Of a stretch of DNA of 64,000 nt, positions 1 to 64,000 are shown piece by piece. Below the pieces are notes generated by a model that saw only the letters and a list, made by a program, of their open reading frames with translations, searched no databases and was not told the origin of the DNA. Every line of letters begins with the position of its first letter. The stretch's first letter is position 1. The DNA lies in contig NC_068993.1 of NCBI RefSeq assembly GCF_001194135.2, positions 1,500,030 to 1,564,029 of the forward strand, in the 5' to 3' direction. The position numbers and the translations under genes were made by a program. This stretch comes from Octopus bimaculoides (Eukaryota).

Positions 1-1409
1 GAAGCATTTGTCAGCCAGGTATATCTCTTGACAAGGTCCAACTTATGGTTTGTATGAACTTCCAGAAAATGTATGGTGTTAAATATAGTTTACATGAGTT
101 CAATAAATATTTTAAAAAACATCTAGGCGACAGAAAGGTGTTCCAGCCATAAAACCCACAAATACAATGAAAGAAAATTGGCGATTTTCTCTGCTGTTGT
201 GTTGAAGCAGTGAGACGCTGGGAGATCCATTTCAACGATGACAACCCATGGAAAAATAGACGTAAAATATTAATGATGTGTGATGACGACGAGTTAAAAA
301 AAAAAACAACCTGTAATTAACCTTCCGTTCTTCTTTTAGTCCGTGGGCTATGCGAATCTATATGTATAAGTGTGTGTTTTACAAATAGAATAAAATATAT
401 ATTCAAAGAGTTACCATCCTGAGATAAACTTCGTAATAAGCAACACAGATTCTAAACAGTTTGACATAATCATATTCACTCCATTTCTGACAACAAACAT
501 CAAAATATTTCCTATGGCAAATAAATTGGCCACGTAATAAGAATTTCTTCAGTAGTCGCCAAAGAAACTGTCCCCAACTCTGCTGAAAAAGATTTCTTTA
601 TTTGAAAGGGGAAGCCATATATGCCACAAATTCTCTAGACGTCGGAAGTGTCTGTTCAATGGAAGAAGCCAATACTGCCGTTTATTGAATTAACAATTAT
701 TTGCAACTTGGGCAGAAGGCCAGACATTTTTGTAAGAGGAGTTTGCTTAATTTAACTGATTCTATCTATTTTACTGACCCCACCACCCTCGCCCACAAAA
801 TGAAAGTAGTATCGACATTGCCAGGATTTGAACCCAAACTTGTAAAACGAACAACGTTACCAACAACATTCAAGCATGAACGGAAAATTTATCTGACGAC
901 GATAAATCTAATGCTGTAGTAATTACTTCACCACAACAAGTATATTTTAATAAATTAATTTTTAAAAAACCACCTTGACATTTGGCACAGAAACGGATCG
1001 ACAGGAGTCACTTCCCGGTTACTCGACCTGCAAGAAATAGCAGTCAACAATCCCTCAAATCACAACAAACTATTTTAAATAAAATATAACCGATGGAACA
1101 GAGCGAGGGTCATTATTACAAAAGACGGATTCTGTGCAGTTTCTGAGAAATTCCGGCATTTAACTCGTAAATGAACGATTCATTAGTGACAGCTATATTA
1201 AATCCCAAAATACTGACCATATTCAAGAAGTTCCATCCTTATTAAATATATTTTTTTATATACAATTATATTTTATATTTAATAAACGTTTTGTTTTTAG
1301 ATATTTAATGATGTTCGTGTTTAGTTATTATGGTTTCTGTTTGGATTTTATTTTGAGTTTACAGTTGTAATAGGAAGNNNNNNNNNNCGCCAAATGTATG
1401 TGCTTGTAC

Positions 1410-1461
<52 letters not shown>

Positions 1462-1708
1462 AATAGATAGATAGATAAACAGGTGTGTGTCTGTGGTCGT
1501 ACTTTATGAGTGTGCTTTGTGTATACATGTGTGTTTTATATTTGTGTGGTTTCTATACGCGTGTGTGCATAGCTTTATATGATGTAAGAGTAAATGGCTA
1601 AGAAGAGTCTTTTGACACAACATGAAAGAAGACAGGGGACAAAAAAAGATGGTGAGAAATATAAAAAAAAAACTGAGAAAGAAATAATTAACCCCAAAAC
1701 AAACTCAC

Positions 1709-1812
1709 GCTGCACAAATACACAGGGATTTGACGGGTAGATTCTGAAAGATCATGAGAATCAAGGAATCGGGAAGCCATGCAAAGAGACATGGTTCCGA
1801 TGCCATGACCAT
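1709..1812 (-). CDS. F-box protein, first coding exon (rest of the gene not resolved, probably left of the window)
   Basis: Minus strand: acceptor ccatttttctcag (exon starts 1830), ATG at 1812, MVMASEPCLFAWLPDSLILMIFQNLPVKSLCICA, then donor GC|gtgagt at 1708 (phase 2). LPDSLILMIFQNLP matches the F-box consensus LPxExLxxIFxYL. The subfamily (FBXW/FBXL/FBXO) cannot be determined. Confidence 0.7.
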
Positions 1813-2107
1813 TTAAAAGAAGTCAATCAGCTGAGAAAAATGGAATGTAAACAGTTTGGCAGAAGCTAAACACCAACAACACATGGTCACACTTCCAACA
1901 CGGTTTCCTCTTCTCTGCAAGAATTACGTCCAAACGAGAATTCATTTATCCATTCTATTATTCATATATTCCATAAAATACTTTTTTTTATTTTTATTTT
2001 AATAATTTCGTTTTAAACTTTTGAAGCTAAATTATCTCTGTTTTTATTTCTTTAATTTAAATTTCTGCAATTAATAAAAGATAATAATAATTCGGTGTTA
2101 ATTAACA

Positions 2108-2115
2108 ACTTCCGG
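2108..2115 (-). promoter_or_regulatory. ETS-type motif (CCGGAAGT), candidate F-box gene promoter
   Basis: Exact CCGGAAGT on the minus strand about 300 bp upstream of the F-box ATG. Motif match only. Confidence 0.3.
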
Positions 2116-3094
2116 TTAACTTGTGTCATGGTAAATGTTGGCAAGAGTGTTTAATTATTCGTTATTGTTTCGTCCCCAGGTCAACTCTGAACGAACAGAT
2201 CTATAATGGAAAGTGTCCCAGTACATCAAAGAGTTCGTCCATTGTCCAATATAACCTTTATTTAAAGACGGTAGCCTGCGATCTGTGGGAGATTGGGCTA
2301 TTTTTTAGCAACCGTTTTATGGTTTAGCCCCTGGTAAACTCTTAACAGGGCTATGCTTAAAAGCAATACACCCACGACCATCCCTGCTTGTGCTTTTTTT
2401 TCAGTATTATATATAACCCAGACAACATAATCAATGCCTCCTTTCTTAATATGGTAGGATGTAATTTAAGAGAAATCTGGCTGCTATTTCTAACAGGTCG
2501 AACATCCGCGTAACATCATAGCAAGTGCTCACATCTTTACAAACCTTCTTCGACGTGGAGAAACGGATACATTGCCTACACTCTCCTTTGTATACCTTTT
2601 CTTCTGCATCTCCAGAGCTCATTGGTGGCACTATACTTCCACCCATGCCTACCTCATACATTTGTTTCCTCACTCCATCTCAGATTCCGTTCTAACCATT
2701 ATACCAATGCTTCTTCTCTGGAATATCCTCTCACTGGCGGTCATCCTTCACCCGCACTGTCCCCTGCAGTCCGACCACACCAACCTCCCCACGTCTTCGA
2801 TGTCCGACGGACGCAGTTCCTTTCCTCTGACGAAACTTATTAAGTAAATAAACCTTTGAAGAGAAGGGACAGGCATTGAATAATAGAGATAAACACCTTT
2901 AAGTTGACGATAGACTGGAACAAGACTCTGTATTATATAGGTTTCCCTACACACCAAGGTCGACTTTGCCATTCATCCTTTTGGGTGGGTGGAGGGGTCG
3001 ATGAAATAAGTACAAGTGGAACACAGGTCAATGCAATGAAACTCTTCCCATAGACAAAAATTGCTGGTCTTGTGCAGAAATTAGAAATCATTAT

Positions 3095-3335
3095 TATGGT
3101 GTGGGGCTGGCAGAGTTGTTAGCTTGCCAGGCGAAATGTTTAGCGGCCTTTTTTCCGTCTTTACGTTCTGAGTTCGAATTCCGCCAAGGTCGATTTTTAC
3201 CTTTCATTCTTTTGGGGATGGATAAATTAAGCACCAGTTCAAATTCTGCTGAGGTCGACTTTGCCTTTCATCCTTTTGGGGGTTGATAGATTAAGTACTA
3301 GTTGCATACTGAGGTTGATCTAATCGACTGGCCCC
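3095..3335 (+). mobile_element. tRNA-derived SINE (family A) with tandemly duplicated central domain
   Basis: Homologous to the copy at 39301-39515. The block ttc(g/a)aattc..gaggtcgactttgcctttcatccttt..gggg..gataaattaagtac occurs twice in tandem. Confidence 0.7.
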
Positions 3336-4038
3336 TTTTTATTTTTATTATTATTTGTAGTAGAAATAGAGTCACTAAAAGCTTGCATCTTCAGATTTAT
3401 TAGTAAAACATCTTTGTTGGTTCAATAATTTCTATGTTAATGTACAATTTCCACACTAATGCAAAAAGTGTGTGGGTGTGTAGACACACACAGTCACGTT
3501 GGTTCAGGATTATGATGATCACCTTGCAACAACATTGATTTGGGTTCAATTCCATGGAATGGATTTGGTAGACAAAAATAAAAGAAGTCTGTTGCTTGCA
3601 CACACACACACACACACACAGAATTTGCAAATATGGCCTGATACCTTGTGTCATGTGTTTGCTAATTGCTTTAAATGCATAACATCATTGCACACAGTCA
3701 AGAGTTCAAGCCTTGGTTGTGCCCCTGAGTAAAGTATGTGTATATTCTGGTTTGGTGCCACTCCTGTTCTTTATAGCTGAGCAGTTAAGTACAGACTCAC
3801 CTGTAAGAAAAGAGAAGAAAAAAACTGTCCCAACAACTAAATGGACCCCAGCCCAACACAAACATGGAATAATAAAGATAAAAATAGAATAAGATGACAA
3901 AATAAAGTAAACAGCAAATGTTTATTTATCAGAAGCATAAATATTATCAAACATTAATAAACTGACATCAGCAATAATATAAAACTACAACAAATAACGA
4001 TTCATATAAAACTACAAAGTAAGACATTAGACAGCACA

Positions 4039-4077
<39 letters not shown>

Positions 4078-4589
4078 TATATATAAAGATATATCAACCA
4101 AGATGGGGAGTGAAAGACATAATGATATGTACAGTAAGACATAAGTATATAGACAAGATATAACTACACACACACACACACATATATAATGACAATTACA
4201 AAGTAAATCATATACACAATATATCCAGAAAGACATAATGTGTGTGTTATACACACACACATAAATAGAGAGAGTTCCGAAACTGAAAAACCAACCATTA
4301 TTCACGACTGAATTTCACATAACCAATCAGAAGACAGAAATGAACTGAAATATATTGGAACAAAACATTATATTGCTCCAGAAGATCATTTATATGTTAT
4401 GACTGGTTCCATGAAACTCAAAGTAATGGTTTTACAAAGTTTTCCAGTTTCAACAAGACTGCATTTTACTTTTGGGTCTTTAAGCATCATTTTCTCCATC
4501 TTGTTTTGCACTTATGAAACCCCCTATACTGCCTCCCCCTCTACTATATACACAAAAACACACACACACTTATAATATATATATAAGTT

Positions 4590-4790
4590 ATTTTCAACTT
4601 GCAAGCTGTTTCATTTGAAAATCAATACAACTAAATCTTGATTCTTGAGAGTATCCAAAACAACTGACAGTTCTTCAGAGTGGAAGAGATAGTGGTCAAC
4701 TTCTGGTAATGCAGGGACATAAGTCTGGAGAGGAGGGGGAAAGAAGACCCATTCAGCTGAAGGGGAAGACTATATACACCCTGTCGCACA
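4590..4790 (-). mobile_element. Dispersed repeat, inverted homologue of 7028-7250, ending in a decayed CTGAAGA...GAAAC motif
   Basis: Minus strand ggtgtatatagtc..cccct..gctg.atgg..gcattacca.aa..tgacca.ta.ctcttcc aligns by eye with the plus strand at 7028-7130. Confidence 0.5.
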
Positions 4791-7172
4791 TTTATACATC
4801 TATACCCATAAACAAGTGTATAAAATTACAGAAACTGAAGACGGAGAAATAGATACACAGAGTTGAGGAGAATCAAGGAATGGGCACACGTGCCTTGATA
4901 TACACACATGCACTCACTCATCTACATATAAACAGACACCTGCACACACACTCACACTTCTACTCAGGCATGTATACACACACACACACACACTTGACAG
5001 ACAGACAGACATGTATACACATACAAACACCTCTACAGACAGCCATGTATGTTATACACACAAATGCACAGAATACAAAATGAAAATGATTGAAAACACA
5101 CAGAAAGAACTCAATACAATAAATAAGGTGTTTAAGGAGAAAGGGAGGAAGAGAGAAAATAGGAAGCGTATTGTCAAAAATTGGAGAAGAGACAGGTAAA
5201 GATGAGAAGTTATGGGAGGTGAGGTGATTATCATGTGATGAAGATGAAAATAGGTGCTGAGATTAAACATGGAGGTACTTTTGTCATGGTGTGTAGCAGC
5301 CATGTGGCAAAATGCATGTGTGTAACTGGTTGCAGGGAAGGGTGTGTGTGATGTTGTATGAAGTGGTGTACAATATGAATTGCACTGTGTGTGTATGCAC
5401 GAGTGATTTTATAGCATATATGAATTGTATTGTCTGACTTGTTGCCAAGTTAGATGATTTTGAGATGTTTTCCAAATTTATTGGACAGTAAGCAGAAATT
5501 AAATTGCAGAGGAAAGAGTTAAGTGAATAGATAAAGGGTTTGTGGAAGTCTGTAATGTAGAAGATGAGGGGGTTAGGTATTGTGAGGGTGGTGGGGTTAG
5601 AAAAGAAAGGGAGCAGAGGGCAGAGAGTTTAGCTCAAGTGATCTCACACACACACGTAGACTGGTCTCAAATAGGATAAAGGGACTGAATTGACCAGGGC
5701 TCAGTGTCCAGTAGCATGGTCAAGAGTCAAAGTCCCTAAAGCAATCAGGTTGATGGATAGTGGTCCATGGAGGGAGGATGGAAGAGGCATGAGTGGTGGT
5801 GATGGATGCAGGAAAAATAATCTATTATACAGATGGAAGGAGAACAGTGTTAGCAGGTCTGTGAGATGAGTGGAGACAGGTTGCAAGAGGCAGAAACCAG
5901 AGGATAGAGGGTGTCAAATATATAGAAAATAAAATAAAACATGAAAAAAAAATCTGTACAACCATAACATACAGACAGAGAGCCATTCATACCTAAATGT
6001 ATAGCAACAGATGCACACATGAACAGATATGCAATTACACACACACACAGACAAGATAGACAACAGACTTAATGAAACTATTGGGTGTTTTAGAACAGAG
6101 TCCTGATGTGTAGATTCTAGTCTTGGTGGTTGTATGTGTGTATCTGTAGATGTGTGTGGGGGTATTTCTGAATGAGATGATGGGTATGTGTGTGTATTGA
6201 TGAATATGTTCATGTTTAAGTGAAGGGTGGCTGGGGCCCAAAGTAAAGACAAAAAAAAAAAAAAATGGAGCAATATCTGCAGCATTTACCTGCCCTAAGG
6301 TTAATGAAGTTCAGATGTTAAGAAGTTGGAAGTACCTGTATGCTTTAAAGCAATGGGTTCACAAAATTTATCTGCAATAAATCGGTTTTACTTCTACAAT
6401 ACTCAAAATATTAAAATTTTGTTTTTATAAAATTCCAAATAATATTTAATCATAAAGATATAATAGGATTTTTTTTTACACAAGTGAGGGTCCAGGAGGG
6501 TCAAGTAGAAATCAAAAGGTTCCACGGGTTAAAAATTATTGGGAATCACTGCTTTAAAGGTTTTGTGTGGATAGCATATATTCTTTTCGGTGCTTATTTA
6601 ATAGCTTGGGTCATTTGGTTTTTTCCCCTTGTGTACCCCAATGGTGCATAAATTACACGGACAGTGGTCACTAGAATAAGCTTTTGCATTAGCCATTTGT
6701 TCCCAATTTAATTTACATTAAAGTACCCAGATGTATTTTGACAGTTATTTCTACCAGTGTTGCAAAAGAGTGTGTGTGTGTGTGTGTTGTAAAGAGGTGG
6801 AAATTTGTCATATCATTCCCGTCCATACTGTGGGGAGGGGGCAATCCCTTGTTAATGCTATCATTGCAGTATGGATAGACAGATATCAAGATGAAGGTAA
6901 GTGAGTGCATATTTGTATGTTGATGTGTGTGTTCTTTGGTTCTCCTTAATTCTGGGCATCGATTTGTCTTCAGCTTCTGCAATACATATACACGTGTATA
7001 TGGGTGTATATAATAAATGCTTGGCAAGGTGTAAATAGTCAGCCCCTTTTGCTGGATGGAACTCCTTCCTCACTCCTCCGAAGACCTTCTGCCCAAGCAT
7101 TACCAAAAACTGACCAGTACTCTTTCCCCTTAACACGAATTAAGGCCAGAAGGAGCACCATCAGTTACATCT

Positions 7173-7250
7173 GATACTCTGAAGAATTTGGATACAGCCG
7201 TTACTGGTCTCCAGATGAAACCATGAAACCCCTGGCAAATGGTAACGATG
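7173..7250 (+). ncRNA. Hammerhead-ribozyme-like fold (type I topology), stem I degenerate
   Basis: CTGAAGA 7179-7185; stem II ATTTGGA 7186-7192 / TCCAGAT 7210-7216; GAAA 7217-7220; stem III ACCAT 7220-7224 / ATGGT 7239-7243; GUA triplet ending 7244. Stem I pairs only 3 of 6. Confidence 0.45.
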
Positions 7251-7882
7251 TGTGTGCGCATTTCTATGTATGTATGCATAAATATATATTTAATGATAAG
7301 AGCCTGTTGTTTCAAGTTTCATATCTACTTAAAAGGGAAAAAAAAGTCATCTTCACCCAACCGACAAACCCATGTTCTGAAAAGGGAAAAAACAAACAAC
7401 AAAGGCCATACGTGACATCCACGAAGACACTTTGTAGTTCTTCCTTCCAACATACAACAAAAGGAAATACAACAATATTATGTCGTACAGTGTTATACTC
7501 CTTACAACATTTCTAAAGCTAGACATTCTTTTAGATATGTTCTTGAAATCAGACTCAAAGTTTGAAGTAACAATGCAGTAATTTTAAATGACTAAATTGT
7601 ATGTATAAATACATACACACATTCAGACATATATATAGACACACACACACATGTATATACACATTTACACATACACACACAAATATTTATACATACAAAT
7701 ATATACACACACACATTTAGACATACATAAAGGCATATGTATATACAGACATACACATATATAGATTATTATAGACATATATTAACACATACAGATACAT
7801 ATATATACGTACACACAGACACACACAAATTGAAATTAAAGCAATGTTATATGAAATCTTGTAGAAAAATTTACAAAGTTGT

Positions 7883-7915
<33 letters not shown>

Positions 7916-8249
7916 TAGAGAGAGAGAGCAGAATAAACATGAGGACATTGAGAGTATTTTGAGAATACCACATACACACACACAGAAAGAATAAGTGTAA
8001 GAAACATAAGGCGAAAGAACACACACATACAAATACAGTCACATATAAATGCACAAACAGTGGAATAGAGAGAGAGAGAGAGAGAGAAAAGAGAGGAAAA
8101 AGGAAGACTTCACAATTATAGAGATGTACAAGCAACAGAATGAATTTAGGAGACACAGTAAGATGCAATATGCACATACATTAAAACAGAGAAAGAGAGA
8201 AAAAGAGAGAGAGAAACAGAAAGAGTGGGGAGAGAGGAATCTACAGACA

Positions 8250-8720
8250 CTCAGGTAGGAGACCAGAGGTGGCCTCACAAAATAGATATAGAAAGAAGAA
8301 AACATGCCTTGAATGTGGAAGGACAAGTGAAATGTGAGAACCATGTGTGGTGAGGTGCAGATGTAGAGGATGAGGTAACATTAATGGAAGTTGTGGAGTA
8401 GAATCACTCCTTTCCCAGACTGAAGATAAAACACTCTTCCTTGTGTCCGTAGCATCGGGATGTACTTTTGTGTAGGGTAACCCTACAGAGTGAGAGGCAA
8501 CCCATGGAGGGATTAGTTCAATTTAAAAGGGACAGGATATGAGTTTCAAGGGTGCAACTAAAAGGGTCAGTCAAGGAGAATGTGGACTTTGGACTCAGTA
8601 TGGTTTGGTAAATGAAGAACCAAGAATGGTACCACGGGTGTGTGTGTGTTGGGGTGGATGTTCAAGGTTGGATGTGGCTTGGAATAAGGGTCCTCCTGAA
8701 TAGAAGGTCACAGATTCTTA
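8250..8720 (-). mobile_element. Degenerate Penelope-like retroelement remnant (endonuclease C-terminal region)
   Basis: Minus strand about 8439-8413 reads EECFIFSLG, resembling the EQxLIFxLG motif ending Penelope GIY-YIG endonucleases (recalled motif). No intact ORF. Confidence 0.3.
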
Positions 8721-10249
8721 TTCCATTTGAAGGTAAGAGGTGGAAGAAGGCTCAGGAAAGAGCAACACATTTAGGGGATTTGATTTCAGAAAAAGACAAA
8801 CTGCTGAGGAGAATGTACTGAAGCAGTTGGATTGAGGATTTGCAGAATGCCTCGTCTCTGAAATACTAAGGAATTCTGAGATAAGTGACACTTTGGTGTT
8901 ACTGGGAAAGAATTGTAGTAGTTTTAAGGACAAAGTCTGAGTTCTGAAGGAGGAGAAATACAGAGTTACTCAGCTGGCAGAAATAGCAAAATATTTCATT
9001 TTTTCCCTCCATTAATAATAATATTTTTTTTTTTTTTGTATAATGCCAGGGGTACAAATTTTTTTTTGTATAATGCCAGGGGTACAAATATATGATGTAT
9101 GGGTGTGCAGGTCTGCTGGTTCTGTTTGTAGGAGAAAGAATCAGAAAGAAGATTTAGAGCTGAAAACAGGAGAACATACAAAAAAAAAATGCAATGAAAC
9201 AAGAAAAATAAATAAAAAGGAAAATTCAAGCAATAAAACAGTCTTTGTTGTATCGAGATGNNNNNNNNNNNNNNNNNNNNNNNNNNNNNNNNNNNNNNNN
9301 NNNNNNNNNNNNNNNNNNNNNNNNNNNNNNNNNNNNNNNNNNNNNNNNNNNNNNNNNNNNNNNNNNNNNNNNNNNNNNNNNNNNNNNNNNNNNNNNNNNN
9401 NNNNNNNNNNNNNNNNNNNNNNNNNNNNNNNNNNNNNNNNNNNNNNNNNNNNNNNNNNNNNNNNNNNNNNNNNNNNNNNNNNNNNNNNNNNNNNNNNNNN
9501 NNNNNNNNNNNNNNNNNNNNNNNNNNNNNNNNNNNNNNNNNNNNNNNNNNNNNNNNNNNNNNNNNNNNNNNNNNNNNNNNNNNNNNNNNNNNNNNNNNNN
9601 NNNNNNNNNNNNNNNNNNNNNNNNNNNNNNNNNNNNNNNNNNNNNNNNNNNNNNNNNNNNNNNNNNNNNNNNNNNNNNNNNNNNNNNNNNNNNNNNNNNN
9701 NNNNNNNNNNNNNNNNNNNNNNNNNNNNNNNNNNNNNNNNNNNNNNNNNNNNNNNNNNNNNNNNNNNNNNNNNNNNNNNNNNNNNNNNNNNNNNNNNNNN
9801 NNNNNNNNNNNNNNNNNNNNNNNNNNNNNNNNNNNNNNNNNNNNNNNNNNNNNNNNNNNNNNNNNNNNNNNNNNNNNNNNNNNNAAATATTCAGCCTCTG
9901 ACAATACAAAGTAATTATGAGAAGACACTCTTTTATATGTTCACTGATTGCTGCCAGTTGCTACATTTATGAGGGATATCTGTCCACTTTAAAGGAATAA
10001 AATAATTTCATAAATGGTGGCACCAAGCTGAAGCCAGAGAAAATATTAGAGCTAAACTGTGATTAGTCTCCTTGCCCCAGTCAGCCCTCATTCAGTCGTA
10101 CAATGGCATGGAGACCAGAAATACCAAAGTTTGGCATTCAATGAAAACATTTATCCATCTTTATTGTGGGTAGACCGACGTAACATTTAAGGTTTTCAAA
10201 AACTTTAAATCTTAAGACTAGAGATGCCCATTATAAGGATGGCAGATGA

Positions 10250-10700
10250 TTAAATGAGGAAACAGGTGAGATGACTTTGTAAGAAATGCCTTAGATGGTT
10301 TGCATGAAACAGGTTTTGGTGATTAAGGAAAAGAAAAAAAAAACATGAAGTTGATAATGGTTAAAAGATTGCTTTTGCTAGATATTTCATGGAAGCTTTT
10401 ATGACAAATTACAAAATGAAACGTCTTTGACAAGCATGACCGGTTCATTATCATTTCAGTGTGTTATTAGACCCTTAATTAAATACTTCTAAGGTTTTCA
10501 GGTAAGTCAAGAGTGTCAACTTTCTAATTAAAGGGTTGTATTTCACATCCAACATTACCAGACCCTGTCATTGGTGCCATGCTGTGTTTATGGTCAACAT
10601 AATAAACTCGGTTAATGGCTAAGTCCACTAAATATAAACAGGTATCAAAAAAGAAGGCTAAGTTCATTAACTGAAAGCAATAGGGCCACTGTTAATTGAC
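10250..10700 (+). mobile_element. Degenerate non-LTR retrotransposon reverse transcriptase remnant
   Basis: Frameshifted LLDIS-KAF-DK (about 10375-10410) and a PQGSVLGPxLF-like stretch (about 10560-10600) in the expected order and spacing. Confidence 0.4.
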
Positions 10701-11895
10701 TAATGTTTTTGTTAGCTTGCAGTGCTGAGTTCAAATTATTCCTCGGTCTTCATCATACTGACACCTCCTCCACTAACTTCTGGATACAAGAAGAAAATGG
10801 TGAATCGCTTTATAATTATTCCTATGCCATAAAGTTTGCAAATCAATCATTTTATTCATGTGATACAGAACAAATAGTCTGGCACCCCCATCATTCCCTT
10901 CTGTCTTGGAATTCTTATGGTTCAATTCCACTGCAAGCACCTTCTAAGTTTTGGGTGAACCAAACACTTGTGGGTGGAAATCAATAAACAAAAGTTGTAT
11001 GGAAGTCCATCAGTGGACCATTCCTGTTCTTGGGTGATGGGCTTAATCTGAATACCATCGCCTCGTTCTTTGGATAGTTGCTTTCAGCAGACTCCACCGC
11101 CATTTAGTGAAGCCTATTCTGTCATCACCTACTTTGATGCTACTCTTTGGCCATTAGTTGAATTCATTGTTATCCCCTACTGCCATCACTTAGCCATTAG
11201 TTGAGCCCATTCTGTTGCCATGTTGAGGATAACTTCCTGTCCCAAGTCTTGGAGGCCTTGAAAAAGGTCCACAGGAATTCCCCTTGCAACTGAGACTCAG
11301 CCATTCAGAGAGCAGTTCAGCACCTTGACTCTGACACAAAAAAGGGAAATGAATGAAGATCACAACCACTTCACCCAGAGGCTGACACTTTACCCACGAC
11401 ATGAAGATTACAGCAATTGGTCAGTACTGAAATGGAATTCTCAAACGGTCACTCCATCTCTGTAGCAACCATGTCTTATGATGCACAACTTTGCAGTCAG
11501 AGACTGAGATTTCTGGTAGGAAAGGAATGACACAAGAATTAGGCAAAGACTTCAAAAGAAACAAACAATGTTTAGTTTGTACAATATATAGCATTTCTAT
11601 TTTGTAGAAGGGCCAAAAAATTATTTCATTAAAATGTTTGAATTGTGAATGATTATTCTACTGCTAGAGGAAGCAAAATTAATGGTAATCGTGTAGAAGA
11701 GATGAAAAGATGATGATAAAGATAATATTGTAAGACGTAGCACTGAATATCAAATGAAATGTAGGGGTTTCTAGGTATATCGATTGATTGCATCTATAGT
11801 GAGACATCATCATCATCGTTTATGTGGCAAAATCCTGAAACAGATGTTACAAATGAATTAAAGAACACCAAGTCAATGGCCATGTTCTTTTTCTC

Positions 11896-11927
<32 letters not shown>

Positions 11928-13753
11928 TGTGTGTATGCAAGACCTGTTACTGTTATTTTTGGAACTATAATGTACTACAAAATAAATTCACAGATTTCAG
12001 TAAACACTGTGTAAATAATTTAAACATAATTACACTGGACAGTCAAAAATGACTGTCTTTTTTTTTATACAATCTCATCTGGACAGAAAAGAAGAATCAA
12101 CTGAACTCCTTTCAATATTTGAGATTTCATCAGCAACTGACTACCCGCATCCAACTGAAATCTATAGATTTATTTTGCAGTACACGAGAGTGGGGGGGGG
12201 GGAGATGATCAGCATTCATGCAATCAAGGAAAAGGGTTGCTAGAAAATGTGATGATAGTAAAAAAGACCACATTTGGAACATTTGAATGCTTTTGTTTTA
12301 GTATTTACACAGTGATATTTACAAACAAAAAAGAGCAACCATTTCAAGGTTTTCATTTAAAACATTAGAAATGTCCTGAAACATTATTCCAAGTATTGGG
12401 AAATGATAAATTGAGCATCTTCTGTTAGGGAGAGTATTAGAAGAAAAGGTATGACTGTTCTGTTTAGTAACAGTGATATGTTTATTGCAGTAATGGTAAA
12501 AGTCCTGCTTAGAAGCTATACCATGGCTAATAGTAGTAGTAGTAGTACTAACTGATACTAAGGCGTACTATGTCTAATAACAGCAGCATTTATAGAATAT
12601 TTACGGAACAGCATTTTGGTAAGCAGAGAGCGACAAATTTTGAAGGAAGGAATAACAACATGATTGACCCCAGTTCATGACCGGTACTGATTTTATTGAC
12701 CAGAGGCAAATTTAAGACATTGGCAGCCTCTAAATCATCACTCTTCTGATTTTACTATTAGTTGTATGAAGTGACAGGGATTATTGGAACATAACTTTTA
12801 AGTAACTAAGTCGCTTGTGTAACAAAGCTCTTTGTAACATTGTTACTTGTGTAACAGAATACTTAGTAATGATGTTACTAATATAAAAGAGGTCTTGATA
12901 ATGGTCTTGGTACTGTAATACTTCTTTGTAGTATTTTTGGTAGAGTTAAAATTGTGTTATTTTAAGCTCCAGGTTAATAATCATCAAGTAGAGTCATGGT
13001 CAAACTTATTCCTGGCATGACCATCCCAACGTTTCAGTAGTATTTAAGACTACATTATCTAATGTCCATCCTTCTATTTATAAGACAGTGGATTGTGATT
13101 CAAGACAGATTTAGTTGCTATTTCTAGCAGATCAAAAGACCACATGTGATACTTTTTTTTCTTTTTAAGTGTTTTAGTGCTTGTTCTTAATTAGAATTAT
13201 TATTAGTAGTTTCAATATAGTAATTAATAATTGTGTTAATTGTAATATGTTTACTATTGTTAACAATGGTTTGTTAATTGTCATATCAATTAAGAGACAG
13301 ACAACCATTACTCTGAAATCTATCCATATTTATAATCATATAATTAATTGCTGGTCAGGATACCATATTTTGTTACGCAACCATAACATACTACAAAGTA
13401 TATTAAAGGCTTTTTAAGCCAATACTGCATCCTTCCTGTGTTAGCAGTGCTATTCAGTCAGTTTCAGGGCTGGCTTTAATTTCTAAAGAAAACCTGTAGA
13501 GATAACTTTAAAAGAAGGTAATTAAACAATTGTTAGCACAACTTTCTTAAATATAAATCTAAACAATGTTATCTTCTCAGAATTATTAATAAAGCTGATA
13601 ATATTTTTACAAGAACAAAATAATGAATCACATACATACAACATGTGTGTATGTGTAAAATATATATAAAACACAACCAGGACTAGAATTTGAAAAAAAG
13701 ATTAAGGTTTCCTGTATTTTGTGAGAAACAAAATACTTCGTGTTTATCAAACA

Positions 13754-13830
<77 letters not shown>

Positions 13831-15602
13831 ATATATATATATGAATGGATGTATACAAACTCTGAGAATTAGAAAACTAATAGAAAGCCACACATTTTGG
13901 CTATCATGGAATTAATGTTTTCTTTTCTCCAATTATAATTTTTGTATTTAAGTGTGAAAGAAAAATGGTGTTGTATGTGTTAGAATTAAAATGTGTAGAG
14001 ACACACACAGACTTTTTTTTGTTCATTTTGCGATCCAGAAGCCTGAAGTGCCCAGACCAAGACCCCTTTCTTTGTGTTCCGAGTATGTAATGTTTGTGAT
14101 ATGTAAGGTAAAACTGTTTTTACATACCTGGATCTAAGATTTTATTCAAGCAACTTTATGACTCTCTTCTGCTTATGAACAGCTTCAGAAAAAAACAAAA
14201 AGCAGCGTGTGTGTGTGTGTGTGTGTCTGTGCATGCACTTGGGATATTGTGCAAAAAATAAAAACTTTTTAATGGGTTTTTCAAACATGTTTAAAGAACA
14301 CTTTTCTATGATTACTGGGATTTGAATGGAAATGGTTAACCAAACTATTAGAATTAATCCCAGACTCATGGATTTAAAGCTGAAACTTTCACTGTGATTC
14401 CTGTAGACATCATTAGTTGATTAATAATGTCACTATCAACAAATATAAAACTTTTTAAAACAAAAAGAAAATATAAAATATTTTCCCCAAAACATAAAAA
14501 TAGTAAAATAGTCTGTGACCTACATAACTAAACTAATTTCAATCCAATATTATATAAGAATCAGAGCTGCAACCACGGGCTCAGTCCAACTAGCTGTGGA
14601 ATAGGTTCCATGGACAAGGAAGCTAAGAACAAAACAAGAAGAACTGCGTATGGACTGCTGACTATTTTGTTTTGTTTTATCTAACAGTGCAATGTCTGAA
14701 TCTGTTCATAAAGAGGATCTACAAATTAGAACAAGAGGTGGGTGACTCAGTTTTGCTCAATGACTTGAAAACAGAAATCAAACTCCAGTCTATTGAATTA
14801 TTTTCAATAACAATCCTGGATAATTAATAACAAATAATTAGTCCTTTCAGCGACAGTTGCTGCAGCAATGTATTAACATGAATTGGTTATTGAACGCCTG
14901 AGTCACAGTAAAACTTCGTTTTTGCAGCCTTCATTTATTTAAGATATTTAATAACTTTCCAGCTAAGCTATAGCTGAGCTCTTGTTATCTCAGAAGCTCA
15001 TCATAAAACAATTTTAATTGAACTATTCATTAATTCCACTAATTGCTGAAATATTTATAATTGTGAACTGTTTTTTTGAAGAGACTCAAACTAGAATTAT
15101 ATTTCTATATTAGAGGCAAATAAAAAGTCCCTACCAAGTTTGGAGAGAGAGAGAGATATGGTCAGTATAAAACAGAAAATATACACAGATTATACAATAA
15201 GCTGTCATTGATCTTGTGTAGTCCAAGGTGGACCTTGACTGAGCTGACCTATACCCAACCATTTTAGGAAAGAAGAGTTTAAGTGTAAATTGAGAGATCT
15301 GACTGCTATTACTAGCCAGTTGAATGACCATAGAGAAGCCTCTTCATGCACTCACAAAAATAGTAGGTTTGAAAACAAAACTGAGATAGAAATAAAAATT
15401 TTGAAAAAGCTAAGCTGAAAATAATGCAATAAGCTAAAAACCCGAGTAAATATGACATTTAGGTATTTAAAGGGATCAAATAAAAATTTATAAACATGCA
15501 GCAATCAGAAGATACAAACACACAACAATCACCCTCATTCCAACAACCAAGGAAACATTAATGGTAAATTCTTCACAAAGTTTGCAGATTTTGAATTACA
15601 AG

Positions 15603-16342
15603 TTATTTCCTTGACTTTACTTGCTGACCACCTCTAACACAAAGTGGTTTGTTGGTTAGGTTAGAACTCAAGGCAGGGCTTTTAGCAGTTCTTGCTGAAT
15701 TCTTTTTAGTTTCATTTTTCTTTGGTGGAACCGTCTTAATATTTTTGTCTTTTCCTAAAGATAATTTTGGTGCCTTTTGACCAAAATTTCTCTGGTTTGT
15801 ATTATTGGGTTTTAGGGAATTCTCTTTATCCTGTATTTTCAATTGAGGACAGATTTTCTCTGTTTGGTCTTTACTCTTTTCAATGGACAATTTTGGTGGC
15901 GCTTTGCTAACTCGAGCCTGGTTTGTGTTACGAGGTTTCAACACAGCTTTCGATAATCTGCTGATAAAATTTCCAAACGAAGACCTTCGGTCAGATTTCT
16001 TTGGTTTGTTATCTGGGCTTAACTGGAAAAGAACTGGCATTTCTGGAACAGTGCTCACTTCTTTTTTGGTAAGGGTATTACTCGGTGTTTCAAGATTAAG
16101 ACTTTCAAGGGTAAATAAGCTTTCTGGCCGTGCAAGTGGTGCCTTCAGTATCTCACCATTTTTTATTTCACATATTTCTTTATATTTGTGCCACTGGTTT
16201 TCACCAGAGACAATACTGTCCGTGAAATCGCTTTGGCTTCGCACATGGGTTTTCTTAAAAGGCTTCGATGAACTTTCTGAACATGTAGCTTGACTTACTT
16301 TGGTAAAAGGTGCTGTGTGAATTTTAAATAGCATTGTCTTGG
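15603..16342 (-). CDS. Formin last coding exon, basic Ser/Lys/Pro-rich tail
   Basis: Acceptor tttag at 16343, phase 1 matching the previous exon, open to TAA at 15603 (KTMLFKIH...QVKSRK). Confidence 0.8.
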
Positions 16343-19300
16343 CTAAATTGGTAAATTAACAAATAATAATAATAATAAATAAAATCTTGGAATATTATAT
16401 AAATTCAATGAACAGATGAAATTCAGACATGAAAATTAACAATTCTAACTATACCTCAACATTAACTGTTATAGTAAGATTGAAATCTATTTATAGTATA
16501 ACCAGGGACCAACCTCATTTCACAGCTACAGTAGCTGCTGCATTAAAACAGAATGGTTGTGGTATAAACCATTGGCATGGAGAAGAGGGAAACGAGGGTT
16601 GTGATGCTCAAATCTTTTACAAGAACATTAATAATATCAAACATGTGAAATAGCCACAAACAAGGATGTAAATCTTAGTCTTGGTTAATTAACTGTTTGT
16701 TTTATGTTCATTTTTCTATGCTGACATGGGTCAGATGAATACAAATTACTGAAGTATTGTTTTAAGGCCAGATATCCTTCCTGCCTGTCACTACATCATA
16801 CCTGTTTTACAAGGAAAGAATTAAAAAAAATTCCTTGCATCTTTGAAAGTGGTGAGCTTGCAAACAATTTATTGACAGGGGATGCCAACAAACTTTGCTA
16901 TTTGGAGCTTTGCAGAGAATGTAAACATTCACACACACAAGCTTCTGTACAGATTCCATCTAACAGATTCACTCACAAGGAATTAACTAGGCCTAGGACT
17001 ACAGTAGATGTCACTTGCCCAAGGTGCTGTGCAGTGGATTAGAACCTGCTACCATATGGTCGGAGAAGTGAACTTCTTGACCACGCCATATAATTGAAAT
17101 AAAAATGTTTTACATACCAGAAGAAATTTTGTTTTTCTGTGTAATGCGGAAATCAGTCAATGTTTCGTCAAAGTCATCTTCGTCTTCTGGGAGTTTTATT
17201 TGACTTCCAGCAAAACTGATTCGACTAAAATTCAGATGATGTTTAGAAGCATCACTTCGAGCTGGAGTACTAATCAAATTATTAGGTTTTCCAGCAAATT
17301 TCTCAAAGTTACCACCATGAACCTCTTGAAGGATTCGATCCATTGGACCTTTCTTGTTCTCCAAAGCAGATGAACATGCATCTGTGAGTAAACAGAAAGA
17401 AATTCAGACAGAAATTCATAGTTTTATAATTTACAAAAATAAAGAGAAAAATCCACGAAAATGGCTAGTTTAATTGAGAAACATTTTATCATCATCATCA
17501 TCATCATTTAACGTCTGTTGTTCCTTCAAGAGAAAACAGGGAATCAATAAATATTTCAAATAGTTATCAGCCTATAGATTCGAACCTCTTCATAAAATAA
17601 TTTTGATGCCGACACCGTCTAAATGAAATATTGTATCTTACAAAGAAAACTTTACAGAAATATTATTGCTGTTAAGCAAAATATCAACAGGAATATCAAC
17701 TGATGCCAGAATTGAGTGAANNNNNNNNNNNNNNNNNNNNNNNNNNNNNNNNNNNNNNNNNNNNNNNNNNNNNNNNNNNNNNNNNNNNNNNNNNNNNNNN
17801 NNNNNNNNNNNNNNNNNNNNNNNNNNNNNNNNNNNNNNNNNNNNNNNNNNNNNNNNNNNNNNNNNNNNNNNNNNNNNNNNNNNNNNNNNNNNNNNNNNNN
17901 NNNNNNNNNNNNNNNNNNNNNNNNNNNNNNNNNNNNNNNNNNNNNNNNNNNNNNNNNNNNNNNNNNNNNNNNNNNNNNNNNNNNNNNNNNNNNNNNNNNN
18001 NNNNNNNNNNNNNNNNNNNNNNNNNNNNNNNNNNNNNNNNNNNNNNNNNNNNNNNNNNNNNNNNNNNNNNNNNNNNNNNNNNNNNNNNNNNNNNNNNNNN
18101 NNNNNNNNNNNNNNNNNNNNNNNNNNNNNNNNNNNNNNNNNNNNNNNNNNNNNNNNNNNNNNNNNATTTTATATAGAGCTGTTGTTATATTTATGATGTA
18201 GGTGTGGACTCTTCAAACTGAAATGAAACCAACACACACAAGGAGAGCAATAGCTGTGAATAAATACTGATATGATGTACAGGATACTCTTTATAGACCT
18301 GACAAACTCTCCAGTGCTGGTGGCACAATAAACTGCATCCAGTCTCTGCCATAGAATAGTCGGTGATATGAAGGGCAGCCAATCTACCTCTGACACAACA
18401 GAAAATATTGGTTTCAAATTTTGACACAAGGCCAGCAATTTTGTGGGGAGGAGGCAAGTTGATTACATTGACCCCAGTGCTCAACTGGTCCTTATTTTAT
18501 CAACCCCAAGAGGATGAAAGGCCAAGTCAACCTCAGAACATAAAGACAGACAAAATGTCACAAAGTATCTTGTCTGGCATGCTAATGATTCTGCCAGCTC
18601 ACCACCTTTGCAATGGGAAATATTGACAGTTTTTTTCCTATGCTGTACGTCAGATGGTGAAGGAGAACAACAAATAGCAGAATGCTGTCACACCTGTCCA
18701 ACCCTTGGCAACAGAGAAAAGTGAATATTAAACGAAGATCAATGCGGATAAATATGTTATAAAAGAAGAATTGCATTAGAAATCAGAACCCAAGTTGGCC
18801 CTGAATGAGTGGATCTATGATCAAAAGCTCTCCACACATGACAATCCCTGTACTACGTTAGCTTATGTGGCCTTCCTTCCCTTTTAAGATGGTACAGGTG
18901 TAATCTTAAGGAGATGTGACTATTATTTCTACAACATGAAATGATCACACAGCTCCAGGAGTCAATCAGAATAAATGACAAAGAAAGTTTCACTGAATTG
19001 TCAGTTAAATTAAACCCTGAACACCATCTGATGGTATCAAGAGAAATAAGTCAACTTACTCTACCAAATTCATTGAAGAACCAGAAAATTGCTACCATTA
19101 CTTACTGTACGACATTTCTTTACTGCTTCATAGAATTCATGGAGATCTTGGAAGCACTTCTGAAGGCTGAAATCATCGACGTTTTCACAGAAGTAACCAG
19201 CTACCTTATGAGCCAATGTTCGTAAAAGTCTCAACCGTGTTTGGAGTTCACCAAATAATAATTTCACATCCTGAAAAATATTCAGGAATTTTTTTTTCTT

Positions 19301-22300
19301 TTTGATTGAAAAAACATTTTTAGATCAACATAATTAATAGTGGAAAGACAGTGTGTAGCTAAACTGTTTGTTATACAAAACTAATTATAATAATAATTAC
19401 TTGCTTAGGAATAAAGTTAGATTTAATGAGAGGAGGAAGGACAGGACTGATGACCCTTTTTCAGTGTCTGCTGAGGATGGTGGCAGGAAAGAAGTCAGTT
19501 AGTTTGGTCCAAATGCTTGCTCTACTAAAGATACCCAAGTGTCAGATGGTGGTGCTAAATTTGGCTGACAAATTAAATGACTTAAAGCAAAACAGCTCCT
19601 TGGACAAACGTCCACACAATTTCCATCTACCAAATTTCACTCAGCGACAAGAAAAAAAATTCAATGAAACCTCAAAACCTCACCTTGATAAAAATACTAA
19701 ATAAATTGTTCACTTCCTGGTCAGCTTGACTGAGTTCTTTCAGAAACTGCTTTAAACTGTTACTCAATGCCGTTACTTCATTTCGCGTCTCATCCAAACA
19801 ACATCTTTACAGGAAAATAAAAATAAAAACATTGGTTGCAATTATTCATTTTTATGGAAATGAAAACAGTTTGATTTTGAAGTAGAAAAAGAAAAAGATT
19901 GCTTACGCTGCAGCTTTCTCCAGAATGTCTGCATCAGCAGTGAACATGAGAACCTGTTCATCGTTTTCTTCAGCCAATTCCACTAAATGATGAAGTAAGT
20001 TGAAATAGCTGAATTCGGTAGCTTTTATTTTGGACACTTCAAGCAGACTTGATAACTTGAAACCATACGCACAGCCATAACAGCTTTCCTATAAACCAGA
20101 GAACATATAGAAATATGCATCACACATATATAATAGATAAACATACATATACATACACACAGAGGTGAGGTGTACAAATTTACCCTGTAAACCATATATG
20201 TGAGTCGGGGGTCGGATTAATGTTGGATTTTATGTTCAGTTATGATAAAATCAATTTTGCATAAATCTAAAGGGCTTACTCCACAAATATATCCGACAAG
20301 TCAAGTGAGACCAGCCCATTTATGAATACCCCTCATTCATTGGACAATAAACCTTGCTTGTGAAGACCTATTGAGGCAAGTGAAATCAAAATTCCTGACA
20401 TGGCTGACGACAATACCGCCTGACTAGCACTCGTACCAGTAAAAGCACATCCGAGCATGATCGTTGCCAGGACTACAGATTGGCTCCCGTGCTGGTGACA
20501 CATGAAAAGCACCATTTGAGCATGATCGTTGCTAGCGTCGCCTTACCAGCACATGTGCCGGTGACATGTGAAAAACATTTGAGCATGGTCATTGCCAGTG
20601 CTGTCAGACTGGCTCCCGTGCAGGTAGCACATAAAAACACCTTTTGAGCATGATCGTTGCCAGAATCGCCTGACTGGCCCTTGTGTTGGTGGCACGTAAA
20701 AAGCACCCACTACACTCTCGGAGTGGTTGGCGTTAAGGGCATCCAGCTGTAGAAACTTTGCCAGACTAGATTGGAGCCTGGTACAGCCTTCTGGCTCACC
20801 AGTCCTCAGTCAAACCGTCCAACCCATGCCAGCATGGAAAGCGGACGTTAAACAATGATGATGATGACACATATATGTATTCAGAAAATAGAGAAATCAG
20901 AAATAGAAAATAAGGAATAAACAAAATATAAAAAGAAAAAATTTGGAAATTATTTACCTGGTTAAGGTAATTACCAGCTCCCAAAATTAAATGAAGGAAA
21001 TCTCTCAAGCCTGCATCTTCTAAGACAGTTTTGCAGGCATCTACCATGCTACGAATACTGGTTCGCAGTTTGACAAATTTGATAAGGAATTCTGATTGAA
21101 GGAAATGACCTCTCAGTATCAAATGGAAATCGTTGACATCAGATAATTCAACAAGGAACTGTTCAGTTGGGTGAAGAAGCAATCTTTCACCTTGGTAAGA
21201 ACGAAGTGCTGCCACCTACAGGAAATACAGTTTAGAATATTTTAAGAACACTGTTTTTTTTTATCTTTGGTCGACTAATACTTACGATTGTTCTAAATGA
21301 TTATTTTAATAGAGTAAAATAACTCATTAAGCACAAGACATGGGATTCTAAAAGCAAAAATATATTTGAGAGCCAATGCTGTTGATAGAAGAATTAGGAA
21401 GTTAAGCATAAGTTTTCTCTAAAGTTTTAATTTAAAGAATACGTTATTTCATACTCACTTCTTCTTTAGTTGGAAGAATCTTGATAAGACTCGACAGAGT
21501 GGTCTGAGGTATGCTAGCAACATTGTTCTCTTGTAAAGCTCTGACTAAATCCTCAGCATCATATTCACTTCGTGTAAGAAACAGTGTGACATTCATCAAA
21601 GTCTGCATTCCGACCAGCTGCCTCGACGAAGATTGATAAAAGAAGAAATGAAGAGATAAATGGGAAACATTTAACAACAAAAACAAATTGTGTAACTCAA
21701 GTGGACACATTAAAGGACTCCAGAAATATTTCTGAGTGGATTATTGAATAACAATTGGTGAACAAGTGTGTGATTGATTATTAGTTTCTAATGGATCATC
21801 ACTGGCTTAATGCATTTCTGATAAGAATGACAAGGGGAGTATCTGTAAGTTGGCACAGAACAAATATCACAATGGACTTTATATCAAATGTACCAATCTT
21901 TATAGATGTGCATCAGCAAAATGTAAACACACAACTACACACTAACACACATCTGCATACATGACAGGCATCCGCACCAAACTCTACATGTATGGTATCA
22001 ATCAGCATACCATTATGAGAGGCAACACTGGCACCAAATACCAGACAGTGAGATCAAAGAGAGAACAATGTTGTTGCAAAACTTCTAAACCTCACAGATT
22101 CACCTGCACTTTATAACGTAATGGAGAGATTTAGTTTAGTCTTACTTACATGGGTATTTTCAACAGGAATATTAGAATAAAACAGGTCTTCCATTTTACT
22201 AAAATTTGGTATAATTGGTAGAAAGTCATTACTGGATCTCCAGATGCAATTATCTGATTTCTCTGTAAAAAAGAAAAAGAAAAAAAAATCAATAATAAAT

Positions 22301-25300
22301 TATAATATTTGTATAAACCATAGGAAGGTCATGTAGCCATAGAAACCATGCCAAATCAGACTGGAGTCTGGGACAGACCTTCAGCTTACCAGTGCTAGAC
22401 AAACTATCAAATCCATACCAGCATGGACAATGGACGTTAAATGATGATGATGATGACTTTAGAAATTTATATAATAGTCTAAATCCTCAACTGGATGAAG
22501 TATATTACTTAAGTATGATAGAGAGGCCAGGAGCCAAGTGTCTTTACTGAAGAAGTGAATACATAGAGAAGCCAAAGTGCAAGGTGAATATGAAAGAAAA
22601 CAGGAAGAAAATGGGTGGGTAAGTTAGTAAGAAATAATAATTTTGTACCGATTTCTTTTGGTGTTATTTTCGACCAATGGATTTTCTTCAATTTCTTTGA
22701 TGGTGTGAAACACATCCATAATAAAAGTTTGTCACAATTAGTGTCAAACAGATTCTTTTCAGTTCCAAATGGGTATTTAATTACAGGGGCAGCATTTCCT
22801 TCTTGACTATCACTGCTTCCTTCACAAAGAGAATTAATAAAATTATCTTCCTTCAGAATGTCAAGATCTTTGTCGTACACTTTCTTACACTTCTGACCGT
22901 CTGTCCAGACTGGTTTCTCTCCCGATTGAATTTTGGGAATAAGGTTTTCAATCAGCTGCCATTTCTCTGAACTAAAGACAACAAAATAATAATAATTAAT
23001 AAAGATATTTTAATGAACAAAAGGTTTACCTATAAATAACTTCTAAAGAAAAACAAGAAACTAAAAGTATTTATTTAGAAAAAACCTTTTGTGAGGGGTG
23101 GGGGGAGGGCAGGCAGTACCCATGATTTTTTACATGGTTCCCAGGATTGGCTTTGGTGGGAGGTTGAGAAGGAGGTATCCTTAAACTGGAAACCTGCCTC
23201 AAATGCTTGCAACAAAATGGGGTCCACTAAAGGAACCTCCAAGGTGCCTGGTGGTGATGGTGTTAACCTGACAATGGTGTCTACGACTGATGGAAAGTAG
23301 TTCTTTGTGGATATTTATCAAAACTGCCATTCTTTTACTTGTTACAGTCCTAACAGTGTGGCTAAACTGCAGCACTTCTTTCAAGAATCTATTTGGTTAC
23401 ATAAACACCTTGGTACATCACTAATATTACCAACTTTAGCATGTAAATAAATATTAGCTAATACTCAAGATATTTTGTCCAAGACAATACCAATTCTAAC
23501 AGCCACCCAAGAGAATAAACAACATTTAACCTAAGATGGAATAATTCTAAACCATTAACAGCTCATCTTACAGAAATGGAAGGAAATGGTTTGTGGTTAT
23601 CTCCCTTCAATGACACGAAATATATAAATGCAAACCAGAGGGAGTCTGGTTCTCTGCATTCTGGGTTCAAATTCTGTCATGGCTTACTTTGGCGGTAGAC
23701 TTCATCTCCAGCCCAGTTTAACATTACCATTTCCTAACTCTTTGGTGCCTCCAGCAGAGTTCATTTCATCTCCTAACTATTTAGTACCTCTAGCAAGAAT
23801 TCATTCTGTTGCAAGTATTCAGACCAGGTCTCCCTTCCTCTCACCAATCTCAGGGACCCAGAAGGGAGCAATGGGCAGGGCCCTTCATTCTAATTGAGCA
23901 ATAAATAAAAGAATATTCAATGAATTAACACATGGGGCAAAGTAAAAAATTTTCTTTACTTTTCTTCGTTTTCACTGTTGTATTCAAGGGAGAGTAAATC
24001 TTGTAAAATGTGCAGAAACGATACATATTTCGGTGTTCCCAGAGTCTGGAAAATGAAAACAAACATCAGAGAAAGTATTTAATTTCTTCAATATATCATT
24101 CAGCAATGAAGCTAACAAACTAAATTCATTACTTCAGTAACATTAAAAGAGTTAATGAGCAGAGAGAGAGAGAGTGTGTGTATGTGCATGTGTGTTTCCA
24201 TTTGTGCTTCTCTGAAAACCACTCAGATACAGAGAATGGTAATGTTACTTTTGTTTTTTTCTTTTCAATAGGCAATGCTGCTGGTTTTGTGCCTTCAAGG
24301 GCATGGTATAGGAATTCCCTTGCTTGAAAAACAAGAGTAAGTGACAGGAAGGGCATCCATCTGTAAAACAATTCCTTGATATATTCATCTAAACCATACA
24401 AATGACACTAGAGAGTGCCTTTGGCACAATCACCAATATTAACAACGATAGCATTAAATCATAATTTCTAACAGGGGCACAAGGCCACAAATTGTGGGGT
24501 AGTGGAGGGGAGTGGTTGATTAAAACAATCCTGGAAGTTGATCTCAGTAAGATTTGAGCCAGAACATAAAACAGCCATTAACCACAGAATTTCATCAGTT
24601 ATTTTATGGTCTCAGTCAATCCATATATTTTGCCATTTTAAAGAAATTTACCCATGATATCAACTAGTCAAGTTGGAAAATATTTAATACAACAGATAAT
24701 ATATTCTGATATTGTTGAATCTGGAGATATCAGGCTTTATATATATGAGGAATTCACACTACCTTTTCAATAATAGAATCCAATAATGCTGAAGGGCTTT
24801 GGTAATCCATCTCAAATTTGGTCTGCATGTCTTCTTCATCTTTGTGCTTTTGAGAATAAAATGCCTGCAAGGAGAAGAAAAGCAAAACCTCAACATCATC
24901 ATCACCATAATCACTCTCAGCACATTTCAAATCCGTTTTCTGCTAAATGGAATTGGTTAAAAGGGGTGGGGGTACATTACAGCCTTCCTTTCTCCTGGCT
25001 GGACACTTTTACTCTTCACAAATATTTCTGACAGAAAGAGTTAAGAATATATTTTTTTTTTTACAGCACTAAAACAACTTTCCACATGTTATTTAATTTA
25101 GCCATTGTACATTGGAACAAAAATATTTTTTTTAATAAACTGTTAAAACTTGAAATTTCTATTATAACATATTTTGGCTACAGTTCAAAACGATTTTCAC
25201 AAGTTTCTGGTCGTGTTGATTAAACTTTCAGCGGCAGAACATAAAGTTTCAGAAATCTAGTTATTTGTTGAAATTCTTATTTCCCAAAAGAGTAAGTTTA

Positions 25301-28300
25301 ATTAATCTACATTCTTATTTAAAGATATAGTGTTTTGAAGTGGATGGACAAAGGTGAAATAATTTAATTAACTAAAATAGTTCTGTTAGTAACTAAAGAA
25401 ACTAGTGGGATATCAGAAATTAAAGTTGGGAAAATATGAACACTAATAACATAGTAATGTCAAAATTTGAAGCCTCATTCGAACTCCAAACCAATATTTG
25501 TGCCTTCACACTGAAGATATTATTGCTAGGCAAATGTCACAAACTGATAGAGGAGAAAGAAGAAACCATTCTAATTAACACCTGTACACACCTGGTATCT
25601 ATTTTAACCACTATCTCCTGATACAAGAAAATCTAAAAATGACAAACTGACAAGAGAGCCTTAATGAAGTCATTCAACCTTCTAGAAATAGCAGCCAACT
25701 CTCAAATCACCCACTCATATTAAGAAATTGAAAGACACGTTGGAAAATTTAATCCCTGGTAGCATGATCACAGCCTGATTAAAGATCCGCTGGATCAGGA
25801 ATGGCCGGGAGCTAAACAACAACAAAAATATGGTATACACACACACACCAGATGAAACAATTTGCACAAGAATATAAAAATGGCTTCAAATTTAATATAC
25901 TAATGGTCTTGAAAATGTAAAAAATGAGAAATATTTTACCTCTATTTGAATTTGAAAGTCTTTATCGAATTCTTCAGCATGTAGAACACTGAGAGTATCC
26001 AAAAGTCCAAGACCTAAATAAAATGGAATTATATCATAATGCTTAAATCAGTAAACACACCTGAAACATCATTCCATTAAAATAACTATGTATTTAATAT
26101 CTATAGTGTATATACAAATGTAGAATGGTGCCAGCTGTGTAATATTTGGTCTCAGAGAAATTTGTTCTAAGAGAGATTTTGTGCATTAAAAACACAAAGT
26201 TCATTGAGAATGTCATCATCAGCAAATTGCAAGACACCACTGCTTCAACTTGCTTTAGTTTCCACAGTGGTGAATACTTCCAAACATTCCGATCATATCC
26301 TGAGATCTTCACATTCCAGTGTAGAAATCAGCAACCAAGACAATCACTGATTTGTGTGGTGCCTGTGAAATGTTGTTGTTGTTCCACCCTTCGTAGTGTC
26401 CAGCTGATTGTCATCATTAGTTTTATTTGGATCTGTTGCACAATCAACTTTAGGTGTCTTTATTCTGTTGTCACATATTCAAACATCTGCAACAATTTCC
26501 CTTCTCAATACTACACTCAAACTGCTGTTATACAACCTCTAGACGAAGTCTGTTCTTTAGAAGTAAGGAATACCCCCCACCCTTGACCAGCGGTAAAATT
26601 TAGACTCCAAATTAAAAAAACCACCTGATGACAAAATCTTTAAAAATAAAATAAAAATTCAAGCCCAAACAATAATTTATATCAAAGACATGTTAACACG
26701 AAGAAACAAATGGAAAGTGCTGGATAAAGAATAAAGTTCTTGAATGATGTAAATATTTAATTGAACTTACTAATAAACTCATTACGGATCTTGTTCCTTC
26801 CTTGCAAACTTAAATTACCATTAATTATACAATTAATGGCAGTCAGGATTGTACATTTGTAAGCAACTGTCTCAGTTTGAGTTATTTCTGTGACTAAAAT
26901 ACTAAAACGGTGAGCTTGATCAGTCTCTTTCTGAAATGGATAACAAAATACATGTTCATTTATGACAAAATACATGTTCATTTATGACAAAGTACATGTT
27001 CATTTATGACAAAATACATGTTCATTTATGACAAAGTACATGTTCATTTATGACACAATATATTTTAATTCATGATGAAAGATGTGCTAATTTAGTTTTT
27101 ATCTAAGTAATAAATCTAACATTAATCCTCATCTTAATCATCAATTTAACTGTCATTCCATTTAAGTTGTCTGAGCTTTTATATTTAATATATTTTCATG
27201 TAAACCTAATGTCTAAAATTTATTCTCATCTAAATCTATAGCCTAACATGCATTTTCATCTAAATCTTTAGTCTAATATTCATTGTCATCCAAATCCTTA
27301 ATTGAACACATAATTTCTAAGCGTAACCTTCATTCTGATCTAGGTCCTTCTTCAATGAAGCAGAAACAGAGAAAACCTTACTTTGTAATAATTCAAAGCT
27401 TCAAGAACAGCATAATAACTCTGTGGGCTGAACATACAGAGAACCGATAAGATTTCAAATAATTCTTTCTTCGTCATGCTGTGGTTGGTGTTTAAAGCTG
27501 CAACAAAAGACAACAAGATAATCGTTACATTTTCACAAAACCTGATAAACTTTGAAATAAGAAAAACTTTACATTATTTACATCTAATGGATATTTGTCC
27601 TCATCTTGTCTGTTGTTTCAGTAGATTTCCATCAAATGTAAATAATGTAAATAATTCCTCATCTCTTAAATGGAGAACTGTAAGAATAACTGCTTTCCAA
27701 ATCTATAAAACTATTTAAAAAAAGACTTGCTTTAACAATTTATGTAAGTCTCCCTAATTATTGCAAAGTTTTAATTGTGTGGTTGGTGTTAAGAAGGGCA
27801 TCCAGCCATAGAAATCATGCTAAACCAGACTGGAACCTGGTACAGCTCTCCCGCTTACCAGTTTTCAATCAAACCGTCCAACCCATGCCAGCAAGGAAAG
27901 CAGATGCTAGCGTGAAACCACTAAAACGTCTTGGAAACTGATGAGAAAATCAGCGGTGAATGTTCCTTGTTTCATGATTTTGTCTTCCTTGTCTGTCTGT
28001 TAAGTTTCTGCCCAGTTTTCATCTATTTTTCCTTTCTTTGTCGAACATTTTAAATATATATCATCATCATTTAACGTCCGTGCTGATTACATTGACAAAA
28101 TGTAACAGTTATTCGTTAATATCAACTGGAACAGCTTCTTATAGTGTTAAAGAATTTACTGAATTAAGGACTGAATCATTTTCTATAAATATACAGTGAG
28201 AGAGAGAGAATCAAACATATATAAACAAACTGGGTGTCTCATAATAATGGGACACGTTTTGGGTGCAGATAACTAGGATTGCAACAATGGCAAAAGTGAA

Positions 28301-29015
28301 GAGCCACAATTTTTAAATTACAAATTAAAGGGGCCCTGTCACTATAAGACACTCTGTGTATGTATATATATATGTAAGAGTGTGTGTGTGTAAATATAAA
28401 AGTAAATATACACATGATTGCTTTGTATGTGTGTATTTGAGATTCAGTCTTAATTGTTTTTGGAATTAAATTTCCCCTTTGCCCAGTAGATTTCACTCTG
28501 TAAGGATTTGAAATACATTTTTGGTTAGCACCAACCTACATTTCTATGGCAAGCCCTGTCCAACAGATGTTTTGGCTGATCATTTTAATTGTGGCCATGG
28601 CGCCTTCCTCCTTCTTTAACAAGGAAAAATGATAAAACAAAAATAAGAAAGATAAAAGATATTCAGATAGAGACAAACCTGAGGTCAGTTTTTTCAGGCC
28701 ATTTGGAAGTTCCAATATATGCATCATGCCAACATCGGTGCTCAATACTGTAGTAATACAGTTAAGACAATCAAACTGTAATATGGCATCAGAAAAGTTA
28801 GAAGGGCCCTGAATGGTCATTGCACAGAGACTATCCAGAAGACAGGTGAGGCCACCATTTTCTAAGAAATCCAACAGCCAAGAACTGGTGGCATTTTCAA
28901 TGTTTGATTTGAGGGTGTAGAGGGAATTCATGGAAGGCGTACAAGCCAGGGCAATGCATTCTTCAACTGTTTTTTGAACATTAACAACAAACACATCATA
29001 AATTGATGCATCCAT
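15603..29015 (-). CDS. INF2-like formin (DID-FH2-DAD, no FH1), whole spliced CDS span, more than 1060 aa
   Basis: 15 GT-AG exons with continuous phase except across the gap at 17721-18165. The translation follows inverted formin 2 through the DID, FH2 lasso (IHWSKI, CIW), GNYLN and DAD (MDRILQEV) motifs. Confidence 0.9.
17118..17381 (-). CDS. Formin exon containing the DAD motif
   Basis: Acceptor ttactcacag, donor G|gtatgt. ACSSALENKKGPMDRILQEVHGGNF carries the MDxLLxxL DAD core. Confidence 0.85.
17721..18165. other. Assembly gap probably hiding a formin exon
   Basis: N run. The flanking exons end in phase 0 (19106) and start in phase 1 (17381), so a 3n+1 exon is missing. Confidence 0.65.
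19106..19270 (-). CDS. Formin coding exon 13 (end of FH2)
   Basis: tttttcag|DVKLLFGELQ...YFCENVDDFSLQKCFQDLHEFYEAVKKCRT|gtaagt. Confidence 0.9.
19684..19804 (-). CDS. Formin coding exon 12 (FH2)
   Basis: CCLDETRNEVTALSNSLKQ...SIFIK|gtgagg, phase 2 to 0. Confidence 0.88.
19907..20088 (-). CDS. Formin coding exon 11 (FH2 post)
   Basis: ESCYGCAYGFKLSSLLEVSKIKATEFSYFNLLHHLV...EKAA|gtaagc. Contains the FH2 GFKLSSL motif. Confidence 0.92.
20395..20868 (+). mobile_element. Retroposed repeat (family B) with internal 60-65 bp tandem units and (GAT)n tail
   Basis: Units start gcatgatcgttgcc and the 3' end is ggacgttaaacaatgatgatgat. Homologous copies or fragments lie near 22320-22460, 27785-27910, 42440-42900 (minus), 46300-46555 and 50830-50960 (minus). 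Confidence 0.75.
20958..21215 (-). CDS. Formin coding exon 10 (FH2, GNYLN motif)
   Basis: VAALRSYQGERLLLHPTEQFLVEL...LILGAGNYLNQ|gtaaat. Confidence 0.93.
21459..21617 (-). CDS. Formin coding exon 9 (FH2 knob)
   Basis: LVGMQTLMNVTLFLTRSEYD...LIKILPTKEE|gtgagt. The acceptor gaggcag is the only in-frame one nearby. Confidence 0.85.
22150..22262 (-). CDS. Formin coding exon 8 (FH2 lasso/linker)
   Basis: tttttacag|EKSDNCIWRSSNDFLPIIPNFSKMEDLFYSNIPVENTH|gtaagt. Confidence 0.9.
22649..22971 (-). CDS. Formin coding exon 7 (end of DID/DD, linker, FH2 start)
   Basis: tctttag|NSEKWQLIENLIPKI...FTPSKKLKKIHWSKITPKEI|gtacaa. No polyproline in the exon. Confidence 0.9.
23960..24045 (-). CDS. Formin coding exon 6
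   Basis: ttttccag|TLGTPKYVSFLHILQDLLSLEYNSENEE|gtaaag, phase 0 to 2. Confidence 0.88.
24763..24864 (-). CDS. Formin coding exon 5
   Basis: ccttgcag|AFYSQKHKDEEDMQTKFEMDYQSPSALLDSIIEK|gtagtg. Confidence 0.88.
25940..26013 (-). CDS. Formin coding exon 4
   Basis: ttatttag|SLGLLDTLSVLHAEEFDKDFQIQIE|gtaaaa. Confidence 0.9.
26771..26930 (-). CDS. Formin coding exon 3 (DID)
   Basis: catttcag|KETDQAHRFSILVTEI...RNKIRNEFI|gtaagt. Confidence 0.92.
26943..27060. repeat. 22-bp minisatellite, 5 full copies
   Basis: Unit acaaa(a/g)tacatgttcatttatg in tandem, A/G variant order A,A,G,A,G. Confidence 0.95.
27382..27497 (-). CDS. Formin coding exon 2 (DID)
   Basis: ttgttgcag|ALNTNHSMTKKELFEILSVLCMFSPQSYYAVLEALNYYK|gtaagg. 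Confidence 0.92.
28679..29015 (-). CDS. Formin coding exon 1 (DID N-terminus); the exon begins at 29071 with 5' UTR
   Basis: Acceptor tctttctttcag at 29072, ATG 29015, MDASIYDV...WLLDFLENGGLTCLLDSL...DAILQFDCLNCITTVL...KKLTS|gtttgt. Confidence 0.9.
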
Positions 29016-30261
29016 GATTGGTAAATTGCTTATCAGGAACGGTCCAGACTAGAGTAATATGGAGATGATCACTGAAAGAAAGAGAAGTAAGTAAGATTTG
29101 TGAAACCTGCAGAGACAATGGTAATTGTTAGACATTGTAAGAATGGGGAAGAGGTGAAAGAATTTTAGCACAAATTTCAACATACAAAACTCAAGTGGAA
29201 CAAGCAATGGATTTCTTTCAGTTATCTAAATCTACTGACACACCTTTGATCAGCCCAGGGCTAAAGTAAGACACTTGCTCAAGGTTCAGTCCCCTAAAAC
29301 CATCTAACCACACAGCCATGGCTGCACCTATGTAACATAGGCTGAGATTATCCAAGCAATTAGTTGGCAAAAACTCCCTCTAGAAATATTTGAAATCTAA
29401 AATAAACAAGAAAAGGAGGTAACACTAATAGAATTTAATTGAAATGTTTAGACAATATAAACAAGAGATTGCTCTGTTTTGTTTTTATTATCTGGATCAG
29501 AGAGAGAGAGAGTGCAAATGAGAGGAGTCAACGGTCGCAAACGGTTAAAAAGAAAAAAAAAACAACAAAAACCAAAGATATTTTGAATCAGTAAATCAGA
29601 AATGTTTGCACGATTTACTCCAATTTACAAATGTGACATCAAAAAACTGATAACATAATTGTTGTCAGCAGCAAGAACAGTAGGCAGTTATTTATGTAAG
29701 ATGATATGATAAGGTTTACATAAAGACACCTAGTCTCTTAACCATCACCAATGTTACCACCAGCAGCAGCACTACCACCACCGCCGCTGCTGCTGCCACC
29801 ATCACCACTATCAGCAGCAGTGGCTAAACAACTGCCAAATGTGGCTTCCCAGCTGTTCATTGGTTGGTTGGCTAATGGCTGCTTTGAAATTTCAAATATC
29901 TTTTTTTTTTTTTGAACTGTTAGAATAAAAGACAGCAGCAGCAGCAACAGGGGGAGGACTGAGCACAAGGGTCGCATGGAGTTTGATGTAGAAACATTGG
30001 GGGAGGGGGGTTAATGCAGTTGATCTTTGTCGGGCCCCTTAATACTTCCTGCAAATTCCCGTCTCTGCTCATTGGATAAATTCTTACAGTTTTGAGTTTC
30101 TTATTAGAAGTCTCTTGAGAAAATCAGAATTATTGAGTTTGTTAAAATTATTATGAAGAATAATTAAGTTAATATGAGTATTGAGTACTTCCTTAATTTA
30201 TCAAGCTGCAATATGTTTAGACATTATACACATACACACAACTATGAGTGTATATATGTAA

Positions 30262-30306
<45 letters not shown>

Positions 30307-31734
30307 TAGATAGATATATAGGGTGACAGTACTACGCACTGACCAGTTCATATATGCTTGAGACACATTCAAACCCACAAGATAACCATTCACTGTAATT
30401 TGTATTGGAGAAAACCTCGGTGTAGACAAATAGGTGTAAATACACCAAATATGTTTACCTCGGGCCCTAACCAGACTGTGGGATGCATGCATTTCGGAGT
30501 GGTTACAAAAACAAGAAGGGAATAGCGTGTCTCCCTAAAAGATTATTAGTGCTGTAGATGGAAACTCTTTTGTTAAACCATCTGTGCTTTGCTGAATGGT
30601 CAGATATGATGGTGAGGGCTTTGACAATCTCATCAAGGGTACCAGAGTTAAACTGGTTTTGGAACATAACCTTTCTGTTAACACAAATGCTTTTGAAGAA
30701 ATCCAGATACAATTGATGCCATTAAAAGCAAGGACCTGCCTTTGAGGAAGCAGTTTTGGTTCCATTTTAGATTGGGATCAATGTGAAGTGAAATTCTATT
30801 AAGGGCCATAAAGTTGTAAATTTCTGAGGTTAGAGATGAGATTGTAAGCTTTTCTGGTCACTTCTATCAAGCTGAATAATAGGCCATATCAGATGTTATA
30901 TTTTGGAGACTTCTGTACCATATTCAAGACCACTCAAATACTTTTGTGTTATTGCCAAAACATACTGCAACACATTTTATCCAGCATTAACAATTCTGTC
31001 ACTCTATTCCTGTCATGGCTGTAATATATATATATAAATATAAATAATATATAAATATATGCATATACACATACATATATGGACATGCCTACATATATAT
31101 ATATATATATATATATGTATAAATACATGCATATATGGGTACAAGACATAAAAAAAAAAAAAAAAAATGAGAAACGAAAACTTAAAAAACAAAAACATAG
31201 AAAACGAACATTTTTTCGAACAACGCAAAAAACAAACAGAGAAAAGAGGCCTGCAACAATAAGAACATTCCCTTCATCAGTTGTCCCCCGTTTTATCTAC
31301 TCCATCATTTAACATCTGTTGTCCCATGGATTGAACAGTTTGACTGGGCTGGCATACTGGAAGGCTGCACCAGGCTCAAGTCTGATTTAGCATGGTTTTC
31401 TATGGCTTGAGAGTGTAATGGGTACTTCTACCAGTACAGGTGCCATTTGTGTGACACCAGTATCTGCCATGACTGCTATTTTGCTCAGCTTGATGGGTCT
31501 TCTTCTCAAGTATGACATAATGCCAAAGGTCTGTCATTGCTCCGTGAGGCCCAACACTCGAAAGGAACTCAGCCACCTTGCCCATCCAAGTGTACAGTAC
31601 TATATAGTCATTATTGCCGATCTTACCAATCAGTTTTGTACTAGGGGGTTCAATGGAGTGTTAGGCAACTATCCCATTATGTAACCCTGCGCTCTTCAGA
31701 GTAGCCGCTATGGAATGAAATATGGCAACTGCTC

Positions 31735-31785
<51 letters not shown>

Positions 31786-32461
31786 CAAATAATAAATGAG
31801 TATATGCATATATACGTACAGGTATGTGCATACCTACGTCTACCTGTATATATAGGTGCATATCTGGGTACAGGACATTGCAAACAAAACATAGACAAGA
31901 AAATAATAATAACCAGAGTACAGAAAACACACAAGCCACATAGAGAACATTTTCCTTCATCAGNNNNNNNNNNNNNNNNNNNNNNNNNNNNNNNNNNNNN
32001 NNNNNNNNNNNNNNNNNNNNNNNNNNNNNNNNNNNNNNNNNNNNNNNNNNNNNNNNNNNNNNNNNNNNNNNNNNNNNNNNNNNNNNNNNNNNNNNNNNNN
32101 NNNNNNNNNNNNNNNNNNNNNNNNNNNNNNNNNNNNNNNNNNNNNNNNNNNNNNNNNNNNNNNNNNNNNNNNNNNNNNNNNNNNNNNNNNNNNNNNNNNN
32201 NNNNNNNNNNNNNNNNNNNNNNNNNNNNNNNNNNNNNNNNNNNNNNNNNNNNNNNNNNNNNNNNNNNNNNNNNNNNNNNNNNNNNNNNNNNNNNNNNNNN
32301 NNNNNNNNNNNNNNNNNNNNNNNNNNNNNNNNNNNNNNNNNNNNNNNNNNNNNNNNNNNNNNNNNNNNNNNNNNNNNNNNNNNNNNNNNNNNNNNNNNNN
32401 NNNNNNNNNNNNNNNNNNNNNNNNNNNNNNNNNNNNNNNNNNNNNNNNNNNNNNNNNNCTC

Positions 32462-32514
<53 letters not shown>

Positions 32515-34514
32515 CAAATAATAAATGAGTATATGCATATATACGTACAGGTATGTGCATACCTACGTCTACCTATATATATAGGTGCATATCTGAGTAC
32601 AGGACATTGCAAACAAAACGTAGACAAGAAAATAATAATAACCAGAGTACAGAATCTTGGATAAGGGTTAACGATCTAAAGGAGATCTTGATCAAATAAG
32701 TTAGAGATAGTTGATGTAATGACTAGATCTACAGATATCTTGCTACTCAAGTTTCTATAACTATTAATAATGATTCATCATATTGACAGAAGCAGAAAAT
32801 TTGCATTTTCTATTCAAATTATAAAAGAAAGACTATAAGAATGAACTGACTAATCTATGACCATAGGACTGGCCAAAGAGAAGTGTGTGTGTGTGAGTGA
32901 GAGAAGCTATAAAATATTTTATTACCAGTTAAATCAATGTTAAACCACAAGAGTGTTTGACATGTAAAGACGAAATGACAAAGAAAGAAAAAACCAAGTT
33001 CATCTTATTTATATCAAGACTATTCATTGCCACATCTGATGAAAGAGAAATGTTGCTGGAGAAAATTTGGTAAATATAGACAGGAAGGCTGTTCAGAAGT
33101 CCAAGACTCAAATAGAGACATCGTTTAAAATGATGTTAGCAAATTAATCTAAGATTAAATCAGCAATCATGTCCCTCGCTTACAATAACATCGTTCATTT
33201 CAGCCCCACAAACTTTCTCTCTCTACACACACGTGTATATGTATATATATATAATCCGGGTATCAAAACAAAAATAACTGTATTATCTAGAGTAAACAGG
33301 AAGAAGATTGTGATTGGAACAAGTGGCTCATTCAAAATGATTGAAGAACATGTAGCAAGGTCAGCTGTGAATGTAGTTTATTAGTCATTCCTTTCAGTCT
33401 ATGAATCAGGCAGATATTGTTGTGAAGCAGTGGACCAACAGATTCATAAGTTGGACACCTGGTGATCAGGTGTTTGGCTTTTTTGAAATAAAACGGTCAA
33501 TTTACCTGCTGAAAGCTTCATCGAGAGAAAATGTCAACTTAGAATTCGTAGCAAATAAAATGGTTAGGGTGAAATTAGAACAGGGTTAAAAGAGTGTGTG
33601 TGTGTGTGTATCTGTATGCACACAGACACACACACAAACATACGCTTGGGTGTTGCTTAATAAATCGGTTAAAAGGGGTCAGCCGTATGCTTTTAAAAAG
33701 ATATTTCATGGAACATAACATTACAAAATGTTGGACAGTTGTGTGTGAAACGCGATTTAAGATTATAAATACATGATACAGAAACATAAATACATGGAAA
33801 AAATAATGAAAACAATTATGGTGCTCTCATCCCACTCCACCTTTTTTTTTCAGTTGATTAAATATTAAACGATGTACAGAAAGAAACATTTACAAGAAAG
33901 GTTAATATAAAATTTAGGAATTGAATTAGAATTTCCTAATTTCCAGTTTTATTAAACTTGTTTTGTTTTGATAAATAAATAATTTTAACAAATTATTAAA
34001 ATATACAAAGAAACTTCGACTGATTAGGTAAAAAAATGATATCGTATTTGGAACTCGTAATATAAAGAAAGGTGATGTTAATTGTGCAATGAAAGAAGCT
34101 ATTTAAATTAAGACAATTATTAGAACTTTAAAATATACATTTCAACCAAACAGAATAAGATAAACCCCGACCTGGTCCCAGTTACACATGCACAAAATAC
34201 CTGAAGCAATTAAGAAACCCACAACTTCATTTACAGGTATTTAAATAATTTTTAATTAGATGTATATTAACCTTCAAAAATAACTGTCCTTTAAAATTGC
34301 ACCCAAAAATATTGAATCCCATTTTTTGATAAAGGTTTAATCAAATAAATGGATTAAAAACAAACATTACAAAAGAGGAGGGCTTCAGAAATATGAAGAA
34401 ATTAATTAGAAAACACATAAAAAATACTCTAGGCATCGTTGAATGAACATTAATTAATGCAAAATAAAATTTTAAGGTAGAAATAAGGACGTCATTGACA
34501 CTAATTTTACTTAC

Positions 34515-34700
34515 ATAGGAGCAACATCGAACTCCTCCGTTTATCCAGACATAGAATATGTTTCTAGTTCAACAGATGACTCACGACTGAACTTTAAAAA
34601 TGGCGCCGTTTTTTTGAGAGCCGTTGTTGTTGTTGTTGTCGTCGTCGTGCCAACTGCGTTGCAATGTACCCGGGTGACAGCGGTGACAGCACTCACACAT
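34515..34700 (-). promoter_or_regulatory. Candidate non-coding first exon/promoter of the formin gene
   Basis: Locally CpG-rich patch with an AAAATGGCG (YY1-like) motif and a consensus minus-strand donor t|gtaagt at 34514 that could join the acceptor at 29072. The upstream boundary is a guess. Confidence 0.4.
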
Positions 34701-37700
34701 ATATCTTCATATACACACACATACAAACTTTCCCGATTTTATTGCTGTGAATTAAACTAGCAGGTTTCTCTCCAATCAACAGAGGAACCTTCCCACAAGC
34801 GGTTGTTTGATCTGGTAGAAATAGCAACCAAATTCGTTCACATTCCACCCAACCGTTTTTTGAAAAAAAGGAATGATATATCGGACAATGTAGTCTTAAA
34901 TATATAAGATGGGATGGTCATAACTAGAACGTCTTTAATCATAGGTCTTCTGAATTACGGTAGATCTAGCATTAATAATCAAATTCTTTTTAGAAAACTT
35001 TCATATAATTTTGATATTTTTATTGAATAATTTTTGAAAGCTTTTTCATTACTTTCCTTTTATCGTTTAAAATTTAATCAATTTTCCGTTGCAAATAATA
35101 TTATCTCAAACTAATTAGTCCTTTTTAAATTGGTTTTAACGATTCTGAATACCATTTGACAAATATTCGCTATAATTACTGGTAGAAGATTCCAGTAGAT
35201 ATTACAAATTATAATTTTATAACTGAGGTCTGTTAAGGAAACTTGCTCTATATTAATTGTAAATTATTTGACAAAATCGTTAGAGCGCCGAACAAAATGT
35301 CTGGATTGATGTATTATAAGCTATGGTCCTTTACGTTCTGGGTTCAAATACTTTGACTTTTGTACGTGGGACAAAATAACAAAGTATCAGACAATACTGG
35401 GTGGGGTCGACATAATTGACTCCCCCTACCCCACCCCATACACACATTTAAATTTCTGGCTTTGTGCCTTTATTAGAATTTATTGTTTTGTTGCTGCTAA
35501 GTTTTGAATTTGAACGGTTTATGTTGTTTGGATAAGACAGTTGGGCAATCATCGTCATTATTGTTACCATCCCCTATCACAATCACCATCTCTTACCACC
35601 ACCGCCGTCATCATCATCACCACCACCACCACCGCCACCATTATCACAGGCCTTGTCGCCATCGTCGCAATAATCTCCGCCGCCACCGTCATAGCCTAAA
35701 ACAAACATTAAAAGTCAATTAAGTAAAGAACAGTTTGTAGAATGGGGAAGGAAACGTGGGAAACATTTTGCGGATGTGCATGTGCATATATATACATGTA
35801 TGTATGTGTGTATGAATACGTATGTGTGTACATGTGTGTGTTGTGTATATGTTTGCCTTTATGTGTGTGTATGAAAGTGTATATGTACTTGTGAGTGTAT
35901 GTATGAATATGTGTGTGTGTGCGTGTGCATGTGTGCACACATAACGGATTTCAGAGGAAACGGTATTTAAATTTAAATAACTGGGCCATAAAGGGGAGGA
36001 GGTGAGGGGTGCAAGTATGTCAAGAATTAAGTGTAGGGCTTTGGAAGTATTACAGGAATTCACTTTTCAATTACGTGATTTTGAGTTCAGTCCCACTCCG
36101 CAGCATCTTAGGTAAGTGATTTCCCCAATAGCTTTGTGCCAACAAAGTCTTGTGAGTAGATTTGGGAGGCAGACACAGAAAGAAGACAGTTGGAGGAACA
36201 TATATACTAATATACAACAGGTTTCTTTCAGTTACATACATAGTTCCTGGTTTTAAGTGTGTCGTGAAAGGCCTGGGTGGAGGCCCAATTTTCTGAGTTC
36301 TTTTACAGGGCTTAGAAAAACTGAAGGTCCACTGCAATAAGTGTGTGAATCTGAGAGGGGAATATGTTGAATAAAATCATAATTAATCTATCCTCCTGTA
36401 TTTTCTTTTACACAAAACCAGGAACTTTTCAGCACCCCCTTGTACATACATACATACATACATACATCATGTTTTGGCCTGCCTAGCCAGCAGATGGCAT
36501 CATTCAGAAGCTACAACAATGCGAGGATGTGTATTGTAACAAGCAATGTATAACAACATTCAATAGTCTAGTCAATACAGTGATGCAGTGTCATCACGTA
36601 ACCTCTGCCATCCACACTAGCATGGGCATGGCAATTCAAAAGAATCCAACAAGTCCAAGGACTACAGCTTTTGCATTGGCTGGGTTTCCTATGCCAGGAG
36701 ACATTTCCTAATGCCAACCACTTAACAGAGTGTACCGAATCCCCTGTTTTCATGGCACCATCAATAGTGAGGCCACTAAGTCACTCACAAAACAAAAAAA
36801 AGGCCCTCAACTGAGTGGGAGAACAGTTGTAAGTGAGGTGGGTGTTGAGTAGCTAAAGTATGACTGAGGGACAAGAACAGGTGTGTTGTTGTGAAGAAGA
36901 TTCATGGCCAACCCACATAAGGGGTGGGTGGGAGTAGTCACTGCTCTTCACTGGATATAAATAAGCTACAAGAAGTGTTGGCATCCATCATTTCTCTTAA
37001 CAACAAACTAGCCATCTGCATGTGAAATTAGAGATCTCTCACTTGAAAAACAATTAAAGGTTAGCAATAGAAAGAGCATCCAGTTGTAGAACAATGCCTC
37101 AATGATACACTCATCTAACCCATGCCAGCAGTTTGTTTTGCAACCAAGTGGTTTCATGTTCAGTCCCACTGTGTGATATCTTGGACAAGTGTCTTCTACT
37201 ATAGCCCTAGGAAAACCAATGCCTTGTACATTTGACAGATGGAAACTGTGTGGAAAAGTGATCTGAGGGTGGTTTAGTCGCTATTTCTAGCAGACCAGGT
37301 GACCCTATAGAAGCTCTCTCATTGGTTCATAATGTTTAAAAGAGTGAAGGTGTGTATTTGAGACTTTTGTGGATGTGGTGTCTAGAAGTTTCTGTATTTG
37401 GTATCAGTCATGGCCTAGATGTATAATTAGCTTTGTAATGTAGGGCAGCTGACTTGTATCTTGTATCATTGTTGTAGCATCTGTTTAGAGTAAGAGAAGT
37501 ATTTTTAAAAACCTGAATAAGAAACCTGACCCTTGGCTTACTATGAAGCCCAACCTGTGGTTGCCACAAAAGGTCATCTGAGATTGTAAAATGAAACATT
37601 TGTAAAGAGCTGTGTTTTACCAAACACCCACCTAAAACATTTGCTTACTTAGATCTACTCCTAACTTTTTTTTATCCCAATGTAAAACAGTCATGGCTTT

Positions 37701-39300
37701 GATTAAAAACAAGCAGTTTAGCCATCACTCAAGAGTGAGTGTGACTCTGTGATTTGTACCATGGCTTTTCTTGTCAATTTTACGGAGTGATGAGCAGACC
37801 TAGTCCTCTTCTTGAGACTCCTACCCTTTGCCCAGCAGAATATAAAGAATATAAGAGCTGGAAGGAGAGAAAGCTACATCAGCACTGGGCTGGAACTCAA
37901 TTTTAGCTGAGTGGAGTGGAGCAATATAAAATGAAGTACCTTGCTCAAGGATACAATATGCCACCTGCTCCATGGATTGAACAGCAGCACCACCACCACC
38001 ACCAAGCAGACAGACAGACGGACAAAGACAGACAAGTAAACAGATAGCCAGCCAGTCAGAGCCAGAGAGAGAGAGAGAGAGAGATGGACAGGTAGACTGA
38101 GAGATATAAAAAAACACCGATAGATAGATAGATAGATGGAAGGATTAGGGGAAAGATTGATGGATGGAGGAGGGGAGGATGGTTGGATGGATAAACTGTA
38201 GGATATGGGGGGAAGAGTAAGGGTTTGTGCCAGTAGTGAGTATATATAAACAGTTTAAATGGGCAATTAATTAGTTTGTTGTGATACAGATAAAAATGTC
38301 TAAATATTTCAACCAGAGCCCTTTATCAGAATGCACATCTCTAAAGTCAGATTTATCTTCTTCCAAATAGCAAAATAATTTATTTCGTTTTTGAAATATT
38401 ATTTATGCAAGAAAAAAAAAAGAAAGCGGAACTTTTTACTTTGAGATACCTAATTGATGTTACACCGAAATCAATTATACTTTCCCACCGTAAAGATTTC
38501 TTTCCGCCAGTTTCAAAACAAAAACTTCACAACTTGTCCGTTCTTGTATTTTGGCGAGATCAAGTCTGTTTCTATGTCTTATTTACCAAATATAACAAAT
38601 ATAAAGCAATTAGTGAGTCCATTTTATTTTACGTAGCAAATAGTTTATCTTGAAATGATGATGTTTTATATATAAAAAGATTTTTACTTTTAAGAATTGT
38701 TTTGAAAACTTAATTCTATGTCATGTTTGGCTTCAGATTTCTCAGTAGTGTGGGTGTATGATACATACATACATACATACATACGGAGAAAGAGAAAGAG
38801 AGATGCTGGTTATTGAAATCGTTTACTTTCTGTGAGAGCGATTATATTTCAATTATTAATAATAAAAGAAATCATTATTATTATTATTATTGATCGTATA
38901 TCTGTTACGGTATATTACAAAATATATAAAAATGTGAATAGAAAACGCAAGGACATTAAATGGTAAAAAAAAAAGGGCGCTTCAGTGTTAAAGACGGTTG
39001 CTTTTTTATGGAAATGCTCGTACCTATTTTCAAACATTAAGTTTTATGTTGCTTCAAGCCATTATATATTAATAGGATTAAGTTTGTTTCGCAATGGCTC
39101 TGAAATTGCTTCAGAACATCAATTAAAGTATTTTCTAAAGAATCAACAAACATGAATTATGTTTATAACAATAAGACCACCATTTGTGTGTTCGTTCGTT
39201 CCTTAGCTACGACGAGGTGGGTGAGACCTGGTATATCTTGAAGAGGACATCTACCGGTCATACCTATTTGTTTGCCAATTACCTGTGTGCCATATCTGAG

Positions 39301-39515
39301 AGGCGGCGAGCTGGCAGAAATGTTAGCGCTCCGGGCGAAATGCTTAGTGGTATTTTGTCTGTCTACGTTCTGAGTTCAAATTCCACAGAGGTCAACTTTA
39401 CTTTTCATCCTTTCAGGGTCGATAAATTAAGTACCAGTTGCGTGCTGGGTCGATCTAATCGACTGACCCCCTTCCCCAAAATTTTGGGCCTTGTACCTGG
39501 AGAAGAAATGAATCA
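39301..39515 (+). mobile_element. tRNA-derived SINE (family A), near full length
   Basis: tRNA-like head with a B-box-like gagttcaaattcc, then the conserved ttcatcctttcagggtcgataaattaagtaccag domain. Other copies near 3095, 35330 and 47890 (minus). Confidence 0.75.
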
Positions 39516-39955
39516 TAACTCTTTCTGCTAAAGGCACAAAGTGAGCAATATTTTTGAGGGGTGGAGTTTGTGAATTAAATAGATCCCAGTATTTCACAGG
39601 TACTTTATCAAACCCTTGAGAGGATGAAAGGTGAAGCTAATATCTGTGATAGATTCGTCTGATTCTTGTCAGTATGAGAAATACATGTTCAAACAATGAT
39701 GATCATTATTATTAAAGATAGCAGATTGTATAAATAAGTAATTTTATGTCTGAACAACTAAATAATATTCATTTTTTTCTTTTATAACTGAGATATAAAA
39801 TGTCTTATGATATCATATTTCAAAAATCATTTGAAGATTAAAGATTATACTTATTTGATAATTAAGTCATCAGTCACTAGATTCTGTATCAACATTGTTA
39901 TACACCATAACAGACCAGTTTAATTTTTACATTTTGATATTCTTGTGTTTGACAG

Positions 39956-40075
39956 GTAAACATCAACTGGTTCAATTCTATGCACAGACTGCAATCATGA
40001 TAATTACATTCTTCATCACCAACGATTATTGGTGATAGCAGGTACATGATTTGAAGTTAGAATCTCAAGAAGTTG
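39956..40075 (+). other. Candidate CEP135 5' UTR exon
   Basis: Acceptor cttgtgtttgacag and donor ttg|gtaagt, 277 bp upstream of the ATG exon acceptor. No coding signal. Confidence 0.35.
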
Positions 40076-40383
40076 GTAAGTCACCTACCTTATTGTTGTT
40101 ATCCATGAATCTAATAAAGAGTAGATATTTTTTATTGATTATTTCCTTGTTGGTAAATTGGGGGAACTCTGGTGTGTTTGTGGAAGGCAGCACATAAATA
40201 CATTCTTGATGGTTTATGGAGACTATTCTTGGAATGAAGAAACTGCTTTACAACATGGGACAAGACAAAAGAAATCATTATAAATTTATTTTTCTCACTT
40301 TTAATTAGCAATAAATTAACATTGATTCTATAATTATATTTCTAACTTCCAGATTGACATTGATATTTAAGTATCATTTGAAA

Positions 40384-40693
40384 ATGTCGTCAAAAGAAAC
40401 AATAAATACATCTGAGAAGTTGAAGAATCTGCGGCGGCGGTTGGAGCAGCTTGGTTATAAGGATTCTCTTGGAATTGAATCTTTGCCATTGGTTGAACGG
40501 TTGTTTGTGGACCTGCTGAAGACAATTGAAGATCTTCGTAAGATCAAAGTAGAACATTCCAGAAAAAGTGATGCAGAAGATCCAACAATTGTTGACTCCT
40601 ATAAAAATGATAATGCTAAATTGGTTAAAGAGAATAATGCTTTAAATTTGAAACTTCTTAAAGCAACAGAACAAAATAATACTGCTATGAAAG
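40384..40693 (+). CDS. CEP135: CEP135 coding exon 1 (exon starts 40353)
   Basis: [25 protein letters not shown]...TAMK G|gtttgt. Confidence 0.93.
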
Positions 40694-41748
40694 GTTTGTA
40701 CAAATAGTTTACTCAGTTATTATTATTATTATTCCTTAATTCTTGATCAGATTATTGAGCATAACTTTAGGTTAAATATCTATCACATTTGTTCAAACTA
40801 TTTATCATTGTGCAATTAACAGCTTCATTTCATTCAGCCATCACACTTTCTGTTCAATGCTTTTGTTTTCCTATCATGCAACTTCACACTTCATAAACAA
40901 GCACCATCCAATCTAACCTTTACTTAAAGTGAGCATTTCTTAGTTTCTAGTAAAGATAATAACTCCTTGAACTCAGACCCCTTGTTCTTACTCTGGCTGC
41001 TTTGGAACACCCTTTTCCACTGCTAATTAGGGTATCTAGGTAAGACAGGCTTTCAACCTCTTCTCAAGAACCCTCTGAATATCTGCGAAAATTTATTCCA
41101 TGGGTGCCCCTATCTGCTATATTTAAAGTTCTTCTTCTCTGTCAGGGATTTTGTGTAGCCATACTTTACATTGGGTGTACCTTATGGTATTTCTACCCCC
41201 CCCCCTTTTGCATATCAAGTATGGCCACTGTCCAGATGGATGGACAATGGCTGACATCTTACCGAAGCAGTTATTTTTAGAGATAGTGGTACCACTTAGA
41301 TGTAGAATAAAATTATATTTTAGATTGTTATATCTATATTTTGCTTTACAGATCTCAAGTCTTCCCTGCGAAAATCTGAGCACACACTTGCAGATATAAA
41401 GTTCTTAAACAATCAATATTTACATAAGATAAAGTTATTGGAGAAAGAATCTAAAGAAAAATCAGACAGAATTCAACAACTGCAAGAGAAAAACTTCCAT
41501 GCTGTGGTTCAAACCCCAGGTCAGTGGATTTTTTAATACATTTTTATATATAATCTTTTAACTGTTTCCAGTTATTGGTCTGTGGCCATGCTACAACACC
41601 TATTTCCTAGGGTTTTAGTTAAACATATTAACTCCAACTTATTCTATCGACTCTGTTTCTCAAATCACTAGATTGTGTTTTTGATATAAAGAAATGTAAT
41701 TCAACAGACCTATTTTTTTTCTACCATGCTACCAGACATAATCAAAGA

Positions 41749-41789
<41 letters not shown>

Positions 41790-41917
41790 TAGATAGATAG
41801 ATAGAAATATATATAGCATTGCCATCATACAAGTAGTGTTATTTCTTTCCAGTCTTCCTGGAAACTTGTGGTTAGGAAGCAAGCTTCTTACCACACATCC
41901 ACTCTTGTGCTTATATG

Positions 41918-41948
<31 letters not shown>

Positions 41949-43317
41949 TTACATACATGTATGTCACCACTGCCTGACATCTAGACATCTTAAGGTGGTG
42001 CCCCAGTATGGCTGCAGTCCAATGACTAAGATGAGTACAAGACACTTCTCTCTGTCAGGAAGTTGTGTGAACAACTTTGCTTTCTTCTGGTTTTTAGGTG
42101 GCAAAAAGAAGAATATTCCGTTCCGTCGGCAGCGTATGGTGGTTGATTGCCTGATACCTCCAGCAGAACCTGATTTACCATCTCCGCCTCCAGTTCCTGA
42201 TCCATATATAGCAGATATGCTGGAAACAGCCGATAAACGGATTGCAGAAAATGAGGGACAAATTACAGAATTGAAAGACAACAATGAATTATTGGAAAGT
42301 AAATTGGAGGCTTTTAAGGAACAGGTATTGGTTTGCTCTAGTTTTCATATACACATTTGTCTGTCTGCGTGTGTAGTTATATATATTTAAATTTCCTTGG
42401 GAATAACACAATCTATTTTACATGTTAAACCAAATCATCATCGTTTAACGTCCGCCTTCCATGCTAGCATGGGTTGGACGATTTGATTGAGGACTGGTGA
42501 ACCAGAGACTGCACTGGGCTCCAATCTGATCTGGCAGAGTTTCTACAGCTGGATGCCCTTCCTAACGCCAACCACTCCAAGAGTGTAGTGGGTGCTTTTA
42601 TGTGCCACCAGCACGAGGGCCAGTCAGGCGGTACTGGCAATGGCCACGCTCAAGTGGTGTTTTTTACGTGACACATGCACAGGAGTCAGTCCAGTGGCAC
42701 TGGCAACTACCTTGCTCGAATGTTTTGTTCATGTGCCACCAGCACAAGTGCCAGTAAGGCGACGCTCGTAACGATCATGCTCAAATGGTGCTTTTTACGT
42801 TCCACCGTCATGGAAGCCAGACAGCTGCCCTGGCAATGAACGCGCTTGGACAGTGCTGTTAGTGCCCCACTGGCACGGGTGCCAGTCATCGAATTTGGTT
42901 CAGTTTCGATTCCACTTGCCCTCCCATCTTTGGTTTCCAAACTTTTGGGACTCCATTATCCAATATATTTCTGTTGATAAGTTGGTGAACAGAGGTGTGG
43001 AGGGGGTGGGTGGGAGGAGAGGTAACTTGCAGTAATGTTAGTCTTTAATAAATGCAAATATTTTTGGAAAGCGCTGGAAATTTCAAGGCCTCCTACACTA
43101 TCCCCTTTTTTTTAATTGTCCCCTGAGGACTACTACTACTTCTACTACTACTACCACCACCACCACCACCACCACCACCANNNNNNNNNNNNNNNNNNNN
43201 NNNNNNNNNNNTCGCCACCACCACCACCACCATCACTGGATAAATAAATTGCATAGTCAACAGTGACTGTTATATCATAGGACTTACCTCCCTTACATGT
43301 CTGATCATTTTCGTTAA

Positions 43318-43358
<41 letters not shown>

Positions 43359-43740
43359 TACAGCAGTAAGCTCTGTAGAAAAGAGAGGGCTTGTCCAAAC
43401 TTGTAACCTCTCTCTATTGATTGTTTGTTCTATATTCTCTTCTTATATCTTTCTTTTCTCTCCCCTCCACCTAATCTGTGTGTGTCCTTGTGTGTGAGAG
43501 TGTGTATATTTGTATGTATGTAAAGGAATTCTTCACTCCACACTACATATCTCCATATATCCCCCCCCCCACCGCTGTCAATCCCACTAAATAAGAACTT
43601 TGTCTTAGCAATAAGATATTTTCAATTCAATACATAAACCATTCATGGGTAGGTGGTTGTTTTCTTCTTTTTCTCCGTTGATACACTGTTCATAATTAGT
43701 AAAAGTACCAAAAGAAAAGTTTGCTTTATTGTTATTATTA

Positions 43741-43772
<32 letters not shown>

Positions 43773-45791
43773 TAATTGTGAATAGTTTTGTTTTGTCAAA
43801 AACTAAAGTTGGAAAACTTTAGAAGTAAGTTTTGAAATCTCTCTTGTGTTTCACTTAATGGCCGACCAACAGCAAGTGTGGTCTTGTAGTGGNNNNNNNN
43901 NNTTTTACCATCCTTCTCAGTAATATTTTTTGATGGCATCACCATTCTCTCAAATGTCTCGTTCTGATTATTTCAACCTTGTTTCTGCTTTTTCTTTTTC
44001 TTTTTCATTTTGTTAACAAAATTGTTTTAAAAGTTTGACAACAATATTTAAGTTTCCTGAAGGTAAAAAGCAGTTTCAATTTAGTGGTGTATATAAGTGT
44101 GTGTGTGTTTCTTCTTTTACTTCTTTCAGTCATTTGACTGCGGCCTTGCTGGAGCACCGCCTTTAGTCGAGCAAATCGACCCCAGGACTTATTTTTTTGT
44201 AAGCCCAGTACTTATTCTATCGGTCTCTTTGCTGAACTGCTAAGTTACAGGGATATAAACACACCAGTATCGGTTGTCAAGCGATGTTGGGAAGACAAAG
44301 ATACACAAATATATACACACACATACATACATACATATTATAGGCTTCTTTCATTTTCCATCTATCAAATCCACTCACAAGGCTTTGGTCAGCCCAAGGC
44401 TATAGTAGAAGACACTTGCCCAAGGTGTCATGCAGTGGGATTGAACTCGGAACCATGTGGTTGGGAAGCAAGCTACTTACCACACAGCCTCTCTTGCACC
44501 TGTGTGTGTATAATCTAGAGGAATATCTATGAAGATAATAAAAAATAAAATTGTATATATTACTAATTAATTATAACGATGTTTATTAAGATATTTATTA
44601 ATTTATTTCAACCAGCAAATAATTGTTCCTTCATTAGTACTTCTCAATCGTTATTTTATTAATTAGTTGAAAATTTATTTAACATTTTATTTCAGTGAAG
44701 ATAATCAGTTGTCTTGTTGCATGTGATTATATTTAGGCTGTTAATTAGTTGTAAATTAATTAGTGTTTTATTTCAGTCAAAGTAATCCGTTATTTCATAT
44801 ATGTATATTTAAAATTTGATTAAACTAATTTAAGATTAAAGTTTATATGAATTGTGAAAATTATCTTTAATGAAACATCACCTGTAAACTACATCTTTTC
44901 GAGTTTTCATTTTCAGCATTTTAGTCTTTATTCTTAATTTTAATTAATTCATAATTAACATGACTTACAGATAGAGTAATTAAATATAGCAGTCATTGTG
45001 AAGGTAGCTGCTAAAAAAATTATATTCTATTACAAGTGTTTTAAAAAAAAGTCAACTTTTCTAAAGCTTGTCTTTAAAATTCTATTTTGACTAATATCCA
45101 TATTGACACTACACACATGCTTTGTATCTTTGGTTACACATTCAGGTGTGTGAGGGATGTCTGCCCTAGGTAACCTAGGATACAAATAAGGTTGTGTCAC
45201 TATGTGTGTGTGTGTAATCAAACAAATGGGTTTGTGATTCTATAGAAAAATGAGAAATTCTTTGTAGTAAAGTGTTTTAATATTGAAATACATTCATGAA
45301 GTAAATTCTTTATTTATCTTATATGTATGCTGTTAAAATATAAAATAATATAGAATTAAAATGTTACATAATTAAAATATAACTTATAATAATGATATAA
45401 TATATTATAAAATATATATTGTATTGCAATTAAAATATAATATAAGAAAGATATACCATAAAACTGATTATAAATGTTGGCATTAAATATAGCATCTAAA
45501 CCAAAAGACATCTTCACAAAAGGTCCTGTCCACCCGCGTGTGTGTGATTTGTATTATTTGTAGCATAAAATTTATATTTTCATATTAGGAGATGTTCACA
45601 TTGAAATATATTTCTGTTGTTTTCTACAGACCTCTTGGAGGGATTTTGGTCTGTTACATCAGACTAAGAAACTCCTATCAGTTACGTTAATGACTTTGCT
45701 GTTTACAGCAGGGGTCTGTGGTTTATCTGTGCAACAATAATATGGATCTGCTCCATAAAACCGGTTCTCTATAGTTCTACTAAATATGGAC

Positions 45792-45825
<34 letters not shown>

Positions 45826-47835
45826 ATATAAAATCACACACACACACACACATGTATGTGTGTGTGGTCTTTTTCTTGTTCTGGTCAGTGGTAACCCCCA
45901 CCTCCCAGCAATACTCTCTGGCTCTCTCTCTCTCTCTCTCTTTAAACTGAATTAGTATAATTACAGAGCAGGTTCTTAATTGTAAAAATACTTATGTAAT
46001 TAAGAAATGCCATTACATAAACAGTTTTAGTAATTACAGAAAACCTCTCCAGGTCACCCTGTTTTGGCAGGTCTGTAATTAAACGAGTTCCAACAGTGAC
46101 CATCACATTGTGTTCTTATTTTTTTGAAGGAAGAGAGTATCTTGGAGTACATTATTTAGTGTGTATCTACAGCAAAACACTCATGTCTGTTCCCTTGATT
46201 TAAAGTTGAGAGATTTACCTCACCTGGCGCAAAGCCACACCCCTTCACATACACCTCCCACTTCCCAGTTGAGGGATTTTTGTCTTGTAAGGTATGTGGT
46301 GACCTGGTCGATGCTGGTGCCACATAAAAAGCATTGGTGATGGTGCCATGTAAAAGCCACCGGTGCCTTGTAAAAAGCACGCAGTACATTCTGTGAAGTG
46401 GTTAGCATTAGGAAGGGCATCCAACTGTAGAAACCTGCCAGAATGGACAATGAAACCTGGTGCTGCCCCTGGCCTGGCCAGCTCCTGTCTAACCATCCAA
46501 CCCATGCCAGCACAGAAGACGGACGTTAAATGATGATGATGATAATGATGATGATATAATTTGAGGGAGATTTAGCTGCTATTTCTAGCAGCTTGTATGA
46601 CTATATAAAGACGCCTTCATTGACTTTAATTAGTCATTAATGAATGTTGTGTTGTTAGCTTCTCATTTACAGCCTTATGTATCCACTCTCCCTCTCCTGC
46701 ATCGTTAGTCAAGTCACTTAACTCACATTTACACATCAATGGAACATACTTCATCCACTTCATGGAGGCATCATCAATGCAGGAGTCTCTCAGCAGTTGC
46801 ATGATCTGCTAGAAATACCAACCAAATCTCCCTCAAAATATTCAGGTGTAGCTGTGTGATTAAGAAGTTCTCTTTCCAGTCACATGGTTTTGGGTTCAGT
46901 CCCACTGCATGGCATTTTGGGCAAAAGTCTTTTACTCTAACCCTGGGCTGAACAAACTCTTGTGATCAAATTTGGAAAATGGAAACTAAAAAAGCCCATT
47001 GTATGTGTGTGTGTGTGTGTGTGTGTTTCCCTGTTTTGACATCATGTGATGTAGGAGCATGGGGCAATAATGCCTTTCCTGGAAACAGGTGGAGGTTGGT
47101 GACAAGAAAGGCATCCAGCCATGGTTGTTGTCTAGTGCCCAGTTGACTCCACTTACTGTCTCTTAAATGAGAATTAATCTAATTAACCATAAGAATTCAT
47201 TAGTTGTTTCTGTATTATAATTATAGATATATATATATGTGTGTGTGTATATATACTCACACACACATACATGTACATGTGTGTGTATATATATATATAC
47301 ACACGTATGTATCTGTGTGTATGTGTATTGCGAGAAATGTGCAGCAACTTAGTCTAGTCATGTTTCATACTATACCCATTCACATTTGCTGTTGATGTGT
47401 GTATGTTTGTACACACACACACACACACACACACACAATAGGTTGACTGCTTACAACATGTCTTGGCATGTTGATGGTCTGAAACTTTCTGATATATCAA
47501 ATTTTGGTTTGCTTTTTTCATTGATGCTAAACACAATTGCATTCCATGTTATACACTTTGATATATTGTACACTTATGTGTGTGTATAAATGTTTGTATA
47601 TGTATTGAGAGTGTATGTGTGTATATATATATATATATATTTGTTCATAGGTAGGGGACAACACTTGTTGACTGATGTTTTGTCAATCAACCTAACAAGC
47701 GAGGAAAGCTAAAGTTGACCTCAACAGAATTTGAGCTTAGCATGAAAGGATTTCAGTAAATAATCCAAAGTATTTAGTGTGTGTGTGTGTGTAGGGGGCA
47801 ATGTATCTTCCAGTTCAATGTCTATGATGATGATG

Positions 47836-47867
<32 letters not shown>

Positions 47868-48007
47868 TATTATTATTATTATTATTATTATTATTTCATT
47901 TATTGGCAGAGTCAACCTTGGTGGAATTCGAACTCAGAACGTAAAGATGGATGAAATACTACTAAGCATTTTGCCTGGTATGCTAACGATTTTGTCAGCT
48001 TGCCATC

Positions 48008-48047
<40 letters not shown>

Positions 48048-49979
48048 CCTTTATAATAATAACCCTTATAATAATTATAATCTTAACTAAGTCTTATTCT
48101 CGTATAAAATATATCCATTGATCAGCTGAGACAAAGGAAAGGTAAAATTGCTTAGAAAAATTTATTGATTTCTAATTCACGACTTATTGATTTTGAACAT
48201 ATGTGCAGGGGTAGGAGGCATGTAGTTATTGATTAAATCCTTACCAGTAACACACTGGTACCTCTCTACACTCAAAATAAGGCTGGTTATTACTATGAAT
48301 ATGGTGCTTGTGTATCCAAAAACCTAGTCTTCAGCAGTGTATTATAACAGTGCAAGTAATATAGATATGTGTGTGGCTTAAGTTAAGGCGTGTAGCTTAG
48401 TGGTTTGGTCATGAGTTCGATTCCCAGTGGCACGTTGTATCCTTGAGCAAGACACTTCATTTTGCAATTGCTCCAGTCCGATGAGTTGTACCCGTAATTT
48501 CCAAAGGGCCAGCCTTGTCACATTCTGTGTCATGCTGAATCTCCTTGACAACTACATCAAAGATACGTGTGTCTGTGGAGTACTCAGCCAGTTTCATGTG
48601 AATTTCATGAGCTGGCTGTTCCATTGATCAGATCAACGGGAATCCTGGTGGTCGTAACCGATGGAGTTCCGGTTCTATTGGATTGCTTATCAATGCTCAG
48701 CTTAGTTTCTCAGGCCAAACAGAGTGTGATAAGCGGTTGCTTGGTTGTTGAAGAGAGGTGGTAGGGTGGGGTGGGACCCGGACACTCTACCTTCCTCTTC
48801 CCCAAAACACACACACACAGAAACAAAGCAAAAACTCTTGAGACTTTTACACTGAACTCATTATTGAGTGATTAATTGATTTTATAGTATTTACAGTTGC
48901 CACCCCCCCCTACTTTTACACTTAGTTGCTGTTTTGTACACACACACGTACACACACGTATCTATGTGTGCGTATGACTGGCATTCTTCACTCATGTTTG
49001 TTGTTATTGTTGTAGTAACGGTAGAGTACAGTGTTTTTCATGATCAAGTTCATCTGGGATATAGATTTTAAAAAAACACTAAAGAGGCTGATGGTGATGA
49101 TGATGATGATGCTGATGGCTGCTCTATTGATTTATATAAGAAAGCCCTACTAAACAAATGCTAAACATTGATCAGTTATTGACTCTTTCACACACTCTCT
49201 CTCTCTCGACTGTGTAGCATTCTTGTTTTTGTGTTATGAATGATTGAGTTTAACATTTTTAGGTGTGAAACCTACATAGAAAACGATCTGCAAATGTAAT
49301 AATCTCGTCATCTTCATCATTAGACATAGAGAGAGAGGTGTGAGGGAGAGGTTTGACCTGCATGTGGACCTGGGCTGTGGGGTCTGGTCTATGCGTGCGC
49401 ACTTGCACTTGTTGCAAATTGCTGAGAAGTTTTGTCAAACTACTGATCGAAGTCACAGTGCTCCAGCAGGGCTGTTGTCATTTCTTCAAGGAATGGTCGT
49501 CTGTGGAAAGCTCAGCATTCACTTGATCTCACAACCAATGGATTTAATCTTCTTTTACAAATTGTTTTGGATGGTATTGTGAAAGCTGGTAACAGCTGGT
49601 GGAATGACACACACTGTAGGTAGGTATATGCACACATCCATTCACACACACACACACACTTAGTGCGAAAGGTTCCAGCTATTGGTATACCACACTGTAA
49701 ATGGTGGGTATGGGCACATACAGACATGCATGTGGCTTGACTGACTGAAGCTTCAGAGTCACTGTCAACAACATTCACGTTTCTCCCTCCCCCACCGCTT
49801 GACAACCAGTGTTGGTGTATTTATGTCATTGTAACTTAGCAGTTTGGCAAAAGAGATTGATAGAATAACTATCAGGCTTTACAAAAAGATAATACGTACT
49901 GGACTTGATTTATTCAAGTAAAATCCTTTGAGGTGGTGCCCCAGCATGGCCACAGTCTAATGAGTGAAACAAATAAAAG

Positions 49980-50060
<81 letters not shown>

Positions 50061-53000
50061 TACATATACACACACACATATACATACACACGCACTAGTA
50101 AATTAAGTTTTGGAGGATGTTTAAGTGGATCTTAATGAATTCATTAACAGTGAAACCTGTCCGTTTGTCCTCATCACAAACTACTTGAAAAGGCCCTCAA
50201 TTGAGACCCTAATTCTAAAGCAAGTTTAAATACATAACAATATGACTATTTATATGTATTTCCTTTTTATTTGTTTCCAATCAATTTTGGATGTTTGTGG
50301 TTTTTGCACAAATCACTTTACCCCATGAAAATGATGAATTATTAAATATCTTTATATTGTAGTGATCATACAAAATGGCTATAAATGTTTTCGTTTTTGT
50401 GTGTTTGTGTTCTTAAATAACTAATCAGACTCTCCCACAATTGATTTTATGTAAGATCTCAGTTCAAGTTTGCAAACAGCTACAATTGTCATTTATCTTT
50501 ATATTGATTTCTTCTTTGACCAACCCCGAAAACTCAACTTTTTTGCTATTTAAATGCTGTATGTATATTTGATTAATTCATATCCAGCATCTAAGGTGGA
50601 TAAATAATTAGTGTGCCTGTAAAGTTTTAGAATTCAGTTTTGATGCAGTGGAAAATTGAGATGTGCAGAAATATGGCCACATATACACACATATATATAT
50701 GCCAGTCCTCTTTATGTGTCAATTTTCCATGTGATTCTTGTGACTTATTGATCAAGTGTGAGAGATTTTAACGAACCTGTTACTATGTCTGAATACTGGA
50801 TGATTGGTAAAAGGAAACTGTGATCATCGTCGTTGTCATTTAACATCTACTTTTCCATGCTTTCATGGGTCAGGCACAATTTGTTAAAGTAGATTTCTAC
50901 AGCCAGATGCTCTTCCTGTCACCAACCCATACCTCCTGTCTCCAAAGAAGGTAATTTTTCCCAATGACCAGACATGTTTTAATAGAAGATAGGAAAAGGA
51001 CACTACTTTCATGACAGTGACACTCAGGGGAAAATTCCAAGGGGTGTCTTCTGAATGAAGAACATAAGTTAAGTCCTGGCTAACATACTTAATGTGATAA
51101 GCTATGTGTAAAAATTGCAATTGTTTATTACATTTGTCTCTGTAGTAAATGGCAAATCTTCACAGCAAGAACTGAAAGGAATCATCAAAGTCAACACTGT
51201 GATTGTAAAGCTGAAGAATTCTGATTTTTTACCAAACTTCTTCAGAATAAAACAACAGATTTTATCATTTCAATGACGCCACAAATTAATCTCAAGTTCA
51301 GTTTTGTACGTAATGATTGTTATCATTGTTTTGGATCGACAACTGTGGCATAAATATAAACGTACAGTTTTTCTTTCTGAGAGTACTTTATTAGACTTAA
51401 ATACAGATTAGAACCAGATTATATCATGGTATTGTAAGAACAGGATTATCATAAAGAATAACTATCTTTGGTAGGTGTGTGATACTCATTCAACATACCT
51501 GGAATTTATAAACTCCTGCTGAACCTGTTTTATTCATTTGTGATAATTCTATTTTGAAATTGTAAAAGTTCTGTTGATCTAAACTTGTATTTTTGATTTT
51601 TCTGTTTCTTAAAATCTCTTTTAGGTTTCTGCAAGAGATGATGAAATAGACAGATTAAACAAAATGTTGAGTGGAGGCCGACCATCAGATACATTGGCCC
51701 TTGAGGTCAAAAACAGAGCCAATGAAAAGATGATTTCTCACCTTAACATCCAGGTATTTAATTATTGTATACATTTAATTGGATGAGATTAATTAATGTT
51801 AATAAGATTATTATTTTTCAGACTCACTAGCTTCATCTTCAAACATGAAATGGTTTTCAATATTTACATAGTATGGCCATGCTATATGTATGGAACGATG
51901 CAATGTGTATGGAGAAATATCAAGTAATCCAAATGGAAGGAATTTATGGAGGAGTAAGACTGAAGGAAGCATGGGAATAAATGGTGAAGGTTGATCTCAG
52001 AACATTGAACTTGAAGGAATTGAGTTGGCAACGGATGCAAAAATGGTGAGATGCTGTGTTGGAGATGACCTATCCAGCTCATCAAGCGTGGAAAAATGGA
52101 TGTAAGATGCTGTTGTGGCTGCTGCTGATGATGGCTACATTTCAATCAGTTTGATCCCTGATTGTGGCCGAGTAGAGAGAATTGCCATTACTCTTAATGT
52201 AGAATTAAAGGCTTCAGTTGTATGTATTCAGGAATAAGATGCTTGGTAATGATCAGAAATCAATCCAGTCGACACATTGTGTAGATGAAAATTCAAAAAA
52301 AAAATATTTAGTCTGTAAAAATAAAGTTAATCATCACCAAAGAAAAATTTAAGCAAAACTAACTTAATTTTGTCAAATATTTTGATGGTCATTGTTTTTC
52401 AAGGTAAACCAAAAAAAAAAATCAATAAATATATAAATATAGTTATTGTTGTTCCTTGTTTGATGTACAATGTTACCAACTCTTCATTATAAAAGACTCA
52501 AAAGCAATCAGTGGAATTCCGTGATATTTTAATTATTAAAAACCTATATGCTACATGAATAAGCCTGTTTTTCTCTGTGCAGTGTATTGGCTTTTGACTA
52601 TTAAATATTATTAATCAGTGGAAATTCCACATTTACATGTTTTTACTTCTATATTGATGAATAAATTTAATCTTCATAGCCTGACATTGTTTTATTATAT
52701 TCAAAATTCTAAATGTAAATAAGGCAAATAATGTACATAATTCCTCATCTCTTAAATATAGAACTGTACTTTTTTATGTTGTTGTATCAGGTGGATATCT
52801 TGCAAGAACAGAACCGAGAATTACAGCAACGTCTTCGGGAAAGCACTGAGAAGAGAGATGATGTCCAGGATGAGGTGATTAAGTTGAATAAGAAGAATGC
52901 TGACCTCCAATTGCAGATGAGAAATATTGACCGTAAAGCTAAACTGTTGCAAAATGATAAGGAATATGTAGTGAAAGCAGCTGACTCTGAAATACATGTC

Positions 53001-56000
53001 GCAAAGGTGAGCAGATTCTTGTGGCAGTTTAACTCTTTAAAAAGAAGTGGTGTAAAATAATTTAGGTCTTATATTTATTTTGGTTTAAGAAATAATAAAA
53101 TCTAAAGAAATTTTAGTGATGATCACATCAACATTTGGTAATTAAAGAGTTTAGAAGTAAAATAACTAAAACAATAAATATATAGAAATATTTCCATCTT
53201 TTTAGATCTCTTTTCTTTCTATTAATGAAAAATAACAAAGAGTTATCATTTCTTGGCATTTCCTTTTGCTAGGAACAGACTTTTCTTTGAATAATTTATC
53301 TTGATACACAAAGCCATACAGTCTTTCTTTTGATAATACTTTCAGCATCAAATTCCAATTCACCAACAGTACACCTGACCCCCGCCCCGCCCTCATTTCT
53401 TTTTTCTTTAGACTTTTTCACCGTTATGTTTTCTGATGAGTTGTGGTGCAGCACCTGATCACTGAGTGCAATAAGTTCATTATTATTATTATTATTATTA
53501 TTATTTAATATTCGAAACAAGTGATACAGTAATTACACTGATTGTAATTACTTGTATAGGGCAGTGGTGGTGGGTATGTAAGGGTTGGAGAAGATAATTA
53601 CTAATATCAGATTAAAATGATAATCTATGCTAAATGTCTAATTATTATCAGCCATGTTAAGAAATATGACTCTATAATTTTGGTTTTGGTTTGGTTCCAG
53701 AAAGAACTACTTAAATCACGGCAACAACTTGACGATTTAGATCGTTGTATATCACAGCTGAAGTCTGTAAGTAGTTTATAAGAGGTTTCTTGTTTATAAA
53801 AAATATAAATTTTACATTTTGTTTTATGATTGGCAAAACTTGAAAAAATATATACAAAACCCAAGGTTGTTGTTAGAAAAAATGAGGGCAGATTCTGCTG
53901 TGGCCCTTGTTGTGGTCAAGATCTCAGGTTTGTGAGACTGATGTGATTGATAGTCATCTGAAACATCTAGCTGAATGGTATCATTGAGAACCGGACAAAC
54001 GTGCGGCTTGCCAGTGACCCTTCATGTATGATCGATAAAGGTATGCTGGTGGAATTCCTCTTTTCTCATCAAAATATATGAGTTGTTGAAGAAATAGTTC
54101 AAAGTGGGTGATGGATTACATTTACCACCCAAATACAAGAATGGACCCTCTGATGAGATTCTTCAGTTTCTGCCTTCCTCATTAAACTTTCAAGGCCCCG
54201 CGAGAAGTCACTTGCCTAAGGTGCTGTGCAGAGGAATTGAACATGAAACTATAGCTGCAAAGCAATCTTCATAATGACACTTGTCATGCCTGGATAGAAT
54301 TCTTTATTCCATATTGACACAGTTCTCCTCACTGTCTGTAGAAATAGGTACCAGCTCACCTGGGGAAATCACCCGTGGTAGACTGGTGTCATATCCAGGG
54401 GATTTATCTCTGTTTTATGCCATGAAACTAGAGCTAAATGCACTGGGCCCTTGGTGTAGGAGATTTGAAATATTTTGATAATCTTAAATTGTAGGAGAAT
54501 GAACAGCTCCAAATGGAATTGGAAGATTCAGAGACTCAGAACAGCAATAAAACAACCAGCCTGAAGAAACTGGAGATGTTGCTGGACAAAGTTCAAGAAG
54601 AAAAACGTCGCATGATACATAAAGTGAATAAACTAACGGCCAACGGTAAGTCAAGAAATCATCATCATCATCATCAGCAGCAACAACAACAGCTTATGTC
54701 TTCTTTCCATGATGGTATGAGCTGAAATCATTAATTTGATTTAAAAATTATTAATGAAACAACATCAACTTCTGTTTTTTTTTGCTGAAGAGGAAATTAA
54801 TTTCAGTTGAGTATCAGCAGGATAATTTGTCCTTGCAATGGTAGATTAATTGTTCACTCATATTCATAATGAAATATAAATATATATATGTATATATGTG
54901 TGTGTGTATGTATATATATCACTCACAGATCTCTTAGTTTTATGAACTGAGGTGAATAGGATGCTAAAGAGGTTTAATGATATTGAAACATGTCTATTGC
55001 TTTCACCAGCAAAAAACAATAATAAGACAGTGAAATGATTCACAGGAAATATTGTACAACCATACAAGAAAAGTTTACCATTATTCTTAACTTTAATTTC
55101 CAATGTTTCTCAAAACATCTTTTTATATACAGAGTCTGTGTCGTCTGTTTATCAAAAATACAAATATCTGAAGAAAAAACAAAAAAATAGGTTTTTTTTT
55201 TTAATAATTGCTCACAATGCTGAAATTTTCTTTTTTGTGAAAATATTTACATTCTGTTGATGTCATAAGGATTTAAGAACTTCAAGAATGTGAAATAATT
55301 CTTTATAGGAAGAGTGAATCTCAAAGTAAATAAATCTCCAATTAAGTCTACATTGAGTTAAAACATTTGGGATAGAAGTCAAAGGTTGCTTGTGGGACTT
55401 CTTTTTAAAATGTTTTTGGTTGTTATTTATAGCTTTATTTGCTTCAAGTTCCACCGTTCTTTAAAAGAGATTACATTTTATTTTTTAAAAATTTTCTGAT
55501 ATCAGAGAAAGAACTGATTTTAGAGAATGAACAGCTAAAGCACAGAGGCGCCATAACCAAAAAAGGTAAAGTTCCACCTCGAGTCGAAAGTTTGATTAAA
55601 ACTCTTGAAGAAGACCGAAACTATTACCGTGACCAAGCTGCGAGTCTACAAAAGACGATACAAAATGATTCGAGTGGAAACAGCAATCGGAAGATCACCG
55701 GTGGGTCTAGACTGACTAGGTCCAGGTCAGCAAGTCCTAATAAAGAAATGATATCTCTTCCTGATAAACTTGACAAGAAGGTGAGTCGACTTTATTGTCT
55801 AAGCTTATGCTCAGAATTGTTTAGGAATGTAAATAAAAATGTCTGAGTTGTGGCAATCAATCGGAGTGGATCTTGTAAAACAGTCCCAAAATAATTTGGA
55901 CCAAATTCATATTTTATATCTTTCAGACATTAAATGAAAGTTAAGATTAAAGAAATTTATTTTTAAATGATTTCCTAATAAGAGAAAGTATTACAAATTT

Positions 56001-59000
56001 TTGATGTTTTTTGTTTTTTTTTAATGTGGAAAGAACTCAGCATTTGGTACAATTTGGGAAAAAAGAAAGGAAAAAACGTTTGTTTTGTGTCTGTAATAAC
56101 ATCTTTTACTATTTCTGAGAAGCCTTTCAGGATTTTAGCTGTGACTAACCTGAATTCTATTTTGGAAATTCTCTTCAGAAGAATTCTGGCAAATTTGAGA
56201 TTCTTGTTGTCTAAAATTCTGTTTTACAGAGGTTTGGTTGCAGGCTTCACATTTAATTAAGTTGAAACAAACAAACAAAATTTTAAAAATATATTTTCAA
56301 GTTTTGCAACAACTAAAATGAACACCATTGAATAAATAAATAAATGTTTATTTTTGGCAAGAAAAAAAAAAGTGAGCGGAAGTAGTTAGTATTTAGACAG
56401 TTTTTCTTTGTTCCTCATGAGACCTGTGATAGAATATAAAACTAACGGTTGGGTGCCAAGCCATTTTTAACATAGTGTCTACAATTCCTTTTTTGTCAAT
56501 GCCATGATGCCATTGTGAAAGATCGGAATTACAATTAGAGTTTTCTGGTGGACTTTTCACTTGGATATTGTTAACACATCGACGGCATTTGAATTTATCA
56601 TGTGTGTCACTCTTAGTGTCTTCATTCAGTTGAAACAAATTTCTTAAATCTTCCCGGCTAAAATGCCTCTCTGCATCTTCATTATCGACCACACAACTAC
56701 TTAATGCCTTTTTGTGTGCTTGGCGCTGGAAGATCATTTCTTCAATTGAGCCAGTGGCAACAAGTCTGTAAATGTAACATTGCTTCTTTTGTCCATCACG
56801 CCAACATCTGGCCATAGCTTGGTCGTCATTGGCTGGATTCCAATCAGGATCAAACATCACTAAGCGATTAGCGCCAATCAAATTAAGGCCACACCCACCG
56901 GCTTTGCTACTGAGCATGAAAATAAATGCTGTACTGAGTGGATCATTGAATTTTTCAACAATTTTTGCTCGTTTTTTCACCGACATTGTTCCATCAAGTC
57001 TGACCCAGGAATAGTTTCTCTGTTTACATAAATTTTCAAACAAGTCTAAAGTATTTGTGTAATTAGAAACCAACACTACTTTATCATTGGAGTTGGCTTT
57101 TATCACAGCCAGCAGATAATCTAACAAAAGGAATTTACCAGATAATTCTGGCAACAAAATTTTTGGATTATAATTGCCAGGAAATACCCCAAGACAGTTT
57201 TCAAAGCCATCAACCTGTTGAATGCATTTGTCATAAATCAAATCAGGGTGGTTACACAGTTTCTTCAAAGATGTGATGGCTGCAAGTGAACTTGCTGTCA
57301 TTTTCCCATCTCGGTTTTCAATTAAAGCTTGAGCAGCTTTAGATTTCACAAACCGTTTGTACAATTCCATTTGGATTGGCGTCATATTACAGCAGATAAC
57401 CTGTTCAATTTTCACGGGGAGATATTTTGTTAGTAGTTCTTGTGTACGACGAATAATACATCTGTTGACTGTTTCTAATAATTCTTTTAGTTTTTCTTGA
57501 CCTTTTTGGTGTTCAGCATCAGAAGCATCAGCATCCCTTCCTCGAAGAATAGGATTCTCAAAATTCTTCTTGAATTCTTTAGCAGTTCCCAAAACTCCCA
57601 TATTGACAAAGTGAACTAAACTGAAATACTCCAAAAGATCGTTCTGGATTGGTGTACCAGACAATAACAGTCTTTTCTGAACATTAAGTTTGTCTAATGC
57701 TTGGTAGGTTTGGTTCTCTGAGTTTTTGAGTCGATGTCCTTCGTCACAGATGATCAGACCTACACTACCCTGGTGAAGTACTGCTGCATGAAGTCGGAAT
57801 GTCTCATAGGAAATAATTAACACGTTATTAGTGATTCGGTGACCCTGTGATCTCATGAAGTGATTTAAATTGCGGTCAATTTCACTCTTACTGCCCGAAT
57901 CCACCACCAACGGGTTTATCTTCCCCGGTAACCATTTATTGATTTCGTTGGCCCAATTCTTGACCAAACTGCTGGGAGATACAATGGCAGCTTTGTTAAT
58001 CATTGGACAACAGTCTGGACTCTGGCGAAGCAGTGTCCACATTAATGTGATACACTGCAACGTTTTCCCTAAACCCATTTCGTCAGCCATTATACAACCG
58101 TAACTGTTTTCTATCTGTTGTCCAGTTACACAATCGTACATAAATTTAACCCCTTCTCGTTGATGAGGACGTAACACTTTGGACAACAAAGGGTCAACAA
58201 CTACATGGACAGGCAACTTTTCAGAGTTCATTTTCACCAGCTCATGAGCTGAGAGTTCCGGTGGAGAATACAAAATCAAGGCCCCTTCTTCGTCAGGGTC
58301 GTGCAGAGCATTTCGAGTTCCTTGCCTACGAACTCCCAAAGCTTTACTGGAAAGCGTCGCGCCTGTATAATTTAGAATTGGTATTCGGAAAGGCTTCGAT
58401 AAGATTTTACGGATAAAGGCCTCATGTTCAGAATGATTAGGTGTGGCGTATATGAATTTATTGTTGTCAAGGGTTGTCAAAGCCGGACGTTGTGATGCTG
58501 ATGATGATACTGATGATGTATCAAGAGGTCGGCATTTTTTAAACTGAGTGAAATGGTTAACATCATCGAGTTTCCTTTTACAGGTTGATACTTTACTCGG
58601 GGCTAGACTTCGCCGCATCCTTCTACCACTCCGACTAGATTTATCACCAATACAATGTTGTGTGTGTGTGTGTATTACAGTAAAATACTTGGTCTAACAA
58701 TCGGGAATATTCAAAATAAACATGGTCGACGACAATAAAAATGTTCTTTTTTACAAAGTTTGTTGTTTAATACGAGAAAATTTACTCACTTCTGTCGGCA
58801 GCTAACAAACACTCATAATTAACTCGTAATTAATTAATAATTAACAGACAATGATCGAAATGTCTGTTTCCACGTTTACCCGCCATATTATTTGTAATCT
58901 GTACAACGCCCTCTATCCACGTTTAACTTCATAAATCAGAGTCATCTCCCTTGTTTCGTCTACTTTCGTTTGTTTTCCTTCAAATGTCTAATTCCGTTCA

Positions 59001-62000
59001 AAATTTGAACTCTCTTTGTTTCTAATTAAATTTCAATTGGAAATTTCGTCTTTGCAATGTTTTTGCTCAGGTTTTCATTTTTTAAAAATTTGTTTCTCTC
59101 ACCCTTTACCTTTGTTCTGAAATCGCCCCTCAATTCACACCTGATGTCTTGAAAAGAAAGGATACATTGAGCTGTTTAGACTCTCAAATACAAAGAGGCA
59201 GTGATCATGGCTGGAGTGCCTTCTGCGCAGAAGTCTGCTGGGTCCTGGTCGAATGGGATTAAAAAATAACACCAACAAAAAGCTTTCCGGCGATCTTTCG
59301 GTACGAATCCTAAATATCGGCCTTTTCCGTAAAAAGTGTCTTCGGCGATCTTTACCAAAGATCGGCCTTTTCCATAACACCCGCACGATCTTCGCTACGG
59401 TGTTAGGGTTAGGGTTTTAGTGTCAGAGGGACGGAATTCCCTAACGCAAACCCTAAAACCCAAACCCTAACCTAACCCTAACTCGAAACCCTTCAAAATA
59501 AATCGCGCTCTCTGTATGTCTTTCGCTGTTATGACGTCGTTTCCCTGTTTCTCTCCAACACTTTTTACGGAAAACGCCGATCTTCGGTAAAGATCGTGGA
59601 AGACACTTTTTACGGAAAAGGCCGATATTTAGGACTCGTACCGAAAGATCGCCGTGTTGTGGTTAATGTTTTATTGAAAGCTGAGAATTTCTTTTGTGCA
59701 GAACAAAAACAGGAATTTAGTCATGACAATGAAATTAAAAAAACTTAACTTCATATATAGCTGTGTATATATATGTGTGTGTGTTAGTGTGTGTCTATTT
59801 CTATATAGATATGTATATATATATGTATAAGTTTCGTTGTGTGTTTCCACATACCAATAGTTGTTTGTATATTTATATTTTTAGACAATTTCTCATTATG
59901 AACGAATATGTCAGTTGTTGGAGCAAGAACGTGATTACTTTAAATCCGAATACGAACAGCTGAAAGCTATCAGGAGATCCACGAGTCCCAAACGTCCTCA
60001 ATCTAACAAGGTGAGATTCCATTCTTCTGCTGTCTTTGGGAGAAAACCTTTCTAAAAGAAGTGGATGTCAACCTTAAATGACTTCAATTAGTTTTAGTGT
60101 TAACATAACCAATGAAGTGAGCATCAATAATTAATAAGAGATAATTGCATGACGAGGAAAAGACAATATCACTCAATGATTTGTATTATTTTAATAAACT
60201 TGGCAAGTGTAGGAGATAATTCCAGTCATGTTTCAGTTTTGTTAAGTCTCTTCAGCAAAGTATAAACTTCACTATACTTGCTAAATTAATGAAAAAAAAA
60301 ATTCCTGAGTTGGTGTACAATATTGTACATGCAACACACACACAGATTGATTATTAGTTGTTTCCTCAATGTAAATGACAGTTTTTTTACTTTAGTTTTG
60401 CCATTTAGCCTCCCCTAATTGCAGAAACCTATGGTTGAAGATATTCCAGCCATATTCTTCCCAACAGTTTCCAGTGCACAAGAAATCTTGCACTAAATTA
60501 TCCCATGTGTCCCTTTATATTAGGAGAATGTAATTTGAGAGAGAGCTAAATACTTGTTCTTTCAAGTCAGCTAATTAGAATTCAATTATTAACATAATAT
60601 ATGTATATTTAGCCTCATTCTGGCAAGGGTTATCTCCCTTAATCTTTGTATTTAGAATTAACCATTAAACTAATAAGTTTTTCTCGCCATGGTTAATTTA
60701 CTTTTTAACTGTTCCATGCTATTCAACGGATCTGTCTACGTCTACCTTGTTCTCTCGTTTCTTTGGACAGTATATTACATGAGAAAAAGTTGCCAGCCTC
60801 GGGCTTAACCCGTTCCTATTTCTTGAAGGAAAGGAACACTGTGAATGGTTTTCCACAGCACTTTCACGGCACTGTGAACTTGAATTCTGAGAGAGAGAGA
60901 GAGAAAAGTTCTTTAATTCGATTCGATGTAATTTTAATTGTTTGAACCATTTTCGTTGCCTTAGCTTATCACCACCCAGCTGCACTCTTTCACAGGTTCC
61001 TGCGACTCTGTTGCCATCCAATTCTATTATTCATATTTGGATTTGAGATTTGAGTCATGATGAATCTTCTATTTGTTGATTCCATCGGATGTGTTGCAGT
61101 TACTCTCTTGATTGACCTTGGTGACTCTGACCGTTGACCTTCTTGGATTCCTCTGCTCAGCATCAATGTAAGAAGCACCATTGGCTTAGTTGAGCCCTTC
61201 TGCTAACCCCTTCACTGCCCACTGTGCTGCAGTCCCATGACTTTGCTGCATCCCTGGCCAAAGGGCAGCCGGGAACTGTGCAGGTTTTGGTTATTACTCC
61301 ATGAGCCATTTCCAAAGTTCCCACCTACCCTAGCACACAGAAATGATTGCATAATGAATTATTTGTACTAATAATGAGGAAAGCACAAAGATACTTGGCC
61401 TAGTGGTTAGGGGTTAGGGGCTCACAATCATGATAGCGTGGGTTCAATTCCTGGACAAGACATTGTGTCCTTGAGCAAGGCTATAGTCTCCTCTCCTGAA
61501 CATGAGAACCTGTTAGGTGCTGGTGCAGCCCTCTCCAACATCATCTGTCACATCTTAAATGTGCCACTGGGTCAAAAAATGGGAGGTGGATGACTGGTTG
61601 TCTGTGTCTGCTCATGACTCCACAGGCACCTAAAACAATTAGTGAAAGCATGGTAGATGCTAGCAAACCCTACTTGCTTGCAGTTGATGGCTGGCTCTTT
61701 CTTTACTAGTGATGATAGCAACCCTTTATGTTGCTCAGATGAACAGTTATGATTTGTCACTCATGTTTCTGAACATTTATTGTTAGAACCAGAATTTCAA
61801 TGACGAAGAATTGCAGAAAGCAAGAGAAGAAAGGGACAAGATGAAAGACATGCTTGAGAAATTTGAACGTCATATGAACGAGGTAAGAATTGTATGTGTG
61901 TGTGTGTGTGAATTGAAGGCTAGGCAGAAGACTGTACCATGCTTCACTGCTTTGGCATGGTTTTTATGGCTGGATGCCCTTCCTTACACCAACCGCTGTA

Positions 62001-62332
62001 CAGAGTAGACTGAGATCAGTTTTGGCATGATTCTTTACAGTTGGATGCCCTTCCAAATGCCAACCACTTTACAATGTGGACTGGATGCCTTTCCTGTTGC
62101 CAACCATCACCTGTTTCTCTTCCATGGCCAGGCATGTTTTTCACAGAAGACTATTGGAAATGAAGGACACTGCTTGTATGCTAGTGACATTCATTTACAA
62201 CTGTTATGCAATATAAAGACAATGAGACATAGACATGCACTCACTCACTCACACACACAAACACATGCACACACACATTCATATATATATATATATATAN
62301 NNNNNNNNNNNNNNNNNNNNNNNNNNNNNNNN

Positions 62333-62363
<31 letters not shown>

Positions 62364-63610
62364 CATACATGATGGGCTTCTCTCAGTTTTCATCTACCAA
62401 ATCCATTCGGAAGGCTTTGGTTGGCCTCTGGCTACAGTACAAGACACTTGCCCATGGTGTCACGTAGTGGGACTGAACCTAGAATCATGTGGTTGGGAAG
62501 CAAAACCTCTTACCACACACCCACACCTGCTCCTTCTTCCCACAATATTTTTGCCTTTGAATCCTCGTCGTCATCGTCATCATTCTTGCTATTACAAATA
62601 CATTTTTATTTTGTTGTAGGTTCGTGCCAATGTAAAAGTGTTGACTAAAGAACGAGACAACCTCAAAGACATGTATGATGGAGTAAGTTCTTTGATTGGT
62701 TCTCATTTATCAATTATCTCATTCCTTTGTTTTTCTTGTGTCTGTGGTGGGGTGGTGGTGGAGAGGAGGTGGTTTGCTTGAACATGTGTCATTTTTCTGG
62801 GAGAAATTTTTTTTTGGTATGATGTTTTTTTTTATTTGTTTGTTTTATTGTTTGTTTCGTTTTCAGTTGCCAGGTGCAATCTGTATGTGCGGTGTGTGTA
62901 TGGTGGTGGTGGTGGTGTGTGTGTGTGTGTCTGAGTAAATTCTAATATACAATGCATTCCAAATGTACTGAGTCCTCTTCTGAATTGTGGGTTCTCTAGT
63001 CACACAATTGGTGCAGGGCAGGGGTGAGGATAGCAACGTTAAATATTGTCTCACCTGTTTACCTGGAGTAGGTAGTTGAGTTGAATCATTTGTCTACGTG
63101 GTGACTCCATTAACAATTGGTCCTGTGCCGAAGTCAAAAGGAATTATTATTGTGTTAAATGTTTAGTGCTGTTATTTGTTGAAACCATTGTATAGTTTTA
63201 TTGTAGAATAATTCTTGACAATATATTCCAAGAACTCTTGATAAAACAGTTTGGATTATGGCTTTTCTGTTTCAGCGCCATCCTTTGATTAGTTTCTGAG
63301 CAGTGTCGGTGGATGGAATGGAAACCTATTTTCTGCCTCTTTATTCTGTTATCTGATTCTTCTACTACAGTTTCATTTCCTTTAATTGCTCTCTAATTAA
63401 TTATCTGTAATAAATTATCTCATCATTTCGTTAAAGGCCAAGGAGGAACTCCAGAAATTGAGACGAGAAATACTTCGGTCTCCTAAATCACCCAAAACAT
63501 CGTTAGCTGCTCAAGCCGTGTTGCGCCAAGTGGAGAATGAACGAGACAATGCCTCAGCTGACCTTCAGAGAATAATGACGGAGAGAGACAGCTTACAAGA
63601 AAGGCTTCGG
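40384..63610 (+). CDS. CEP135: Centrosomal protein 135, spliced CDS span (12 exons, 3' part outside the window)
   Basis: Recognisable CEP135/Bld10 motifs: [71 protein letters not shown]. All exon phases are compatible. Confidence 0.95.
41352..41519 (+). CDS. CEP135: CEP135 coding exon 2
   Basis: ctttacag|[23 protein letters not shown]...HAVVQTP G|gtcagt. Confidence 0.95.
42098..42324 (+). CDS. CEP135: CEP135 coding exon 3
   Basis: tttttag|[14 protein letters not shown]...EAFKEQ|gtattg. Confidence 0.95.
42440..42900 (-). mobile_element. Family B repeat, minus orientation
   Basis: catcatcatcgtttaacgtccgccttccatgctagcatgggttggacg... is the reverse complement of the 20395-20868 copy, with internal tandem units. 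Confidence 0.75.
44110..44500 (-). mobile_element. Composite SINE (family C): tRNA-like head, CORE-like block, microsatellite, LINE-like 3' tail
   Basis: Minus strand gctgtgtggtaagtagcttgcttcccaaccacatggttccgagttcaatccc...ccttgggcaagtgtcttctactatagcc. Head copies near 46850, 37130 and 62376 (minus); tail copy at 49790-49985. Confidence 0.7.
46300..46555 (+). mobile_element. Family B repeat, plus orientation
   Basis: ttaggaagggcatccaactgtagaaac...ccaacccatgccagcac...ggacgttaaatgatgatgat. Confidence 0.7.
51625..51753 (+). CDS. CEP135: CEP135 coding exon 4
   Basis: cttttag|[43 protein letters not shown]|gtattt. Confidence 0.95.
52791..53006 (+). CDS. CEP135: CEP135 coding exon 5
   Basis: tgtatcag|[12 protein letters not shown]...ADSEIHVAK|gtgagc. 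Confidence 0.93.
53701..53766 (+). CDS. CEP135: CEP135 coding exon 6
   Basis: ggttccag|[22 protein letters not shown]|gtaagt. Confidence 0.88.
54495..54645 (+). CDS. CEP135: CEP135 coding exon 7
   Basis: attgtag|[11 protein letters not shown]...KVNKLTAN G|gtaagt. Confidence 0.9.
55506..55780 (+). CDS. CEP135: CEP135 coding exon 8
   Basis: atatcag|[12 protein letters not shown]...[11 protein letters not shown]...DKLDKK|gtgagt. Confidence 0.9.
56347..56352 (-). terminator. Candidate polyadenylation signal (AATAAA) of RAD54
   Basis: AATAAA on the minus strand about 40 nt after the RAD54 stop, followed by U/GU-rich sequence. Confidence 0.4.
56393..58618 (-). CDS. RAD54L: DNA repair and recombination protein RAD54 (SNF2-family translocase), intronless, nested in CEP135 intron 8
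   Basis: Uninterrupted 741-aa ORF with N-terminus MRRSLAPS, Walker [10 protein letters not shown], Walker [57 protein letters not shown] and the RAD54-type C-terminal KCRRC...WHH Zn-binding region. Confidence 0.97.
58790..59010 (-). promoter_or_regulatory. Candidate RAD54 promoter/5' UTR exon
   Basis: CpG-containing patch with TTTACCCGCCAT (58875-58886, E2F/YY1-like), inverted TTTGAA pair GTTCAAA-A-TTTGAAC (58996-59010, CHR-like) and a minus-strand donor gtgagt at 58789. Confidence 0.35.
59288..59656. mobile_element. Non-autonomous foldback/MITE-type DNA transposon with ~86-bp terminal inverted repeats and a telomere-like core
   Basis: 59288-59373 is the reverse complement of 59569-59654 with few mismatches. 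The interior has TTAGGG x2 (59403-59414) facing CCCTAA-like repeats (59439-59491). The right end reads CCGTG. Confidence 0.85.
59885..60010 (+). CDS. CEP135: CEP135 coding exon 9
   Basis: tttttag|[42 protein letters not shown]|gtgaga, phase 0-0. Confidence 0.85.
61787..61882 (+). CDS. CEP135: CEP135 coding exon 10
   Basis: ttgttag|[32 protein letters not shown]|gtaaga. Confidence 0.92.
62620..62682 (+). CDS. CEP135: CEP135 coding exon 11
   Basis: gttgtag|[21 protein letters not shown]|gtaagt. Confidence 0.92.
63437..63610 (+). CDS. CEP135: CEP135 coding exon 12
   Basis: gttaaag|[20 protein letters not shown]...[18 protein letters not shown]|gtaagc. Confidence 0.92.
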
Positions 63611-64000
63611 GTAAGCTGTAGTCTTCAGATTTTTTCTTTAATGAATTTATATTTTTATTATCATTTATAGGAAAAAAGAGGTCATTAATAACGCCTTTTG
63701 AGGTTGTTCTCAAAACTAAGATATCAGCCAAATGCAAGAATACACCTCACTAAGTCCCTTCAAGATGAGCTGGTTTAACTGTTTCTTTACCAACCTGGCT
63801 GAAACTGGCTCTGGCATACAAATGTCTTGTTTTCATAAGTTTTGAATTAAAATCTTCCACCAAACCTTAGTCACAATTCATGTTCCTAACACCAGCTGAA
63901 TGATGACTAAGTTATTTTAATAAATTCTTTGTTATATTTAAAGTAATTGAAAGAAACACAGAACATCTCAACAAAAAGGTTAAGAAATATATATTTGTTG

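Follow-up and report, generated by a model that had tools for sequence, protein, structure and literature searches.

We analysed a window of 64,000 nucleotides from Octopus bimaculoides in which an intronless RAD54L coding sequence lies antisense within an intron of CEP135. The features that define this arrangement are as follows.

40387..40695 (3' end approximate), plus strand: first coding exon of CEP135, an ORF fragment that identifies the host gene
55506..55780, plus strand: CEP135 exon preceding the host intron, with acceptor tatcag/AG at 55505/55506
55781..59884, plus strand: CEP135 host intron of 4104 bp, with GT at 55781, AG at 59883-59884 and RAD54L antisense inside
56347..56352, minus strand: AATAAA hexamer, a possible poly(A) signal 40 nt past the RAD54L stop, read from the sequence
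56393..58618, minus strand: intronless RAD54L CDS, 741 aa plus stop, from the ORF call, Pfam and PDB alignment
58875..58952, minus strand: conserved non-coding block, candidate core promoter, ~260-335 nt upstream of the ATG, from alignment A1
59288..59654, no strand assigned: inverted-repeat element of 367 bp, with 90-nt terminal inverted repeats flanking a TTAGGG/CCCTAA palindrome
59885..60010, plus strand: CEP135 exon following the host intron, boundaries read from the sequence

The RAD54L reading frame and its host gene

The minus-strand ORF begins with ATG, ends with TAA and is unbroken for 741 codons. At the window's G+C content of ~36%, a stop-free run of this length has a calculated chance probability of ~1e-23, and the runner-up ORFs in the window, among those without N runs, reach at most 243 aa. 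The ORF is annotated as a one-span gene in GCA_001194135.2. Pfam assigns it SNF2-rel_dom (PF00176, 1.7e-78) and Helicase_C (PF00271, 2.2e-22); Rad54_N (PF08658), the RAD51-interacting N-terminal region, scores 26.7 bits, just below its cut-off of 27.5, and has a stronger, precomputed match in a Sepia-cluster RAD54L protein. Residue-by-residue alignment to zebrafish Rad54 (PDB 1z3i, query 94-738) shows ATPase motifs I, II, III, V and VI intact, including QAMAR.WRDGQ, which together with the Pfam matches upholds the claim, made in an earlier sequence-only reading of this DNA, that every SNF2 helicase motif is preserved. The same alignment scores 1064 bits, against no more than 263 for other SNF2 families in the PDB. 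The best matches among those listed are all named RAD54-like, with 64-79% identity over 100% of the length, and the octopus protein groups with mollusc and brachiopod RAD54L in our tree. By these comparisons, the predicted product is a full-length RAD54L orthologue and not RAD54B, ATRX, ERCC6 or another SNF2 member. RAD54L is an SNF2-type dsDNA translocase and a partner of RAD51 in homologous recombination, and on the strength of orthology the octopus protein would carry out this translocase function.

The ORF fills 54% of the host intron, on the opposite strand. The donor GT at 55781 is preceded by ...GACAAGAAG, and the acceptor AG at 59883-59884 is followed by ACAATTTCT; these splice sites and the ORF call bear out the 2226-bp intronless ORF antisense in a 4104-bp CEP135 intron that the sequence-only reading described. 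The N-terminal exons of the host (the first and the next) match CEP135 in the PDB (7bji, E 1.3e-26; 5fcn, 7e-16), and the host gene is confirmed as CEP135. A protein search with a flanking-exon peptide failed to bring up the host protein in full length. At the protein level, the exon at 55506..55780 is 87% identical to its counterpart in O. sinensis, 77% in Argonauta, 94% in an octopod contig from Logan (L002) and 60% (E 1e-22) in a decapodiform contig (L005), and the exon at 59885..60010 is 100% identical in O. sinensis and 89% in Argonauta. The minus-strand upstream neighbour is a multi-exon formin (Drf_GBD, FH2); this gene and CEP135 are both cut into short exons, as had been noted.

The inverted-repeat element lies upstream of the RAD54L start codon, ~670 bp away. 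Its terminal inverted repeats are 93% complementary, and alignments to O. sinensis and the Logan octopod contig stop exactly at 59288. It is a lineage-specific insertion outside the RAD54L gene.

Distribution, ancestral structure and constraint

Intronless RAD54L lies between the same two CEP135 exons in O. sinensis and Argonauta hians, and an intronless RAD54L CDS stands beside the same CEP135 exon in the 425-kb decapodiform contig from ENA (L005); in all three the CDS is a single span. Six cephalopod RAD54L sequences have no CDS introns, and the nested arrangement is conserved wherever both flanks are readable. In the tree, the octopod and decapodiform copies group together as a single clade, whose decapodiform cluster takes in Sepia esculenta. 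The copy is common to Octopus, Argonauta, the decapodiform contig and Sepia and is therefore old, in agreement with the earlier description of an old retrocopy; its insertion predates the octopus-cuttlefish split. Among the matches there was no named RAD54L protein from Nautilus, and no unnamed Logan, ENA or JGI protein showed raised identity when compared with the cephalopod sequences.

In three other lophotrochozoans the gene has a different structure. Exact spliced mapping placed 19 CDS introns in Lingula, 20 in Patella and 20 in Solemya, with shared positions and phases. The first of these introns directly follows the ATG, making the start codon an exon of its own; the octopus start, ATGCGGCGA..., runs on without interruption. 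Intron absence in Octopus refers to the CDS, and in Sepia it also covers 238 nt upstream of the ATG, which are spanned by an RNA contig (L017). For Lingula, Patella and Solemya alike, RAD54L is paired in divergent orientation with DOT1L, 318-340 nt separating the two start codons, and no host gene spans RAD54L. No DOT1L peptide was found within cephalopod RAD54L loci. The hypothesis of retroposition thus survived comparison with the outgroups: rather than being intronless and CEP135-nested across molluscs, RAD54L is multi-exon and beside DOT1L in these three genomes. The octopus gene has none of the introns of the parental gene type and lies at a locus unrelated to that of the parental gene.

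The retrocopy is under strong purifying selection. By the Nei-Gojobori method, dN/dS is 0.13 between O. bimaculoides and O. sinensis, 0.02 between O. bimaculoides and Argonauta and 0.06 between two decapodiforms; the range of 0.02-0.13 covers all unsaturated pairs and, as the sequence-only reading anticipated, is far from the value near 1 that would speak against selection. Synonymous sites are saturated between octopus and decapodiform RAD54L. Of 264 alignment columns invariant in 39 non-cephalopod RAD54L proteins, 253 (96%) are kept in 12/12 cephalopod sequences, and cephalopods have fixed substitutions at three positions that are otherwise invariant (P265N, V498L and Q522N). Cephalopod RAD54L is 72-74% identical to that of other lophotrochozoans; Lingula, Patella, Solemya and a chiton are 76-80% identical to one another. 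The somewhat longer cephalopod branch could reflect change after retroposition or a lineage-wide difference in rate.

The retrocopy is transcribed in larvae of Sepia esculenta, where contigs containing the full CDS came from two RNA-seq runs (L017 from SRR20545811 and L019 from SRR23936175), although these libraries were made with a non-directional kit and part of the reads could stem from CEP135 pre-mRNA. The intact ORF, the dN/dS of 0.02-0.13 and the Sepia transcripts sustain the earlier proposal of a likely functional retrogene. We also considered an intron in the 5'UTR, at a GTRAGT aligned in 6/6 cephalopod upstream regions; ten Sepia-cluster contigs, including RNA-seq contigs, run through this site collinear with the genome, and the intron is therefore unsupported.

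A conserved block upstream of RAD54L

The block at 58875..58952 reads GGGAGnnnACTCT ... AGAGGGCGyT ... AATATGGCGs and is the sole non-coding block kept in 6/6 cephalopod sequences (invariant columns 169-246 of alignment A1, octopus row), conserved despite the saturation of octopod-decapodiform synonymous sites. It may be the RAD54L core promoter. The 10-mer AATATGGCGG at 58880-58889 differs by one mismatch from AAAATGGCGS, a motif found in 3/3 outgroup RAD54L promoters. There, the bidirectional DOT1L-RAD54L promoter contains a conserved ATTGG ... AAAATGGCGS ... TTCGAA, ~105-190 nt upstream of the RAD54L ATG, whose three parts can be likened to a CCAAT box, an element of the YY1 or CDE type and one of the CHR type, respectively. 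The coleoid block carries AATATGGCG(G/C) on the same strand. Sepia contigs have ATTGG and TTTGAA just ahead of AATATGGCG(G/C), and the 425-kb decapodiform contig has ATTCG instead of ATTGG and retains TTTGAA.

These motifs raise the idea that the retrocopy succeeded because part of its own DOT1L-RAD54L promoter, with cell-cycle control, travelled in the transcript. If true, a transcript begun upstream of the promoter elements would explain how a retrocopy could have replaced a core S/G2-phase repair gene; we consider it rather unlikely. An nhmmer search with a profile built from the three outgroup promoters returned nothing significant against the cephalopod loci (best E 9, with matches elsewhere), which leaves carry-over by overall similarity unsupported, and only the short ATGGCGS-type motif matches. 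By chance, such a motif would fall in the 500 bp upstream, on the correct strand, with a probability of roughly 0.02.

Origin of the gene and fate of its parent

Sharing among coleoids, a different ancestral state and selection together mark this as a functional retrogene of long standing, older than the divergence of octopuses and cuttlefish. Overall, we think it probable that the working RAD54L of coleoids is an mRNA-derived retrogene in a CEP135 intron, constrained since its insertion and most probably replacing its parent. The starting gene would have had ~20 CDS introns and stood head-to-head with DOT1L. Its fully spliced mRNA would have been reverse-transcribed and inserted antisense in the CEP135 intron in an ancestor of octopuses and cuttlefish, and the copy would have acquired a promoter or brought one along, with the conserved block some 300 bp ahead of the ATG as the candidate. 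Strong purifying selection would have held the copy ever since, and the multi-exon parent would most probably have been replaced.

Physical traces of retroposition are faint. The AATAAA that the sequence-only reading noted after the stop is indeed present, 40 nt on, but with one occurrence per ~715 nt of strand across the window, the hexamer is weak evidence by itself. Neither a poly(A) relic nor a target-site duplication is recognisable around RAD54L; there is an A-rich tract at ~55992-56022 only, and the flanks are unalignable beyond Octopus, as expected given saturated synonymous sites. No Logan contig had a non-genomic poly(A) end marking the mRNA 3' end. Because such relics are lacking, we infer an RNA intermediate behind the intronless gene from total intron loss combined with relocation.

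Coleoid genomes are heavily rearranged, and relocation alone is therefore not diagnostic. This consideration, like the invisibility of both a poly(A) tail and target-site duplications, would suit a history in which the gene first shed all its introns where it originally stood, for instance through recombination with its own cDNA, and then moved into the CEP135 intron as DNA. Such a history requires two rare events against one, and what was transferred is compact: octopod-decapodiform conservation is confined to the CDS with short flanking stretches, no part of the DOT1L side was carried over, and RAD54L sits cleanly within the intron in a manner typical of retrocopies. We accordingly hold a DNA-level move to be very unlikely. 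The reading as an assembly artefact, cDNA contamination or a dead processed pseudogene open by chance has in its favour that most intronless copies of multi-exon genes are pseudogenes, and nothing else. The same arrangement recurs in four independent assemblies or contigs with collinear flanks, CEP135 exons included, and the ORF has remained open while synonymous sites became saturated; this reading is effectively refuted already, and its probability is negligible.

The retrogene might instead be a functional duplicate whose multi-exon parent persists elsewhere in coleoid genomes, with no replacement. Searches of protein databases, one with the octopus protein as query and one with that of Lingula, gave no second cephalopod RAD54L in the best 120 of ~5900 matches; a diverged or unannotated copy could escape these. 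Among the matches listed, however, bilaterian RAD54L orthologues are all at least 64% identical to the octopus protein, so a conserved parent in the annotated proteomes of O. sinensis or O. bimaculoides would be expected in the list, where there is none. The intronless copy is also constrained as strongly as expected of a sole orthologue, and we judge a persisting parent unlikely. The suggestion that this is perhaps the only RAD54L in the lineage therefore stands as far as the absence of a second copy in the best 120 matches from two queries goes; replacement of the parent, though likely, is unproven. With the ancestral locus now pinned down next to DOT1L, remains of the parent can be sought there.

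The replacement of RAD54L in full by a retrocopy would be of a rare kind, for this is a core, single-copy homologous-recombination gene, and if complete it would be a well-documented retrogene replacement from a lineage for which no earlier example seems to be on record. In the literature searched on RAD54L/RAD54 retrogenes and on cephalopod or octopus retrocopies, we found no description of the coleoid case. For cephalopod phylogeny, intronless RAD54L in a specific CEP135 intron is a discrete, essentially irreversible character; the insertion would mark Coleoidea as a clean rare genomic change, or Cephalopoda if Nautilus shares it. The short upstream block is a testable candidate for the promoter that the retrocopy needed, and a single-exon RAD54L is easily cloned or knocked out in cephalopod models. 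Annotation pipelines ought not to mark the intronless gene as a pseudogene.

Compared with canonical animal RAD54L (1z3i; Lingula, Patella and Solemya), the cephalopod gene is equal in length, domain order and ATPase motifs; it differs in having no CDS introns rather than 19-20, in being unpaired with DOT1L and in its three fixed substitutions. As in other nested antisense gene pairs, a complete guest gene lies inside a host intron on the opposite strand, and the persistence of the RAD54L/CEP135 pair is what linkage alone would give; the co-regulation, transcriptional interference or sense-antisense dsRNA editing raised in the sequence-only reading is speculative. A RAD54L retrogene apparently taking over from its parent is a clean case of a process with precedents in retrogene replacements or orphan retrogenes, among them SYCP1 of amphioxus (PMC5803294) and Sowah in tetrapods (Maeso et al. 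2012, PMC3317147, as cited in PMC5803294 and PMC12049793). In these systems as in coleoids, the ancestral gene has several exons, and one lineage has instead a single-exon copy at an unrelated locus, which keeps the ancestral function under purifying selection while the parent is apparently gone. Unlike them, the octopus case concerns a core homologous-recombination ATPase, nested antisense in the intron of another gene, and it spans a whole subclass, at least Octopodiformes and Decapodiformes, with loss of the parent likely.

The RAD54L reading frame and its host gene

An intact, intronless SNF2 gene lying antisense within CEP135 had been proposed from the sequence alone, and both elements of that proposal were confirmed by our analysis.

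56393-58618, minus strand: RAD54L ORF (ORF reading), 2226 bp, 741 aa, without introns
40 nt after the RAD54L stop, minus strand: AATAAA
55781 (GT) to 59883-59884 (AG), CEP135 strand (plus): host intron, 4104 bp, 54% of it taken up by the ORF
~15600-29015, minus strand: multi-exon formin, divergent to CEP135, with Drf_GBD at 28536-29015 and FH2 at 20796-21215

By our own arithmetic, 741 stop-free codons would arise by chance with a probability of ~1e-23 at the local G+C content of ~36%, and the next-longest N-free ORF in the 64-kb window is 243 aa. Pfam assigns the protein an SNF2-related domain (1.7e-78) and Helicase_C (2.2e-22), with Rad54_N scoring slightly under threshold. It aligns end to end with the zebrafish Rad54 crystal structure 1z3i (1064 bits), all ATPase motifs being seen, and the next SNF2 families, ATRX and ERCC6, reach only ~263 bits. 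The AATAAA pointed out earlier is present, but in this window the hexamer turns up roughly every 715 nt on a strand.

The annotation of the Octopus bimaculoides assembly GCA_001194135.2 (chromosome CM046613.1) places RAD54L as a single span inside an opposite-strand gene of 1244 aa, the N-terminal exons of which (from ~40387) match solved CEP135 fragments (7bji, E 1.3e-26; 5fcn, 7e-16) and thus identify the host as CEP135. At 54495-54722 (plus strand), an open frame with a CEP135 exon runs on into a His5-Gln6 stretch that may be coding sequence or intronic read-through. In the interval separating the formin gene from the first CEP135 coding exon is an exact AAAATGGCGC (34597-34612), overlapped by a one-mismatch copy on the opposite strand; this site may mark a shared formin/CEP135 promoter region. 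N runs at ~9260-9900, 17720-18170, and 31960-32440, with microsatellite-rich flanks, are assembly gaps, and ORFs listed across them are artefacts.

RAD54L loci in cephalopods and outgroups

The 90% identity cluster of octopus RAD54L includes O. sinensis XP_029644186.1 and Argonauta hians GAB1601650.1; in both genomes the coding sequence is one unbroken span inside the same opposite-strand gene, flanked by the same two CEP135 exons. A sister cluster (~80% identity) contains L005, an ENA contig of 425 kb, which carries an uninterrupted 741-codon RAD54L ORF and, antisense and 9.8 kb downstream, the counterpart of the CEP135 exon that flanks the host intron on its 5' side. Also in this cluster is a protein present in 15 Logan contigs, from runs that include Sepia esculenta larval RNA-seq (SRR23936175, PMC10442824; SRR20545811, PMC10466719) and Acanthosepion esculentum short reads for chromosome coverage analysis (ERR12945500, bioRxiv 10.1101/2025.04.22.649952). 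These sources identify the sister cluster as decapodiform, and the two larval RNA-seq runs indicate transcription of the intronless gene in that group. In a neighbour-joining tree, octopod sequences group with decapodiform ones in a single clade.

An intronless gene nested in CEP135 across molluscs, the ancestral state that the sequence-only reading had named as refuting its proposal, is not what the outgroups display. RAD54L takes up 7.3 kb of genomic DNA in Lingula, 24 kb in Patella, and 40 kb in Solemya, and it lies within no host gene at any of these three loci. Exact spliced mapping places 19 CDS introns in Lingula and 20 each in Patella and Solemya, with positions and phases shared by all three.

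L007-L009 (Lingula, Patella, and Solemya loci), 10001-10003: first coding exon, ATG alone, followed directly by a phase-0 intron (ATG/GT ... AG/AGG)
L007 9682-10003, L008 9672-10003, L009 9660-10003: head-to-head DOT1L and RAD54L starts, with a shared promoter

The octopus start reads ATGCGGCGAAGT unbroken, so even the post-ATG intron is precisely absent. Each outgroup has a divergently oriented neighbour beginning 318-340 nt upstream of the RAD54L ATG, and the peptide encoded by its first exon, M..ELKLHSP.GAEPA.Y.WP, is the DOT1L N-terminus (PDB DOT1L, E ~1e-6; the Patella gene carries PF08123). The Solemya exon is unannotated. This microsynteny is shared by one brachiopod and members of two mollusc classes, and the DOT1L N-terminal peptide was not found in the window or in cephalopod RAD54L loci.

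Given the outgroup gene structure and pairing, the ancestral RAD54L was multi-exon and paired with DOT1L, whereas on this comparison the coleoid gene is intronless and lies in a CEP135 intron. Loss of every intron together with a move to a new site as one compact unit is characteristic of retroposition. A poly(A) tract and target-site duplications were not recognisable at the locus, and non-coding RAD54L flanks are unalignable even between Octopus and Argonauta.

Constraint and upstream sequence

Pairwise Nei-Gojobori dN/dS for O. bimaculoides RAD54L is 0.13 against O. sinensis, 0.07-0.08 against a Logan octopod, and 0.02 against Argonauta; between the two decapodiforms it is 0.06. Among 264 columns invariant in 39 non-cephalopod RAD54L sequences, 253 are kept by all 12 cephalopod sequences, and only three fixed changes occur (P265N, V498L, and Q522N). 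This is the behaviour of a constrained orthologue, presumably a RAD51-partnered dsDNA translocase. Cephalopod proteins are 72-74% identical to those of Lingula, Patella, Solemya, and a chiton, which are 77-80% identical among themselves; the cephalopod stem is modestly longer. The earlier description of an old retrocopy under purifying selection is borne out by these values and by its occurrence in both octopods and decapodiforms, between which synonymous sites are saturated (pS 0.82-0.88).

When the ~500 nt preceding the ATG were aligned for six cephalopods, a single conserved block emerged.

58875-58952, upstream of RAD54L: GGGAGnnnACTCT ... AGAGGGCGyT ... AATATGGCGs
59288-59654, ~670 bp upstream of RAD54L: element of 367 bp whose 90-nt terminal inverted repeats (93% complementary) enclose a palindromic telomere-like TTAGGG/CCCTAA run

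The block is likely functional, having been kept although synonymous sites are saturated between these lineages. The outgroup DOT1L-RAD54L promoters share ATTGG ... AAAATGGCGS ... TTCGAA, which we tentatively read as CCAAT, YY1- or CDE-like, and CHR-like motifs. With one mismatch, AAAATGGCGS matches the block; the window holds 8 such matches per 64 kb against 4.2 expected by chance, and the block's match is the only one in the 22-kb decapodiform locus. We estimate a chance of ~0.02 that a match would fall on the right strand and at most 500 nt upstream. A profile of the outgroup promoters found nothing significant in cephalopod loci, and promoter carry-over is therefore only a candidate lead. 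A 5'UTR intron, hinted at by an aligned GTRAGT, is unsupported: Sepia contigs, including RNA-seq, stay collinear with genomic sequence over no fewer than 238 nt ahead of the ATG. The window's alignments with O. sinensis and another octopod contig stop exactly at 59288, so the 367-bp element looks like a lineage-specific MITE-like insertion.

Probable replacement of the parental gene

That this might be the only RAD54L in the lineage had also been suggested, and it fits our protein searches, in a database that includes the O. sinensis and O. bimaculoides proteomes: no second cephalopod RAD54L was found among the best 120 of ~5900 matches to either the octopus query (all at least 64% identical) or the Lingula query (all at least 70%). 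Given retroposition, these best 120 matches per query make it quite probable that the retrocopy replaced its parent. The earlier ideas of co-regulation with CEP135, transcriptional interference, and A-to-I editing of a sense-antisense duplex are speculative, and the nesting with CEP135 would persist through linkage alone. Full-text literature searches turned up no account of RAD54L as a retrogene in cephalopods. Retrogene replacement itself is established, as for amphioxus SYCP1 (PMC5803294), and coleoid RAD54L, a well-supported retrogene, probably adds a further case.
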